This document shows positions 1 to 64,000 of a stretch of DNA of 64,000 bases, one piece after another. The notes under the pieces are model-generated. The model was not told where the DNA came from. It worked only from the letters and a program-made list of their open reading frames with translations, and searched no databases. Numbering within the stretch: the stretch's first letter is position 1; each line of letters starts with the position of its first letter. A program made the position numbers and the translations under genes. This stretch comes from Gammaproteobacteria bacterium (lineage in GTDB: Bacteria > Pseudomonadota > Gammaproteobacteria > UBA9214), in NCBI GenBank assembly GCA_029860045.1, contig JAOUBY010000003.1:65-64064 (forward strand), read 5' to 3'.

Positions 1-1056
1 TACGTGATGGAGAACCTGCGTGCCGAGATCAGCCTGAGTCCGAATGACGTCACGGTGAATGTCACCGATACCAGTGGTGGAACATCCGGTGGCGGCGGCA
101 TGGGCGGTGGCGGTATGGGCGGTGGTGCCGGTGCTGTTATTCCGGTGCTTGATGCGACCAATGTCACGCTGGTCGTGAGAAACCTCAACAAGACCATGAG
201 TGACGGCAATAACGTCAATTTCTGGGTGTTCTGCGATCAGGGCATGGCGGATGGCGGCGGCATGGGTGGTGGCTGTACGCTGCCCAGCCCGGTGCTGGAA
301 CTGGGTGTCGGCCAGCAGGCGAATATCAACCTGAACATGATGATGGCGCCCCAGGAGCAGCCGCCCTATCACGGCCATACCATTCATCCGCATGGTGTCG
401 ATGTGGCGCAGTCCGAAGACGGTGTGCCGGAGACAGGTGCAGCGGTGCTGGGTGATACCTATACCTTCAGCGTCGACAGCCGTTACGTGGGCAGTCACAT
501 GTACCACTGCCACGTGCATACGGTGAAGCACCTGGAAATGGGTATGTACGGTGCGCTAATCGTCAAGAACGGTAATCTCATCAATAATAATGGGCCGTCG
601 TATGACTTTGAGTGGAACATGGTGCTAAGTGCCGTGGACCCGGATTATCACACTGCGGTGCAGGATTCGCCGGTATTTGCGGATTACAATCCGCAATACT
701 TCCTGATTAACGGTGAAGAAGGCCTCAGCCAGGGTTCACCGGCGGAAACACTCACCGCGGCCCCGGGCGCACGTGTTGCGATTCGCCTGATTGGTATCCA
801 TTCAGTCAACAGTACTTTCCGTGTCCGTAACTCGGGCGGTAGCAGCCAGTCCTTCACGGTGTATAACGTCGATGGTTTTGAACTGCCAAACCCGCAGAAC
901 GTGTCCAGTGTGGAGGTGTCACCCGGCCAGACCAAGGATGTCATGGTGACCTTGCCGACGGGTGGCGGCACCTGGTATCCGGAAGTGAGCTACCGGGATT
1001 TGCGCAACAACAGCACCTACAACAACGGTACGGTATACACCCGGCTGGATTTCTGA
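1..1056 (+). CDS. Multicopper-oxidase-like copper-binding protein, 5'-partial; frame is open from base 1
   Basis: HCHVHTVKHLEMGMYGALIV matches the HCHxxxHxxxxM type-1/trinuclear Cu ligand motif; HGHTIHPHG is a second His-x-His motif. Gly/Met-rich repeats GGGGMGGGGMGGG and DGGGMGGGC. No stop between base 1 and the first Met. Confidence 0.7.
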   Translation, partial: YVMENLRAEISLSPNDVTVNVTDTSGGTSGGGGMGGGGMGGGAGAVIPVLDATNVTLVVRNLNKTMSDGNNVNFWVFCDQGMADGGGMGGGCTLPSPVLELGVGQQANINLNMMMAPQEQPPYHGHTIHPHGVDVAQSEDGVPETGAAVLGDTYTFSVDSRYVGSHMYHCHVHTVKHLEMGMYGALIVKNGNLINNNGPSYDFEWNMVLSAVDPDYHTAVQDSPVFADYNPQYFLINGEEGLSQGSPAETLTAAPGARVAIRLIGIHSVNSTFRVRNSGGSSQSFTVYNVDGFELPNPQNVSSVEVSPGQTKDVMVTLPTGGGTWYPEVSYRDLRNNSTYNNGTVYTRLDF

Positions 1057-1136
1057 CGGGTGATGTTTGTGAAAGGTTGTGCACGGCCCCCCTTTATCCG
1101 AAGGGGGTCGTTCGTACATCAGGGGTTTACCAGCCA

Positions 1137-1745
1137 ATGAGAGCAGGTAAAGGAAAAATCTTCGCTGGCGTGGTATTCGCGCTGCTGGGCATCCTCTGTA
1201 GCCGCGTGGCCGTATCCCTCGATGAAAAGCCCATCGATCCTTTTGATTATAATTTTTGTGGTGGAGAAAGGGTCTACCCCATCGTCGGTGTCAATATCGC
1301 CACAGCTTGTGGGCCACGTAACCAGGTGGCGTTGGGACGGCGCGGGAAAATAAGCTGGTCATTTCCGGCCTATGCTTCAGAGCCGGCCCGTGAGGGTTCA
1401 TTCAGGCTTTCGGACGAGCAGCTTGATGAACTATCACTGCTAGCCGAGGTGACCCAGGTGGCCAGTGCTCCGGAGACGGTGCCGGCGCCAGTGATGTACA
1501 AGCTGGGCATTAACTTCTCGGCGCGTCGTCCGGCGTATGTCTACGCAGCATTAACCGATCAATACACGCCGGCCAACAGCCTGCTGCAGGCCATGCTGGA
1601 GCTGGTTCCCGACCACCCCAGGTTGCCTGATTGCGAGGGAGTGCAGGGATTGTTCGACCCGACCCTGCATCGGGAAGATCGACTTGAGTTGATAAAATCA
1701 AGCAGTGACGAAGCAGTCTCCAGCGAAATAGTGGCAAGGCAATAA
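1137..1745 (+). CDS. Hypothetical secreted protein; start uncertain (alternative ATG at 1077)
   Basis: ORF 1077..1745; the internal Met at 1137 is followed by a hydrophobic signal-like segment (IFAGVVFALLGILCSRVAVSL). No recognisable family. Lies between the Cu oxidase and SCO1 genes. Confidence 0.4.
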   Translation: MRAGKGKIFAGVVFALLGILCSRVAVSLDEKPIDPFDYNFCGGERVYPIVGVNIATACGPRNQVALGRRGKISWSFPAYASEPAREGSFRLSDEQLDELSLLAEVTQVASAPETVPAPVMYKLGINFSARRPAYVYAALTDQYTPANSLLQAMLELVPDHPRLPDCEGVQGLFDPTLHREDRLELIKSSSDEAVSSEIVARQ

Positions 1746-1747
1746 TT

Positions 1748-2368
1748 ATGTCAATGTGTTTTGAAAAAATATGGAAACTGGGGCTGGTGCTTGCCCTGTC
1801 ATCAGCCAGCATCGCTGCTCATGAGACAGGTTCCGGCTTCCATGGCCTGCTGGTCGAGCCGGCAAAGGCGATTCATCCGCAGACCATGATGGATCACAAG
1901 GGGAAAGCGGTTAATTTTCCACAGCGCAACGAGCGCATGAAGCTGGTGTTTTTCGGGTACTCCAGTTGCCCCGATGTCTGTCCTATGACCCTGCAGAAAG
2001 TGAAATCACTGATGCACAGGCTGGGCAAGGCGGCAAACGAGCTGGAGTTCTGTTTTGTCAGTATCGATCCACTGCGCGACAATACCGATCAGCTGAACCA
2101 CTTCGTCAGCTACTACGACCCGAGAATCACCGGATTTACCGGGGACCCACGCGCGATCAAGGCGCTGGAGAACGAGTTCGGAATCCTGACCCGTAAATTC
2201 CAGGGTAAATCTGCATTTGCCTATACCCTGGAACACTCGGTATTTCTTTATTTGCTGAATCAGGAAGGGCAGCTACGAATCATGTACCCGGCTTCAATGT
2301 CTGTAGATGCCATCATCAAGGATATTGAGTTGCTTAAAGTGAAGGGAAACAGTCTTGCCAGGAAATAA
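1748..2368 (+). CDS. SCO1/SenC family copper chaperone (thioredoxin-like)
   Basis: FGYSSCPDVCPMT CxxxC motif characteristic of Sco proteins; N-terminal signal/anchor; length about 200 aa. Confidence 0.85.
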   Translation: MSMCFEKIWKLGLVLALSSASIAAHETGSGFHGLLVEPAKAIHPQTMMDHKGKAVNFPQRNERMKLVFFGYSSCPDVCPMTLQKVKSLMHRLGKAANELEFCFVSIDPLRDNTDQLNHFVSYYDPRITGFTGDPRAIKALENEFGILTRKFQGKSAFAYTLEHSVFLYLLNQEGQLRIMYPASMSVDAIIKDIELLKVKGNSLARK

Positions 2369-2547
2369 TTAATTTCTACTGCTTTGCCTGCCCGTGACAG
2401 ACTGTCCGTCTGCTTCATGTGACATGGGAATAATACAGTCTGTTCCTGATCAACGCTGCGGGTGTTGATATCGTCAGCATGGATAGCAAATACTGCTCTG
2501 TTTCAGCGCCAGTCCGGTTTTCCCGGCAGTTACATGTCTAGCCCCAC

Positions 2548-3228
2548 CTAGGGCGAGATGACATCACCCAGCTGTTCCCGCAATCGGTCAGCAGGGGCCC
2601 GGTTTGTCTCTGATACAGCAAGCAGGAAGTAGCTGGGCTCCTCGTCACGTATCAGGTCGATGGAAGATGTGTAGGAACGCACTTCACCGGGGTCAAGTAC
2701 TGAACGCTCTGTCCCGCTGGATGCATCCATATATTTTATTTGTGCCACACCAATCTGAATGCCGATGTCATTAAAAAGCAGTATATCTACAACCGGTCGG
2801 ATGACTGACAGTGAGTCATTGTGCATTACCAGGCGATATTCGTAGTTTCGTTTCTTGCCATTTCTTACCAGGGTAAAGATGATGTTGCGGATGTAACCGT
2901 CATCGACGGTAATGGCCTCGTCGTATGTTAGTGGCAGTAAAGCCGGAATCCGGCCCTGGACCAGTGCATCCAGTTCGCTTCTGGCCGTTGCCAGTTCATT
3001 GCTAATGGCTTTAACGGTTATTTCCTGTTTACGAAACTCCAGCAACATCTGCTCATATTCTGTTGATTTTCTGTCGAGGTAAAACCAGGTGAATATATAG
3101 CTCAGAAGAAAAAGTGTTGATATGCAGGCAAGCAGATATTTGTAGCGCCTGATTTTTGCCCGGTAGCGATAGGATGATCGTGAGCGGGAAGATGAACTTC
3201 TGCTGGCTGTCGTGTTACCTGACTCCAC
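2548..3228 (-). CDS. Hypothetical single-pass membrane protein with Ser/Arg-rich N-terminus
   Basis: 226-aa ORF; RSSSSRSRSSYRYR cytoplasmic tail, one hydrophobic segment (LLACISTLFLLSYIFTWFYL), then a soluble domain. Divergent from the EPS priming transferase gene. Confidence 0.45.
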   Translation of the reverse strand: MESGNTTASRSSSSRSRSSYRYRAKIRRYKYLLACISTLFLLSYIFTWFYLDRKSTEYEQMLLEFRKQEITVKAISNELATARSELDALVQGRIPALLPLTYDEAITVDDGYIRNIIFTLVRNGKKRNYEYRLVMHNDSLSVIRPVVDILLFNDIGIQIGVAQIKYMDASSGTERSVLDPGEVRSYTSSIDLIRDEEPSYFLLAVSETNRAPADRLREQLGDVISP

Positions 3229-3688
3229 GCTCGTTCCTCCGTCAGTGGTCCCTGGAAAGTACAGGATGTGGCCTTTTGGACTATAACCGCAAATATAATG
3301 CCAGATTGTTATTATTCTTTAAAAAACAGTCACTAGTATAGGGCGGTCAATCTGCAGTAAATATCGATGTTAAATATTCTGACATATGTCCTGCGGCACG
3401 CAAACCCCCTTTTATATGCTGCCTTGAGGATCAGGACGCCACGTACTATAGCTGTTAATACAAACTCTCTGCCTGTTCCCCCGGCAGGCCACGTGTGCAG
3501 GTGCACTGGCGACGGAATATTGACTGCTTCAGCGATAATACGTATCGTCAAATTGATAAAAGGAGTTATATTAATTAATAATAATTAACTTATACACGGA
3601 AGGTAACAGGATGAACGGCCGACACGCTTATTATCTTACTTTGATGACCCGGAGATCCGGGCGGTATCAGCGCAGGTAAAGCAGTCAA

Positions 3689-5098
3689 ATGGCCACATTC
3701 CGCATCTTCCGCCATTATTTCCCCACGGCGTTTATCCTCCTTGGCTTAGTCGAGGCGGCCGTGTTTCTGTTCTCCTTTCATGCCGCGGTACTTATTCGTT
3801 TTTCCAGCGATAGCGCTGCCATAGCTGAACACATTGGTTCACCCTGGCCAAAAGGCATTACCTTCGCCGTGGTGATGATGCTCTGCATGATCGGACTGGG
3901 CCTTTATGATCGCACCTCCTGGTCATGGGAAGGGCGTACCGCAATGTTCTTGCGCGTATTGACCTCCTTTCTGTTTGCCATCTTTCCGTTAAGTTTCATT
4001 TTTTATGTAGCCCCTGAATTATCAGTGTGGCGAGGCCCGGCCTTACTGTCATTTGCAATTTCACTGGTTGGCATCGTCAGTGTGCGCCTGATCTTCTTCA
4101 GTTTCGTTAATCACGTGGTATTCAGACGACGTATCCTGATACTTGGCACTGGCAAGAATGCCTGCCAGATCAGAAATCTGGAAGGCAGTCCATCAATGAA
4201 AGGCATTGATATTGTGGGCTATGTGCATATGAGCAGAGACCATGATGCCATTGAGGACGAACGTGTAATTCATCATGAGCGCCCCTTGCAGGAGATCGTC
4301 AGGGAGAATCAAGTCGATGAAATCGTGCTCGCCGTTGATGACCGGCGCAAGACCCTGCCGGTACATGAAATCCTGGATTGCAAGATGGACGGTGTGAGAG
4401 TCATCGATATGCTGACCTTGTTTGAGCGGGAAACCGGCAAGGTCAAACTGGAACTGGTGAATCCCAGCTGGTTGTTTCTGTCCGACGGCTTTCGTATCAG
4501 CAACGTGTCGCTGATATTAAAACGCGGCCTGGATATCCTGATCAGCCTGTTGTTCCTGCCTGTGTTCCTGCCGGTTATGCTGATTGTAGTAATCGCGATC
4601 TGGCTGGAGAGCGGGGGGAAGGGGCCGGTTATCTACAGTCAGACGCGGGTTGGCGAGGGTGGCAAGGAATTCCAGATCTATAAGTTCAGGAGCATGAATA
4701 TTGATGCGGAGAAGGATGGTGTTGCCCAGTGGGCCAAGAAGCACGATGCGCGTGTTACCCGGGTGGGTGCCATCATCCGCAAGGTCAGGCTGGATGAGCT
4801 GCCGCAACTGTTTAATGTTATCAAGGGCGACATGAGTTTCGTCGGGCCGCGCCCCGAGCGGCCGAAATTCGTCAAGGAACTGGAGGCCCAGTATCCTTAC
4901 TACCGTGAGCGGCACCGGTTGCGTCCGGGATTGACCGGCTGGGCCCAGATCCGCTACGAGTACGGCAGCAGGCCGGAGGATGCCTTCGAGAAACTCCAGT
5001 ATGATTTGTATTACACGAAAAACTGTAGTATTTTCCTAGACTTGCTGATTATTCTACATACCATAGAAGTTGTCCTGATGGGCAAGGGCGCTCACTGA
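3689..5098 (+). CDS. Undecaprenyl-phosphate sugar-1-phosphate transferase (EpsB/WcaJ-like priming glycosyltransferase; PEP-CTERM-locus sugar transferase family, TIGR03013-like)
   Basis: 469 aa; N-terminal multi-TM region and a C-terminal bacterial sugar transferase domain ([13 protein letters not shown] motifs). Confidence 0.9.
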
Positions 5099-5209
5099 GT
5101 CGAGCAGCAGGTAATCAACAGGCAGTTATGGGCGGTAATCGCAATGGTTCTGATTCTACCGAATCTCGTGTCAGGTACTTCTCCCGTTAAAAGATCCCGG
5201 GTGTAGTCG

Positions 5210-7309
5210 GTGGCAAACATCGGCGTAACTGGCTACGCACTCGCAGCGACAGCGTATCTTATCTTTACTCTCCTCCTGCTGACCGGATGGCGGGGAAGGC
5301 TACAGAGCAGGTTGCTGGTAATGGCAACCGGCTTCACCGCCCTGTGGGCGATAACCCTGGCAGCCTGGTCGGGATGGGGGATACCCGGCAGCGGTCTGGT
5401 GCAGAGTGTGGAGACCCTGCACTTGCTGGTCTGGCTTGTCTTCATGTTGGGAATCATGCGTTATGCCCAGGGGGGTAAATCGGGCGACAGGGGCAGTATA
5501 CGCAACCTCACCATGTTCATTTATGGCCTCTCGCTGGCGCTGTTGATTGTGCCGTTTATCACTGGCCGGCTGCTATTGGCAGACCAGAGTAAAGAGATCA
5601 GCTTCTTCGGTTATGTGCTGTTGACCATTTGCGGCCTGTTCCTGGTGGAGAACCTGTATCGCAACACCCGCACCGAGCAGCGCTGGGGGATCAAGTTTCT
5701 GTGCCTTGGGGTCGGCGGTCTGTTTGCCTATGACTTTTTCATGTACGCCCAGGCGCTGCTATTCAAACAACTCGATATTTCCCTGTTGAGTGCGCGGGGT
5801 GCTGTATACGCGCTGGTTGCCCCCTTGATTGGTATATCCGTAGCTCGCAACCCGCAGTGGTCGTTAAGCGTATTCATTTCCCAGAAATTGGTCTTTCATA
5901 CGGCGACTCTGCTCGCTGCGGGCGCTTACCTGTTACTGATGGCCGCCGCCGGTTACTACATCAAGACATACGGAGGGGAGTGGGGCGGCGCTCTTCAGGT
6001 TATCTTCCTGTTCGGTGCTGCCGTGGTGCTGCTTGCCCTGTTGTTTTCCGGGCAAATGCGTGCCCGGTTGAGGGTATTTCTTGGCAAGCACTTCTTCCGT
6101 CATCGTTATGATTACCGTGAGCAGTGGCTGAATTTCACAAATGCCCTGTCGCACTGCAAGCAGGATGCCCTGCCGCACGAATGCGTGGTGCGTGCAATAG
6201 CGGACGTAGTGGACAGCTCCGGTGGCCTGTTGTGGCTGCACCGCAAGGACGGCTGCCTGGAGCAGGTCTCACACTGGGGTGTCTCGGGTGGAGAAAGCGA
6301 GGTAATTGAGGGTGACGATGTGCTTGTCCGGTACCTGGAGGAACGTGCCTGGGTGATCAACCTGGATGAGTACCAGGCAGACCCGGAACTGTATGCACCG
6401 CTTGAATTGCCGGACTGGGTAGCTGAGCTGCCGCGTGCCTGGCTGCTTGTGCCATTGCTGGACCAGGGTCGCTTGCTCGGTATTGTTGTCCTCACGCAAC
6501 CGCGCGCAAGTGTGCCGTTTAACTGGGAACTGCGCGACCTGTTGAGAACCGCGGCATCCCAGGCAGCCAGTCACCTGGCGCAACTGGAGGCCGTAGAGGC
6601 ACTGGCCGAGGCCCGTCAGTTCGAGGGTTTTCACCGTCTGTCGGCTTTTGTACTACACGACATCAAGAACCTGATAGCCCAGCAGTCACTGCTGGTTGGC
6701 ACGGCCGCACGTCACAAGCACAAGCCCGAGTTTATCGATGACGCCATCGATATCATGGCGCATTCCGTGGCGAAGATGCAGCGTCTCATGCAGTTGTTGC
6801 GTACGGGGGTATCCAGTGGCACGTCCGTTCGGACCAACCTCGTCACGGTGGTGCGTGATGCGGTCGAAAACTGCGCGGCCGGGCGACCGGTCCCACGTTA
6901 TGAATGTGATCTTGATGAAGTCTGGTTGACACTGGACCGTGACCGGATGACATCCGTAATTGAAAACCTGATTCAGAATGCACAGGATGCGACCCCGGAG
7001 GACGGTGTTGTTAATGTCGGTCTGACCCGGGATGATGACCGGCTTGTTGTTGTTATTTCGGATAACGGTTGCGGCATGGATGCGGCGTTTGTACGCGACC
7101 GCCTGTTCCGTCCCTTTGATACAACCAAGGGAGATACCGGCATGGGTATTGGTGCCTATGAGTGCCGTGAGTTTGTACATTCCCTTGACGGTGAATTACA
7201 AATAGAAAGCGAGCCGGGGAAAGGGACATCTGTACGGATTATCCTGCCTGAGGTTGCAACCATGGCTTCAGAAGATGACGGCTTGCCGAATATGGAGTCA
7301 CACGGTTGA
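5210..7309 (+). CDS. prsK: PEP-CTERM system sensor histidine kinase PrsK (multi-TM N-terminus, GAF-like middle, HisKA/HATPase C-terminus); GTG start, exact start uncertain
   Basis: 699 aa with many N-terminal TM helices and a C-terminal HATPase region (DNGCGMD, GMGIGAY). Sits immediately upstream of, and overlapping, a sigma54-type response regulator, the PrsK/PrsR arrangement of exosortase loci. Confidence 0.85.
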   Translation: MANIGVTGYALAATAYLIFTLLLLTGWRGRLQSRLLVMATGFTALWAITLAAWSGWGIPGSGLVQSVETLHLLVWLVFMLGIMRYAQGGKSGDRGSIRNLTMFIYGLSLALLIVPFITGRLLLADQSKEISFFGYVLLTICGLFLVENLYRNTRTEQRWGIKFLCLGVGGLFAYDFFMYAQALLFKQLDISLLSARGAVYALVAPLIGISVARNPQWSLSVFISQKLVFHTATLLAAGAYLLLMAAAGYYIKTYGGEWGGALQVIFLFGAAVVLLALLFSGQMRARLRVFLGKHFFRHRYDYREQWLNFTNALSHCKQDALPHECVVRAIADVVDSSGGLLWLHRKDGCLEQVSHWGVSGGESEVIEGDDVLVRYLEERAWVINLDEYQADPELYAPLELPDWVAELPRAWLLVPLLDQGRLLGIVVLTQPRASVPFNWELRDLLRTAASQAASHLAQLEAVEALAEARQFEGFHRLSAFVLHDIKNLIAQQSLLVGTAARHKHKPEFIDDAIDIMAHSVAKMQRLMQLLRTGVSSGTSVRTNLVTVVRDAVENCAAGRPVPRYECDLDEVWLTLDRDRMTSVIENLIQNAQDATPEDGVVNVGLTRDDDRLVVVISDNGCGMDAAFVRDRLFRPFDTTKGDTGMGIGAYECREFVHSLDGELQIESEPGKGTSVRIILPEVATMASEDDGLPNMESHG

Positions 7310-8679
7310 ACACTCAAAACAAAACGATTCTGATAGTCGAGGACGATCCTGGTCTGCAGAAGGCGCTGCGCTGGGCCTTTAATGATTTCGAGGTAGTGAC
7401 GGCCGAGGATCGCAAGAGCGCCATTGCACAACTGCGCCGCCACGAACCGCAGGTCGTCACACTGGACCTGGGGCTGCCGCCGGACCCGGGTGGCGCCAGC
7501 GAAGGCCTGGCCACGCTACAGGAACTCCTCAGCCTTGCACCGGGTACCAAGGTAATCGTGGTCACCGGGAACAATGACCGGGAAAACGCCGTGCGTGCCA
7601 TCGGGCTGGGGGCCTGGCTGTTCTTCCAGAAACCCGTGGACCCCGAGCTGCTGGGGGTTATCGTGGAGCGCGCCTACAATCTGCACGAACTGGAGCAGGA
7701 GAACAGGGACCTGTCCCGCCAGGATATCAAGGAACCCATGTCCGGGATCATCGCGACGAGTCCGCAGATGCTGCAGGTTTGCCAGACCATCGAGAAGGTC
7801 GCACCCACTGATGCAACCTCGCTGCTGCTGGGAGAAAGCGGGACTGGCAAGGAATTACTGGCGCGCGCACTGCATGACCTCAGCCCACGGGCAAAACAGC
7901 GTTTTGTCGCTATCAACTGTGCCGCCATACCGGACACCCTGCTGGAAAGTGAGTTGTTCGGTTATGAGAAAGGGGCCTTCACGGGCGCTGCCAAGCAGAC
8001 CCAGGGCAATATTGAATATGCCGATGGCGGCACTCTGTTTCTGGATGAAGTTGGCGATCTGCCGCTGGCACTGCAGGCGAAGCTGCTGCGGTTCCTGCAG
8101 GAAAGGATTGTCGTTCGTGTCGGTGGTCGGAAGGAGATACCGGTGGATGTGCGTGTGGTATCCGCTACACACCAGAATCTGGAGGAACTGATCAGCAAAG
8201 GTGCATTCAGGGAAGATCTGTATTACCGGATTAGCGAAATCTCCATCCGTATTCCCGCCCTGAGGGAACGGGAGGGGGAAGCCAGCATACTGGCAAATTA
8301 CTTCCTTGACCGAGAGACAAAGCAGCAGAACAAGGGCCATCTTGCGTTGAGTAAAGACGCGGGTGATGCCATTGATGCATACACCTGGCCGGGCAACGTG
8401 CGTGAGCTTGCCAATCGCATCAAGCGCGCTGTCATTATGACGGAAGGCAAGCAGGTTACGGCGCGGGATCTTGAATTCTCAACAGACGGAGAGGCGGAGT
8501 CGCTGCCACTGAACCTGCGGGAGGTTAGAGAAAAGGCTGAATGTAACGCTTTGCTGCGGGCCTTGAATCATTCCGGGGGTAACGTGTCTCAGGCAGCACA
8601 GTCACTGGGTATTACTCGTCCGACATTCTATGCGATGGCCAAGAAGTACAAGCTGGATATCGGTCAAACCGGAACCTGA
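7306..8679 (+). CDS. prsR: PEP-CTERM-box sigma54-dependent response regulator PrsR (NtrC family); TTG start overlapping prsK stop
   Basis: Receiver domain (ILIVEDD...TLDLGLPP), AAA+ sigma54-interaction domain (GESGTGKE Walker A, GAFTGA loop, FLDEVGDL) and a C-terminal HTH. Confidence 0.9.
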   Translation: MNTQNKTILIVEDDPGLQKALRWAFNDFEVVTAEDRKSAIAQLRRHEPQVVTLDLGLPPDPGGASEGLATLQELLSLAPGTKVIVVTGNNDRENAVRAIGLGAWLFFQKPVDPELLGVIVERAYNLHELEQENRDLSRQDIKEPMSGIIATSPQMLQVCQTIEKVAPTDATSLLLGESGTGKELLARALHDLSPRAKQRFVAINCAAIPDTLLESELFGYEKGAFTGAAKQTQGNIEYADGGTLFLDEVGDLPLALQAKLLRFLQERIVVRVGGRKEIPVDVRVVSATHQNLEELISKGAFREDLYYRISEISIRIPALREREGEASILANYFLDRETKQQNKGHLALSKDAGDAIDAYTWPGNVRELANRIKRAVIMTEGKQVTARDLEFSTDGEAESLPLNLREVREKAECNALLRALNHSGGNVSQAAQSLGITRPTFYAMAKKYKLDIGQTGT

Positions 8680-11516
8680 TGTCGGACAACGAGCGCACAC
8701 GGACGCAGCAAGCGATGCCCCGGGGGAACAGGAAGATGTTTGCAAATCACTGGTATTACCGGATGGTCCTGATTATCGGACTGCTTGTGCCCGGAGCGGT
8801 TTTAAGTGCTGTTGCCACAGCGCAGGACTACCTTGAGGATGCCCTGACCCTTTTCGACAAGGGCGAATACAATGCCGCGCTTATCCAGCTGAAGAATGTA
8901 TTGCTGCTGGAGCCGGACAACGCCGGGGCATACCTGTTGCTGGGCAAGGCCCACCTTGAAAGGGGCGATGCCGCCTCGGCTGAAAGGGAAATCTCCCGTG
9001 CCCGTGACCTGGACCTTGATGCGGCCGAGTGGATGGCGCCACTGGGAAGGGCCTGGCTGCTGCTGGGAAGGAATGATGAGCTGCTGAAAGAGCTAACGCC
9101 TGAGGAGCGATTCCCCGACACCGTGCGCGCCGATATCCTGCAACTGCAGGGGCAGGCCCATCTCGCCAAGCGGCAGTTCCGGGAGGCCGATGACAAATTT
9201 TTTGCTGTCCTGGTGTTACAGCCCGGCAACCCCGAGGCCTTGCTGGGGAGGGCGCGTATTGCCTACCACAGGCAGGAAAGGGAGAAAGCCTCTGAACTCA
9301 TTGAAGAGGCATTGCAGCGCGATCCACGCAATGCGGATGCCTGGATGATGAAAGGTGGCCTGTTGAGCGGTGCGGGCGATCAAAAGGGTGCCATCAGTGC
9401 CTACCGGCGGGCACTGGATATTGACCCGGAAATGAGTGCCGCCCGTGCCGGGAAGACCGCGGCGCATATTGCGCTGGGTGAGTATGCCCCGGCCCTTGCA
9501 GAGATCGCGGCAATCCGCGGGCGCTATCCGGATAATTACATGGCACATTACCTGGAGGCGCTGGTGCACTTCCGGAAACAGGACATGAACCGGGCGCTGA
9601 CCTCCATCCATAATGCCCTGGGTGCAGCGCCACGCCACTTGCCGAGCCAGTTACTGGCCGGTTCTATCTATTACCGGAAGGGTCAGTATCGTCAGGCAGA
9701 GGAGTATCTTCGAAAGTATTGGAATGCTCGTCCGGGCGAAATCCAGGCCACCAGGCTGCTGGCAGTTTCGCTGGTGAAAACCGGCCAGGCAGAGGATGCC
9801 ATCACGGTCCTTGAAAAGGGTGTTGAGATTGAGCCGGATGACGCCCAGATGCTGGCCATACTGGGCAGTTTGTACACCCGTACCGGGCAGGCAAACAAGG
9901 GGCTCGACTACCTGGAGAGGGCAACCGCCGCCGCGCCGGATTCCGGCGCAATACTGACCGAACTCGCCATCGGGCACCTGGCAACCGGGGATGCCGGCCA
10001 GGCCGTTACGGAACTGCAGGGGGCAGTGGAACTCGGGGATGAGTTTATCCAGGCAGACACCCTGCTGGTGCTGATGCATCTCAAGCGGGGCAATACGGGG
10101 GATGCATTACGCAGCGCCGAACACTTCGTCAGCAATCACCCGGACAATGCCGTTGCCCGGAACCTGCTGGGCAGTGCCTACCTTGCAAAGAGGGACTACC
10201 CGGCGGCGCGTGCCGCCTTCGAGCAGGCGCTGGCGCTGGATGACGCCTTGGTACCGGCCCTGCTGAGTCTTGCGGGTATCGACCAGCTCCAGGGTGACAG
10301 GACATCGGCGGAGCAGCGCTACCGGGCGGTGCTCAAGCAGGACGAGGGCAATCTGAAGGCATTGCTGGCACTGGGGAAACTGGCGGTCGAACAGGACGAT
10401 AAGGCGGCGGCCAAGGATTTCCTGCTGCAGGCGCGCGGCAGCCATCCGGATGCCATCAAACCCGCGCTGTTGCTGGTTGAACTCTACCGGCAGGACCAGG
10501 ATATCAAGCGGGCACTGGATCTGGCGCGGAGCGTGGGTAAAGCTCATCCACGTAATCCCGGGGTGTTAAAGGTCCTGGCGCGTGCCCAGATCGACGCCGG
10601 TGAAATCGATGCGGCCATTACCAGTTTGCGAACGCTGACTGAGGTCGCGCCGCTTTCTGCGCAGGCGCATTATCAGATTGCGCTGCTCTACCTGCGACAG
10701 AAGAACAGAGCGGCGACCCGGGAGAGTCTCGAGCGGGCGATTGCATTACAGGCTGATTATCCGTCCGCGCAGCTTGCCCTTGGCAGGTTCGAAATCGTGG
10801 GAAAAAACTATGCCGTGGCGCAAAAGATAGCCGAGGCCCTGCAGCAGGCCCATCCACAGGCCGCGGGTGGCCATGCACTCGAAGGCGATATCCTGGCCGC
10901 ACAGGGTCAAAATAAACCGGCGCTGGCCGCCTACAGGAAGGCATATGGTCTCAAGCCGAGTGCGCGGTTTGCGATTAATATTTTCAACATGCAGCGCCGG
11001 GCAGGTGAGGGCAAGCAGGCCAGCGACACCCTGCAGAAATGGCTGAAGGATCATCCGGGGGACAACGCCACCAGGATGGTGCTGGCCACACACCTGCAAC
11101 AGCAGAAACGGCTGGATGAGGCGACCACAGAATATCTGGCGATACTCGGACAGGACCCGGATAATATTACGGCATTGAGCAACCTTGCCTGGCTCTATCA
11201 AAAACAGGGCTCCGACAAGGGCATCGCCTATGCCGAACAGGCCTATGAACTGGCCCCGCAGCGCGCGGAGGTCATCGACATCCTCGGCTGGCTGCTGGTG
11301 CAGAACGGTCAGCACCAGCGCGGCCTGGTGCTGCTGCAGGAGGCAGCGACCCTCGCCCCGCGGGAGGCCGGGATTCGTTACCATATGGCCGCCGCCCTGG
11401 TGAAGGTCGGGCGCACCGAGGAGGCGCGCAAGGAGCTGGAGCGGTTGCTCGGCGGAAAGGATTTCCCTGCCGCCGGCGAGGCCCGGTCACTGCTGGAGCG
11501 GCTGAGACGCCCGTGA
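8679..11516 (+). CDS. prsT: PEP-CTERM system TPR-repeat protein PrsT (secreted); start ambiguous (8679-8736)
   Basis: About 945 aa of TPR repeats, with a signal-peptide-like segment MFANHWYYRMVLIIGLLVPGAVLSAVATAQ. Position directly after prsR matches the conserved prsK-prsR-prsT order. Confidence 0.85.
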   Translation: MSDNERTRTQQAMPRGNRKMFANHWYYRMVLIIGLLVPGAVLSAVATAQDYLEDALTLFDKGEYNAALIQLKNVLLLEPDNAGAYLLLGKAHLERGDAASAEREISRARDLDLDAAEWMAPLGRAWLLLGRNDELLKELTPEERFPDTVRADILQLQGQAHLAKRQFREADDKFFAVLVLQPGNPEALLGRARIAYHRQEREKASELIEEALQRDPRNADAWMMKGGLLSGAGDQKGAISAYRRALDIDPEMSAARAGKTAAHIALGEYAPALAEIAAIRGRYPDNYMAHYLEALVHFRKQDMNRALTSIHNALGAAPRHLPSQLLAGSIYYRKGQYRQAEEYLRKYWNARPGEIQATRLLAVSLVKTGQAEDAITVLEKGVEIEPDDAQMLAILGSLYTRTGQANKGLDYLERATAAAPDSGAILTELAIGHLATGDAGQAVTELQGAVELGDEFIQADTLLVLMHLKRGNTGDALRSAEHFVSNHPDNAVARNLLGSAYLAKRDYPAARAAFEQALALDDALVPALLSLAGIDQLQGDRTSAEQRYRAVLKQDEGNLKALLALGKLAVEQDDKAAAKDFLLQARGSHPDAIKPALLLVELYRQDQDIKRALDLARSVGKAHPRNPGVLKVLARAQIDAGEIDAAITSLRTLTEVAPLSAQAHYQIALLYLRQKNRAATRESLERAIALQADYPSAQLALGRFEIVGKNYAVAQKIAEALQQAHPQAAGGHALEGDILAAQGQNKPALAAYRKAYGLKPSARFAINIFNMQRRAGEGKQASDTLQKWLKDHPGDNATRMVLATHLQQQKRLDEATTEYLAILGQDPDNITALSNLAWLYQKQGSDKGIAYAEQAYELAPQRAEVIDILGWLLVQNGQHQRGLVLLQEAATLAPREAGIRYHMAAALVKVGRTEEARKELERLLGGKDFPAAGEARSLLERLRRP

Positions 11517-11603
11517 ATTAAAACCTGGCACGACCTGCAGGTGCTGTAACTTGTGTTAAGTACCGGGGGCGTCAATTCTTATAAGGAACAGAAGGGATTC
11601 ATC

Positions 11604-14399
11604 ATGATTTCAAGATCGAGCAGACTGACAGTCGTTACTTCCACCATGCTGATGGTGCTTACCCTGTTGCTCGGCGGCTGCAGCGAGTCCCTCACCGATG
11701 CCGAGCACCTGGTGCGGGCCAGGGATCATATCGACGAAGGCGATGTCAGTGCCGGTATGATCGAGCTCAAAAACGCACTCAAAGTCAATCCAGGGAATGT
11801 CGAGGCGCGCTGGCTGCTGGGCAAGACCTATGTCGAAATCGGCCATATCGTGGGGGCAGCGAAGGAATTACGCAAGGCCGAAGAGCTCGGCATCGACCGC
11901 TCGGCGATTCTGTTGCCGCTGGCGCACACGCTTATCGCGATGCGCGGCTACCAGACGGTGCTGGACGAGTACCTGCCCGTGCCGGGCCTCGCCGAGGAAG
12001 AGGTGGCAGAACTGAAAGCACTCCACGGCCATGCCCACCTGGGTCTGGGTGATCTGAAACAGGCCGCCGCGACCTATGAGGAGGCCCGGACACTCAATCC
12101 GGAGGAAGCCGAGGCCTGGTACGGGCTGGCGCAGGTTGACATATTCAAGCGTGAGTGGGATGGCGCACGCAGCAACCTCGACAAGGCCCTGGAACTCGAT
12201 CCCCGCTTCGCGAATGCCTGGAGCCTGTCCGGTGACCTGGCACGGCGACAGGGGGACGCGGCGCGGGCAGAGGCGGATTACGGCAAGGCGATCGCCAACC
12301 GGGTGTACAACAGCCAGGATCACTTCAAGCGGGGTCAGGTCCGTTTACAGCTGAAAAAATACGATGCGGTGAAACAGGATATCGCGGCGATCCGTGCGCA
12401 GGTGCGGCGCAGTGCCCAGGCCAGCTACCTGCAGGGCCTGATCCACCTGCAGCAGGACCGGATCACCGAGGCACAGACGTCGTTCGAGACTGCTCTGGCC
12501 GTCAATCCCGATTACATGCAGGCGGTCTACTATCTAGGCGTGGTCCACTATCTGGCGCAGAACCATCAGCAGGCCAGCACCCATCTTGCCAGGTACTCGG
12601 CCTCCAATCCCGGCTACATCCCGGCGCGGCAGCTGCTGGCGATCCTCGACATGCGCCAGGGTGACTATGCCTCTGCCAGGGAGCGGGTTACGCCGATCCT
12701 GGAACAGCAGCCGGAGAATGCCGTCGCCCTCAAGCTGATGACCAGCATCGCCATGCGGCAGGGGGAGAACGACGAGGTTGTTGAATACCTGCGCAGGTTC
12801 GATGAACTCGAGGCCGGCTCCGCCCAGGCCAGCCTGAACCTGGGGCTCGGGCTGATCGCCGAGGGCGAGGGCGAGCAGGGCATGCTGCAGCTCGAGCAGG
12901 CGCTCGAGCTCGATGCCGATCTCAAAATGGCCGACTTCGCCCTGATCATGAACCACCTGAAGCAGGGACGGCCGGACGAGGCCCTGGCGGCCGCCCGGGA
13001 CTTCACCACCCGCCATCCCGAGAGCCCCATGGCGTGGAACCTGCTGGGTTATGTCCAGTTGCAGGGCAAACAGGTCGAGGCGGCCCGCGCGAGTTTCCAG
13101 CGCGCACTGAAGATAAGCTCCGGCGATCCCGGGGCGGCCAACAACCTGGCCTCGCTGGCCCTGCTGGACGGCGACACCGGCGAGGCCATCCGACAGTATG
13201 AATCGATCCTCGAACGCCGGCCGGATCACATGCGCACCGTGGTGAAGCTCGGCAGGCTGCTGGTCTCGCTGAAACGCTTCGATGAGGCACAGGCGCTTTA
13301 CGAGGCCAGGGTCGAGGCACATCCAGATGCAGTCGATCCGCGGGTGCTGCTGGCGGAGATCCATATGCTGCAGGGGCAACCCGGCAGGGCGCTCGCCCTG
13401 CTGCGGGCGGCCCCGGAGTCGGTCACTGATCACCCGGCCTACCTGGCCGTGCTGGGAAAGGGCCAGCTTGCGGCCGGTGAGCTCGCCAGTGCCATCCGCA
13501 GCCTGGAACGGCTGATCAAGGTCCGGCCAGGCTACCTGCCGGCCCACGATATGCTTGCCGGGGCCTACGCCAGGCAGGGCAACCTGGGCAAGCTCGAGGC
13601 CAGCCTCGACCAGGCGCTGGCCATCCGGCCCGGTCACCTGCTGGCGCGGCTCGGCATGCTGAAGCTGCTCGTCCAGCAGAAGCGGGCCGGGGAGGCGGCC
13701 GAACTGCTGGCGGCCCTCAAGGCGGACTACCCGGAACTCCCGGAACTCTATATCCAGGAGGCGCTGCTCGCGCAGGCCGAGGGTCGGCCGCAGGCGGCGG
13801 TACCGGCCTACCAGGAGGCCGTGAAGCGCGCACCAAGTACGGAACTGGTGAGCGACCTGGCGCTGGCCCAGTGGAAGGCCGGACAGCCGGAGGCCGGCCT
13901 ACAGACCCTGAAGGACTGGCTCGCCGGGCACCCCGATGACCTTGTCGTACGTTACAACCTGGCAAACCTGTACATGGCGACCGGGCGGCACGCGGAGGCG
14001 CGCGTGGCCTTCACGACGGTGGTTGAAGCACGACCGAAGCATGTACTGGCGCTGACCAACCTGGCGCTGCTGAGCCGGAATTTGGATCCCGGCAAGGCCT
14101 ATGATTATGCGAAACGCGCCCACGAGCTCGCGCCCGATGCACCACTCGTTCAGGACGCCCTGGCGCAGATCCATCTCGACCGGGACGAGGGCACACAGGC
14201 GCTGCGCCTGCTCGAGACGGCCGTGGAAAAATCGCCGCAGGACCTGCAGATCCGTTTCCACTGGGCGCAGGCCCTGGCCCGCAACGGCGAGAAGGAGAAG
14301 GCAAGACGGGAACTCACCCGCGTCCTGGCGGAGGACAGGCGATTCGCCGGTAAATCGGAGGCACGGGATATGCTGGAACAACTCTCCAGCGGCAAGTAA
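11604..14399 (+). CDS. Second PrsT-like TPR-repeat lipoprotein (tandem paralog)
   Basis: TPR repeats throughout; start chosen at ATG 11604 (AGGGA 6 nt upstream), giving MISRSSRLTVVTSTMLMVLTLLLGGCSES with the lipobox LLGGC. About 930 aa. Confidence 0.8.
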   Translation: MISRSSRLTVVTSTMLMVLTLLLGGCSESLTDAEHLVRARDHIDEGDVSAGMIELKNALKVNPGNVEARWLLGKTYVEIGHIVGAAKELRKAEELGIDRSAILLPLAHTLIAMRGYQTVLDEYLPVPGLAEEEVAELKALHGHAHLGLGDLKQAAATYEEARTLNPEEAEAWYGLAQVDIFKREWDGARSNLDKALELDPRFANAWSLSGDLARRQGDAARAEADYGKAIANRVYNSQDHFKRGQVRLQLKKYDAVKQDIAAIRAQVRRSAQASYLQGLIHLQQDRITEAQTSFETALAVNPDYMQAVYYLGVVHYLAQNHQQASTHLARYSASNPGYIPARQLLAILDMRQGDYASARERVTPILEQQPENAVALKLMTSIAMRQGENDEVVEYLRRFDELEAGSAQASLNLGLGLIAEGEGEQGMLQLEQALELDADLKMADFALIMNHLKQGRPDEALAAARDFTTRHPESPMAWNLLGYVQLQGKQVEAARASFQRALKISSGDPGAANNLASLALLDGDTGEAIRQYESILERRPDHMRTVVKLGRLLVSLKRFDEAQALYEARVEAHPDAVDPRVLLAEIHMLQGQPGRALALLRAAPESVTDHPAYLAVLGKGQLAAGELASAIRSLERLIKVRPGYLPAHDMLAGAYARQGNLGKLEASLDQALAIRPGHLLARLGMLKLLVQQKRAGEAAELLAALKADYPELPELYIQEALLAQAEGRPQAAVPAYQEAVKRAPSTELVSDLALAQWKAGQPEAGLQTLKDWLAGHPDDLVVRYNLANLYMATGRHAEARVAFTTVVEARPKHVLALTNLALLSRNLDPGKAYDYAKRAHELAPDAPLVQDALAQIHLDRDEGTQALRLLETAVEKSPQDLQIRFHWAQALARNGEKEKARRELTRVLAEDRRFAGKSEARDMLEQLSSGK

Positions 14400-15688
14400 T
14401 GAACCAGGCGCCGGAGGGCAAGGAAGCCGCCAACAACAAGACCGGCAAGCGTCGCCGGGTGCTGTTTATCGCAGAAGCGGTTTCCCTTGCCCATGTGGCG
14501 CGTCCTGCCGTGCTGGCGCAGGCGCTCGATCCGGAACAATATACGGTCTGCCTGGCCTGCGATCCCCGCTTCGATGCACTGTTCACTGAATTGCCGTTTG
14601 AACGCAGGTCTATTTATTCGATATCGACGCAAAGCTTTCTTGCAGCACTTGCCAAAGGCAGCCCGATCTACACAACCTCGACGCTGCGGCGCTATGTCCG
14701 GGATGACCTGGAACTGCTCCGTGCCTGGTCGCCTGATCTGGTGGTGGGCGACTTCCGCCTGTCGCTGGCGGTCAGTGCGCGCGCGGCCGGCATCCCCTAT
14801 CTAACCATTACCAATGCCTACTGGAGCCCGTATGCCCGGCAGCGCTATCCCATCCCGGAACACGTGATGGCCCGACTTGTGGGGGTCGATCTGGCACAAG
14901 CACTGTTTCGACTGGTGCGCCCGCTGATCTTTGCTGCCCATACCATCCCCATGAACAGGGTCAGGAAGGAATGGGGTCAGCCTCTGCTTGGCACTGACCT
15001 GAGACGGGTCTATACCGATGCCGACCATACCCTCTATGCCGATGTGCCGGGTTTTATTGAAACAGCGGGAATGCCCGATGACCATCATCACTTCCTGGGG
15101 CCGGTGCTGTGGTCTCCGCCGCAGGCCTTTCCCGATTGGTGGAACGAGGTACGTAACGACCGACCCATTATCTATGTCACACCAGGCAGTTCCGGTGACA
15201 GTCGTCTGTTGACGAACGTACTCCAGGCGCTGGCCGGGTTACCGGTTGAGGTCATGGTAGCCACGGCAGGGCAGTCCAGCGCTGCACCGGTACCTGCAAA
15301 CGTGCACTCTGCGGACTATCTCCCGGGCATGCAGGCGGCCGCACGCGCCGACCTGGTGATCTGTAACGGTGGCAGTCCAACCACGCAGCAGGCGCTGGCG
15401 GCCGGGACCCCCGTGCTGGGCATCTGCAGCAATCTCGACCAGTATCTGAACATGCAGGCCGTCGCAACAACCGGGGCGGGGATGATGTTGCGCGCCGGCA
15501 AGGCGAGCGTGGGCGCAGTCCGCGCCGCGGTCGAGCGCCTGCTGGCGGACCCGTCTTGCCAGGAAGCCGCACAACGGATGGCGGATCGCTACCGGGTATA
15601 CGACGCAAATCAGCGCTTCAGTTCCATTGTGGAACAGCTATTGCCGGTCACGGGCGGCACGGCGGCAACCGGGGGTGAACTGGCGTGA
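14399..15688 (+). CDS. Family 1 glycosyltransferase (UDP-glycosyltransferase/MGT-like)
   Basis: 429 aa; the N-terminal RRVLFIAEAVSLAHVARPAVLAQAL and C-terminal nucleotide-sugar-binding region (HSADYLPG...VICNGGSPTTQQALAAGTPVLG) are typical of GT1/UGT-like enzymes. Confidence 0.65.
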   Translation: MNQAPEGKEAANNKTGKRRRVLFIAEAVSLAHVARPAVLAQALDPEQYTVCLACDPRFDALFTELPFERRSIYSISTQSFLAALAKGSPIYTTSTLRRYVRDDLELLRAWSPDLVVGDFRLSLAVSARAAGIPYLTITNAYWSPYARQRYPIPEHVMARLVGVDLAQALFRLVRPLIFAAHTIPMNRVRKEWGQPLLGTDLRRVYTDADHTLYADVPGFIETAGMPDDHHHFLGPVLWSPPQAFPDWWNEVRNDRPIIYVTPGSSGDSRLLTNVLQALAGLPVEVMVATAGQSSAAPVPANVHSADYLPGMQAAARADLVICNGGSPTTQQALAAGTPVLGICSNLDQYLNMQAVATTGAGMMLRAGKASVGAVRAAVERLLADPSCQEAAQRMADRYRVYDANQRFSSIVEQLLPVTGGTAATGGELA

Positions 15689-15886
15689 ATTCTGCTTACC
15701 GGGGAATGTCGCAATCCAGACTCACAGTATGCGACCATGTGACACTGGTCCTTGTGCCACCGCACGATCACTGTTACAAGATTGCCACGGCAGTTCGAAG
15801 AAATTAACAGGCGGTGTCTGAGGCCCATATTCATTACATGCAATGCCGGTTGCCAGGATCTACTGTCACACAGGAAGCGAGCAATA

Positions 15887-16729
15887 ATGAGTTACAAGCT
15901 GATCAAGGACCGGTACTTCGCCACCCTCGGCTGGACCAACCGGGAAAACGCCAGCGATGCCAAGGTGGCCTTCATGAACGACGTCGACATGACGTCGGCC
16001 ATCCGGCTGCGAGAGAAATACACGGACCTGAAACCGTCCTATACTGCCCTGCTGGCACGGGCCATCGCCCTGGCGATACGGGAACATCCCAAGGCCAACC
16101 GGATGGTGCTGGCATTGCCGTTCTACAAGCGGATCGTGCAGTTCGACGCGATCAATATCACCATCGCCATCGAGCAGCAGCAGAAAGATGCAAGCAAGGA
16201 CACGGTACTCGCCGACACGGTATACCATGTCGATCAGAAGTCACTGTCCGACATCATGGTCCAGCTGCACGAGATGGCCCGGGCGACACCCGAAAACAAT
16301 CCGCGTCAGCGTCAGCTGGCCTTCATTGTGGAGAAGCTGCCCAACTGGCTGGCCCTGCTGCTGATCAGCATTCCGCGCTGGTTCCCGGGCATGTGGGTGC
16401 AGCACCGGGGCGGCTCCGTGCTGATCTCCTCGCCCTGCAAATACGGTGTCGAGCGGCTGGTCGCGAACTGGAGCTGGCCGATCGGCTTTTCCTTCGGCCT
16501 GCTGAGAAAACAGCCCGTGGTGGTGGCTGACGAAGTCGTTGTCCGGCCCGTCATGAGCGTGACCATGAGCTTCGACCGCCGGGTGCTGCTGGGGGCGCCC
16601 GCCGCCAGGTTCTTCAAGCGGGTCTGCGACCTGCTGGAGAATGCGGAGGAAACGCTGGATATGGATAGCCCTGCAACGCCCGCGATGCAGGAAGGCCGCA
16701 ACGCGGCGGCGAGGGAAGATGTGGCATAA
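15887..16729 (+). CDS. 2-oxoacid dehydrogenase E2 catalytic-domain-like (CAT-fold) protein with substituted catalytic His
   Basis: Start at ATG 15887 (AGGAAG RBS). The C-terminal SFDRRVLLGAPAARFFKRV aligns to the E2/CAT motif sFDHRviDGaxaarF with His->Arg and Asp->Leu changes; length of about 280 aa fits a stand-alone catalytic domain. Confidence 0.5.
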   Translation: MSYKLIKDRYFATLGWTNRENASDAKVAFMNDVDMTSAIRLREKYTDLKPSYTALLARAIALAIREHPKANRMVLALPFYKRIVQFDAINITIAIEQQQKDASKDTVLADTVYHVDQKSLSDIMVQLHEMARATPENNPRQRQLAFIVEKLPNWLALLLISIPRWFPGMWVQHRGGSVLISSPCKYGVERLVANWSWPIGFSFGLLRKQPVVVADEVVVRPVMSVTMSFDRRVLLGAPAARFFKRVCDLLENAEETLDMDSPATPAMQEGRNAAAREDVA

Positions 16730-16911
16730 CGGATGAACAGGGTCGGGCACCGCGTTACGTTTAGCTGTCCCCCGTCCGGGCACCACGTGTTGTCTCCGCT
16801 GCAGATTGCTGCAGCACCGGGTGGGCCAGCCAGGAAATTCATTAATCAGCACTGGTGATTGCACCAGTCTGACCGGCTGTCGGGGTGAGCCCTATCCACG
16901 TCGGTATTCCG

Positions 16912-16942
16912 AAAAAAAGCCGCGGCAGTTGCCGCGGCTTTT
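16912..16942. terminator. Bidirectional rho-independent terminator between convergent genes
   Basis: aaaaaaaGCCGCGGCAgttGCCGCGGCtttt: a perfect GC hairpin flanked by an A-run on one side and a T-run on the other. Confidence 0.7.
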
Positions 16943-16995
16943 GTCTGGTGAAGGGGCAGGCAGGCTGCCCCTGTCTAGCGGGTTTCCCGGTCGGT

Positions 16996-18792
16996 CTACT
17001 GCCTCAGATCGAACCCGGTGGGCGGATGAATCTGCCAGTTGCCGCCATCGATGTAGCCGAACACCTCGTAAATCGGGCCGTTTATCTTCTCGGCCGCAAT
17101 CGCATCGAAGTTGTCCAGGTTACCGTCTGCATCGAATTCCGGCTCGACACCGCAGTAGATACGGATGCGGTAGAAGTCCGGGCATTCAGTACTGGGATCG
17201 TTGTCGGTTTTGCAGGTGAACTCGTTGTAAGTGCCGGTGAGCACCGCGTCAACCCGACTCCCCGCACCGTTGTAGCTCGAAAAGGCGTCTGTCCCCGTCC
17301 CCTCGGCCGGGCACTGTACCGGGTCGGCGATGACGTGCTGACCTTCACGCCCGAATTCGCCGTGGTCCTCGATGTGGATCTCTGCCCAGTTGTAGGTTCC
17401 GAGTCCCCGTTCGCTGGGTTTGCCATGAAGCGTGGTCACCGATGCGCAGTCACCGCCACCGTTCAGGTTACCTTCATCGATGATGTTCCTGAAGGTACCG
17501 ATGCCGGCAAAGTCGATTTGCTTGGCGGGGGCTGGACGGGCCTGGCGGCACCAGCCCGGGTCACTGCACTGGATGATGTCGATCTCGGTGCCCGGAGGCG
17601 CGCTGGCCGTCCCCATGTGGAAGGCCCACTGTCCGGACGGACCTGCATGGTTGACATGCTCAAGTTCGCCCTTGGGCTGTGGCTGCTGGCCGGTGTTGGC
17701 GCCGGCCTGTCCACCGAAGGTGTAGACATCGTAGCTGGTCTCCTCCGTGACGGAGACCCTACCGCTATTGCCCATCACCTTGACGACGGTCTCGGTGACG
17801 GCAAACGAGCCCGATGCCGGGGTCCCGTCCCAGCCGGCAATACCCAAGGGTGACAAGCCGGACGTGTCGTTACCGCCGCCGGTGACCCGGCAGCCGACGC
17901 CATCCACAATCTCGGCGGGCTGGAACGCGTTGTTGGGGTCGGTCTGGTTCATGCCGTCCGTGCCACTGGTCCAGTTGATGTTGCCCGGCGTCGAGGCTGT
18001 CGTGCCGGTATCGGTGTCCATGTTGCGGGACGGATTGGTCTCGTTGTAATTCAGCTCCAGCTGGGTCGTGAAGTCGATAATCGAACCCTTCTCCAGGTCC
18101 GGAAAGTAGTTCGGATCAAAGTCGCTCACTAGTATGCGCGCCTGTTCCGCACCACCGACGAACGGTGTGGTCGTGCTACCCCAGTTATCAGTGCCGAAGG
18201 CATCCAGCAGTCCGCTGTTGTTCTCATCTGCAAAGGAGCCGGAATAGTACGTCTCGAAGGGGGTGTCCCACAATATCGCACCCTCCAGGATCACATCACC
18301 GTCCGTGTAGCCAGTACCCTCGAGAGCACTGGAATTGACGTTGCTGTCACGGTAGAAGCGAACGAAGTTCTCGTCGTTTTCATTGTCCGTCGCATTGCTG
18401 AAACTGAGATCGAGTCTGCTCGCGCCGTTCTGCATGATCTTCAGGGGCCAGCCCATGACCATGGTGACCTCGTAATTCGAGTTGAGTCCGAACAGGCCCA
18501 ACGGGTTGCCGTCCGGGTCCTGGGTGCCCTGCAAGGCAGCGTGCCGGTAGGTCATCACCTGGTCAGCCGTGTTCACATCTCCGCTAGCGGGATCAACCGC
18601 GCCCTTGAACAGGATGGTGTTGACCGACCAGTCGAAGGTACTGATCAGTACACCGTTGTCGCCCCCCGTACCCTGCGGATCAAAGGTGATCGGACTGGTT
18701 TGCAGGGGGGGCAGTGCTGCATTGCTGGTGACGGAGGCCATTCCGAGCACTGCGGCGATAATGAGAGAGATTCTCGATGTAGGGTGTTTCAT
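16996..18792 (-). CDS. Secreted Asp/Gly/Thr-rich protein, paralog of the adjacent PEP-CTERM protein but without a PEP-CTERM sorting signal
   Basis: Signal peptide MKHPTSRISLIIAAVLGMASVTSNAA. The N-terminal 300 aa share blocks with the neighbouring gene (AALQG.QD/AD.GGNP, LLD.FG.DNW, NETNPS). C-terminus ends ...GGNWQIHPPTGFDLRQ with no VPEP/TM/Arg tail. Strong AAGGAG RBS. Confidence 0.75.
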   Translation of the reverse strand: MKHPTSRISLIIAAVLGMASVTSNAALPPLQTSPITFDPQGTGGDNGVLISTFDWSVNTILFKGAVDPASGDVNTADQVMTYRHAALQGTQDPDGNPLGLFGLNSNYEVTMVMGWPLKIMQNGASRLDLSFSNATDNENDENFVRFYRDSNVNSSALEGTGYTDGDVILEGAILWDTPFETYYSGSFADENNSGLLDAFGTDNWGSTTTPFVGGAEQARILVSDFDPNYFPDLEKGSIIDFTTQLELNYNETNPSRNMDTDTGTTASTPGNINWTSGTDGMNQTDPNNAFQPAEIVDGVGCRVTGGGNDTSGLSPLGIAGWDGTPASGSFAVTETVVKVMGNSGRVSVTEETSYDVYTFGGQAGANTGQQPQPKGELEHVNHAGPSGQWAFHMGTASAPPGTEIDIIQCSDPGWCRQARPAPAKQIDFAGIGTFRNIIDEGNLNGGGDCASVTTLHGKPSERGLGTYNWAEIHIEDHGEFGREGQHVIADPVQCPAEGTGTDAFSSYNGAGSRVDAVLTGTYNEFTCKTDNDPSTECPDFYRIRIYCGVEPEFDADGNLDNFDAIAAEKINGPIYEVFGYIDGGNWQIHPPTGFDLRQ

Positions 18793-18893
18793 TGTTCTTT
18801 CTCCTTAAAATCTGTTCTTTTGATACTACAAGTAAAGCCTATGGGTCAGGGATTTCAAGTCAGTACCCGGGGTATGCCGGTTGCCTGCTCCGA

Positions 18894-18923
18894 TAAAAAA
18901 AGGGGAGGCTATACAGCCTCCCC
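18894..18923 (-). terminator. Rho-independent terminator downstream of the PEP-CTERM protein gene
   Basis: On the minus strand GGGGAGGCTgtatAGCCTCCCC is followed by TTTTTTTT. Confidence 0.75.
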
Positions 18924-18977
18924 TTGTTACGGATTGGCTCGATACAAAATCCTTGAGCCTTGGACCATCCCCGGGGC

Positions 18978-20261
18978 TTACGCCTTCAGGGTGGTGGTCC
19001 GGCGGCGGCGGACGCCGTTCAGGCCCATGAGACCCATGCCCATGCCCAGCAGGGCGATCGTACCCGGCTCCGGAACCCGCGTGATGCGGAAGGCCTGGTT
19101 GGCATCGGTCTGGAAGATGACATCTTCGCCAGTTAATGGCAAGAAGCACTCCTCCACAGTTCCGCCAGCAACTAGGCAATCATTGAAAGCCTGATTGGTG
19201 GCAGGATCGCCACCATTAAGAAAGTCCTGGGCGGTGAGCACTGTGCCATCAGTCAGAACGATGGTGTCCAGGTCGGCGAAGGTAATTTCCCCTTCCTGCA
19301 GGCAGACCAGGTCGGCACTGCTTGCGCCCGCCGTGTTGTCATAGCAGAACGACGGATTGGTCTCGTTGAAGGGAATCACGTTCTCGGTGCTGAACGTCGT
19401 ATCAAAGAATATCGAAGCAAGCAGATCCTTGAAGAAGGCAAAATCCTGGAAGGCCACTTCCGCCTCGAGGTCGGTGGCGCCCTCACCAGTCACGGTGAAA
19501 GTGATGTCACCGGCCGCTGGCTCGCCTGCCCAGTTGTCGACGCCAAAGGAGTCCAGCAGGGCTGGGTCTAAGATCTGATCGCCGGTGGTGAACAACCCGT
19601 TCCCGTCCAAGTCGACAAAGGTGTACTGAGTGCTCGTAAAATTACCCGAGATATCACCCAGCTGCGAGGAGCTCATGATCAACTGCCCATCGTCAAAGCC
19701 GGTTCCACTCAGGATGTCGGACTTTTGACCTGAGGCATCCCCCAGGTCGTCGTAGTAGAGCTCGAAGAAGATATCCTCCGAAGCGAGGGAGAACGTCTGA
19801 GTGCCTCCAATTTCATATATATCGTTACCGCTACCATCCGTCCCAATAAGAGTGCTGCTGAATGAGGCATCCGTAACCAATTCTGTGCCACCGAAGACAT
19901 AGGTCCATTCCCACAAATTGTTGATGCCAAGGGGGCTACTCGGGTTGCCACCTGCATCGGCATAGCCCTGCAATGCGGCTTGGCTATAGACTTCGAAGCT
20001 GCAATTGGTACCATTCAGGGTGGGGCCAGAAGCACCACAATCACCGCCGCTTGTAATAAAGTCTTCACCGGCCGTCATGGAACCTATCGTCAGGCTGGAC
20101 CCCACCGCCCAGTCAAGGGAGCCGACCTCTTCGTTACCAGTCAGACCGTCGCTACCGGTGAAGTCGATCGTGACTGTATCGGTGGGTTCACCTAACGCCA
20201 GCGCGGAGGTGCTCGCGAGGGCCATTGATACTCCCACGGCCACAAAGGAAATTTTATTCAT
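18978..20261 (-). CDS. PEP-CTERM domain protein (exosortase substrate), secreted
   Basis: Signal peptide MNKISFVAVGVSMALASTSALA. The C-terminus RVPEPGTIALLGMGMGLMGLNGVRRRR is a textbook PEP-CTERM signal (VPEP, TM helix, Arg cluster). AAGGAG RBS. Confidence 0.9.
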   Translation of the reverse strand: MNKISFVAVGVSMALASTSALALGEPTDTVTIDFTGSDGLTGNEEVGSLDWAVGSSLTIGSMTAGEDFITSGGDCGASGPTLNGTNCSFEVYSQAALQGYADAGGNPSSPLGINNLWEWTYVFGGTELVTDASFSSTLIGTDGSGNDIYEIGGTQTFSLASEDIFFELYYDDLGDASGQKSDILSGTGFDDGQLIMSSSQLGDISGNFTSTQYTFVDLDGNGLFTTGDQILDPALLDSFGVDNWAGEPAAGDITFTVTGEGATDLEAEVAFQDFAFFKDLLASIFFDTTFSTENVIPFNETNPSFCYDNTAGASSADLVCLQEGEITFADLDTIVLTDGTVLTAQDFLNGGDPATNQAFNDCLVAGGTVEECFLPLTGEDVIFQTDANQAFRITRVPEPGTIALLGMGMGLMGLNGVRRRRTTTLKA

Positions 20262-20340
20262 TGTCCTTACTCCTTAAAATGTCAGTGCCAGCTTGCATTT
20301 GCTTGTTTGTGTCTGGCGGATTCATGTCTCGCATGTTAAT

Positions 20341-20357
20341 AAGCACGACTCGTGCCA
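20341..20357 (-). promoter_or_regulatory. sigma54 (RpoN) -24/-12 promoter for the PEP-CTERM protein gene
   Basis: Minus-strand TGGCACGagtcGTGCTT: 7/7 match to TGGCACG, canonical GG-N10-GC spacing, -12 GTGCT vs TTGCW. About 85-100 nt upstream of the ATG at 20261; a sigma54 activator (prsR) is encoded in the locus. Confidence 0.6.
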
Positions 20358-21041
20358 GCCTTGTAAATAGCAATAAAAACAGGTGGATGTAAACCGGTAT
20401 CCGGACTGCACAGTATGCTAAGGACGGTAGTTGTAAATAATCATGACAGATGTGCCTGTGAAACGCTTCGCAGGCTACACCACAGGGAATCATCCAGGTG
20501 TCGTTGTCACCAGCCGCTACCGAAAACAGCAGATCTGGTGATCGATCATGTCTGATTGGAAACAGGGATATTACATAACTATCAGAAAATAAAGGGAATT
20601 ACATGGTTTGCCGAGGCTGGTTGCAGCAGGAGACCGAAGAGTGTCGCTCCTCACGACGCCTTCGGAGTGTATAAAAAATTGACATAATCGAGGGAGGTCG
20701 GCCATGCCGCATGGGGTCACAGGGAGTTACCGCAGCGTATTTTGCTTTAGAGCCCGTATATTGTCTCCCCCCCCTCTCTCTCCCCTGGCCGTTACCCGAA
20801 GCCACAGGCTAAAGCCGGTGGAGTATTCACATAAATCAAAGTCGGGAGTCCCGGTTGGCTTCCAGCCAGCTTGCCAGGCTGGAAATTATTCGGTACGTTG
20901 CCGTACGGGGCAGTGCCGCTGTTCGTGTCGTGGGCGGAAGCGCGGCTGTAATCAATATTGACGATTTTCCGCCGCCGGGGCGTCATGCCACCATCGCGGC
21001 CGCATCCGGGCGAACCGCAGAGAGAGGAGGGACCTCAGCGC

Positions 21042-21755
21042 ATGAATCGCACCCCGGGCCGTGAGTATTTCCTCTTCGATACGCTGTTCAACCTGGTAGA
21101 ACTCGGCCTCTATGCCCTGAGCCTCGCGGGGCCGGTGGCACTGCTCTGGGAACTGCGGGGGGCGGGCTTGCCGTGGCTGGTGCTGCTGGCCGTACTCCTG
21201 TGGCCGTTGGCGGGTGTTGTTTTCGGCGCCCTGCTGGTGATTCTTGCGCGGGCGCTGGTCTGGCGATGGCCCCGCGGACGGATGCTGCTGACCAGCCGCC
21301 GGGCCATCGCCTGGTTCGTGCTCGACCGGTTCATGAAGATGATGTATCGGAGCCCGTTTCGCGTGCTACTGGAGGCGAACAACCTGCTGCGCCTGCTGTT
21401 CTACCGGGGCATGGGTGCTGGGCTGGACTGGACCTTCATGGCAGGTCAGGGCGTCAAACTCACCGAACCCTGGCTGGTCAGGCTGGGGCGTAATGTGCTT
21501 TTGGGCGATGGTGCCCACCTTGCCGCCCACAAGGTCGAGGGCAATGTCGTGACGCTGGATGAAATCGAGATCGGTGATGGCACGGTCATTGGCGCCGGGG
21601 CCATTATCTTTCCCGGATGCCGTATAGGCAACAACGTGACGGTGGGCGCCAGGTCGACGGTGAGTCGGGGGACGGTGATACCGGATGGAGAAACCTGGGT
21701 CGGCATCCCGGCGCGGAAACTCGACTACTTCTCTCGTTCTAAATCGCAGGGGTAG
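21042..21755 (+). CDS. Membrane-anchored hexapeptide-repeat (left-handed beta-helix) acyl/acetyltransferase
   Basis: N-terminal hydrophobic helices (LAGPVALLWEL...LVLLAVLLWPLAGVVFGALLVILA) and C-terminal LbH repeats (LGDGAHLAAH...IGDGTVIGAGAIIFPGCRIGNNVTVGARSTV). Start chosen at ATG 21042 with a GGAGGGA RBS; the track start 20958 is a TTG. Confidence 0.7.
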   Translation: MNRTPGREYFLFDTLFNLVELGLYALSLAGPVALLWELRGAGLPWLVLLAVLLWPLAGVVFGALLVILARALVWRWPRGRMLLTSRRAIAWFVLDRFMKMMYRSPFRVLLEANNLLRLLFYRGMGAGLDWTFMAGQGVKLTEPWLVRLGRNVLLGDGAHLAAHKVEGNVVTLDEIEIGDGTVIGAGAIIFPGCRIGNNVTVGARSTVSRGTVIPDGETWVGIPARKLDYFSRSKSQG

Positions 21756-22015
21756 GGTATTCATATTGATCCACCTGACCTTCTGTAACCTGCCGTACCC
21801 TGGTGTCAGGATGAGTATTGCCCTGTCGTCTATCTTCTATACTATCTACCTGTTTGATTGCGTTGATTGTGTGGGCTGCAAGCTGTTTAATAATTCGTTT
21901 TGACGGATGCGGTTCTGTCGGGTGTCATGGTTAGGATGTCGTTCATTGTGAATCTCCTCACGGTATTACCTCCAGTCTGCAAACAACCGGCTCCACTGAT
22001 TTCAGCGCCGCGTCA

Positions 22016-23239
22016 ATGTCAATGATTGTTCTGGCGCTGCGCAATCTGTTTCGGCATTGGAAACGGACGGCCATTGCCCTGGCCGCCATTGGTTTTGGCG
22101 TGATTGCCCTGTTGCTTGCAGGCGGGTTCATCGATTGGATCTTCTGGGGTATGCGGGAGGGGGCTATCCAGTCACGCCTCGGCCATATACAGATCACCCG
22201 CCCCGGCTATTTTGAAACTGGAAGTGCGGATCCTTTTGCGTACCTGCTACCCGATCAGCTAAACGAAGAGGAAATTATCGGGTTGCGGCCCGAGATTCGA
22301 GTAATTACACCACGCTTGGCATTCAACGGCCTGATCAGCCATGGCGATGTCACGATTGGATTTTCCGGCGAAGGTGTGGATCCCGAAAAAGAGGCATCCG
22401 TCAGTCAGCATTTAATCATCACAAAGGGTGAGAACCTTGGCCCGGATGATCCGACAGGCCTGTTGCTGGGTGCCGGGTTGGCTGACAACCTTGGTGTAAC
22501 CGTGGGGGATAGTGTGGTCCTGCTGGCGAATACGGCATCCGGCGGGTTAAGTGGTGTTGAAGGGCCGGTGCGTGGCTTGTTCCAGAGTGCATCGAAGGCA
22601 TTTGATGACGCCGCGTTGCGGGTGCCGGTTGATACTGCCAGAAGCCTGTTGCGGGTCTCCAGTGCCCATAGCTGGGTACTGTTACTGGATGAAACCGAAA
22701 AAACAGATGAGGTTCTGCTGTATCTGCAGGAACGCTTCCCGGTATCGGAAAGCGGTTTGCAGTTCACTCCCTGGTACGCACTGGCCGATTTCTATAACAA
22801 GACAGTTGCCTTGCTCTCCCGGCAAATGAGCGTGGTCCAGCTGATCATCGCCCTCATTATTGTACTCAGTATCTCCAATACCCTGGTGATGAGCGTGCTT
22901 GAAAGAACCGGCGAGACGGGGACGTTGATGGCCATCGGAGTCAGGCGTCGAAGAATATTGCATATGTTTGTTACTGAAGGTCTGTTATTGGGAGTGATAG
23001 GTGGTTTGGGTGGGGTTGCCGTGGGAGGCTTGTTGGCCATGGTCATATCAGCTGTCGGCATCCCGATGCCACCCCCGCCCGGTATGGATGTGGGCTTTAG
23101 CGGGAAGATCCTGCTTAGTTGGCCACTGATTGCCGGAGTGATGGCGCTTGCCATTGGAACAACATTATTGGCGAGCCTCTACCCGGCCTGGAAGGCTTCG
23201 CGCCTGGAGATTGTAAATGCGTTGCGCCATAACCGATAA
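22016..23239 (+). CDS. ABC transporter permease, FtsX/LolC/LolE (MacB-type) family
   Basis: MSMIVLALRNLFRHWKRTAIALAAIGFGVIALLLAGGF N-terminal TM, a large periplasmic domain and three C-terminal TM helices: LolC/E topology. Confidence 0.85.
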   Translation: MSMIVLALRNLFRHWKRTAIALAAIGFGVIALLLAGGFIDWIFWGMREGAIQSRLGHIQITRPGYFETGSADPFAYLLPDQLNEEEIIGLRPEIRVITPRLAFNGLISHGDVTIGFSGEGVDPEKEASVSQHLIITKGENLGPDDPTGLLLGAGLADNLGVTVGDSVVLLANTASGGLSGVEGPVRGLFQSASKAFDDAALRVPVDTARSLLRVSSAHSWVLLLDETEKTDEVLLYLQERFPVSESGLQFTPWYALADFYNKTVALLSRQMSVVQLIIALIIVLSISNTLVMSVLERTGETGTLMAIGVRRRRILHMFVTEGLLLGVIGGLGGVAVGGLLAMVISAVGIPMPPPPGMDVGFSGKILLSWPLIAGVMALAIGTTLLASLYPAWKASRLEIVNALRHNR

Positions 23240-23298
23240 ATCTAACTACGGGACGACATTATGATTTCAGTCCATATTATGAGTGTCAGTTAATTACC

Positions 23299-24510
23299 AT
23301 GTTTCTGCTGGCATTCCGCAGTATTTTCCGTCACAAGGTAAGAACCGGTTTGACCCTTGCCGCTATTATCTTCGGTGTGGGCAGCCTGGTTCTCATCGGC
23401 GGTTTTGTTGAGGACATTTTTATTCAGTTGCAAGAGGCAACAGTTCATTCGCAGCTCGGCCACATTCAGGTCTATCGTTCAGGTTATACAAAGCTGGGGC
23501 GACGCAACCCTTACGGGTATCTGATTGATAAGCCGGAGCAGATATTGGAGTCTGCCGCTGATTTACCCCAGGTGTCAGATCAACTCCTGCGGGTGAAATT
23601 CGCAGGTCTGGCGAATAATGGTCGTGCGGACCTGCCAGTGATAGGGGAAGCTGTCCAGCCTGACAAGGAGGCGCGACTCGGAAGCGCGATGACTATCACC
23701 AGTGGCAGGCAGCTTACCGGTAATGACCCCCACGGTATTCTTGTCGGTCAGGGGGTGGCGGATGCCTTGCAACTCGAGCCGGGTGATTATCTTACCTTGC
23801 TTGTCAACACAACCGACGGTGTACTTAATAGTCATGAGTTCGAGGTGATTGGTATATTCCGGACTTTTGCCCGTGATTATGACAACCGTGCTGTTCGCAT
23901 TTCACTGGTTTCCGGACAGGACCTGATTGGGACCAGTGGAGTGCACAGCGTCGTGCTGTCACTTGACACCACTGAAGCCACGGACTCTGTGGCAAGGGCC
24001 CTGCAACAACAACTCACCCCGCAGGACTATGAAGTAAGAACATGGTATGAGCTTTCCGATTTTTACGGCAAGACAGTTAATCTTTACCGCAGGCAATTTA
24101 CCGTCCTGCAGCTCATCATCCTGTTGATGGTCCTGTTAACCGTGGCAAACAGCGTGAACATGGCGATCTACGAGCGTATCGGGGAATTTGGCACCCTGAA
24201 GGCCCTGGGCGACAGGCAGCGGGATATCTTCCGGCAGGTCATGAAGGAAAATATGCTGCTGGGTCTGCTTGGTGCGGGTTTGGGAGTGGCTATCGGTGTC
24301 GCACTGGCATGGGCGATATCCGGGGTCGGGATAGACATGCCGCCACCGCCGAATTCCGATGTGGGTTATACCGCCTACATTCGCCTGGTTCCCGGGGTGA
24401 TTGCTATGGCCTTCGGGGTTGGCGTTATTGCGACGGTGTGTGCTGCACTGTTACCCGCCTGGCGTGTCTCGCGACTGCCCGTGGCCGAGGCCTTGCGGGA
24501 GAATGTGTGA
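23299..24510 (+). CDS. Second FtsX/LolC/LolE-type ABC permease (tandem paralog)
   Basis: Same architecture as the previous gene (MFLLAFRSIFRHKVRTGLTLAAIIFGVGSLVLIGGF...). Confidence 0.85.
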   Translation: MFLLAFRSIFRHKVRTGLTLAAIIFGVGSLVLIGGFVEDIFIQLQEATVHSQLGHIQVYRSGYTKLGRRNPYGYLIDKPEQILESAADLPQVSDQLLRVKFAGLANNGRADLPVIGEAVQPDKEARLGSAMTITSGRQLTGNDPHGILVGQGVADALQLEPGDYLTLLVNTTDGVLNSHEFEVIGIFRTFARDYDNRAVRISLVSGQDLIGTSGVHSVVLSLDTTEATDSVARALQQQLTPQDYEVRTWYELSDFYGKTVNLYRRQFTVLQLIILLMVLLTVANSVNMAIYERIGEFGTLKALGDRQRDIFRQVMKENMLLGLLGAGLGVAIGVALAWAISGVGIDMPPPPNSDVGYTAYIRLVPGVIAMAFGVGVIATVCAALLPAWRVSRLPVAEALRENV

Positions 24511-24523
24511 GGTCCGAAGGGCG

Positions 24524-25378
24524 CTATCTCGCTAGTTTTTTCAGATAATTCTTGGTAAAGGTCTTGTCCGGCAGCTTGCGCAAGCGCATGCCGCTGTAGT
24601 CCATGACGGAACGGCCTTCCTTGTGCAGGGCATCTTCCATAATGAGTTGGGTCGGACGTATCGTGTTGCCAAAATTCTGGTAGGCCCGGAAGTGGCAGGT
24701 TTTTATCAGCCGGTTGGACAGGGTAAAAAACTCAGCCTTGAAGGGTCTGTAATTGGCCTGATTGACCCAGTAAAGCACGCGGTGGTATGTCACACCTCTG
24801 CGCGACGCCTTCAGTTCGAGTAAGTAATAGTTTTCTTTTCCGATAGTCTCGGTACGCAGCAGGGTGGGTTCATAGTCGCCGGTAAAGTTGGCACGCGCGA
24901 GGTCGCCATTGGCCACTTCGCCGGTGAGCTTTTGTGACAGGGGCAGGCGTACCGGCTGGGACAGGTTGGGGAGGAATGCCCACAGGTCATGATCGCGCAT
25001 GAGTAGAATGGTGCCCTTGTCGATGGCGGGCGCCGTGGTCATCAACAGGGTTCTGTCATTGCCTTTGGACAGTACCCGGTATTGCTTGACCTCGGGGTCG
25101 CGATCGGGCCCGGTGGTGGTGACCTTGATATCGACCTGGAACCCTTCTGCGGGGAAGCGGATCCGGTCCGCCTTTTCCACGATCTGTTGCGGGGTGAACT
25201 TTGCTGCTTTGGCCGCAAATACATGTGATGTCTGCCCGGATAAATTCCAGCACAATACAATTAACACGGCGGCTGCAATCCGCCCGTATCCTGGTAAAGA
25301 GCCTGGCTTGCCAGGCGTAGAGTGTGATTTTCCTGTCACTGTGGGTATCCGTAAAATGGTCAGGCTTGTGTTGCGCAA
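24524..25378 (-). CDS. LolA-like periplasmic outer-membrane lipoprotein-sorting/carrier family protein; start uncertain
   Basis: Signal segment IAAAVLIVLCWNLSGQTSHVFA and a soluble beta-rich domain resembling LolA-like lipoprotein-sorting proteins that commonly sit beside FtsX permease pairs. Convergent with the permease genes. Confidence 0.6.
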   Translation of the reverse strand: MRNTSLTILRIPTVTGKSHSTPGKPGSLPGYGRIAAAVLIVLCWNLSGQTSHVFAAKAAKFTPQQIVEKADRIRFPAEGFQVDIKVTTTGPDRDPEVKQYRVLSKGNDRTLLMTTAPAIDKGTILLMRDHDLWAFLPNLSQPVRLPLSQKLTGEVANGDLARANFTGDYEPTLLRTETIGKENYYLLELKASRRGVTYHRVLYWVNQANYRPFKAEFFTLSNRLIKTCHFRAYQNFGNTIRPTQLIMEDALHKEGRSVMDYSGMRLRKLPDKTFTKNYLKKLAR

Positions 25379-25804
25379 TAGTATACCTATAGTCCTTTCT
25401 GCCAGAATAAAGTTTCACGCAGAAAGCTGTTCCATTACGACCATCAGAAGACCGACATAATTTTGACCACACCGGAACGCGCTGTGGCCAAGAGAACCGG
25501 TATCCCTTCCTGCGGCTTTTATTGCTTGGTTGTGCGTGTCCCATTGCGCGGCACGGATATTTTATTAGCTTGAAGTTACAGCTGCCCGGGATGGGTATTC
25601 GCCTGCTGGCGTGAAGGTTGGGGTAATATAGCTTCCGGTGTGAATACGGGCATATTTTCATCCATTACACATCTGTTCCGGATGCCAATTATGTGTATTA
25701 TGCTGGACCTCACAGTTACATCTTCCCAAACAGGTTTTAATCAACACAAGTTATTTCAGTATGCATACTGCAGGTGAATCTATCAGTGCATTCAAAGGGC
25801 GACG

Positions 25805-26485
25805 ATGCTGAGTGACTTCCTGGTAAGTGTTAAGAAGGTCTCCAAGGAATATGCCTTCGGCAAACAGAAAGTACAGGCGCTCAGGGAGGTCTCCCTGGCC
25901 GTGCTCGGTGGCGAGTTTCTGGCGATTGCAGGGCCCTCCGGCAGCGGTAAGTCGACCCTTCTGAATCTGATCGGCTGTATTGATACGCCAACAACCGGCT
26001 CTATTTCTATAGAGAATCAGGAAACCGTTAACCAGACGCCCGACCAGTTGGCAGACCTGCGTGCCCGAAAAATCGGCTTCATATTCCAGACGTTCAATCT
26101 GTTACCGGTACTTTCCGCGTTTGAAAACGTGGAATACCCGCTGCTTCGCCTTAAACTGGACAAGACAGAACGGCATCAGCGCGTGTCTCAATATCTTGAA
26201 CTCGTCGGGGTGAACGAGTTTGCAACACACCGGCCTAACCAGCTAAGTGGCGGTCAGCGACAGAGAGTCGCCATAGCCAGGGCATTGATTGCCCAACCCA
26301 GTATTGTCCTGGCCGACGAACCAACGGCCAACCTCGATCACAGGACGGGCGAGGGTATCCTCGACCTGATGTCGCGTATCAACCGGGACAATGGCACGAC
26401 CTTTATCTTTTCCACACATGACGCCCGGGTGATCGAGATGGCCGGCCGGGTGGTCAGGCTAAGCGATGGTGAAATTGTTCAGTAA
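25805..26485 (+). CDS. ABC transporter ATP-binding protein (LolD/MacB-type ATPase)
   Basis: Walker A GPSGSGKST, ABC signature LSGGQRQRVAIARAL, Walker B ILLADEPT; 226 aa. Confidence 0.9.
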   Translation: MLSDFLVSVKKVSKEYAFGKQKVQALREVSLAVLGGEFLAIAGPSGSGKSTLLNLIGCIDTPTTGSISIENQETVNQTPDQLADLRARKIGFIFQTFNLLPVLSAFENVEYPLLRLKLDKTERHQRVSQYLELVGVNEFATHRPNQLSGGQRQRVAIARALIAQPSIVLADEPTANLDHRTGEGILDLMSRINRDNGTTFIFSTHDARVIEMAGRVVRLSDGEIVQ

Positions 26486-26599
26486 TATTGTGCAGATGTC
26501 AGGAGATTGCTTCGTCGCTTTGCTCCTCGCAATGACCGGAATAACCGGGAGCCTGTAACGGATAGCTGCATCCGCATGCGCGGCCTTTGAATTACTGCT

Positions 26600-28579
26600 T
26601 CATTCCTGCCAAAGCAGTTTTTCGAACGGTTTTCTGATAGAGCGCGCTGTCGGGTCGCGACCCGCGCCGATTCTGCCCATGAAGACGGCGTGTTCAACCT
26701 TTTCCGGTAATACCAGTTGTGCAAGCCGGTCGGCCAGTTTCCCTGCCAGTTCCTGACTGTGTTTATTTTCCGAAAACGCCACATTATCCCGTGTGTAGCC
26801 ACTGAATATCAGCGGTGTCATTTCCGGCTGGAGTTTCAGGCCATGCAGGGTGGCCGTCAGCCAGAAACGTTGCACGGCGCGGCCGGCTGCTACAAAGTCA
26901 TCCAGGGTTTCCGCTGGGCGGGATGCCATGATTATAAAATGTGACGCGCATGCGATTCCGGGAATGAAGTCCAGTTCCACGCGCGGAATGAGTGTTCCGC
27001 CCATGAAGCGATTGAGGAAGTCCACGCGCCGCCAGCTGACCATGGCCCAGCGCATCAGCTGCAAGGTCATGGGATCCAGCCCTACCGCCCTGGCGGGAAC
27101 CCGGTCTTCACTGTGCCTGGAATCCCACTGGATGATGGACCTGTGTGTTTCAAAGGCTTCAGGAAGGGTAAGGCGCAGGCCACCATTCTGGAATAGCAGT
27201 CGCGCCATACGCAAACGGTCGCGGAAATCATTGAACCATACAATGCGATATTCACTGCCAACGGCCGTCTCCAGCTGTTCTCGAACGCTGGCAGTAACCG
27301 GCCGGGTTGATAGCGGCCGCCGTTGTACAGTGCGCTCGCTGATAAAGGGCAGCAAGGGATCTTTCTGGATATTCGGGTCAGCAAGGAATGCGACATCGAA
27401 GGTCGGACTGGTCGCAGGCAGTCCCGGGCGTGCCCGGAACTCGGCGTACAGGCCATGGTGACTGGCCGCGATGCTGATGGTTTCAAGCAGCGTGCCCAGT
27501 GCGAGCTGGCTGGCATGGCCCCTCAGGTCGTAGACGCAGTGCTCGCGCGTATCGTGGCCGTGAATAACCGCATGGTGCGGGTCGATAATTTCAAACCGCC
27601 ACGGCTGGCTGTTGTCTCCGCTGGGGGCCCAGCGGGCATGATCCAGTATTTGCCGGGCCACGCTGTTACTGGCTCCGGCTGCTTTGCCCCCGTCAGGGGG
27701 CGGGGCAGATGTTAATTTCTGGCTGAATCTGCGTCTTGCCAGCATGAGGCCAAGTTGTTGCAGCGGGTTTCGATTCCCTCCCGGGCGCCAGGTTGTAACC
27801 AGTTGGTTACGGTAGGCGTCGAAATGAAGGCCGTGTGGTGCGGCAATGACCTTGCCGCGTCCAAGCAGTATTTTCAGTGCCTGGGTGGCCGCAATGCCGG
27901 AGCACAGCTCGCAGGCCATTGGAGTTGATGGCCCCCGGTGTTCGGCAAGCCTGACTGCTGTCGGGTCAACCAGGTAGCGACCCTGCAGCATGGCAGGAGA
28001 AAGGCCGAGCAGGAACCGCAGCAACTGTTCTTCCTCGTCATGGCCATCAAGTTGAAAGTATTCCTCGAACGTCATGCTGCCGGGCAGAAAATTCAATAAC
28101 GCGGCGCCCATGCCAAGCGGTGCAGCGGTAACCGCCGGAACACCCAGCCGGCTGCAGGAATCGAACGCAGCACGTCGTGCCTCAAGGGCAAAAAAATCCA
28201 GACCGTCGATGTACAGGTCAATACCCGTCAGAAAATCATCTGCATTGCCCTGATCAATCCCGTCGGGGAATATTCTCAGGTCAAGCTCCGGGTTGATGTC
28301 CAGCGCACGTTCTGCAAGGGCATCGGTCTTCTTTCTTTCGAGGGTGGAGAGGGCGGCTCCTGCCTGGCGGTTGAAATTCGCGATCTCGAAGGAGTCGAAG
28401 TCAGCCAGTGTGAAGGCGCCGATCCCGAGACGTGTCAGGGTCAGCAGGTGACTGCCCCCGACGCCGCCGAGTCCTGCAATGGCGACACGTTTGGTGCGCA
28501 GTGTGGCTTGCTCTGATGATGTGACCCAGCCGATGTTGCGTGAGAATGCGGCTGTATAGTCGAATTGGCCTGTCGACAT
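26600..28579 (-). CDS. Fusion protein: N-terminal ThiF/MoeB E1-like adenylyltransferase domain plus C-terminal nitroreductase-superfamily (SagB/McbC-like) domain
   Basis: N-terminus RVAIAGLGGVGGSHLLTLTRLGIGAFTLADFDSFEIANFNRQ (E1 Rossmann GxGxxG plus NxxRQ). C-terminal half ARQILDHARWAPSGDNSQPWRF is nitroreductase signature. ATG at 28579 preferred over the TTG at 28600. Confidence 0.8.
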   Translation of the reverse strand: MSTGQFDYTAAFSRNIGWVTSSEQATLRTKRVAIAGLGGVGGSHLLTLTRLGIGAFTLADFDSFEIANFNRQAGAALSTLERKKTDALAERALDINPELDLRIFPDGIDQGNADDFLTGIDLYIDGLDFFALEARRAAFDSCSRLGVPAVTAAPLGMGAALLNFLPGSMTFEEYFQLDGHDEEEQLLRFLLGLSPAMLQGRYLVDPTAVRLAEHRGPSTPMACELCSGIAATQALKILLGRGKVIAAPHGLHFDAYRNQLVTTWRPGGNRNPLQQLGLMLARRRFSQKLTSAPPPDGGKAAGASNSVARQILDHARWAPSGDNSQPWRFEIIDPHHAVIHGHDTREHCVYDLRGHASQLALGTLLETISIAASHHGLYAEFRARPGLPATSPTFDVAFLADPNIQKDPLLPFISERTVQRRPLSTRPVTASVREQLETAVGSEYRIVWFNDFRDRLRMARLLFQNGGLRLTLPEAFETHRSIIQWDSRHSEDRVPARAVGLDPMTLQLMRWAMVSWRRVDFLNRFMGGTLIPRVELDFIPGIACASHFIIMASRPAETLDDFVAAGRAVQRFWLTATLHGLKLQPEMTPLIFSGYTRDNVAFSENKHSQELAGKLADRLAQLVLPEKVEHAVFMGRIGAGRDPTARSIRKPFEKLLWQE

Positions 28580-28848
28580 TAACCTGTTTCCGGGTTGCAA
28601 ATACCAATTTACGACATTGAATTCAGCATGGAAGCAGTTGCTGATCGATTCTGGCGCCCGACATGATTTCTACCAGGCAAAGTTCTGTGGCGCTAATAGT
28701 ATGTTGTGTCAGGTGGTGTGTCTAATGCTATTAAGAGGACTGACCTGGCGACGTCCTTCTGGCGTGACCATGCATTGACCTGTTTAATCGATGCCGGCTT
28801 TTCATGCCTGACCTGAAAGGCGGTTTCAGATGCCGGTATAACGTCAAT

Positions 28849-28864
28849 TGTGACGCTTGTCACA
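28849..28864. promoter_or_regulatory. Perfect CRP/FNR-type palindrome TGTGA-N6-TCACA in a divergent intergenic region
   Basis: TGTGACGCTTGTCACA: both half-sites match the CRP core exactly with 6-nt spacing. It lies between the E1-nitroreductase gene (minus) and acyltransferase gene 1 (plus), about 190 nt from the latter. Confidence 0.45.
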
Positions 28865-29055
28865 GATTAAGGGAGCGCAAGGCAGCTCAGTTGTGGTGTT
28901 GTTCTCAATACAATCAATGTCCTGCCGATAGGATGTTTATTGTTATCCAAGGTTCGCATGTGATGTGTTTGGGTGAGTTCATGGAGAACCTGAGCCTGCC
29001 GACTGAGATGTTCCGGTTACCATCCATAGTGAGTCGTCGTTGAAGAGACGAAAAT

Positions 29056-29829
29056 ATGAGTGATTTGTGTGATTTATTTTTTCAGTACTTTGATGTCATT
29101 CTGGACGATCAGCCGGGTGTTATAGACGAAGCCACCAGACTTCGCTACCAGGTGTATTGCATAGAAAATGATTTTGAGGATGCGTCCCGGTTTGATGATG
29201 ACAGGGAAGTGGATGAGTATGACCGGCGTTCTGTTCACAGTGTTGTCAGGCACAGGAAGCTGGGAGTAACCGCAGCCTCTGTCAGGCTGGTCCTGTCAGA
29301 CCAGGAATGTCCTGAAGCGCTTTTCCCGATCGAGGAGAACTGTGCTGCATCCCTAAAGGCCTGTCCTTCAATCTTTCGTGGTATCCCGCGCAATGCCATA
29401 GCTGAAATATCACGCTTTGCCGTTTCCAAGGATTTCAAGCGCCGGCATGGCGAGGCCGGCAACCCTGCCGGTGTCGGTCCAGACCCGGACCGGTATCTAA
29501 CGCCTGATTTAAACAGGCGGAGAGTCATTCCCCACCTGATCCTGGGTTTATTTGCCGCGATAGTAAAAATGAGTGCAGAGCATCATGTTACCCACTGGTA
29601 TGCCGTGATGGATGTTTCTCTGCTGCGCCTGTTGACCCGCTTTGGTATCAACTTCATGCCCATGGGAGGGCAGGTGGATTACCATGGATTGCGGCAACCC
29701 TGCTTTGGCAGTGTGGACGAGGTGCTGGCCGGGATATGGGAGAAACGCCCGGATATCTGGCGCTTGATCACTGCTGACGGGGTCGTATGGCCAGCCCCGG
29801 CAGATCATGCCGTGAGTGCCGGTGGATAG
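29056..29829 (+). CDS. GNAT-fold N-acyl amino acid synthase/autoinducer-synthase-like acyltransferase (PEP-CTERM/exosortase-associated acyltransferase family), copy 1
   Basis: 257 aa; the RLRYQVYCIENDFED N-terminal block and overall length match FeeM/NasY-type N-acyl amino acid synthases and the exosortase-associated acyltransferase family (TIGR03694-like, from memory). Confidence 0.7.
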   Translation: MSDLCDLFFQYFDVILDDQPGVIDEATRLRYQVYCIENDFEDASRFDDDREVDEYDRRSVHSVVRHRKLGVTAASVRLVLSDQECPEALFPIEENCAASLKACPSIFRGIPRNAIAEISRFAVSKDFKRRHGEAGNPAGVGPDPDRYLTPDLNRRRVIPHLILGLFAAIVKMSAEHHVTHWYAVMDVSLLRLLTRFGINFMPMGGQVDYHGLRQPCFGSVDEVLAGIWEKRPDIWRLITADGVVWPAPADHAVSAGG

Positions 29830-30096
29830 TGTTGGGTGGTAGAACGCTGCGGGTGATTTGATCGATTCGCTTTACCGGTTAGCCAACATAGTCTTCAATC
29901 TGTCCCTCCGGCTTTCCTGTCGCTAGCTAGTGACATTGAAATACCAATAAAAACAGATAGGTATATAAATTATATTAAATGCTGTCGTCACCCGGCGACA
30001 GTTCTGCCGAGCAGAGTGTTGTATTGCCCCGGTTTTACCCTGTGGGCTACCCCATTGATTTTTTAACTCACTGTAATTACTGATTAATAGTGTCTC

Positions 30097-30112
30097 TGGC
30101 ACGATTATCGCA
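30097..30112 (+). promoter_or_regulatory. sigma54 (RpoN) -24/-12 promoter for acyltransferase copy 2
   Basis: TGGCACGattaTCGCA: 7/7 -24 element, canonical GG-N10-GC spacing, -12 TCGCA vs TTGCW. About 100 nt upstream of the ATG at 30215. Confidence 0.6.
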
Positions 30113-30214
30113 TTTCCCATGCGTAATTTAGCTTCATGACATGGAAACAGGCCACTGGGCCGCCGTGTCCATGAGCGAACCGCAAACTACTTTTCCCGGG
30201 TTGATGACAAGCAC

Positions 30215-30970
30215 ATGAGCGAACTCTATAACACGTTTCATAGCCATTTCGACGTGGTCTCGGCGGATACCGTCGGCCTGATGGAGACGGCCTTCAGGAT
30301 GCGTTACCAGGTCTATTGCCTGGAGAGGTCATACGAAGATGCAGAGTCCTTTCCGGACCAAATGGAGATTGACGAGTTCGATATGCACTCGGCCCACAGC
30401 CTGGTGAGGTGCCAGCGATCCGGGCAGTATGCTGGCCTGGTCAGGCTGGTCCTGCCAAATCCGGTAGATATGGACAAGCCGTTACCACTGGAGAAATTCT
30501 GCCACTCTGCCATGCAGAAAGCGGGTATTGATTTATCTTCCATTCCCCGGGACCGCATGGCTGAAATCTCGAGATTTTCGATTTCAAAGGAACTAAAGCG
30601 TCAGTGTGCGCAGAAGTCTGCTGTTTCAGCCACCGGTGATGTTGTTGATGGCGTGGATACCCGGATGACGCCACAAATAGTACTCGGTCTGTTTGCGGGG
30701 GTCGTTCGAATGAGTGCCCAGAACAATATTACTCACTGGTTGGCTGTTATGGAGCCAACCTTGCTCAGGTTCCTTTCACGCTATGGCATCTACTTCCAGA
30801 AGATCGGGCCGGTGATTGACTATCATGGCCGGCGGCAACCGACGGTTGCGAGCATCGATTCAGTATTGTCAGGGATTTATGCCCATCGTAAGGATGTCTG
30901 GGAAGTGATTACTGATTTTGGAAATGTCTGGCCGTTGGATAAGGAAGTCAAACATTTTGCAATGCCGTAG
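30215..30970 (+). CDS. GNAT-fold N-acyl amino acid synthase-like acyltransferase, copy 2 (tandem paralog)
   Basis: 251 aa; alignable to copy 1 throughout (FRMRYQVYCLERSYEDAESFPD...MAEISRFSISKELKR...THWLAVMEPTLLRFLSRYGI). Confidence 0.7.
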   Translation: MSELYNTFHSHFDVVSADTVGLMETAFRMRYQVYCLERSYEDAESFPDQMEIDEFDMHSAHSLVRCQRSGQYAGLVRLVLPNPVDMDKPLPLEKFCHSAMQKAGIDLSSIPRDRMAEISRFSISKELKRQCAQKSAVSATGDVVDGVDTRMTPQIVLGLFAGVVRMSAQNNITHWLAVMEPTLLRFLSRYGIYFQKIGPVIDYHGRRQPTVASIDSVLSGIYAHRKDVWEVITDFGNVWPLDKEVKHFAMP

Positions 30971-31107
30971 CTGGCTACCAGCTCGGCATCCATGCCTTCC
31001 GCGACACTTGCACATCCATGTTATCGCCCATGTAGTCGTCGCAATGACAGGTGAATCAGGGCTTCCTTAGGTAGTATTCCGAGACGGGGGCTCGTGCCTG
31101 CGTCTGC

Positions 31108-32814
31108 TCAGAACGTATAGCGCACGTTGCCATAGACCCTGTCGCTGTCATCGAAACGTCCAAACAGACCGGACGAATTTCCGCCAAATATATCGGCGCC
31201 GACTGCCAGCCACCAGTTATCCGACATCTCCCAGGTCACCTTGGGTCTCGCCATCCAGTCGCTGCGATTCAGGCCGGTTACCAGCAGCAGTTCCGCATCT
31301 ACCCGGTTGGCAATTTCCTTGCTGACGTACAGGCTGACACCGGTTTCCAGTTCATCGAAGAGAATGTCCGAGTCGTGGTCCGTATACCAGCGCTGGAATA
31401 GCTGAACATTCAGCAATGTGCCATTGGTATATGAGTGTTCGAGGCCTACTACATAATCGAGTGTGTCCTGTTGTGTTGCGCCATCCGGGTCGAGAGGGTT
31501 GTCTACAGTAAACCAGCGATCACGTGTATAGACAGCCTCGCCCTTCAGCAGGATGTTGCCAAAATCCTTTGCCACGGTGGCGCCAAGCTGGTGAATCCTG
31601 TCATGCCTGGGAGTGATGGTGAGTCGTGTGGTCATGCCTGTCTCAAGGGTGCTGAAAAACGCGGGAGAGGCATCCATGCTGCGGTAATAAAAGCCGGATA
31701 CATCCCAGCCGTGTTTCAGCATGGAAAGCCGCAGGCCAAATGCGCTGTTGGACAGCTTTTGTGACGGTTTAACATCCCCCTCGATAACCAGTTCATCCAC
31801 ACCGGGTGGTAGTTCTGTGCCCAGGGGGTAGAAATCGTCACCAGGCTTGCCGATCTCGTCATAGGTCATGTAGGGGATCCAGATGGCCTCGGTGTGAAAG
31901 TCCCCCTTGAAGTATTCTGCGCGCGCTGCCCATTGCGGGATACGTATGAGGTCAAAATCCTCTGCGACCAACTGGCGCATATCCTTTGCCGAAACGACAT
32001 CGGCAAAGAACAGTCCAACCATCTCGCCCCAGATAATGTGCTGTCTGCCCAGGCGAAACTCCAGGTCACCTGCCGAGATATCCAGGTAGGTCTCGTGTAG
32101 CGCGCCTTCAAGGCGCCGGTTGTCTTCAACACGGTCAGAATAGAAATTATCCAGGTCAAAGACTGCGTCGTAACTGCCGCGGGCGCTGACCTTCCAGGAA
32201 ACATTCTGGTTGATGCGGTCGCTGGCCTGTAGTTCCAGCGTGTTGCGGAACATCGAGGGGTGGGTAGGTGACGAATAGGTGTGGGCGTATTTTGAGTTGA
32301 AAAATCCCCGGAAATTGTATTTGTCGGTCCCTGCCTTGTCGTTGCTTGCCTGGCTCTCATCCGGGGCCGAGAGGAACAGGTCATCAATGCCGGCAGGCTC
32401 ACCTGGCCCGTCCTCTGCCCTGGCGCTACCGGTGTCCTGTCTCGTGGACGCATTGCTGCTGGCCTCGGCTAGCAATACAGGGGTGCCTGACGATGGGCTG
32501 GTCACAAGAAAACCGGGGATGTCCATGGCATCGAGCCGTTTGTGCATATATTCTGCAGTTGCCCGTTCCGGGTAGGGCCCAACCCGGACGCGGGTCAGCG
32601 ATCTTGAGCCTTTATCATTAATAATGGTGGTTGCGGGGAAACCCTGCTGCTCCAGTTTTTCCACAAACTGGGTGGCCTGGCCCTGGTCCCTGAAGGCGCC
32701 AACCTGGACGGTGTAATCGGCGCGGGAGATGATCTGGAACTGCATCATGCCGAGAGTTGCGAGGGCTGTGATGATCCAGTGTCGGGTTCGATTTAGTCGT
32801 GTCGATTTATTCAT
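31108..32814 (-). CDS. Outer-membrane beta-barrel protein with N-terminal SPOR (peptidoglycan-binding) domain
   Basis: After the signal peptide, YTVQVGAFRDQGQATQFVEKLEQQGFPATT...RVRVGPYPERATAE is a SPOR domain. It is followed by about 400 aa with alternating amphipathic strands ending in the C-terminal Phe motif ...NVRYTF typical of OM barrels. Confidence 0.7.
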   Translation of the reverse strand: MNKSTRLNRTRHWIITALATLGMMQFQIISRADYTVQVGAFRDQGQATQFVEKLEQQGFPATTIINDKGSRSLTRVRVGPYPERATAEYMHKRLDAMDIPGFLVTSPSSGTPVLLAEASSNASTRQDTGSARAEDGPGEPAGIDDLFLSAPDESQASNDKAGTDKYNFRGFFNSKYAHTYSSPTHPSMFRNTLELQASDRINQNVSWKVSARGSYDAVFDLDNFYSDRVEDNRRLEGALHETYLDISAGDLEFRLGRQHIIWGEMVGLFFADVVSAKDMRQLVAEDFDLIRIPQWAARAEYFKGDFHTEAIWIPYMTYDEIGKPGDDFYPLGTELPPGVDELVIEGDVKPSQKLSNSAFGLRLSMLKHGWDVSGFYYRSMDASPAFFSTLETGMTTRLTITPRHDRIHQLGATVAKDFGNILLKGEAVYTRDRWFTVDNPLDPDGATQQDTLDYVVGLEHSYTNGTLLNVQLFQRWYTDHDSDILFDELETGVSLYVSKEIANRVDAELLLVTGLNRSDWMARPKVTWEMSDNWWLAVGADIFGGNSSGLFGRFDDSDRVYGNVRYTF

Positions 32815-33422
32815 GCCTTGTTTTCCCGCATGGTGAGCAGCCTGGGTCAGGCTACATGTGGCTGGTAATGGGTTGCCTGATATTAAATGAACAACGAAGG
32901 CAAATGATACAGCATGATATCCGACTGCTCATCTCTATGAATGATGAACATGGCGTAAGGATTGGTCTGCAGTCAACTCATTGTCTGGCTGGATGGCTAC
33001 GCGTTGCATATCCAAAGGCCAGCTTGTCCGGCACCATGTGCCAGCGCTTCCCTGGATATTAGCTGACTTCAGTTGAAGTTTTGGGTCCGTACACAATGTG
33101 TTCGGCGGTGTGTTCTGAAAGCGCTGTCAATAATGGCCCGTGTTCGCCAATGCTGGGCCGCAGCATCAAGTGTGCATGTGCCACCACACCTTACTCGGTA
33201 CATATACTGAAGAAGAAGTCTTAGTCTTTGTAAAGTATGAATTTTTCATATGAATTTTAGTACTAAAGGCCAAGTGACATTTAATACCGCAGGTATTATA
33301 GTCTCAAGGGCTAGGTGACTGATATTTGACGTTAAATTGGCCTGAATAAATTTGTGTCTCGGCCGAGGATAAGTAAAGAAATAGAGAATTATTCAGCAAT
33401 CGTTATCCACAGGGGTTCAACT

Positions 33423-34058
33423 ATGAACACTATTAAATCTTCCTCAGCCATCATCAAGGCTGGTGTTGTCTTCATGATTTTGCTGGGTCTATCGGGATGT
33501 GCGACAACCGACTATCCCCCGCTTGAGGGCGGGCCGGCCCCCGCCCAGGTAACGCCGGACTATCTCATCGGTGCGGGTGACAGCGTCGAAATCTTTGTCT
33601 GGCGTAATCCGGAGCTGTCGAGCGGTGTGACGGTGCGTCCGGATGGCAAGATTACGACCCCTCTGATCGAGGATGTTCCCGCCAGCGGCAAGACGCCGAC
33701 CCAGTTGGCGAGAGACATGGAACAGGAACTCTCGGCCTACGTAAAGAACCCGGTCGTCACCGTCATGGTTGGCGGTTTTGTGGGTCCCTACAGCGAGCAG
33801 ATCCGTGTGGTCGGCCAGGCGGCCAACCCGCAGGCACTGCCTTATCGCGACCAGATGACAATGCTGGATCTGGTTATCGCAGTGGGTGGCTTGACGGAAT
33901 TCGCAGACGGTAATCGCTCAAGCATCGTGCGGGTGGTCGATGGGGAATGGAAACAGTTTGGTGTGCGCATCGATGACCTTGTCAACGGAGCGGATATCAG
34001 TGCCAATGCCTATGTGCTGCCTGGCGATATTCTGATCGTCCCCGAATCATGGTTCTAG
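33423..34058 (+). CDS. Polysaccharide export outer-membrane lipoprotein, Wza-like (PEP-CTERM locus EpsE-type exporter)
   Basis: Lipobox LLGLSGC. Poly_export domain motifs (YLIGAGDSVEIFVW...VTVRPDGKITTPLIEDVPASGKTPTQL) and a soluble ligand-binding beta-grasp region. Confidence 0.85.
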   Translation: MNTIKSSSAIIKAGVVFMILLGLSGCATTDYPPLEGGPAPAQVTPDYLIGAGDSVEIFVWRNPELSSGVTVRPDGKITTPLIEDVPASGKTPTQLARDMEQELSAYVKNPVVTVMVGGFVGPYSEQIRVVGQAANPQALPYRDQMTMLDLVIAVGGLTEFADGNRSSIVRVVDGEWKQFGVRIDDLVNGADISANAYVLPGDILIVPESWF

Positions 34059-34233
34059 TAAATATTCCCCGGTCACTGCCGGCAGGGCTCTGAGATATTG
34101 CAGCAGTTGACGAACAGGAAACAACAGACTGGACATTTCTGGCCTCGAGGGGCTCAAGGATCCGGCAGGGTAAGACAACTCCTCTCGAAATGTGGAGGGA
34201 ACACTCTGGTGGAAATAGGGACATTATTCTGGC

Positions 34234-35799
34234 ATGCGTGAACTTTTAGAACAGATTCTGACTTATGTAAGGGGCATCTGGCGCTATCGCTGGTTCATGA
34301 TGCTGGCGGTCTGGCTTATCTGTATTGTCGGTTGGGGCGTCGTCTATCAACTGCCTGATACGTACAAGGCAGAGGCCCGGGTCCATGTCGATACCCAGTC
34401 CATGTTGCAGCCGCTGCTGAGAGGATTGACGGTCGTTACAAATACCGGAAATCGTGTAAAGCTGGTAACGCGCACCCTGCTTAGCAGGCCAAACCTGGAA
34501 AAGCTGACGCGCATGACAGACCTGGATCTTGTGGCCTTGACGCCGTCCGACATGGAGGAGCTGCTGGACGAGCTGGGCAGTGAAATCACGATATCCGGCA
34601 CCCGGGAGCAGGACCTTTATACCATCGGCTATTCCCACAGTGACCGGCAACTGGCCAAGCGCGTGGTGCAGTCATTGCTGACCATCTTTGTCGAGAGCAC
34701 GCTTGGTGAAAGCCGTGAAGAAACGGACAGTGCCCAGGAATTCGTCGGACAGCAAATCAAGGAATACGAGGCCAAGCTCGAGGCGGCGGAACTGCGTCTT
34801 GCCGAGTTCAAGCGGACCCACGTGGGCATGATGCCGGGGTCGTCTCAGGATTATTATGGGCAGTTACAGACTGCGCTATCAGAGTTGCAGCAGGCACAGT
34901 TATCGCTTCGTGAAACGGTTAACCAGCGTAACCAGTTCAAGCAGCAGATGGAAGATGACGAGGATTCCTATCTCATGTTCAGTGAACTGCAACCCGGGAC
35001 AGGCTCGGCGCTTGATACGCGTATACAGGAACTTTACGAACGCATCGACGATCTGCAGATCAAGTACACCAATAAGCACCCTGATGTTGTCGAAATAAGA
35101 CATCTGATTGCCACGCTGGAAAAAAAGCGCGATGAAGAGCGCGCATTGATGGATGAGATGGATGTGGGGCCGGTAGACAATCCGGCCTATCAGCAATTAA
35201 AAATGCAGCTGTCACAGGCCGATGCAACGGTTGCCTCTATGCGTTCACGGGTTGGCGAATACCAGCGGCGTGTAGACCAACTACAGGAGATGGTTGACAC
35301 GATCCCGAAGGTAGAGGCGGAGCTCAGTCAGCTTAATCGTGACTACAATGTTCATCAGAAGAATTACCAGACGCTGCTCGCGCGACGGGAGTCGGCAAAT
35401 ATTTCTGAACAGGCCGAGATCAGTGGTGATCAGCTCAAGTTCCGGGTGGTCGATCCACCCCGTGTGCCGCTTCAACCATCGGCCCCCAACCGACCGTTAT
35501 TGATGACAGGGGTCCTGATTCTGAGCATTCTCGCCGGGGCTGTGCTGGCCCTGTTCCTGTTTATGCTCAGACCCACCTTTGACAGTACACGTGCTGTTAT
35601 AGAAGTGCTGGGACGACCGGTTCTTGGTGGAGTATCGATGATTCACAACCAGGCATGGAGCACCAAGCACAGGCATGCGATGCTTGCTTTCAGCCTGGCT
35701 GGTGTTGGACTACTGGCGCTGTATGTCGGCGTTATAGCGATGGACGGACTAACCAGTAATGTTGCCGGGATCGGGAAGGCTATAGTGGGGCGCGGCTGA
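34234..35799 (+). CDS. Polysaccharide chain-length determinant (Wzz-like; PEP-CTERM locus subfamily)
   Basis: N-terminal TM, a long coiled-coil periplasmic region and a C-terminal TM (LLMTGVLILSILAGAVLALFLFML); 521 aa. Confidence 0.85.
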   Translation: MRELLEQILTYVRGIWRYRWFMMLAVWLICIVGWGVVYQLPDTYKAEARVHVDTQSMLQPLLRGLTVVTNTGNRVKLVTRTLLSRPNLEKLTRMTDLDLVALTPSDMEELLDELGSEITISGTREQDLYTIGYSHSDRQLAKRVVQSLLTIFVESTLGESREETDSAQEFVGQQIKEYEAKLEAAELRLAEFKRTHVGMMPGSSQDYYGQLQTALSELQQAQLSLRETVNQRNQFKQQMEDDEDSYLMFSELQPGTGSALDTRIQELYERIDDLQIKYTNKHPDVVEIRHLIATLEKKRDEERALMDEMDVGPVDNPAYQQLKMQLSQADATVASMRSRVGEYQRRVDQLQEMVDTIPKVEAELSQLNRDYNVHQKNYQTLLARRESANISEQAEISGDQLKFRVVDPPRVPLQPSAPNRPLLMTGVLILSILAGAVLALFLFMLRPTFDSTRAVIEVLGRPVLGGVSMIHNQAWSTKHRHAMLAFSLAGVGLLALYVGVIAMDGLTSNVAGIGKAIVGRG

Positions 35800-36764
35800 T
35801 GAGTATTTTTGAGAAGGCCTTCGAGAAGGCGGGCAAGAATGACGGCGAGCGCCCGGCAGATGATCTGTTTGACGATCGCGCAGATAATTTGCCGGATTTC
35901 CCCGGGGATCCTGTCGAGGGTGAACCTGAATCCGTATCTGCAGATACAGAGGACAGTGCAGGGGTGGCGGAAACTGTCGTGCAGCAGGAACCGTGGAACG
36001 AGGGTCTGTCGCACACAGGTTCGGGCAAACTGGTCAAGCTGGATCTTAGTGGACTGAGAGATGCCGGGCTGGTCGATCCCCGGTCAAAGGAGGTCAACCG
36101 GACTACTGAGGAATTCAGGCGCATCAAGCGCCCGCTGCTCATGAATATCAGGGGCGAGGGGGCAAGCGTTGTCCCTAATGCCAACATGATCATGGTGAGC
36201 AGTGCACTGCCCGGTGAAGGGAAGACATTTACATCGATCAACCTGGCAATGAGCATCGCCATGGAAATGGACAGGACGGTGCTGCTGGTCGATGCCGATG
36301 TCGCGAAACCTGATGTTACCGCACGCCTCGGTGTTGAGGCGGAAAAGGGACTGATCGATGTGCTGCTGGATGACAGTCTTACGTTGCCGGACGTTTTGCT
36401 GAGGACGGATATCCCCAAGCTGGCATTGCTGCCTTCCGGCAGTCGGCATGTCCACTCAACAGAATTGCTTGCCAGTGAGCGCATGAGGCAGCTCACGCTG
36501 GAGCTTTCCAGCCGTTATCCGGACAGGATCGTGATTTTTGATTCTCCGCCACTGCTTTTGGCCAGTGAGGCGCGGGTGCTTGCAGGCTTGATGGGGCAGG
36601 TCGTGATGGTGGTTGAGGAGTCCATGACGCGGCAGCATGCTGCCCAGGAGGCAGTCGAAATGCTTGCGGATAACGAAATTGTAGGAATTGTCATGAACAA
36701 GGGCAGGCACAAGTCGAAGGAGGGAGGGTACGGGGGCTATGGCTATTACCCTTATACACGGTAA
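35799..36764 (+). CDS. Bacterial tyrosine (BY) protein kinase of the EPS locus (EpsG-like)
   Basis: Walker A SALPGEGKTFTSINLA, Walker B VLLVDAD and the C-terminal tyrosine cluster GGYGGYGYYPYTR. The ATGA overlap with the upstream gene gives a split Wzc arrangement. Confidence 0.85.
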   Translation: MSIFEKAFEKAGKNDGERPADDLFDDRADNLPDFPGDPVEGEPESVSADTEDSAGVAETVVQQEPWNEGLSHTGSGKLVKLDLSGLRDAGLVDPRSKEVNRTTEEFRRIKRPLLMNIRGEGASVVPNANMIMVSSALPGEGKTFTSINLAMSIAMEMDRTVLLVDADVAKPDVTARLGVEAEKGLIDVLLDDSLTLPDVLLRTDIPKLALLPSGSRHVHSTELLASERMRQLTLELSSRYPDRIVIFDSPPLLLASEARVLAGLMGQVVMVVEESMTRQHAAQEAVEMLADNEIVGIVMNKGRHKSKEGGYGGYGYYPYTR

Positions 36765-36795
36765 CAACCCGGTAATCCTTAAGTTGACAAGTACC

Positions 36796-38334
36796 ATGAC
36801 TCAAACCAGGAATCTTGCAAGGCTCCAGCTAACCCTGGTTCTACTTCTGTTGTGCGCAAATTCTGTCAATGCGGGTGACTGGGATATCACGCGGAGTATT
36901 ACCGTTGGTGCAAATTTTAGTGACAATGTCAGTCAGGATGATGGCAATAAGGAAAGTGATCTTGTAACTGAAATCAGACCCGCAATCAGTGTGCATGGTG
37001 AGGGCGGTCGGCTGAAGGCCGATATTGATTACGCTATGCAAAATGCAATTTTTGTTAATAATAGCGACGCCAACGGGGTTTTTCACCAGCTGGATGCCAA
37101 TGCCACGGTGGAGCTTGCGAAAAACCTGTTGTTTGTTGATGCATCCAGTGGCATGGGGCAGTCAATCATTGACGCAAGTGATAGCGTGTCAACAGGCAAT
37201 CTGGGTAATACCGGGAACCGCACTAACTTTTATACCTATAGCCTGAGTCCCTATATTCAGCCACACTTTGGGGGTTATGCCGACGGACTCTTTCGCTATA
37301 CCCACAGCGAGGTTGCCCTTGACAGGGGTGCCTCCGACTCAAGCATAGAAAGCCTTGATGCAGGTCTTACAAGCGGGCGGAATTTTGGGCCGTTTTCCTG
37401 GTCTGCCAATTACAATTATTCTGATCAGCAGCGAAGTACCGCTTCCAATGCAAAATTCGAGAATTCCAATGCCCAGGCGCGTTATCGCATCAGCCGTCGC
37501 TTCAGCCTGGTCGGCTCGGCAGGTTATTCCAGTAATGAATTCGAGAGCAGCAGGGATGTCGTGAACGGTAGCTACTGGTCTGCTGGCGTATTCCTGCAAC
37601 CAAGCCGTTATTACTCCCTTGAGGCGCAGCAGGGCAATAATCTGAAAACTGCAACGGTGAGCCTGTACCCGACCCGGCGTACCTCCATGCTTGCCACTTA
37701 CAGTGACCAGAGTGTGGGTCTGAATCCGGGTGAAGTATGGTCAGGATCTTTAAGTCACTACACGCGGCGCACTACCTGGAGTGCAAGCTACAGGGAAGAT
37801 ACGACGACGCAGCAGCAGCTGTTTCTCGAGCCAGGGGGTTTTGTGATTATCGGGGTTGATCCACTTACTGGCCTGGGTCGTGACCCCCCCCAGCCGGGTG
37901 ATCTGCTTGTCCCGGCGCCTTTCCCGCCGTTCCTGACGCTTACTGACGAGGTGGTTGAGCGCAAACGTGCTTCAGGTACGTTCGGTATGAAGATGGGAAA
38001 GACCGGGCTGCGGCTCACTGTGTTTGACGAGAGAACCCTGTTCCTGACATCGCTTATAGAAAATGAGACAAAGGGTCTCAGTGGCAGTCTCGACCGTCGC
38101 CTGGCACCGCGAACCAATGGCATCCTGTCAGGTTCATACCAGCGCATAGCTGACGCTGATATTGGCAACGACCTTGTGGATATCTTCATGTATGTTCAGG
38201 CCGAGGTGACACGGCAAATGAGCAAAAAATCAAACGCTTCTGTGTCTTACCGCTTCACCATGCGAGACTCCAATGATAATAATCGCGACAGCAATGAAAA
38301 CAGGATAACGGCGAAGCTGAGGTACTTTTTCTGA
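36796..38334 (+). CDS. Putative outer-membrane beta-barrel protein, PEP-CTERM-system-associated family (TIGR03016-like)
   Basis: Signal peptide LQLTLVLLLLCANSVNA, a Ser/Tyr/Asn-rich strand-forming sequence and C-terminal ...KLRYFF. Confidence 0.75.
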   Translation: MTQTRNLARLQLTLVLLLLCANSVNAGDWDITRSITVGANFSDNVSQDDGNKESDLVTEIRPAISVHGEGGRLKADIDYAMQNAIFVNNSDANGVFHQLDANATVELAKNLLFVDASSGMGQSIIDASDSVSTGNLGNTGNRTNFYTYSLSPYIQPHFGGYADGLFRYTHSEVALDRGASDSSIESLDAGLTSGRNFGPFSWSANYNYSDQQRSTASNAKFENSNAQARYRISRRFSLVGSAGYSSNEFESSRDVVNGSYWSAGVFLQPSRYYSLEAQQGNNLKTATVSLYPTRRTSMLATYSDQSVGLNPGEVWSGSLSHYTRRTTWSASYREDTTTQQQLFLEPGGFVIIGVDPLTGLGRDPPQPGDLLVPAPFPPFLTLTDEVVERKRASGTFGMKMGKTGLRLTVFDERTLFLTSLIENETKGLSGSLDRRLAPRTNGILSGSYQRIADADIGNDLVDIFMYVQAEVTRQMSKKSNASVSYRFTMRDSNDNNRDSNENRITAKLRYFF

Positions 38335-38339
38335 AAACC

Positions 38340-39431
38340 ATGTATGACAAATTCTACAATCTGAAGGCAAAACCATTCCGGTTAAGTCCTGACCCGCGTT
38401 TTCTGTTCCGCAGCAAGGCACACAGCAAGGCGCTGGCCTACCTGCGTTACGGGCTGCATACGGGTGAGGGCTTTGTTGTTATTACCGGCGGCGTGGGGAC
38501 CGGCAAGACCACGCTGGCCCGCTTTCTGCTGTCAAAAATCAACAAGTCAAAGGTCATTGCCGTCGAGCTGGTGACATCTCAGCTGGAGTCGGATGACTTG
38601 CTGCGCCTGGTCGCGGCGGCGCTGGGGCTTGCGCACCAGGGCTTGCCCAAGTCGACCCTGTTGAAGAATGTCGAGACATTCCTGATGGCCAGGGCGCGCG
38701 AAGGCAAGCGCGTACTGCTGCTGGTCGATGAGGTGCAGAACCTGTCACGCAGTGCCATGGAGGAATTGCGCATGCTGTCGAACTTCCAGGTCGGCGAGAA
38801 GGCGCTGCTGCAAACCTTCCTGCTGGGCCAGGACGAGTTCCGTCCCATGCTGCAGTCTGCCGGGATGGAGCAGTTCCGGCAGCGGATCATCGCCTCGTTT
38901 CACCTTGGGCCGTTAAACAGGGAAGAGGTGCAGGAATATATTCTGCACCGGCTGGGGCTGTGTGGCTGGCAGGATGATCCGCGCTTTCATGACGCGGCAT
39001 TTGAGCGTATTTACCAATACACAGCCGGTGTGCCGCGCTTGATAAACAAGCTGTGTGACCGGGTATTGCTGCATGGGTGCATTGAGGAACTGCACGAGAT
39101 AAGTGCGCAGGATGTCAACGCGGTGATAGACGATGAAATGCAGGAAGCGCATGCACCGGTGAATGCCCCGGACCTGCCGCTGCCGACGGATGAAGAGACA
39201 GATTCCCGGAAAGTTCATGGTGGCAATGCGCAACAATTGCGTATGGACAACACGATCAGCAACGACGAACGCCGCCTGCTGGCCATGGAAAAGAAGCTGG
39301 ACCTGCTTGAAAATACCCTGCGCAATGACCGCAAGTGGACTCAACGAATGATCATGAAGCTTGCCATGTCAGACGACAAGGACAGGGAACAACTGGACGT
39401 ACTGAAAGAGCTGGGCGCTGCTGACAAGTAA
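38340..39431 (+). CDS. AAA+ ATPase, ExeA/GspA-like secretion ATPase of PEP-CTERM loci (TIGR03015-like)
   Basis: Walker A ITGGVGTGKTT and Walker B LLLVDEVQNL; 363 aa. Confidence 0.85.
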   Translation: MYDKFYNLKAKPFRLSPDPRFLFRSKAHSKALAYLRYGLHTGEGFVVITGGVGTGKTTLARFLLSKINKSKVIAVELVTSQLESDDLLRLVAAALGLAHQGLPKSTLLKNVETFLMARAREGKRVLLLVDEVQNLSRSAMEELRMLSNFQVGEKALLQTFLLGQDEFRPMLQSAGMEQFRQRIIASFHLGPLNREEVQEYILHRLGLCGWQDDPRFHDAAFERIYQYTAGVPRLINKLCDRVLLHGCIEELHEISAQDVNAVIDDEMQEAHAPVNAPDLPLPTDEETDSRKVHGGNAQQLRMDNTISNDERRLLAMEKKLDLLENTLRNDRKWTQRMIMKLAMSDDKDREQLDVLKELGAADK

Positions 39432-39493
39432 TCCCGGCAGTCTCTACCAGGCCGGCAAGTCACCAAGGAGACACTGTTCCGGCATGCCGGCAA

Positions 39494-40684
39494 ATGGATA
39501 TGAAAACAAGCACAGTTGAAAACCCCGATTCATCACCCGGCGCCATTCTCTGCGTGGTCGGCGCACGTCCGAATTTCATGAAGATTGCGCCCATCATCAG
39601 GGCCTTCAGGTCAGGCCCTGACCCGATTCATACGCACCTTGTGCATACCGGCCAGCATTACGATGCGGAAATGAATGATGCCTTCTTCACCCAGCTGCAG
39701 ATACCGCAGCCGGATATCGAACTGGAGGTGGGTTCCGCCAGTCACGCCGTACAGACGGCCGAGATCATGCGGCGTTTTGAGGCAGTCGTGGATGCCGAGT
39801 CGCCGCGGGCGGTGCTGGTTGTCGGTGATGTGAATTCCACCATTGCCTGTGCGCTGGTGGCCGCCAAGAAGGACATCCCGGTTATCCACGTGGAGGCCGG
39901 GCTGCGCAGTTTTGATCGTGCCATGCCCGAGGAGATTAACCGGGTACTGACTGACCAGATTTCCACTCTGCTGTTCATAACGGAGCCGGCCGCGCGCAAC
40001 AACCTGTTGCGGGAGGGACTTGCTGACGACCAGATCCATTTTGTCGGCAACGTGATGATCGACACCCTGAAGCACTGCCTTGAGAAAGCGGTCCCGGCAG
40101 CGGTTACCCTGGCGGACGTACCCGGGAACGAGTGCTTTCTGAAGGGTGATAGCGGTTACTGTGTGTTGACACTGCACCGCCCTTCGAATGTCGATGAGCC
40201 GGCGCTGCTCAGGAATATCCTCGAAACGGTGCGCACCGTCAGCGAGAGCATGCCGGTGGTGTTTCCTTTACACCCGCGTACCCGTAACCGGGTGGCCGAA
40301 CTGGGTTTGCAGGACATGCTCGAGTCTGACCGCATCGCCTGCCTGCAACCGCTTGGCTACCTGGAAATGCTGGGGCTGGTTTCCGGGGCGCGCCTGGTCA
40401 TGACCGATTCGGGCGGCCTGCAGGAGGAAACCACGGTTGTCGGCGTGCCCTGCATCACCCTGCGCAACAACACAGAGCGGCCGGTTACCGTTGACCAGGG
40501 GACCAATACCATTGTCGGGCAGGACCGGGCACAAATCCTCGCCGCGGTGAATGATGTGCTGGAGAGCGGCGGCAAGCGCGGACGGGTACCGGAGTTGTGG
40601 GATGGCAAGGCAGCCGAACGCATCAAGCGGGTACTGAATGACTGGCTGCAGCAGCATCAAGCGCAGCGCGTCGCGGCAGGTTAG
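39494..40684 (+). CDS. wecB: UDP-N-acetylglucosamine 2-epimerase (non-hydrolysing), WecB/MnaA family
   Basis: ILCVVGARPNFMKIAPI...HTGQHYD and the conserved GDVNSTIA, HVEAGLRS motifs. Confidence 0.9.
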   Translation: MDMKTSTVENPDSSPGAILCVVGARPNFMKIAPIIRAFRSGPDPIHTHLVHTGQHYDAEMNDAFFTQLQIPQPDIELEVGSASHAVQTAEIMRRFEAVVDAESPRAVLVVGDVNSTIACALVAAKKDIPVIHVEAGLRSFDRAMPEEINRVLTDQISTLLFITEPAARNNLLREGLADDQIHFVGNVMIDTLKHCLEKAVPAAVTLADVPGNECFLKGDSGYCVLTLHRPSNVDEPALLRNILETVRTVSESMPVVFPLHPRTRNRVAELGLQDMLESDRIACLQPLGYLEMLGLVSGARLVMTDSGGLQEETTVVGVPCITLRNNTERPVTVDQGTNTIVGQDRAQILAAVNDVLESGGKRGRVPELWDGKAAERIKRVLNDWLQQHQAQRVAAG

Positions 40685-40706
40685 CTGGCGGGTTTGCAGC
40701 TTTACC

Positions 40707-41579
40707 ATGCCTGAATCAACGTCGGGAAATGCATCGGCCAGCGTCGTCAACGCCATGACGGTCGACGTGGAGGACTATTTCCAGGTCTCTGCATTCGAAG
40801 CTGCGGTAAATCGCAGCGACTGGGACCGGCTGCCGTGCCGGGTAGAACAAAACACCGACCATATCCTTGGGCTGTTCGACGGGCATGACGTCAAGGCCAC
40901 ATTCTTCATGCTTGGCTGGATCGCCGAGCGTTACCCGCAGCTGGTGCGCCGTATTGTTGATGCCGGTCATGAACTGGCCAGCCATGGATATTCACACGTT
41001 CGCGTTACTCAACAGCAGCCGCAGGCATTCAGCGAGGATGTCAGCAAGACAAAGCAACTGCTCGAGGATATAGCGGGATGCGAGGTACAGGGCTACCGGG
41101 CCGCCAGTTACTCGATTGTCAACGAGACACTGTGGGCGCACGACCTTCTGCAGGAGGCGGGTTACCACTATAGTTCAAGTGTCTACCCAATTCATCATGA
41201 CCTGTACGGCATCCCGGACGCGCCGCGTTTTTCCTACCGGCACAAGGATGGCGGGTTACTGGAGATACCCGTTACAACGGTGTCGCTGTTCAATCACAAC
41301 CTGCCTTGCGGGGGTGGCGGTTATTTTCGCCTGCTGCCTTACCGGGTGTCGCGCTGGGCCATGCGTCGCGTCAACGGGACAGACCGCATGCCCTGTGTGT
41401 TCTATTTTCATCCCTGGGAGATCGACCCGGAGCAACCAAGACAGGCCGGGATCAGCGGGAAAACGCGCTTTCGCCATTACCTTAACCTCAGGCATATGAG
41501 ATCCCGGATTGGCAGGCTGCTTGACGATTTCAACTGGGGCCGCATGGATAACGTGTTTTTGCCTGATGGTGAAATATAA
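40707..41579 (+). CDS. Polysaccharide deacetylase family protein, PEP-CTERM locus subfamily (TIGR03006-like)
   Basis: MTVDVEDYFQV N-terminal motif plus the NodB-type His/Asp residues (HELASHGYSH). Confidence 0.85.
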   Translation: MPESTSGNASASVVNAMTVDVEDYFQVSAFEAAVNRSDWDRLPCRVEQNTDHILGLFDGHDVKATFFMLGWIAERYPQLVRRIVDAGHELASHGYSHVRVTQQQPQAFSEDVSKTKQLLEDIAGCEVQGYRAASYSIVNETLWAHDLLQEAGYHYSSSVYPIHHDLYGIPDAPRFSYRHKDGGLLEIPVTTVSLFNHNLPCGGGGYFRLLPYRVSRWAMRRVNGTDRMPCVFYFHPWEIDPEQPRQAGISGKTRFRHYLNLRHMRSRIGRLLDDFNWGRMDNVFLPDGEI

Positions 41580-41581
41580 CA

Positions 41582-42661
41582 ATGGGACTGGCAGTGACGC
41601 ATAACACGGACACCGTGTCACCCCCGGATGGTACTGAAATCACGGTGCAGACACTGACGCCGGAGTATCGAGGGGCATGGGATGAATTTGTGGACAGCTG
41701 TCCCGATGCCACATTTTTCCATCGCGCCGGCTGGCAAGAGGTTATTGAGAAGGCATTCGGGCACCGTACCCATTACCTCTTTGCCGAGCGCAACGGCCGA
41801 ATTGCCGGTGTATTACCGCTCGGTCACATCAACAGTCGCCTGTTTGGCAATGCGCTGATTTCAACACCCTTTAGTGTGTACGGGGGGATTGCAACAGAAG
41901 ACGACGCAGTATTCGCCGCGCTTGAATCCGCTGCCTGCGCGTTGGCCGATAAGCTGGAAGTCGATTACCTGGAAATGCGCAACCGGCAAGCCCGGCATGC
42001 GGGCTGGCCGACCAAGGACCTTTATGTCACTTTCCGCAAGTCGATTGACCCGGATCCCGAGCAGAATCTGCAGGCTATACCGCGCAAGCAGCGCGCCATG
42101 GTGCGCAAGGGTATCAAGGCCGGTCTGAAGGGTGAGTTTGACAGTTCCACGGAGCGTTTTTATGCGGCCTATTCAGAGAGTGTACGCAGCCTGGGTACGC
42201 CGGTATTTTCGCGTGGCTACTTCGAACTGCTGCAGCGTGTCTTCAGGGACAGCTGCGACATACTGACCGTCACCCATGACGGTGAACTGGTCAGCAGTGT
42301 CATGAATTTCTACTTTCGTGACGAGGTGCTGCCATATTACGGTGGCGGGACGCCGCTGGCGCGTCGCCTGAAGGGCAACGATTTCATGTACTGGGAACTG
42401 ATGCGCCACAGTTGCGAGCGCGGGCTGCGGGTGTTTGATTACGGACGCAGCAAGCAGGGGACAGGCGCCTGGAGTTTCAAGAAGAACTGGGGCTTCGAAC
42501 CTGCCCCGCTGCACTATGAATACTACCTGGTGAAGGCCCGGGAGATGCCGGATATCAGCCCCATGAACCCGAAGTACCGGTTATTTATCAGTGCCTGGAA
42601 ACGGTTGCCATTACCGGTAACGCGGCTGATCGGTCCACTGCTGGCGCGCAACCTGGGCTGA
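41582..42661 (+). CDS. FemAB-family (GNAT-fold) protein, PEP-CTERM system-associated (TIGR03019-like)
   Basis: 359 aa; FemAB/BioF2-like acyltransferase fold signature (FFHRAGWQEV...). Typical position next to the deacetylase. Confidence 0.8.
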   Translation: MGLAVTHNTDTVSPPDGTEITVQTLTPEYRGAWDEFVDSCPDATFFHRAGWQEVIEKAFGHRTHYLFAERNGRIAGVLPLGHINSRLFGNALISTPFSVYGGIATEDDAVFAALESAACALADKLEVDYLEMRNRQARHAGWPTKDLYVTFRKSIDPDPEQNLQAIPRKQRAMVRKGIKAGLKGEFDSSTERFYAAYSESVRSLGTPVFSRGYFELLQRVFRDSCDILTVTHDGELVSSVMNFYFRDEVLPYYGGGTPLARRLKGNDFMYWELMRHSCERGLRVFDYGRSKQGTGAWSFKKNWGFEPAPLHYEYYLVKAREMPDISPMNPKYRLFISAWKRLPLPVTRLIGPLLARNLG

Positions 42662-42664
42662 ATC

Positions 42665-43930
42665 ATGGAAGAATTGTTGTTTCTTGCGCACCGCATCCCC
42701 TATCCACCCAACAAGGGTGACAAGATCCGGTCGTACCATATTCTCAAGCACCTGGCCCGTTCCTACCGTGTTCACCTGGGTGCCTTTGTTGATGATCCGG
42801 ACGACTGGAAGTATCGGGACAAGCTCGAGGAGATATGCGCATCGACCTGCCTGTTGCCGCTGCATCCTCTGAAGGCGAGGGCGCGCAGTTTAACCGGGCT
42901 GCTGAGCAACTCGGCAATGAGTGTAAGTTTTTTCCGTGACCACAACATGCAGCAGTGGGTAAATGCGCGGCTGGAACAGGACAGCCTGCAGCGGATTTTC
43001 GTGTTTTCGTCTCCCGTGGCACAGTATGTTATGAACAGTCAGGCGTCATCATGCCGCCGGGTGGTCGATTTTGTGGATGTCGACTCGGACAAGTGGAAGC
43101 AATACGCGCAGCACAAGCGCTGGCCGGCAAGCTGGCTTTATCGCAGGGAAGCGGAACGTCTGCTGGCATTCGAGAAGAATGTCGCCACCCTGTTTGATGC
43201 GAGTATCTTTGTGTCTTCTGCAGAGGCAGCGCTGTTCAGGCGGCTGGTGCCGGAGGTGTCCGCAAGGACGGGCTTCCTTGATAACGGTGTTGACCGGGAT
43301 TATTTTTCCCCGGAAAGAAACTACGATAATCCCTGTGACGAACAGGCGAAGATCATTGTTTTTACCGGCGCCATGGATTACTGGGCAAATGTACATGCCG
43401 TCCAGTGGTTTGCACTACACGTGTTGCCGCGCGTACGCGAGGCTGTTCCCGCGGCAAAATTTGTCATCGTCGGCGCCAGGCCGGCCAGCGAGGTGCAGCG
43501 GCTGGCGTCTGTGCCGGGTGTAGAGGTGACTGGTGCGGTCCCGGATGTGCGTCCCTATCTTGCACATGCGTACGTTGCTGTTGCGCCACTACGCATTGCC
43601 CGTGGTGTGCAGAACAAGGTACTGGAGGCCATGGCCATGGCCAAGGCGGTTGTTGCCTCACCTGCAGCTGTGGAAGGCATAGAATTCAACAACCCTGCGG
43701 AGCTGCGGGTGGCGGATAGTGAGCAGCAGTTCGCGGAACAGGTTATTCAGTTTCTGTGCGATGACAAGCCTGCCGTAGCCCGGGATTCCAGGCAATGGAT
43801 ATCAGATAGATACGACTGGAATAACAATCTTTCCCGGGTAGGGGGCCTGCTTGAATGTCCATCGCCCTCGGGATATTTGCACGGGATTGCGGGTCGGCAA
43901 GCGGCTAACACGGAAGAGAAGTCTGCATGA
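42665..43930 (+). CDS. GT4 glycosyltransferase, PEP-CTERM/exosortase A system-associated (stp1-like)
   Basis: C-terminal GT4 region (EAMAMAKAVVASP) and an N-terminal block FLAHRIPYPPNKGDKIR typical of this subfamily. Confidence 0.8.
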   Translation: MEELLFLAHRIPYPPNKGDKIRSYHILKHLARSYRVHLGAFVDDPDDWKYRDKLEEICASTCLLPLHPLKARARSLTGLLSNSAMSVSFFRDHNMQQWVNARLEQDSLQRIFVFSSPVAQYVMNSQASSCRRVVDFVDVDSDKWKQYAQHKRWPASWLYRREAERLLAFEKNVATLFDASIFVSSAEAALFRRLVPEVSARTGFLDNGVDRDYFSPERNYDNPCDEQAKIIVFTGAMDYWANVHAVQWFALHVLPRVREAVPAAKFVIVGARPASEVQRLASVPGVEVTGAVPDVRPYLAHAYVAVAPLRIARGVQNKVLEAMAMAKAVVASPAAVEGIEFNNPAELRVADSEQQFAEQVIQFLCDDKPAVARDSRQWISDRYDWNNNLSRVGGLLECPSPSGYLHGIAGRQAANTEEKSA

Positions 43931-45513
43931 TCAGGAATTCCGAAACAGGCTCAAACAATATCCCGGGTGCAGAAGATGTCACTGCATCCTGGCGCTTTCC
44001 GGCTGCAATTGCATTGCTGGCAGTTTCCATTTTCATCGCGATTTACCATGCAACAGCATGGTCGATGATTACTGTCTGGGCAGAGTCAGATACATTTGCC
44101 CATGGCTTTTTAATCTTTCCCATCAGTGCTTTCCTGGTATGGCGAAAAAGGCATGAGCTCACCATGGTTCAGCCTGTGCCGGTCAGGTACGGGCCTGCAG
44201 TGCTGGTAATTCCGGGCTTGTGCTGGTTGCTGGGTTATGTCAGCGATATACAAGTGATTCAGCAGTTCTGTTTTGTTGCGACTATCATACTTCTGGTCTG
44301 GATCCTGCTGGGATGGAAGGTGGTAAAGCTGCTTGCTTTTCCCCTGGCTTTTCTCCTGTTCGCCGTGCCGTTTGGCAAGTTCCTGGTGCCATCCATGATC
44401 GATTTTTCCGCCTCGTTTGCTATCGGTGCCCTGCGCTTGACAGGCGTTCCGGTTTACGCGGATGGGGCCTCGTTCAGTACCCCGGGTACTAACTGGAAGG
44501 TTGTGGAGGTATGCAGCGGGATGCGTTACCTGATTGCCGCGCTTGTTGTCGGTACTCTGTATGCCTATATGAACTATCAAAGTCTGAAAAGGCGTCTTCT
44601 TTTCGTGTTAATAACCATTGTTGTGACACTGTTCGCGAGCGGTATGCGGGTTTATATCATCGTGATGCTCGGACATTTTGTTGATATGCGCTACGCCAAA
44701 GGGTTTGATCATCTGTTTATTGGCTGGGTGTTTTTTGGTGTAGTCGTGTTACTCCTGTTCTGGATCGGTTCCTTCTGGCGTGAGGATACGGGTGAGGACC
44801 GGGCTGGATATGCTGCAGTTACTCTGGCAGGACAGGGGCAAACGGTGCGCAAGCCGGAATGGGCAATGATCGGGGCGTTCTCGCTGCTGGTTATTGCAGT
44901 ATGGCCTGTATTGGGCAGCTGGGTTCAGGCGCGGGCTGAATCGGATATGGACGTCAGCTTGCAGGTGCCTGCTGCCTCTGCCGGGTGGTCATTGTCGCCG
45001 GACCTGGTTGATGACTGGAAACCGCATTATACGGGTTATGACGTCGAGGTAAGCCAGACGTACCAGAAGGACGGTCGCAGGATAGGTGTGTATCTGCTCT
45101 ACTACAAGGCGCAGAGACAGGGCGCTGAACTGGTCAACAGCCGCAACCGGATCGTCAAGTCCGGCAAATGGCGGAAAGTTGCCGACACTGAACAAAAGCC
45201 TGTTCGTGCCCCGGGGCTTGCCATCGATGTAATGAAGACAAAACTGTATTCGGCAAAACGCGAGTTGCTTGTCTATAACTGGAACTGGTTTGATGGTCAG
45301 TATATTTTCAGCCCCTATATGGCCAAGCTTATGGAGCTGAAAAGCAAGCTGCTCGGGAGGCAGTTGCCGGGTGCAGCGATAGTCATATTCACGGACTATC
45401 GGGAGGAAGGTGAGGTGGCTGAGCAGGCATTGCAATCCTTCATTGCAGACATGCTGCCGGCAATCGAGTACGAGCTCAATGAAGCAGCCAACCAGAATGG
45501 GCAGTTAGAATGA
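43927..45513 (+). CDS. xrtA: Exosortase A (XrtA) fused to an EpsI-family C-terminal domain
   Basis: Eight predicted TM helices carrying exosortase motifs (WRKRHEL; VVEVCSGMRYL with the catalytic Cys; ASGMRVYI; LGHF). The C-terminal 200 aa (QVPAASAGWSLSPDL...YLLYYKAQRQGAELV) is EpsI-like. Confidence 0.85.
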   Translation: MIRNSETGSNNIPGAEDVTASWRFPAAIALLAVSIFIAIYHATAWSMITVWAESDTFAHGFLIFPISAFLVWRKRHELTMVQPVPVRYGPAVLVIPGLCWLLGYVSDIQVIQQFCFVATIILLVWILLGWKVVKLLAFPLAFLLFAVPFGKFLVPSMIDFSASFAIGALRLTGVPVYADGASFSTPGTNWKVVEVCSGMRYLIAALVVGTLYAYMNYQSLKRRLLFVLITIVVTLFASGMRVYIIVMLGHFVDMRYAKGFDHLFIGWVFFGVVVLLLFWIGSFWREDTGEDRAGYAAVTLAGQGQTVRKPEWAMIGAFSLLVIAVWPVLGSWVQARAESDMDVSLQVPAASAGWSLSPDLVDDWKPHYTGYDVEVSQTYQKDGRRIGVYLLYYKAQRQGAELVNSRNRIVKSGKWRKVADTEQKPVRAPGLAIDVMKTKLYSAKRELLVYNWNWFDGQYIFSPYMAKLMELKSKLLGRQLPGAAIVIFTDYREEGEVAEQALQSFIADMLPAIEYELNEAANQNGQLE

Positions 45514-46736
45514 CCCGGGTGGATAGCGATGTCGTGACACATCGCCCGCTCATTGCCCATGTCATTTACCGTCTTGATGTTGGTGGGCTGGAGAATGGTC
45601 TGGTAAATATTATCAACCGTACTCCGGCAGAACGTTATCGCCATGCCATTATAAGCCTGACAGATGTATCCGAATTCCAGCAACGCATTACCCGAGACGA
45701 CGTCCCCTGTATCGCGCTCCACAAGCGCCCGGGTAACGACCTCGGGATGTTATGGAAACTCTGGCGCATATTTCGCGAGTTGCGTCCCGCAATCGTACAC
45801 AGTCGCAACCTCGCGGCAATGGAAGCGCAACTTCCGGCCTGGCTGGCAGGTGTGCCCTGCCGTATACACGGCGAACATGGCCGTGACATTTTCGACCTGG
45901 ATGGTACCAGCAGGAAATACCGGTGGGTGAGGAGGCTATACAAGCCCCTGGTGCATCGCTATGTCGCGCTGTCGCAGGAACTGAACGATTACCTGGGTGA
46001 CCAGGTGGGCGTCGCGGAATCCAGACTGCGCCTGATCTGCAATGGCGTGGATGTCGAACGATTCAGGCCCCGGGGGGGAGAATGTCGTGAAGCGGTTCTT
46101 CCGCAAGGCTTCGCCGATCAGGACAGTCTGCTGATTGGTAGTGTGGGGCGCCTGGAGGCAGTCAAGGATCAACTGACCCTGGTGCGGGCTTTCAAAGAGC
46201 TTTGCCGGCAGCGGCCGGATGATAGCCGGTTGCGGCTGGTGTTGGTCGGGGACGGCTCCCTGCGGGGCAAGGTTGAGGAACTGGTGGCGCATGAGGGTAT
46301 GCAGGACCGTGTGTGGCTGGCTGGCAGCCGGGAGGATGTACCCCGGTTGCTGTCGGCGCTGGATGTATTTGTCCTGCCCTCACTGGCAGAAGGCATCTCC
46401 AATACCATTCTTGAGGCCATGGCGTGTGGATTGCCGGTTGTGGCAACGCGTGTGGGTGGCAACGAGGAACTGTTGTGTGAAGATGAAACCGGATTTCTGG
46501 TCCCGCGTGCAGACCCGCTGGCCATGGCGGCGGCCCTGCTCAACTATGTTGATCATACAGCCCTGCGTACTGCCCACGGGGCGGCAGCAAGAACGCGTGT
46601 CGAAGACACATTCAGCATTGCCCGCATGGTAAGCCGTTACCTGGAAGTTTATGATGAACTGTACCGGCAGCGGTGCTTGAAATCCGGGGGGCAGCGCCGC
46701 AAGGGCAGGGAAGTGCCGGGACTAAACAAGCCATGA
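45510..46736 (+). CDS. GT4 glycosyltransferase, PEP-CTERM/exosortase A system-associated (stp2-like)
   Basis: EGISNTILEAMACGLPVVATRVGGNEE, the GT4 E-x7-E region; 408 aa. Confidence 0.85.
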   Translation: MTRVDSDVVTHRPLIAHVIYRLDVGGLENGLVNIINRTPAERYRHAIISLTDVSEFQQRITRDDVPCIALHKRPGNDLGMLWKLWRIFRELRPAIVHSRNLAAMEAQLPAWLAGVPCRIHGEHGRDIFDLDGTSRKYRWVRRLYKPLVHRYVALSQELNDYLGDQVGVAESRLRLICNGVDVERFRPRGGECREAVLPQGFADQDSLLIGSVGRLEAVKDQLTLVRAFKELCRQRPDDSRLRLVLVGDGSLRGKVEELVAHEGMQDRVWLAGSREDVPRLLSALDVFVLPSLAEGISNTILEAMACGLPVVATRVGGNEELLCEDETGFLVPRADPLAMAAALLNYVDHTALRTAHGAAARTRVEDTFSIARMVSRYLEVYDELYRQRCLKSGGQRRKGREVPGLNKP

Positions 46737-46752
46737 GGCAGATGCACAAATC

Positions 46753-48675
46753 ATGTGTGGCATAGCGGGGATATTCGATACCAGGGAGCAGCGCCCCATC
46801 GATGAGGGGCTGTTGTCCCGCATGAACCAGGTCCAGTTTCATCGTGGTCCTGACGAAGGTGGCGTCCACATTGAACCCGGACTGGGGCTGGCGCACCGCC
46901 GTTTGTCCATCATTGACCTTTCCAATGGTCACCAGCCGTTGTTCAATGAGGATCACTCGGTTGTGGTGGTATTCAACGGCGAGATCTACAATTTCCCGGC
47001 GCTGACCGAGAAATTACTCGCCGCCGGCCACCAGTTCAGAACACATTGTGATACCGAGGTTATCGTTCACGCCTGGGAAGAGTGGGGAGAGGCCTGTGTG
47101 GAGCGATTTCGTGGCATGTTCGCGTTTGCCATATGGGATCGCAATCGTCGCACACTGTTTCTTGCCCGCGACCGCCTGGGAATCAAGCCACTGTATTACG
47201 CACTGCTTGCAGACGGCAGGCTTTTGTTCGGCTCGGAACTCAAGGCCCTGCTGGAGTGCGATGCCCTGCCGCGGGTGATCGATCCCCGTGCGGTGGAAGA
47301 CTATTTTTCCTACGGTTATGTGCCGGACCCGCGTAGCATATTCCGGGATGTACACAAACTCGAGCCGGGGTATACCCTGACGGTGCAAACGGGCCAGGAG
47401 GAGTTACGGCCCCGCCAGTACTGGGACGTCCCGTTTACATCCAACGGCGTACAAAATGAAGCCGACGCCCGGGAAGGCCTCATTGAACAGCTGCGCGAGG
47501 CGGTGGATATGCGTCTGATTGCCGAGGTTCCATTAGGCGCGTTTCTGTCAGGCGGGGTGGATTCCAGTGCCATTGTGGCGCTCATGGCCGGGTTGTCGGA
47601 GAAACCCGTCAGTACCTGTTCCATATCCTTCGGTGATCCTGCTTTTAATGAGGCCCACTACGCAGCGCAGGTCGCGGAACAGTTCGCGACCGATCATCAG
47701 GTGGAAGAGGTCGATCCAGACGATTATGCACTGATTGACCGGTTGGCCGGATTGTACGATGAACCCTATGCCGATAGTTCTGCCATGCCGACCTACCGGG
47801 TGTGTGAGTTGGCCCGAAAGCGCGTTACCGTGGCCCTGTCGGGGGACGGTGGCGATGAGAATTTTGCCGGGTACCGGCGCTATCGCTGGCACATGTATGA
47901 GGAGCGTCTGCGCAATCTGATGCCGCGTGGTCTGCGCAAGCCGCTGTTCGGCGCACTGGGCAGCCTGTATCCAAAGATCGATTGGGCGCCGCGTATTTTC
48001 CGTGCCAAATCAACCTTCCAGGCAGTGGCGAGGGATGCGGTAGAAGGCTATTTCCATAACTTCTCGATCCTGCCCGATATCCTGCGGCAGCAACTCTACA
48101 CGGCCGGGTTCCGGAAACAGCTTGATGGCTACCATGGTATCGAGGTGTTTAACCGGTACCTGGAACAGGCGCCGGAACATCCGCTGTCGATGGTGCAGTA
48201 CCTGGACATGAAAACCTATCTTGCGGGTGACATCCTTACCAAGGTGGACCGCGCCAGCATGGCGCATGCCCTGGAAGTGCGAGTGCCGATCCTGGACCAC
48301 AGGTTTGTGGAGTGGGTGTCAGGACTTCCACCCGCAATGAAATTGTCCGGTGGTGAGGGTAAGTACATCTTCAAACGTGCACTTGAGCCACACTTGAGCA
48401 AGGAAATTCTGTACCGTCGCAAGATGGGTTTTGCCGTTCCCCTGGCCGGCTGGTTTCGGGGGCCGTTGCGTCAGCGTATCCGTGACGCCCTGCTGGGCCC
48501 TACGTTAGCTGATATGGGGATATTTGATACAGATTTCCTGGAGGCCCTGCTGGACCAGCACCAGTCGGGACGCCGGGATCACAGTGCCGCGCTGTGGGCC
48601 CTGCTCATGTTTGAAGCCTTTGTGCGTAACAGCCTGAACCACCGGCAAGCTCCGCCTGTTGCAGTAGCAGGGTGA
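46753..48675 (+). CDS. Asparagine synthetase (glutamine-hydrolysing)-family amidotransferase, exosortase A system-associated
   Basis: N-terminal MCGIAG Cys nucleophile of class II GATase and the PP-loop SGGVDSS; 640 aa. Confidence 0.9.
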   Translation: MCGIAGIFDTREQRPIDEGLLSRMNQVQFHRGPDEGGVHIEPGLGLAHRRLSIIDLSNGHQPLFNEDHSVVVVFNGEIYNFPALTEKLLAAGHQFRTHCDTEVIVHAWEEWGEACVERFRGMFAFAIWDRNRRTLFLARDRLGIKPLYYALLADGRLLFGSELKALLECDALPRVIDPRAVEDYFSYGYVPDPRSIFRDVHKLEPGYTLTVQTGQEELRPRQYWDVPFTSNGVQNEADAREGLIEQLREAVDMRLIAEVPLGAFLSGGVDSSAIVALMAGLSEKPVSTCSISFGDPAFNEAHYAAQVAEQFATDHQVEEVDPDDYALIDRLAGLYDEPYADSSAMPTYRVCELARKRVTVALSGDGGDENFAGYRRYRWHMYEERLRNLMPRGLRKPLFGALGSLYPKIDWAPRIFRAKSTFQAVARDAVEGYFHNFSILPDILRQQLYTAGFRKQLDGYHGIEVFNRYLEQAPEHPLSMVQYLDMKTYLAGDILTKVDRASMAHALEVRVPILDHRFVEWVSGLPPAMKLSGGEGKYIFKRALEPHLSKEILYRRKMGFAVPLAGWFRGPLRQRIRDALLGPTLADMGIFDTDFLEALLDQHQSGRRDHSAALWALLMFEAFVRNSLNHRQAPPVAVAG

Positions 48676-48679
48676 CGGC

Positions 48680-49879
48680 ATGCGTATCCTGCATATCCTC
48701 GATCATTCCATTCCGCTGCATAGCGGTTATACATTCCGGACCCGCAATATATTGCAGGAACAGCGTGCATTGGGCTGGGAAACTGTGCACGTCACCGGCA
48801 GCAAACACCTGAATCCCGCGGGGCAGGAAGAAGATGTTGAAGGATTCCATTTCTACCGTACACAGGCTTCTGAAGGATTTCTTGACAGATTGCCGGTACT
48901 GAACCAGCTGGCAGTGGTCAATACGCTGTCTGCCCGGCTGGAAGAGGTTGTGGAAAAAGAAAGCCCCGATATCCTGCACGCACATTCTCCAAGCCTGAAT
49001 GGCCTGGCGGCGCTCAGGATCGGACGCAGACACAGGATTCCTGTGGTCTATGAGTGTCGTGCATTCTGGGAGGATGCAGCCGTGGATCACGGTACCAGCA
49101 GTGAGTGGGGACTGCGCTATCGATTGACGCGTGCACTGGAGACGCGGGTATTCAAGCAGGCCAATGCAGTAACCACGATTTGTGAGGGTCTGCGTCGCGA
49201 TATTCTTGCACGGGGCATCCCCCCCGAGAGGGTGACTGTCATTCCAAATGCAGTCGATATCGGGCGCTTTAATACAGATCGGCAAGTGGACCCGGAACTG
49301 GTTCTGCGGCTGGGGCTGGAAGGTACACAGGTGCTTGGGTTTATCGGTTCATTCTATGCCTACGAGGGTTTGTCACTGTTAATCGAGGCCATGCCCCGGG
49401 TTCTGGCCCAGATGCCTGATGTGCGGCTGCTGCTGGTTGGCGGCGGCCCTCAGGAAGACGCTTTACATCAACAGGCAGACGAGCTTGGAGTCGGCGACAG
49501 GATCGTGTTCACCGGCCGGGTGCCGCATGATCAGGTGCAAAAGTATTATGACCTGGTGGATATCCTTGTATACCCGCGTCTGCCCATGCGCCTCACCGAA
49601 CTGGTTACGCCTCTGAAGCCACTGGAGGCGATGGCGCAGGGTCGAATAGTCCTTGCATCGGACGTGGGTGGTCACAAGGAACTGATACGCGATGGCGAAA
49701 ACGGGACCCTGTTCTGCGCAGGAGATTCGGAATCACTGGTGGAATCCATTCTGATGATATTGCAGCATCCGGACGAATGGCCGCGCATGCAATCGTGCGG
49801 AAGAGAATTCGTGGAACGGGAGCGCAACTGGCCGGCAAGCGTGGCTGGTTACAAAACCGTTTATGAGCGCCTGGTATAG
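48680..49879 (+). CDS. GT4 glycosyltransferase (exosortase A-associated family)
   Basis: MRILHILDHSIPLHSGYTFRTRNIL N-terminus plus EAMAQGRIVLASDVGGHKE GT4 motif. Confidence 0.85.
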   Translation: MRILHILDHSIPLHSGYTFRTRNILQEQRALGWETVHVTGSKHLNPAGQEEDVEGFHFYRTQASEGFLDRLPVLNQLAVVNTLSARLEEVVEKESPDILHAHSPSLNGLAALRIGRRHRIPVVYECRAFWEDAAVDHGTSSEWGLRYRLTRALETRVFKQANAVTTICEGLRRDILARGIPPERVTVIPNAVDIGRFNTDRQVDPELVLRLGLEGTQVLGFIGSFYAYEGLSLLIEAMPRVLAQMPDVRLLLVGGGPQEDALHQQADELGVGDRIVFTGRVPHDQVQKYYDLVDILVYPRLPMRLTELVTPLKPLEAMAQGRIVLASDVGGHKELIRDGENGTLFCAGDSESLVESILMILQHPDEWPRMQSCGREFVERERNWPASVAGYKTVYERLV

Positions 49880-49935
49880 ACCCCTGTTCATCTCCAACCC
49901 AAAAAGCTGCTCTGTAGCCTGAAAGTTATAGAAAC

Positions 49936-50949
49936 ATGAACCGCGAAATACTGGATCGGATTGTGCGCGAGGGAAACCGGATTTTTCCCACTGGTGGAAA
50001 AGCCACAGTCGGGAAAATCAATGAGTTCGTCAACCCCGGATCAACAACATACCGGGTAGAACTGTTCCTCGGCGAAGAAAGGCGTTCAATCTATGTAAAA
50101 ATACTGATTCCCGGACGCGGCGAAACTGAAAAGATTAAGGAAGATGTAGTCAAGGAATACGAAACGCTCAGCCGCCTTTACGATGGTTTCTCGGGCATGT
50201 CGCATATTTCTGTGGTTCGACCAGTTGCTGTTTTTCCTGAATACAGGGCAATTGCGACTGAGGAGGCGCCCGGGCCAACGCTGCAGCATCGACTGGCCAG
50301 GGCAACAAGGCCCTGGGCATCCAGCCATGATTCAGACAAGGCCGGCAGGTGCTGCTATCTTGCGGGAAAATGGCTGAACAAATTTCAGCAATTGACATAC
50401 CGGGGGAATGGTCCCTTCTCAGCAGGGGACATGGTGGATTATTGCAATGTACGGCTGCGTGATCTTGGGTCAAGGCCTGAAAGTGGTGTCAATGACAGCT
50501 TTCGGAAAAAGATATCCGGTTATATAGAGGAGATGTCCAGACAGGCAGCTCAGCAGGAGAACACCGTTGCTGGTTGTCATAATGACTATGCGCCGCATAA
50601 TATGATTGCACAGGATAACCACCTGTGCGTGCTGGACCTGGGTTTTTTCAGTTACGACTCGACGATTTTTGATGTATGCCGTTTTTGGCATCGTCTGGAA
50701 ACATTCAAGGCAGATCCCCTGGTCTCCGACCGTCGAATAACAGATTATCAGGAGAGTTTTCTGCTGGGCTATGGACAAAGGGTAGACAGAGGTGTCAGTG
50801 CATTCAGGCTTGCCGAGTGCCGCTTTGTCCTTTCAAGTATGTGTACCCTTTTGAAGGGCAGCCCCCGGTCTTTTGTAAGAAGGCAGCTTGATTCTCACTT
50901 GTACAGAACGTATTTGAGCTGGTTGAAGAAGGAGTGTGCGAATTTTTAA
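49936..50949 (+). CDS. Protein-kinase-like fold phosphotransferase (APH/choline-kinase-like), function unknown
   Basis: CHNDYAPHNMI...VLDLGF resembles the HGDxxxxN catalytic loop and DFG-like metal-binding motif of aminoglycoside/small-molecule kinases. Confidence 0.45.
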   Translation: MNREILDRIVREGNRIFPTGGKATVGKINEFVNPGSTTYRVELFLGEERRSIYVKILIPGRGETEKIKEDVVKEYETLSRLYDGFSGMSHISVVRPVAVFPEYRAIATEEAPGPTLQHRLARATRPWASSHDSDKAGRCCYLAGKWLNKFQQLTYRGNGPFSAGDMVDYCNVRLRDLGSRPESGVNDSFRKKISGYIEEMSRQAAQQENTVAGCHNDYAPHNMIAQDNHLCVLDLGFFSYDSTIFDVCRFWHRLETFKADPLVSDRRITDYQESFLLGYGQRVDRGVSAFRLAECRFVLSSMCTLLKGSPRSFVRRQLDSHLYRTYLSWLKKECANF

Positions 50950-51010
50950 CTGCGCCCTGGAACCGACCCCTGTTCGATTCAGTAAACCGTGAGATTATTC
51001 GATCACGATC

Positions 51011-52249
51011 ATGTGTGAGCATCAAGCCAGACTAGTGGTATTTTCCAGTCTTTTCCCGCATTCAGGTGCGCCGAACACAGGTGTATTCATCCGTGAGCGA
51101 ATGTTTCGGGTCGGAGAAGTGCTGCCGATCACCGTGGTTTCTCCACAGCCCTGGTTCCCGGGGCAAGGTCTGATTCGCAAGTTCAGGCCGTATTTCAGGC
51201 TGCCAGCTCCAAAACAGGACATACAGCAAGGGATAACAATACTGTATCCGCGCTTCCTGTCTGTGCCCGGTTTTTTCAAGCAATTTGACGGTCTCTCCAT
51301 GGCGTTGAGGACCTATCCGCTATTGCGAAGGCTCCGCAAACAGACAGGCTTTAATGTCCTGGATGCACACTTTGCCTATCCTGATGGCTATGCTGCCACG
51401 TTGCTGGGTAAATGGCTCAAGGTGCCGGTGACTATCACAATGCGCGGTACAGAGATGCCGCACAGCAAGAATGCAAAACTGCGTCCTCTGCTGGTCAGTG
51501 CCCTGCTGCTTGCAACTCGCCTGTTTTCGGTTTCCGAATCCCTGCGTCAGCATGCTATTGCGCTTGGCGTTGAACCCTCCGGGATCCGCGTGGTGGGTAA
51601 TGGTGTTGATACAGATAAGTTCTGTCCTGTGGACAGGGCGGCAGCCAGAAGAAGATTTGGCATCCCGCTGCATGCAAAGGTAATGGTATCTGTTGGAGCG
51701 CTGGTAGAGCGCAAGGGATTTCACCGGGTCATAGAGATCCTGCCGGAGTTACTTAAATCCGAGCCCGGTCTGCATTATCTTGTTGTCGGTGGCGCGAGCC
51801 CGGAAGGTAACTGGCGCACAGAGCTGGAGCAGCGGGTCAGGGAACTCCATTTGGACAAGCAGGTTCACTTTCTAGGTGCCATGCCTTCAACGGAACTCAA
51901 GTGGCCGCTTTCGGCGTCTGATGTGTTCGTGCTTGCCACAAGCAATGAAGGCTGGGCCAATGTCTTCCTGGAAGCGATGGCCTGCGGTCTCCCTGTCATT
52001 ACCACGGATGTTGGTGGTAATCCGGAGGTTGTAAGTCGACCGGAACTGGGTGCTGTCGTACCGTTTGGCAATCAGGAGGCGCTTCGTGAGGCACTATGCA
52101 ACGCACTGGAACAGGCCTGGGACAGTGCGCAGATTCGCGCCTATGCCGAAGAAAATGCCTGGGATACCAGGGTGGCATGTCTGACTGAGGAATTCGATCA
52201 GATAGTGACGGCGGATCGTCAGACTGCCGGGGAGGTCAGGCGCAAATGA
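51011..52249 (+). CDS. GT4 glycosyltransferase
   Basis: EGWANVFLEAMACGLPVITTDVGGNPEVV GT4 motif; 412 aa. Confidence 0.8.
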   Translation: MCEHQARLVVFSSLFPHSGAPNTGVFIRERMFRVGEVLPITVVSPQPWFPGQGLIRKFRPYFRLPAPKQDIQQGITILYPRFLSVPGFFKQFDGLSMALRTYPLLRRLRKQTGFNVLDAHFAYPDGYAATLLGKWLKVPVTITMRGTEMPHSKNAKLRPLLVSALLLATRLFSVSESLRQHAIALGVEPSGIRVVGNGVDTDKFCPVDRAAARRRFGIPLHAKVMVSVGALVERKGFHRVIEILPELLKSEPGLHYLVVGGASPEGNWRTELEQRVRELHLDKQVHFLGAMPSTELKWPLSASDVFVLATSNEGWANVFLEAMACGLPVITTDVGGNPEVVSRPELGAVVPFGNQEALREALCNALEQAWDSAQIRAYAEENAWDTRVACLTEEFDQIVTADRQTAGEVRRK

Positions 52250-53622
52250 TCAGACCTCTGCTTGCCCGGCACCTGATCTATCCGTTCCATGAACGCCTCA
52301 TGAAACGACCTACGTTTGGCTATCTTTCGGAACTCGAGGACAGTCAATGGCTGACACGTGCAGAACTCGAGAAGCTGCAGGAAAAGAAACTGACCGACTT
52401 GCTCAAGTCGGCTTGTGCACACACACCCTGGCACCGGGAACGAATCCTGGCAGCGGGCATCGATCCCAATGGCGATGTGACGCTGGAAGACCTGCGCACG
52501 CTGCCTGTCATGGATAAACAGGATGCAGCCACACACGGTGACCAGATGGTATGGCACGCTGTGCCGGGTGGTACCTTCAAATACAATACCGGTGGATCCA
52601 GTGGCCAGCCGCTGATCTTCCATTATGGCCGCCGGCGGCAGGCCTCGGATGCAGCGGGCCGCATGCGGGCCCGGCGCTGGTGGGGTGTCGAGCCTGGCGA
52701 CCCGGAAGTCTATCTGTGGGGTGCGCCGGTAGAGCTGGACAAGATCGATCGGGTGAAGACATTGCGTGATCGCCTGTTGAATCAACTGGTACTCAATGCC
52801 TTTGAAATGTCACCTGCCAGCATGGATGCCTATGCGAAGGCAATCCAGTCCTGCCAGCCCTGCTGCATCTATGGCTATGCCAGTTCGCTGGCGCTGTTCG
52901 CCGCCCATGTGATCGAGCGGTCAATCAGGTTCAGACTGCCTCGATTGAAAGTCGTATGCACCACAGGCGAACCACTGTTCGAACATCAACGGCAGCTGAT
53001 TGGCATGGCCTTCCAGGCCCCGGTGGCGAACGAATTCGGCAGCCGTGATATCGGTTTTACTGCCCATGAGACGCCTGAAGGTCAGATGCTGCTGATGAGT
53101 GAAAGCATCATCCTGGAAGTGCTGGATGCACAGGACCGGCCCGTAGCGCCAGGTGAAACGGGAGAAGCCGTAATGACGGCGCTCGAATCCCATGCGCAGC
53201 CCTTTATCCGCTACCGGACGGGTGACATGGTACGGGTCTCGGGCGATACCTGCCGGGAAGGGCGAGGGCTGCATGTTATCGGGGAGGTGCATGGCCGTAT
53301 GACAGACTTTATCGTGCGCTCAGACGGTACGATCATGCATGCCCTCGCCGTCATATACGTGCTGCGCGAGGTGGCAGGTGTCGCAGAATTCAAGATCGTG
53401 CAACACACGCTGGATGATCTTGAGGTGTTGGTCGTTCCGGATGCCGGTTGGCAGGAAACCGGGAAAGACCGGATCGTGGCCGGGTTGAAGAAACGGCTGG
53501 GCGAAGACGTCCACATCGATCTTCGGCTGGTCGAGAGTATCCCACCCGAGGCCTCCGGCAAGCATCGCTATGTGGTCAGCCATGTGGCACTCCCGGCGGC
53601 TCTTAAGATGGCTATCAAGTAG
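52246..53622 (+). CDS. Phenylacetate-CoA ligase/CapK-like adenylate-forming enzyme
   Basis: FKYNTGGSSGQPLIF AMP-binding P-loop equivalent and overall PaaK/CapK/F390-synthetase-like organisation; 458 aa. Confidence 0.7.
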   Translation: MIRPLLARHLIYPFHERLMKRPTFGYLSELEDSQWLTRAELEKLQEKKLTDLLKSACAHTPWHRERILAAGIDPNGDVTLEDLRTLPVMDKQDAATHGDQMVWHAVPGGTFKYNTGGSSGQPLIFHYGRRRQASDAAGRMRARRWWGVEPGDPEVYLWGAPVELDKIDRVKTLRDRLLNQLVLNAFEMSPASMDAYAKAIQSCQPCCIYGYASSLALFAAHVIERSIRFRLPRLKVVCTTGEPLFEHQRQLIGMAFQAPVANEFGSRDIGFTAHETPEGQMLLMSESIILEVLDAQDRPVAPGETGEAVMTALESHAQPFIRYRTGDMVRVSGDTCREGRGLHVIGEVHGRMTDFIVRSDGTIMHALAVIYVLREVAGVAEFKIVQHTLDDLEVLVVPDAGWQETGKDRIVAGLKKRLGEDVHIDLRLVESIPPEASGKHRYVVSHVALPAALKMAIK

Positions 53623-53656
53623 CCGATAATCTGACAATAAACTGAAATCCGCAGAT

Positions 53657-54865
53657 ATGAATATCGTCAAGCTGGCCTCGCTGCCGTTCCGCTATCGTCC
53701 CTGGCAACCACGCCATGCCAGGCTTATCGCTGCCGACATTTTCAGGACGGCTGGCGGGCAGCAACTGGAACACCGGATCCATTTGCAGGGTGCTATCGAG
53801 TGGCTCTGCCGGGCTCAGAACGCGAGGGACGGCAAGCATGATGATGGGGGTGTGTCTGCCGGCTGGAGTTTCGAGGACGGCTGGCTACCCGGTTACCCGG
53901 AGACCACGGGCTATATTATCGAAACGTTTCTCGCCGCTGCGGATATTCTTCAGCGACCGGAACTGGTTGGGCGTGCGAGGCGAATGATCGACTGGGAACT
54001 TTCCATTCAACTGTCTGACGGCGCGTTTCCCGGGCATTTCGGCGAGGCAGGCAGCAGACCGGTTATCTTCAATACGGGGCAGATCATGCATGGACTGGTC
54101 GCCGGGTATACCCGACTGGGGCGGGAAGAATGCCTGGAGTCGGCCGTGCGGGCCGGCCACTGGCTCAGACAGCAGCAGGATGATGATGGCTGCTGGCGAA
54201 AATTTGAGCATAATAATTTTCCTCACGTTTACAATACACGTGCTACCTGGGCATTGCTGGCAACGGGTTTGCTGGCCGGGGACAAGGATTTGGTCGTGGC
54301 CGCGAAACGCAACCTGGAATGGGCGCTTACACAACAAACAGGTTCCGGATGGTATGCCACCAATGCCTTTGATCCATCCCGTTCACCGTTCACCCATACC
54401 ATCGCGTATGCGATCCGCGGGTTCCTTGAATCCGGGCAATTGCTTGATGAGGATCGCTATCTGCATTCTGCCCTCAAGGCGGGCAAGGCAATGGCGGGTG
54501 TACAGCGCGAGGATGGTTGGCTTGCAGGTACCTACAAGGATGGCTGGGTAGCGGATGCCAGCTACTGTTGTCTCACGGGCCTGGCACAGATGAGCCTGAA
54601 CTGGATACGGCTCGCGCAGATCACCGGAGATGACAGTTTCCGCAACCATGCGCAGGCGGGGCTGGCCTATATCAAGGCAACCCAGAAGCTGGAGGATTCG
54701 GATGATGCGGTGCGCGGTGGCATCGCCGGCTCCTTTCCCATCTGGGGAGATTATTCCCGCTTCGAGTACCCGAATTGGGCGGCAAAGTTTTTTTCCGACG
54801 CACTGATGATGGATTTGACTGATGCGGCAGTGCCGCCAGTCCCGGTAGTTGAGAGCGTGCAATAG
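53657..54865 (+). CDS. Alpha/alpha-toroid repeat protein (squalene-cyclase/LanC/glycosidase-like fold), function unknown
   Basis: Repeated aromatic-Gly/Trp motifs (DGGVSAGWSFEDGW, DGAFPGHFG, DDGCWRKFE, GSGWYATNAF, EDGWLAGTYKDGW) typical of prenyltransferase/terpene-cyclase alpha-toroid repeats. Confidence 0.4.
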   Translation: MNIVKLASLPFRYRPWQPRHARLIAADIFRTAGGQQLEHRIHLQGAIEWLCRAQNARDGKHDDGGVSAGWSFEDGWLPGYPETTGYIIETFLAAADILQRPELVGRARRMIDWELSIQLSDGAFPGHFGEAGSRPVIFNTGQIMHGLVAGYTRLGREECLESAVRAGHWLRQQQDDDGCWRKFEHNNFPHVYNTRATWALLATGLLAGDKDLVVAAKRNLEWALTQQTGSGWYATNAFDPSRSPFTHTIAYAIRGFLESGQLLDEDRYLHSALKAGKAMAGVQREDGWLAGTYKDGWVADASYCCLTGLAQMSLNWIRLAQITGDDSFRNHAQAGLAYIKATQKLEDSDDAVRGGIAGSFPIWGDYSRFEYPNWAAKFFSDALMMDLTDAAVPPVPVVESVQ

Positions 54866-54884
54866 CTTGGACAGGCTTCGGATT

Positions 54885-55676
54885 ATGGTTCTTTGTGGCC
54901 GTTCGCCGCGGCATCTTTATGTGGCCAACGCATTGTGTCAGGCCGCAGAGGTGCTTGCCATTGTGCAGGAGACCGGCAGCGAGTGGGACATGCGAAAACT
55001 TTTCAGGATATTGCGGCCAGATAATTTTTTTCGTAAATCGTGGCGCTGGCTCAGGGATCGTCGGCGTTATTACGGCAATCCTGAGGCAAGATATTTTTTT
55101 GCTGAAGAAGCATCGAAGCTGGGTCAACCGGAGCTGGTCAATGAAGTGCCTTATATCAATCACCCGGACGTGGTGCAGCTTGCCAATAAACTGAAGCCTG
55201 ACCTGATTGCTGTATTCGGCACATCGCTCATCAGGGGTGATTTGCTGCAAAAAGGCCGGCTCGGTATCGTTAATTTGCACGGCGGATTGTCACCGCAGTA
55301 CCGGGGTGCCGATTGCACTTTCTGGGCGCTTTTCAACAAGGAGCCGGAGAAAATAGGTTGCACGCTGCATTTCATCGATGCGGGTATTGATACGGGTCGG
55401 TTGATTGCGCATATAAGCCCGCAGGTGCGTCCCGATGACGATGAGTTGACCCTGTTCTGGCGGAGTGTAAAAGAAAGTGCAAATGTATATGCCGAGTTGA
55501 TGCGACGTCTCGCATGTGGCGAGAGTCTGGGGGCGCCCCAGCATGATATGGGATGCCTCTATCAGGTAAAACAGCGTGGCTTGCGCCACGAACGCAAGGT
55601 CGAGCAGATGTTGGCTGAGGGGCTGTTGCATGGTCGGGAACTGGGGTTGAGGATCAGATGGTTCCCGGCAGAATAG
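54885..55676 (+). CDS. Formyltransferase-domain protein (Fmt/PurN/ArnA-like N-terminal domain)
   Basis: DLIAVFGTSLIRGDLL...GIVNLHGGLSPQYRGADCTFWAL matches the formyl_trans_N core (HxSLLPxxRG-like). Start taken at ATG 54885, after the upstream stop. Confidence 0.7.
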   Translation: MVLCGRSPRHLYVANALCQAAEVLAIVQETGSEWDMRKLFRILRPDNFFRKSWRWLRDRRRYYGNPEARYFFAEEASKLGQPELVNEVPYINHPDVVQLANKLKPDLIAVFGTSLIRGDLLQKGRLGIVNLHGGLSPQYRGADCTFWALFNKEPEKIGCTLHFIDAGIDTGRLIAHISPQVRPDDDELTLFWRSVKESANVYAELMRRLACGESLGAPQHDMGCLYQVKQRGLRHERKVEQMLAEGLLHGRELGLRIRWFPAE

Positions 55677-55844
55677 TGCAGAACCAGGCAATAACAAGGT
55701 TTTATTGCCCTGGCGTGCACGGGTTATGGAAATGCAGGGGCTGGAGATATTCCAGGATTGTGAAAGCACTTCGTCTTTTTATACTGATCCGGCATTACAG
55801 TAGCTTTCTGCTGGCAGAGCCAAACTGATAACGGTACCTGTATC

Positions 55845-57161
55845 ATGCGCGATATCGTCCTGACAGCAATATTTTTCGGCATGCTTCCGTTCGTGTTTTC
55901 AAGGCCATTTGTCGGTATTTATATCTGGAGTTGGCTGGGGTTCATGAACCCACACCGACTGACATATGGCTTCGCCTATGAATTCCCTTTTGCCCAGATT
56001 GTTGCGATTGTTATTCTGGGTTCGATGTTGAAGTCAAAGCAACCCATGCGAGTACCCTGGACACGTGAAACAGTACTGCTGCTGATTTTCATAGCGTGGA
56101 TGCTGTTTACTACCTTTTTTGCCTTCAACAGCGATGGAGCGTGGGAGCAGTGGGACAAGGTCTGGAAAATTCAGTTAATGCTTTTTGTCACTCTAATGCT
56201 GATTGATACAAAACAAAAGCTCGATTGGCTGGTTTGGGTAATCGTGTTGTCCCTGGGGCTATATGGTGTAAAAGGCGGGATATTTACGATCGTAACTGGT
56301 GGAGCATTCCGCGTGCAAGGGCCGACGGGTTCCTTCATAGGGGGTAACAACGAGATAGGACTGGCCCTGATCATGACGATACCGTTGATGCGCTATCTGC
56401 AGTTGCAGGCAAAGAAAGTATGGATACACCAGGGTGTGACTGTGGCAATGTTACTTACGGGTATCGCTGTCATCGGTACCCAGTCCCGGGGGGCCTTGGT
56501 AGGAATGGTAGCCATGGGGACCTTTTTGTGGTTAAAAAGCCGCAACAGGCTTTTCACCTTGTTATCCATTCTTGTTGTTGTTGGTGCCCTGGCTGCTATC
56601 ATGCCGCAGGAATGGTATGACCGCATGGGCACAATAGAGCTCTACCAGGAGGACCGTTCGGCGCTGTCGCGTATCAATGCCTGGGGGATGGCATACAACA
56701 TAGCAGCCGCCCGAATAACCGGAGGTGGATTCGAAGCCTTCTATCCCTGGGCCATCAGACAGTACGCGCCGGATCCAACGATGGGCGCTGATGCGCACAG
56801 CATATACTTCGAGATTTTGGGCGAACACGGTTTTATCGGGTTCACCATGTTCATGCTGCTTGCCTGGTTTACATGGAATACCGGAAACCATGTCCGGCGC
56901 ATGAACAGGAGCAGACCCGAAACAAAGTGGGCCGCAGATCTGGCTGCCATGATTCAGGTCAGTTTGATCGGATACGCCGCATCCGGCGCCTTCCTGGGGC
57001 TCGCGTATTTTGATTTATATTACATACTCATTGCCATCATGGTGATATGCAAGATGAAGAGTATGGAAGAGCTTGCGCGCCTGGACGTTGTGCCTGGAAA
57101 AGGTATAACTGAACCTGGCAAACGACCTATGCATGAGACTGATGCACTGGTAAAAAATTAA
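55845..57161 (+). CDS. Wzy/O-antigen-ligase-like membrane protein (putative O-glycosylation ligase, exosortase A-associated)
   Basis: About 10 TM helices with a large loop near the C-terminal third carrying the Wzy_C-like region (GTQSRGALVGMVAMGTFLW); 438 aa. Confidence 0.8.
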   Translation: MRDIVLTAIFFGMLPFVFSRPFVGIYIWSWLGFMNPHRLTYGFAYEFPFAQIVAIVILGSMLKSKQPMRVPWTRETVLLLIFIAWMLFTTFFAFNSDGAWEQWDKVWKIQLMLFVTLMLIDTKQKLDWLVWVIVLSLGLYGVKGGIFTIVTGGAFRVQGPTGSFIGGNNEIGLALIMTIPLMRYLQLQAKKVWIHQGVTVAMLLTGIAVIGTQSRGALVGMVAMGTFLWLKSRNRLFTLLSILVVVGALAAIMPQEWYDRMGTIELYQEDRSALSRINAWGMAYNIAAARITGGGFEAFYPWAIRQYAPDPTMGADAHSIYFEILGEHGFIGFTMFMLLAWFTWNTGNHVRRMNRSRPETKWAADLAAMIQVSLIGYAASGAFLGLAYFDLYYILIAIMVICKMKSMEELARLDVVPGKGITEPGKRPMHETDALVKN

Positions 57162-57165
57162 TAAC

Positions 57166-59121
57166 GTGTATAGTCCGTATCAGGCAAAACTGCAGATGCA
57201 AGACACTACCGAAAGCGTGAGTCGCATGCCAGAACCAGAAAGCAGTAATAATAAAAAGACAATAACATTATATACGATAATTGCTTTCTTCTCGTTTGCA
57301 TTCATCTACTCACAGTACATGGACGGGCTGAACACCTCAGGCCTGTCTGGAGGGTTATCTCTTTATATTGACTTCTCATGCTGGCTGCATTTCCTGACTT
57401 TCTCGTCAATTGCATTTCTGGTTGTTTATTTTGTTGAAAGAATTCTGGAGCGAAGAAATAAACTGCGGCTGGTGTTATTTGCCGTTACCGGCTCTCTGTT
57501 AACGATTTATCTCTATGTAGACAGCAAGATCTACAGCACAATGAATCTGCATATTAACCGGTTCGTAATCGAGGCCCTTATGCAGGAAGATGCTCTGAAT
57601 GAGATTGGAGTATCACCGAAACTTCTGATTTTGACGGTATTGCCAGTATTCCTTTTTCTCGCTGCTCACTTCCTGATTTCACCACTGTCGAGGCTTCCGG
57701 TCGCAACAGTTAAGTTTGGCAGAAGGAATATTGTAATATTTTTTCTTGTGCTGGCTGCGCTTGTTGGTATCGACAAGTTATTGTTTTCCTATTTTTATTT
57801 CAAGGCACAACCATTCGTATTCCAGTTAAGGGAAGCCCCGCCAGCGTATCTTGTGCCTCACCCCTATCACATCAGCAAGTTATATGGTTATTTGCTCGGG
57901 AAAGATCCGAAGACAAGTTTCACCGAGCCGTTGGGTAGAGGTGCGGTTGCTTCTGAATCAGAACATCTGGATTACCCGGTCAATCCGCAAGGCGACGACA
58001 TTGCAACAATCCACGATTACAATATCGTGATGGTAGTGATCGAAAGTCTCAGACAACAGAATGTCGATTCACAAACAGCCCCTTTTTATACAAAACTGGC
58101 CAAAGAAACTATAGAGGCAAATAATCATTACACCGGTGGCAATACAACGCATTTCGGCATTTTTTCGCTGCTTTATGGCCTGAACCCCTATTATTTTCAT
58201 GATTTCCGGCTCAGCCAGGTGCCCCCTGTCGGGATATCCCTGCTCAGGGAAAATGGATATTCGGTTTATTCAACCACGGCAAGAACCATGCGCTGGTATG
58301 ACATGGATAAATTCATGCTGGGGAAGAATCCGGATACTTTCATTCCAAAGGATGGTGAGAACTACGAGAGAGACAAACAGGTAACTGACAGGAGTATTGA
58401 AATTGCCAGGGACCATGAGAAAACCGGGAAGCCATATCTAAACTTTATACTTTACTATACAACGCATGCTGACTATGAACATCCGGACGCACACACGATA
58501 TTTGAGCCGGAGATAAAAGGAAGAGTGGATTATTCTGACAAGGAATTAAGAGGCAGAGACAGGCAGAAACTGGTTAACAGGTATAAGAATGCCATCCATT
58601 ATGTGGATTCTGAACTTGAGCGACTGGTTACCGGGTTACGAAAAACCGGGGCCTGGGATAATACTATCCTGATAGTTACCAGTGATCATGGCGAGGAATT
58701 CTTCGAAGAAAACAGTTTCGGCCACAACTCAAATCTTAATGAATATCAGATGAGAGTGCCTCTATTAATGCATATACCAGGTAAGGGAAATGGCGATATC
58801 GAAAAGCTCACCTCTCACATGGATGTTATGCAAACTGTTCTTGGGGAGATATTCAATACAACAATTGAAGAGATGCCATTTCAGGGCAGAAATATTCTGT
58901 CAGATGATGCTGGTGTCGTTTATGTCGCGAAGGCGCATTATCAGAGGCCCGGCGCATATGCAATACTGGGTGATGAACAGAGGGTCGACGTTAATTTGCA
59001 TGGTGGTTTCCTGGAAATAGAATCAGTGTCATCCGAAGGGGAGGCGAGTAAGGATGGTGATAGTGAGATGCGTCACGGAATGATCGGTTTGCTGAAGCAA
59101 ATACAGGAACTGAGAAAATGA
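57166..59121 (+). CDS. Membrane-anchored sulfatase/alkaline-phosphatase-superfamily enzyme (LtaS/phosphoethanolamine-transferase-like); start uncertain (GTG 57166 or ATG 57196)
   Basis: N-terminal multi-TM region. Catalytic domain motifs NIVMVVIESLR (metal and nucleophile region) and TSDHGEEF (sulfatase signature SDHGE). Confidence 0.75.
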   Translation: MYSPYQAKLQMQDTTESVSRMPEPESSNNKKTITLYTIIAFFSFAFIYSQYMDGLNTSGLSGGLSLYIDFSCWLHFLTFSSIAFLVVYFVERILERRNKLRLVLFAVTGSLLTIYLYVDSKIYSTMNLHINRFVIEALMQEDALNEIGVSPKLLILTVLPVFLFLAAHFLISPLSRLPVATVKFGRRNIVIFFLVLAALVGIDKLLFSYFYFKAQPFVFQLREAPPAYLVPHPYHISKLYGYLLGKDPKTSFTEPLGRGAVASESEHLDYPVNPQGDDIATIHDYNIVMVVIESLRQQNVDSQTAPFYTKLAKETIEANNHYTGGNTTHFGIFSLLYGLNPYYFHDFRLSQVPPVGISLLRENGYSVYSTTARTMRWYDMDKFMLGKNPDTFIPKDGENYERDKQVTDRSIEIARDHEKTGKPYLNFILYYTTHADYEHPDAHTIFEPEIKGRVDYSDKELRGRDRQKLVNRYKNAIHYVDSELERLVTGLRKTGAWDNTILIVTSDHGEEFFEENSFGHNSNLNEYQMRVPLLMHIPGKGNGDIEKLTSHMDVMQTVLGEIFNTTIEEMPFQGRNILSDDAGVVYVAKAHYQRPGAYAILGDEQRVDVNLHGGFLEIESVSSEGEASKDGDSEMRHGMIGLLKQIQELRK

Positions 59122-59323
59122 CCGACGTGCCGGTACCGGCTTGACGGCAGCGCCTGCCAGTTTGGCTTCAAGCCACGAATGTTGTGATTTTAAAAACCCG
59201 GTTACAGAGATTCTCACACAGAAAATTTATCTTCATATAGTTACACAGGGTGTTTTTCCAATGTGTGCACCATTCGGGAATTTCTATGATATTGGCTGAG
59301 TACGCCACTTCAGAACTCACTAT

Positions 59324-60340
59324 ATGACGACTTCAGCTACAACTGCCGTATCAACCAGTGGGAAAGGTCTGATTATCGGCCTCCTGGTGTTGCTTGGCGT
59401 AGAGTTATACCTGCACAACGATGACTTTCTTTATCGTTACCGCTCGGTTTTTGCAGTGGGGCGGGCGGCTGACAAAATCACCCACGTAGTAGAGGTGCAG
59501 CCAACCATCGTGTTTATGGGTAACAGCCGGGTGGACAACGGGGTTGAACCGGAACTGGTATCTTCCATTCTGAACCTGCGTCGGGGAGAGGTTTTTAACC
59601 TCGGCATTCCTGGACAGAACACTCGCGTGCTTTCCGGCGTGGTGCGTGAACTGGAACGCAGGGGTGCGTTATCGGCAGTCCAGTTGCAATGCGTCATGAT
59701 TGGCCTGGATGCCACCTTTTTTTACCCGGCAGATGAACTGAACTATTCTGTATTTTTTGCTGATCGCTGGGAGATGGCTGCCGCCGGCGAGTACCGTGAT
59801 CTGCTTTCGTCGGTGTTCCGGCTATGGGGCTTCTCGCCCAATCTTAAAGGGTTGCGGGAGCCTGCGCGTATACAGGACTTTATTGCGGCTACACTGACCG
59901 ACCGGGATCCCTGGGGTGGCAGCGTCCAGGATAATCTGGGCTTTCGCGCCAAGCACGAGCGACTGACCCCGGCGCAGAGCAACGAGGTGCCGGAGCAAGA
60001 GGCGCCAGGGGCGCTGGACATCCAGGCCCGTGTCTACCTGCTTGCTGCCATCGACCGGCTGCTGGCGCGTGGCATCAGTGTGGGCGTGTTTTTTACGCCG
60101 CAGTACAGACGCAGCAATGAGTTCGAGTGGAACGGACCGGGTAGTGATACCTACAGACAGTTGCTGGCAGACATCCAGGACCGGGGTGTGGCGCTGGTTC
60201 ACGTGGCGGATCTGGGAACGTACGGGGCTGATCTGTTCTCGAATCCGGGTCACCTGAACGAGGCGGGGGCCCGCCGCTATTCCACCGCGCTGGCGCAGGC
60301 CATGCATGGCCGGTGCCCCGCTACTGGTGCAACGCAGTGA
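59324..60340 (+). CDS. N-terminally anchored periplasmic protein, probable MBOAT partner (AlgJ/AlgX/DltD-like role inferred)
   Basis: Single N-terminal TM (LIIGLLVLLGVELYL); ends in a GTGA overlap with the MBOAT gene, suggesting translational coupling. No confident family match by eye. Confidence 0.45.
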   Translation: MTTSATTAVSTSGKGLIIGLLVLLGVELYLHNDDFLYRYRSVFAVGRAADKITHVVEVQPTIVFMGNSRVDNGVEPELVSSILNLRRGEVFNLGIPGQNTRVLSGVVRELERRGALSAVQLQCVMIGLDATFFYPADELNYSVFFADRWEMAAAGEYRDLLSSVFRLWGFSPNLKGLREPARIQDFIAATLTDRDPWGGSVQDNLGFRAKHERLTPAQSNEVPEQEAPGALDIQARVYLLAAIDRLLARGISVGVFFTPQYRRSNEFEWNGPGSDTYRQLLADIQDRGVALVHVADLGTYGADLFSNPGHLNEAGARRYSTALAQAMHGRCPATGATQ

Positions 60341-61779
60341 TCTTCAGCAGCTTCTCCTTCATCCTGTTTTTTCTGGCGTTGCTGGCGATTTACGCCCGGT
60401 TGACCTCGGTCAAGCAGCGTTCCGGGCTCCTGCTGGCGGGCAGCATCCTTTTCTATGCGTCATGGGAACCTGTTTATCTGCTCCTGCTTGGCAGTTCCCT
60501 GCTCATTAATCACCGGCTGTATCTTCACATCCTGGAGCGGCGGTCCCGCTCCTGGGTTTTGCTGGGCATTGTCATCAACCTGGCGGTGCTGGGAGCGTTC
60601 AAATATCTCGGCCTGGTATTCGAGACCGGGTCCTGGTTTGCGCATCTGTTCGATAACAGTGTAGTAGTGGCCCGGCCCGAATGGGCGAACTGGGTGCTGC
60701 CCCTGGGGATCAGCTTCTTCACGTTCCAGATGCTCAGTGCGCTTATCGATGCGTACCGCGGGGAGTGGAAGCGGGCGGTGGGCTTTCGCGAGTGGTGCCT
60801 GTACGTGACCTTCTTCCCGCAACTGATTGCCGGGCCCATCGTGCGGCCTCACCAGCTTTTCGATCAACTGGAGGGGCTCCGACCACTGTCGTCTGCCAAT
60901 CTGAGGATCGGGGCAGTGATCTTTGCAGGCGGGCTCATCAAGAAATCCGTGTTTGCCGACAACCTTGGCCCTATCGTAGACCGACTGTATTCCCATCCGG
61001 AGCAACTGGATTTCTTTCTGTCCTGGCTCGCCACCACAGCGTTCGGGATGCAGATTTACCTGGATTTTTCCGGGTACAGTGAGATGGCTATCGGGTTGGC
61101 CTGGATGCTGGGTATAACGTTACCGCGGAACTTCCTGTACCCCTATATCAGTCGCAACTTCAGCGAGTTCTGGACTCGCTGGCACGTGACACTGTCGTGC
61201 TGGCTGCGGGACTATCTGTACATCCCTTTGGGGGGGTCGCGTTGTTCCCTGTCACGCACCTACCTCAACCTGATGGTTACCATGCTGCTGGGCGGATTGT
61301 GGCACGGGGCTGGCTGGACATTCGTATTTTGGGGTTTTCTGCACGGTAGTTATCTGGTCATTTATCACGCCCTGTCGCGTCTGTATGGCGCCTGGGGATT
61401 GGTGCGGGATCAGGGGCCGGGGCGCATTCTGTCCCTGCTGGGGTGGCCGCTGACCTTCGCGCTCACTTCGTTCACCTGGGTGTTTTTCCGCGCGCCATCC
61501 TTCGAGCGCGCCTGGACCACAAGCGGGACCATGCTGGGCCTGCTACACCCTGTCGGGGCACTGATCAGTGTGCGGACGTACGAGGTGGCGATGATCCTGG
61601 GTACCTTCGGACTGGTGCTGATGGAGCCGCTGATTGTGGGCTGGTTCGAGAAGAAGGGCGTTGATTGGTGGTGGGTGAAGGTGCCATTCGCTGTACGTGG
61701 TTTTGCCTATGCGGGCGTAACACTATTCGTGGTGATTATGGGCGGACACACCCAGAAGTTCATTTACTTCGATTTTTGA
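60337..61779 (+). CDS. MBOAT-family membrane-bound O-acyltransferase (AlgI/DltB-like)
   Basis: N-terminus MIFSSFSFILFF resembles AlgI; the conserved His motif is WHVTLSCWLRDYLYIPLGGSR. GTG start at 60337 overlaps the upstream stop. Confidence 0.9.
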   Translation: MIFSSFSFILFFLALLAIYARLTSVKQRSGLLLAGSILFYASWEPVYLLLLGSSLLINHRLYLHILERRSRSWVLLGIVINLAVLGAFKYLGLVFETGSWFAHLFDNSVVVARPEWANWVLPLGISFFTFQMLSALIDAYRGEWKRAVGFREWCLYVTFFPQLIAGPIVRPHQLFDQLEGLRPLSSANLRIGAVIFAGGLIKKSVFADNLGPIVDRLYSHPEQLDFFLSWLATTAFGMQIYLDFSGYSEMAIGLAWMLGITLPRNFLYPYISRNFSEFWTRWHVTLSCWLRDYLYIPLGGSRCSLSRTYLNLMVTMLLGGLWHGAGWTFVFWGFLHGSYLVIYHALSRLYGAWGLVRDQGPGRILSLLGWPLTFALTSFTWVFFRAPSFERAWTTSGTMLGLLHPVGALISVRTYEVAMILGTFGLVLMEPLIVGWFEKKGVDWWWVKVPFAVRGFAYAGVTLFVVIMGGHTQKFIYFDF

Positions 61780-62110
61780 TCACCCGGAAGAAATCGTGCA
61801 GGAAATGCTGTTTTACAGAAGTGGCTTCCGGCCGGTGGAGTATTCACTATTATTCTGTCATGGACGATACAGGTTGAGCTTGTTCTGTTGCAGCCGAACG
61901 CAGGGAAAAGCGCATGCAGATGGTATACCTGTATCCGGTTTCTTCACTCATCAGGTTGGAATATTTATCAACAGTCCTGTCTTTGACTGGAGCGTAACGT
62001 TATGACAATATTAATGTTTTGTGGATAACGTGCCGATATTTACAAGGCTGCGTGCAAGCGCTCCTGGCGCTTTGTCATACTCTTCAAGATTAAGGCTCAG
62101 AGGTATTTGA

Positions 62111-64000
62111 TTGGATAAGATACCGGGATTCGATACCGATGTTGCCGGGCGGCCGCTGATTGGGCCGGAGCCGGAGAGTCTGTATGCATACGGTGATCTT
62201 ATCCGGCGCACCGAACAGCTTATCCTGACCCAGTTTGGCAGGGGTTTGGTATCGGGTACCACGCACACCTGTCTGGGACAGGAGTTGTGCCAGATGGCTG
62301 TTGTGCGCGCCCTCGTGCATCCGGACGATGTCGTGCTTTCCAATCATCGTAACCATGGACATTTTCTCACTTACTCGGGTGAGTTTACCGGCCTGGTGGC
62401 AGAGGTCATGGGTCGGGAGGCCGGCGTTTGTGGTGGTCACGGTGGTAGCCAGCATCTGGCTTACAGGCATTTCCACAGCAACGGTGTTCAGGGTGGCATG
62501 TCAGGCATTGGCGTCGGGCTGGGACTGGCCAGAAAGCTGGACGATAGCGAAAGTATCGTCGTGGTCATGCTTGGCGACGGAACCCTGGGTCAGGGTCTCC
62601 TGTATGAGAGCCTGAACCTTGCCTCGGTCTGGGATATCCCCATACTGTTCGTAGTAGAAAACAACGGCATTGCGCAAACAACTGACACCTCCAGCACCAT
62701 AGGCGGAAGCATCGAAGGGCGGGGTAAGGCATTCGGCTTGTCTACCTGGCGCCTTGATGATGCCGATCCGCTATTGTTTGAACAGGTAGAGAAGGTCGTC
62801 GAGGAAGTCCGGCACAGCAACAGACCCGGTTTCCTTATTATTGACACCAGGCGCCTGGGACCGCACAGCAAGGGTGACGATTTGCGCCCGGAGAGTGAGA
62901 AGCAGGCGATCATCCAGCGCGATCCGCTGACCGCACTCGGGCAGCGCTTGCCGGAACAGACCCGGTTAGCCATAGAAGAACTCAACCAGACCTTTATTCG
63001 GGAGGTAGAGGCTGCAGCAACTGCTTCTCCGGATGCTTGTTTCGCAGACCCGCCCAGACACATTTTTTCCTGTACAGATATGGAACCCGAAGGGACGGGA
63101 AACATATCGTCCATGGGCGGGCAGAGTGAAAACGTCAGAACACACCTGAACAGGGCCCTGCACCATTTACTTGAGACCTCGGATAAAACGATCGTACTGG
63201 GGGAGGATCTTCACGATCCTTACGGAGGGGCCTTCAAGGTGACTGAAGGTCTCACTTCGAAGTTCTCCGGGCGGGTGTTTTCAACGCCGATTAGCGAGGC
63301 GGGAATCACGGGTGTCTCGATCGGATTGTCCGTTGCCGGTTATCGTCCGGTGATGGAAGTCATGTTTGCAGACTTTCTGACGCTCTGCATGGACCAGTTG
63401 TACAACCATGCAGTCAAGTTCCCGGGGGTATTCAGGGATGTAGAGGTCCCTCTGGTGATCCGTGCGCCCAGCGGCGGAGGGCGCGGCTACGGCCCGACCC
63501 ACAGCCAGAGTCCGGAAAATATTTTTACCTCGGTTCCTGGCCTCACCGTTGTCTTTGGCAGTCACCGGCATGACGTGGCCGGCCTGCTGGTCAATGCCAC
63601 TAACGCGTGGCGATACCCGGTATTGTTTCTGGAACACAAACTGCTTTATGCGCAAAATCAGGATCCGGGTGAATTCGTGCCTCTGGATACCGATGCGGAC
63701 GATGTGGCAACCCAGCTTTTCCCTACCCTGATCAGGCGCCGTGAAAGGCCTGACATTACCATCCTGACCTATGGCGGCATGCTGCCTCTGGTTGAAAAAG
63801 TGGCCGGATACCTGGAAGAGGAGGAGGAACTCGAGGTGGAGATTGTGGTACCCGCCTTGTTGTCGCCGCTACCGAGAGCCAGTCTGATCGCACACCTGGG
63901 AGGCAGTCCGCGGCTGGCCATCGTGGAGGAGGCGCATGATGATTTCGGGGTCGGTGCCGAAATCCTGGCCAGCCTGATGGAGGCCGGTTCTGGTGTTCGT
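62111..64000 (+). CDS. TPP-dependent 2-oxoacid dehydrogenase E1 component with fused alpha and beta subunits; 3'-partial at window end, TTG start inferred
   Basis: Alpha part: GTTHTCLGQE and GDGTLGQG (TPP-binding GDG...N). Beta part: FSTPISEAGITGVSIGLSVAGYRPVMEVMFADF, typical of E1-beta/transketolase-like Pyr domain. No stop before position 64000. Confidence 0.75.
   Translation, partial: MDKIPGFDTDVAGRPLIGPEPESLYAYGDLIRRTEQLILTQFGRGLVSGTTHTCLGQELCQMAVVRALVHPDDVVLSNHRNHGHFLTYSGEFTGLVAEVMGREAGVCGGHGGSQHLAYRHFHSNGVQGGMSGIGVGLGLARKLDDSESIVVVMLGDGTLGQGLLYESLNLASVWDIPILFVVENNGIAQTTDTSSTIGGSIEGRGKAFGLSTWRLDDADPLLFEQVEKVVEEVRHSNRPGFLIIDTRRLGPHSKGDDLRPESEKQAIIQRDPLTALGQRLPEQTRLAIEELNQTFIREVEAAATASPDACFADPPRHIFSCTDMEPEGTGNISSMGGQSENVRTHLNRALHHLLETSDKTIVLGEDLHDPYGGAFKVTEGLTSKFSGRVFSTPISEAGITGVSIGLSVAGYRPVMEVMFADFLTLCMDQLYNHAVKFPGVFRDVEVPLVIRAPSGGGRGYGPTHSQSPENIFTSVPGLTVVFGSHRHDVAGLLVNATNAWRYPVLFLEHKLLYAQNQDPGEFVPLDTDADDVATQLFPTLIRRRERPDITILTYGGMLPLVEKVAGYLEEEEELEVEIVVPALLSPLPRASLIAHLGGSPRLAIVEEAHDDFGVGAEILASLMEAGSGVR

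Follow-up and report, generated by a model that had tools for sequence, protein, structure and literature searches.

A SPOR-DUF1302 outer-membrane barrel protein and its conserved Lol-like gene neighborhood

Introduction

The closest described relatives of the protein analyzed here are outer-membrane barrels of the DUF1302 family. These occur with the LolB-like DUF1329 and an exporter of the RND type, and export of an envelope component has been proposed for them on the basis of Tn-seq cofitness (10.1101/072470; PMC13499233). Fusions of the AMIN domain to outer-membrane transport modules are also documented (PMC2572700); in PilQ, these domains attach to peptidoglycan and bring the machine to places where the cell will later divide (PMC5285504).

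Here we analyze a barrel gene in a 64,000-nucleotide stretch of DNA (the window) from a gammaproteobacterium of lineage UBA9214. Its product joins a SPOR domain to a DUF1302-type barrel. Where canonical DUF1302 systems have DUF1329, BNR, and RND components, a PF17131 protein and a LolCDE-like ABC transporter stand instead; no DUF1329, BNR protein, or RND exporter was found among the scanned window proteins or in the contexts of the examined relatives.

Results

Gene start and overall architecture

31108..32814, minus strand: gene for a SPOR-linker-DUF1302 outer-membrane protein of 568 aa (ORF listing, Pfam, homologues, AF2 model)
32719..32814, minus strand: signal peptide, residues 1-32 (MNKSTRLNRTRHWIITALATLGMMQFQIISRA, followed by DY), with an S-R-A site of the signal-peptidase-I type (read from the sequence)

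According to the ORF listing, the gene runs on the minus strand from an ATG at 32814 to a stop codon at 31108-31110, and its product ends in NVRYTF. The encoded protein consists, in order, of a signal peptide, a SPOR domain, a disordered linker of ~60 aa, and a DUF1302 beta-barrel ending in YTF. A sequence search returned at least 2,596 homologues, and numbers in the thousands exclude a chance open reading frame. Homologues P0003, P0004, and P0009 to P0011 conserve the signal-peptide region, which forms a helix at 6-26 in the structure model; P0004 begins with MNKSTQSNRTWRWIITALASLCLMQFQTISRA, followed by DYSVQVGAF, and thus carries the signal peptide common to the family. Because homologues share this peptide, the long start at 32814 is the right one, and cleavage is predicted after residue 32. 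A public gene call of 546 aa (P0001) is too short and was rejected for ATG 32814, whose longer signal peptide is the conserved one.

An AF2 model generated from a 91-sequence alignment (pLDDT 85.5, pTM 0.71) contains a SPOR fold, a disordered linker, and an all-beta barrel. Model and alignment span 31108-32811, without Met1, and model residue n corresponds to ORF residue n+1.

The SPOR domain

32500..32718, minus strand: SPOR domain, residues 33-105, first in the mature protein (Pfam, PDB sequence matches, AF2 fold)

The earlier note had placed a SPOR domain at the N terminus, and both Pfam and the model confirm it. Residues 32-105 match PF05036 with an E value of 1.2e-15 and 58.0 bits (gathering cutoff, 21) over profile positions 3-76 of 76. 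PDB sequence matches of the region were FtsN (1UTA), CwlC (1X60), and DedD (6ZTG), and a family-profile sequence search of the PDB matched SPOR domains alone. In the AF2 model, the region forms an RNP-like beta-alpha-beta-beta-alpha-beta fold with a pLDDT of ~95 (by DSSP, strands 33-40, 60-65, 72-80, and 101-104 and helices 43-55 and 83-95).

The residues expected to contact glycan are likewise present. In RlpA, the SPOR determinants that contact denuded glycan are Q270 and an arginine patch, R302/R309/R311 (PMC6895207), and sequence comparison matches them to Q37 (VQ37VGAF) and to R75/R77, a basic patch within R75-V-R77-VGPY. Of the 74 SPOR-bearing homologues in the alignment, 69 retain the glycan-binding glutamine and 71 the GP[YF] motif.

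The linker and the barrel

32317..32499, minus strand: disordered periplasmic linker, residues 106-166, rich in S/A/D/E/G/P (low pLDDT)
32374..32391, minus strand: linear motif GIDDLF in the linker (family pattern S-x-[DE]-[DE]-L-F-G; family alignment)
31111..32316, minus strand: DUF1302-type beta-barrel, residues 167-568 (Pfam, AF2, Foldseek)
31936..32040, minus strand: stretch with the highest conservation in the family (GRQHIIWGEMVGLFFADVVSAKD...RIPQW), a loop of ~35 residues between strands 5 and 6 (alignment, AF2)
31111-31119, minus strand: C-terminal beta-signal Y-T-F (sequence)

The linker has a pLDDT below 50 at model residues 109-161 and differs in length between homologues. Within it lies a short motif, [DE][DE]LF, found ahead of the barrel in 44 of 91 family members, including 16 of the 17 that have no SPOR domain and both AMIN members; some members carry it in two or three tandem copies.

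An outer-membrane barrel ending in YTF, which the earlier note had also proposed, is likewise confirmed. DUF1302 (PF06980), an outer-membrane barrel family, matches aa 189-568 with an E value of 1.5e-16 and 60.9 bits (cutoff, 23.2), and the barrel alone scores 62.9 bits in a match that spans only profile positions 79-541. The AF2 model shows a closed, antiparallel all-beta barrel with a pLDDT above 90 over residues 166-567, which on our reading of the DSSP string would have about 20 strands. The last residue, phenylalanine, and the tyrosine of the YTF end are conserved in 90% or more of the 91 homologues. Foldseek matches of the model were outer-membrane porins only (probability, 1.0), of the OmpF-type, generic 16-stranded kind (TM score of 0.38 by query length and 0.59 by target length), and the search against the PDB gave no informative specific match beyond these generic porins. 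NCBIfam holds no model matching either the barrel or the LolA-like protein described below. Membership in the Wzi family was considered for the barrel protein and rejected (Pfam E value, 0.013; 15 bits versus a cutoff of 30.1); Wzi matches in relatives are also subthreshold, with E values down to 6e-5, as are the PelB_C matches.

Conservation is concentrated in one place: of the 40 columns invariant in the 91-sequence alignment, 18 lie in the loop at 31936..32040 (ORF residues 259-293). In the AF2 model, this segment joins strands 250-257 and 293-302 as coil or short helix, and it probably folds into the lumen in the manner of a porin constriction loop.

Family spread and replacement of SPOR by AMIN

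The earlier note had thought this architecture rare, a view that the family survey overturns. Among the 120 best clusters at 90% identity, 71 had both SPOR and DUF1302, with identities to the query down to 41%, and relatives are encoded in more than 565 species genomes; the SPOR-barrel fusion is common in uncultured Proteobacteria. Our literature search found nothing on a SPOR-DUF1302 fusion or on a PEP-CTERM/LolA-like/FtsX gene module. One family member bears the JGI label "SPOR domain/DUF1302."

Pfam places an AMIN domain in the N-terminal slot of SPOR in seven relatives (P0033, P0035, P0158, P0149, P0155, P0123, and P0154). AMIN, too, is a module that targets septal peptidoglycan, and its presence in the same slot supports peptidoglycan anchoring or placement. 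The interpretation in the earlier note thus stands in part: the conserved Q37 and the AMIN exchange make a tethering or placement role plausible, and the functional tie to exopolysaccharide (EPS) export is weak. A neighbor-joining tree, which has no support values and for which sampling favored SPOR-bearing sequences, is indicative only of repeated SPOR loss in the barrel family; such repeated loss would make the domain dispensable for the core function.

A Lol-like module is the conserved gene neighborhood

22016..24510, plus strand: two LolC/E-like permeases (MacB_PCD and FtsX), 22016-23239 and 23299-24510, conserved partners (Pfam, NCBIfam)
24524..25378, minus strand: soluble periplasmic LolA-like protein (PF17131), conserved partner (Pfam, PDB)
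25805..26485, plus strand: LolD-like ABC ATPase, conserved partner (NCBIfam, synteny)
26600..28600, minus strand: ThiF-nitroreductase fusion, frequent neighbor (NCBIfam PRK08223, 438 bits; Pfam)
29056..30970, plus strand: two TIGR03694 exosortase-associated acyltransferases of the N-acyl amino acid synthase type, 29056-29829 and 30215-30970 (NCBIfam, Pfam)

The loci examined were the 80 top-ranking ones among at least 565 matches, and synteny was assessed in the 43 species-level loci flanked on both sides by 8 kb or more; because the loci are related to one another, the counts drawn from them are not independent. An orthologue of the LolD-like ATPase was present in all 43 loci (median identity, 67%), the LolA-like protein in 42, and the LolC/E-like permeases in 36. 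In 38 of the 43, the ATPase gene lies directly upstream of the barrel gene on the same strand, which indicates cotranscription. In the window, the barrel gene is 4.6 kb from the ATPase gene, on the opposite strand, and adjoins the OPX operon. Partner orthologues are 55 to 67% identical, versus 52% for the barrel, and the gene-call contexts of relatives agree with the synteny of the Lol-like partners. Across the 43 loci, the conserved outer-membrane component of the module is the DUF1302 barrel and not the lipoprotein LolB.

The best NCBIfam match of the ATPase is LolD (224 bits; cutoff, 308), and that of the permeases is lolCE (110.8 and 90.6 bits; cutoff, 362). Since these scores fall under the equivalog cutoffs, we regard the LolCDE-like genes as paralogues and not as the housekeeping Lol system. 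The LolA-like protein matches PF17131 with an E value of 3.5e-47 and is the orthologue of PDB 3BUU, the "LolA superfamily protein NE2245" of Nitrosomonas europaea (E value, 3.7e-84). Its gene probably starts internally, giving a product of 271 aa, which has a signal-peptidase-I site between VFA and AK and no lipobox.

Other neighbors are less constant. The ThiF-nitroreductase protein occurs in 27 of the 43 loci, an EryCIII-like glycosyltransferase in 18, and N-acyl amino acid synthase genes in 17. The two acyltransferases in the window match TIGR03694 with E values of 5e-76 and 7e-80 and also match FeeM and Acetyltransf_5 in Pfam. There is a link between the Lol-like module and N-acyl amino acid synthases of the exosortase-associated type.

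The divergent EPS operon

32815..33422, no strand: divergent intergenic region of 608 bp separating the barrel and OPX genes (sequence)
33423..34058, plus strand: Class-3 OPX lipoprotein of XrtA/PEP-CTERM EPS export, ATG at 33423 (TIGR03027, E value of 8.9e-71)
36739..38334, plus strand: TIGR03016 PEP-CTERM-associated barrel in the EPS operon (NCBIfam, E value of 8.9e-76)

Divergent transcription from a Wza-like exporter operon across a gap of ~600 bp, as the earlier note described, was found as stated, the gap measuring 608 bp up to the OPX start codon. A sigma-70 scan of 32815-33422 returned weak matches, not above chance; a sigma-54 search (TGGCACG-N4-TTGCW, at most two mismatches) returned 16 matches against 14.2 expected by chance, none of them in 32815-33422. 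The OPX protein (211 aa, lipobox LSGC) consists of Poly_export and SLBB only, without the C-terminal outer-membrane helix of Wza (Wza_C). The window is one XrtA/PEP-CTERM super-locus, in which a PEP-CTERM protein gene lies beside the Lol-like module.

Discussion

With moderate confidence, we read the barrel as the peptidoglycan-anchored outer-membrane end of a Lol-like export module, for which we infer both the cargo and the direction of transport. The Lol-like ABC transporter would pull an acylated product out of the inner membrane, with a lipid of the N-acyl amino acid type or a glycolipid from the neighboring enzymes as the most likely candidate. The LolA-like protein would ferry this cargo over the periplasm, and the barrel would take it from the carrier and insert or release it at the outer membrane. 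SPOR would anchor the barrel to peptidoglycan by binding peptide-free (denuded) glycan strands, and this binding would probably bring the barrel to division sites and new poles, much as the AMIN domain of PilQ preinstalls the type IV pilus machine. Because the module is part of a PEP-CTERM/XrtA super-locus, it probably serves EPS and matrix formation indirectly and not as an EPS pore. Type VII ABC transporters also act beyond lipid extraction, as in MacB efflux and FtsEX signaling, which counts against a Lol-like reading, as do the separation of the barrel and ATPase genes in the window, the indicated repeated loss of SPOR, and the enrichment of the EPS operon near SPOR-bearing loci given below; counted in its favor is a knockout in Methylomonas LW13 that abolished polysaccharide band formation (PMC11072679).

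The idea that the SPOR-barrel tethers an EPS pore is attractive and poorly supported, and we correct it here. It would make the protein the outer-membrane channel or peptidoglycan tether of the adjacent Wza-like exporter, acting as barrel partner of the OPX protein and fixing the sites of secretion. The neighboring OPX is of Class 3 and lacks the Wza_C helix, and proteins of this class, as defined, need a separate barrel (PMC9603273). The divergent barrel/OPX layout recurs in L010, L012, L026, and L027; the EPS operon is nearby in 6 of 9 SPOR-bearing versus 5 of 34 SPOR-less loci (Fisher P = 0.004), an enrichment confounded by phylogeny; and the subthreshold matches to the capsule lectin barrel Wzi point weakly the same way. 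Against this, the XrtA EPS operon lies within 10 kb in only 11 of the 43 loci, and all 11 loci with an OPX gene have their own TIGR03016 barrel, which is more likely the outer-membrane partner of the OPX protein than the SPOR-barrel is. The near-universal neighbors of the barrel are instead the Lol-like genes (36 to 43 of 43 loci), and the genomes of P0003 and P0042 keep barrel and module with no OPX gene nearby. No PgaA, BcsC, AlgE, or Wzp-type structure was among the top 50 Foldseek matches, in a fold comparison that discriminates poorly because PgaA, BcsC, AlgE, Wzi, and PelB_C are all outer-membrane barrels too. The functional tie to EPS export drawn in the earlier note is accordingly weak, and we consider this role unlikely; the barrel is linked to EPS through the exosortase super-locus as a whole, with no direct Wza pairing.

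It also appears improbable that the protein is a general porin, or a channel taking up hydrophobic substrates, tethered to peptidoglycan, combining an OmpA/OmpM-style staple with the proposed fatty-ester or aromatic uptake role of Pseudomonas DUF1302/DUF1329 proteins and lying next to the Lol-like genes for regulatory reasons only. Such a role would agree with the general porins found by Foldseek, with the classic envelope-staple layout of a peptidoglycan-binding domain plus a barrel, with the defects of Pseudomonas putida DUF1302/DUF1329 mutants on fatty esters, and with the presence of DUF1302/DUF1329 members in aromatic and hydrocarbon catabolic clusters. However, no catabolic genes flank the barrel family in the examined loci, the ATPase gene is immediately upstream on the same strand in 38 of 43, and the specific 35-residue loop is the most conserved part of the protein, a pattern that a nonspecific porin would not lead one to expect. 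A translocon for exosortase-processed PEP-CTERM proteins seems very unlikely. Here XrtA would transfer the cleaved protein to a lipid or acyl-amino-acid acceptor, and the Lol-like system would sort it to the barrel for surface display; the single super-locus with its PEP-CTERM gene beside the module, the sorting of acylated proteins by Lol systems, and the open question of what becomes of PEP-CTERM proteins after cleavage (PMC1569441) all fit. Yet PEP-CTERM lipidation has no evidence behind it, a PEP-CTERM gene like that of the window is near the barrel in only 5 of 43 loci, and the module of P0042 adjoins a fatty-acid/polyketide-like cluster instead.

Returning to the Lol-like export module, we put forward a broader version only tentatively. 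The LolCDE-like extractor, the NE2245-type carrier, and the DUF1302 acceptor may form a Lol-paralogue trans-envelope pathway dedicated to exosortase/PEP-CTERM systems, exporting N-acyl amino acid lipids, glycolipids, or lipid-linked PEP-CTERM proteins, preinstalled at the septum by SPOR or AMIN, and docked via S-x-D-D-L-F. If the barrel is indeed the outer-membrane end of a Lol-like export module, this would supply a concrete route, open to testing, by which long-chain N-acyl amino acids of exosortase-associated synthases are exported; how these synthases contribute to flocs, granules, and biofilms, for example in wastewater and methanotroph systems, is unexplained. It would also provide a working context for the structural-genomics orphan PDB 3BUU (NE2245) and a context for a branch of DUF1302, a "dark" family without a solved structure. 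The interchange of SPOR and AMIN on one barrel would then be a natural experiment in which outer-membrane transport parts are placed or anchored via septal peptidoglycan, extending the PilQ "preinstallation" idea to integral beta-barrels.

Comparison with known systems

The DUF1302-DUF1329 pairs (P. putida PP_0765/PP_0766 and Shewanella Sama_1588/1589) have a homologous barrel, and in both cases it comes with a periplasmic partner of the LolA/LolB-like kind and an exporter of the inner membrane. The barrel described here is shorter (~400 aa, profile positions 79-541), its partner is PF17131 of the NE2245 type and not DUF1329, and a LolCDE-like ABC transporter takes the place of the RND/BNR pair; the subfamily described here has, in addition, the N-terminal SPOR or AMIN domain and the DDLF linker motif. 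With LolCDE-LolA-LolB, the module shares two FtsX/MacB-type permeases with an ATPase and a soluble carrier of the LolA superfamily, whereas it is a paralogue and its acceptor is a barrel where Lol has the lipoprotein LolB. In having a barrel as the outer-membrane acceptor, it follows the logic of LptB2FG-LptA-LptDE.

Like the WzaX-WzpX translocon of Myxococcus xanthus, a Class-3 OPX/barrel pair, the neighboring exporter has a Class-3 OPX protein that needs a barrel; unlike in that pair, the synteny of the barrel family does not track OPX genes, and the operon already has its TIGR03016 barrel. OmpA (barrel plus OmpA_C) and the OmpM/Slp proteins (SLH plus barrel) are staples in which, as is proposed here, one polypeptide joins a barrel in the outer membrane to peptidoglycan. 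In OmpM, the domains follow the order seen in the present protein, an N-terminal wall-binding domain followed by a C-terminal barrel. The wall-binding domains are unrelated, Pfam finding neither OmpA_C nor SLH in the barrel protein, so that the resemblance is functional only, and the present protein is part of a dedicated transport module rather than one of the major structural porins.

PilQ, as well as AMIN-TonB-receptor and AMIN-OEP fusions, likewise combines an outer-membrane transport module with an N-terminal domain that targets septal peptidoglycan; in PilQ, this domain preinstalls the envelope-spanning machine where future poles form. PilQ, however, is a secretin and not a DUF1302-type beta-barrel, and its AMIN domain is unrelated in sequence to SPOR, which recognizes denuded glycans. 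With FtsN, DamX, DedD, and RlpA, the protein shares the SPOR family and fold, the key glutamine, and the basic patch, and RlpA, an outer-membrane lipoprotein, is a precedent for SPOR on a protein anchored in the outer membrane. In those four proteins, SPOR is C terminal and is carried on an inner-membrane anchor or a lytic transglycosylase, whereas here it is the first mature domain and is carried on an integral barrel.

Domain architecture and predicted structure

The open reading frame at 31108-32814 on the minus strand (ATG at 32814, stop at 31108-31110) encodes a 568-residue protein belonging to two Pfam families, SPOR (PF05036; residues 32-105, E = 1.2e-15, 58 bits versus a cutoff of 21) and the outer-membrane barrel family DUF1302 (PF06980; residues 189-568, E = 1.5e-16, 60.9 bits versus 23.2). 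In NCBIfam, the sole matches were to the SPOR portions of FtsN, RlpA, and DedD, each scoring under its cutoff, and no model matched the barrel region. The N terminus, MNKSTRLNRTRHWIITALATLGMMQFQIISRA and then DYTVQVGAF, is a predicted classical signal peptide. Because this signal peptide is common to the homologs, we consider ATG 32814 the true start and rejected the shorter public call (P0001, 546 aa, starting at Met23). The segment missing from P0001 (32749-32814, minus strand) is most of the signal peptide, and a start at Met23 would make automated predictors overlook export of the protein.

An AlphaFold2 model built from a 91-sequence alignment (mean pLDDT 85.5, pTM 0.71; model positions are one lower than ORF positions) comprised a beta-alpha-beta-beta-alpha-beta domain (residues 33-104, pLDDT ~95), a disordered segment (residues 109-161, pLDDT <50), and an all-beta barrel (residues 166-567, pLDDT >90). 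Read off the DSSP string without coordinates, the barrel has ~20 strands, joined by periplasmic turns of 2-5 residues and by long loops on the external side; for canonical DUF1302 proteins, 18 strands have been reported (PMC13499233). Foldseek against the PDB matched the barrel model to porins only, and PDB searches, Foldseek included, found no close solved structure. An invariant 35-residue loop (ORF residues 259-293, likewise placed from the DSSP string), to which 18 of the alignment's 40 invariant columns belong, is likely a lumen or binding element. The earlier note had proposed a SPOR N terminus on an outer-membrane barrel ending in YTF, and the two Pfam matches, the all-beta model, and the C terminus ...NVRYTF make this architecture almost certain.

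The same note considered the architecture rare, which did not hold: both domains occur in 71 of the 120 best 90%-identity clusters (identity down to 41%), and relatives are encoded in at least 565 species-level genomes, mostly of uncultured Gammaproteobacteria, with others in Thiobacillus, Nitrosospira, Accumulibacter, Sulfuricella, Nitrotoga, Methyloversatilis, and Dechloromonas. Among the candidates examined, 2,596 proteins were related at E ≤ 1e-5, and when 1.84 billion cluster representatives were scanned exhaustively, the yield was 308 clusters at E ≤ 1e-30 and 1,356 at E ≤ 1e-10. Automatic annotation already registers the fusion (JGI labels one cluster member "SPOR domain/Protein of unknown function (DUF1302)"), which is undescribed in searchable papers: the literature searchable here yielded no paper describing it, nor any description of the conserved Lol-like module, SPOR/AMIN swap, or DDLF motif reported below.

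Two wall-targeting domains share the N-terminal slot

SPOR domains bind denuded glycans, and in RlpA the beta1 glutamine of SPOR, Q270, contacts the NAM lactyl group (PMC6895207). The equivalent here is Q37. Of 74 homologs with a SPOR domain, 69 retain this Gln and 71 the GP[YF] motif; R75 and R77 form a basic patch. Judged by these residues, the SPOR domain looks functional. In seven homologs (P0033, P0035, P0158, P0149, P0155, P0123, and P0154), AMIN replaces SPOR (E = 1e-13 to 8e-5, all above the cutoff). AMIN is unrelated to SPOR, yet likewise directs proteins to septal peptidoglycan. In PilQ, AMIN domains bring the type IV pilus machinery to sites of future division (PMC5285504), and AMIN fusions to outer-membrane transport modules were noted long ago (PMC2572700). 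In a rough neighbor-joining tree of the barrel region, computed without support values, SPOR-less members were nested several times within SPOR-bearing clades, and some retain SPOR remnants such as ADHAVQAGV, from which we infer that SPOR is an old feature of this subfamily that is both selectable and dispensable.

The linker carries a second conserved element:

32374-32391, minus strand: linker motif S-x-[DE]-[DE]-L-F-G (GIDDLF in the window), in the disordered periplasmic pre-barrel linker

This motif, far above chance frequency and more widespread than SPOR, is present in 44 of 91 family members (in the pre-barrel linkers of P0020, P0025, P0033, P0072, P0083, and others), including 16 of 17 SPOR-less and both AMIN members; some carry it as a tandem array of two or three copies. 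A periplasmic partner may dock on this peptide.

A Lol-like module neighbors the barrel gene

We assessed synteny by tblastn with the window proteins at 80 species-level loci, which are phylogenetically related and the best of at least 565 matches; counts are from the 43 flanked by 8 kb or more on each side. At E ≤ 1e-5, tblastn under-detects SPOR domains that have diverged.

Window genes and their conservation across 43 loci
25805-26485: ABC ATPase; 43 of 43 loci, directly upstream and on the same strand in 38; median identity 67%
24524-25378, minus strand: LolA-like protein; 42 of 43; median identity 56%
22016-24510: FtsX/MacB_PCD permeases; 36 of 43; median identity 55%
26600-28600, minus strand: ThiF-nitroreductase fusion; 27 of 43; median identity 57%
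14399-15688, plus strand: EryCIII-like glycosyltransferase; 18 of 43
29056-30970: TIGR03694 acyltransferases; 17 of 43
XrtA-type EPS operon; 11 of 43, with its own TIGR03016 barrel in 11 of 11

Independent gene calls with Pfam labels gave the same neighbor sets. The best NCBIfam matches of the permeases and ATPase are LolC/E and LolD, below equivalog cutoffs. The LolA-like carrier has an SPase-I signal without a lipobox and is the ortholog of PDB 3BUU (E = 3.7e-84), "uncharacterized LolA superfamily protein NE2245" of Nitrosomonas europaea, a structural-genomics orphan that thereby gains a genomic context. The ThiF fusion (666 aa; PRK08223) joins an E1-like adenylyltransferase to a nitroreductase-like domain and is related to the Rv1355c family.

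The genome that encodes P0042 (46% identical) has, at L003/L004 10001-21686, an operon of ABC, SPOR-barrel, FtsX, and FtsX genes and, after it, a lipid cluster of the fatty-acid/aryl-polyene-like kind, with genes for an AMP-ligase (acyl-ligase), a methyltransferase, two SDRs, a FabA/ApeI-like dehydratase, and a ketosynthase; EPS genes are absent from the vicinity. The ATPase there has 731 residues, far more than the 226 in the window. EryCIII-like/GT28 glycosyltransferases also occur in related loci L007 (12022-13233) and L090 (at its end) and, in Halieaceae, directly after the AMIN-barrel gene. Such enzymes usually act on lipophilic acceptors; their recurrence hints at a glycolipid product.

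The window locus

The window is one large PEP-CTERM/XrtA super-locus, ordered as regulators, PepA-like protein, Lol-like module, two acyltransferases, barrel gene, and EPS operon:

5210-14399, plus strand: PrsK/PrsR/PrsT-like regulators
18978-20261, minus strand: PepA-like PEP-CTERM protein
43927-45513: XrtA, within a canonical EPS operon

The first group (a GAF histidine kinase, a sigma-54 response regulator, and two tandem ~945-aa all-TPR proteins) looks like PrsK/PrsR/PrsT-type regulators of PEP-CTERM systems; regulator genes directly adjoin the barrel gene in relatives L005 and L089. The Wza-like gene encodes a lipoprotein (LSGC lipobox) starting at ATG 33423, so the divergent spacer to the barrel gene is 608 bp, in agreement with the ~600 bp noted earlier. 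Two sigma-54-type -24/-12 boxes, each with one mismatch, lie ~80 nt upstream of the PEP-CTERM gene (TGGCACGAGTCGTGCT, 20342-20357, minus strand) and ~100 nt upstream of the second acyltransferase gene at 30215 (TGGCACGATTATCGCA, 30097-30112, plus strand); since the count of such matches across the window is not above chance, they are suggestive by position only. A 598-aa ORF (16996-18792, minus strand) without a Pfam or NCBIfam family is kept in 6 of 43 related loci by tblastn and overlaps an opposite-strand 322-aa ORF (16885-17853) without matches. At the far end of the EPS locus (53657-61779, plus strand), genes for a squalene-hopene-cyclase-C-like protein, a formyltransferase, a Wzy_C/DUF5935 polymerase-like protein, a sulfatase/LTA-synthase-like membrane protein, and an MBOAT acyltransferase suggest heavy polymer modification.

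Candidate function

All statements on function here rest on synteny and homology. Canonical DUF1302 barrels show cofitness with a LolB-like partner and with an RND exporter, and export of an envelope component was proposed for them (10.1101/072470); a DUF1302-DUF1329 complex is predicted with high confidence (PMC13499233). Functional coupling of our barrel to the Lol-like module is reasonably probable, and we lean slightly toward a peptidoglycan-anchored barrel as the outer-membrane end of that module. The Lol-like ABC transporter would draw an acylated product of the neighboring enzymes out of the inner membrane, the NE2245-type carrier would ferry it through the periplasm, and the barrel would accept it at the outer membrane, held to peptidoglycan by SPOR and probably concentrated at septa and new poles. 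That the cargo is of the acyl-amino-acid type is a tentative suggestion. In Methylomonas LW13, knockout of one exosortase-associated N-acyl amino acid synthase abolished polysaccharide band formation (PMC11072679). The module offers a direct experimental handle on the purpose of such exosortase-linked enzymes.

The earlier note had the protein tether an outer-membrane channel to peptidoglycan and perhaps localize EPS export. Its tethering and localization idea finds its best available evidence in the occupation of one slot by two unrelated septal-wall-targeting domains. A role as translocon partner or tether of the adjacent exporter is improbable: that exporter is a Class-3 OPX protein, which needs a barrel (PMC9603273), and SPOR-bearing loci are enriched beside the EPS operon (6/9 versus 5/34, p = 0.004, confounded by phylogeny), but the operon carries its own TIGR03016 barrel, and across the family it accompanies the barrel gene in only 11 of 43 loci. 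Equally improbable is a general wall-tethered porin or hydrophobic uptake channel, and a translocon for processed PEP-CTERM proteins is less probable still.

Comparison with known systems

A wall-binding domain on a barrel would not shock a specialist. The barrel protein falls outside the canonical DUF1302/DUF1329/RND system, the housekeeping Lol pathway, and the OmpA/OmpM families. Its working logic would resemble that of the DUF1302/DUF1329 pair. As in Lol and Lpt, extraction by an ABC transporter would be combined with a soluble carrier and an acceptor in the outer membrane, and, as in PilQ with its AMIN domains, a wall-targeting domain sits on an outer-membrane transport component.
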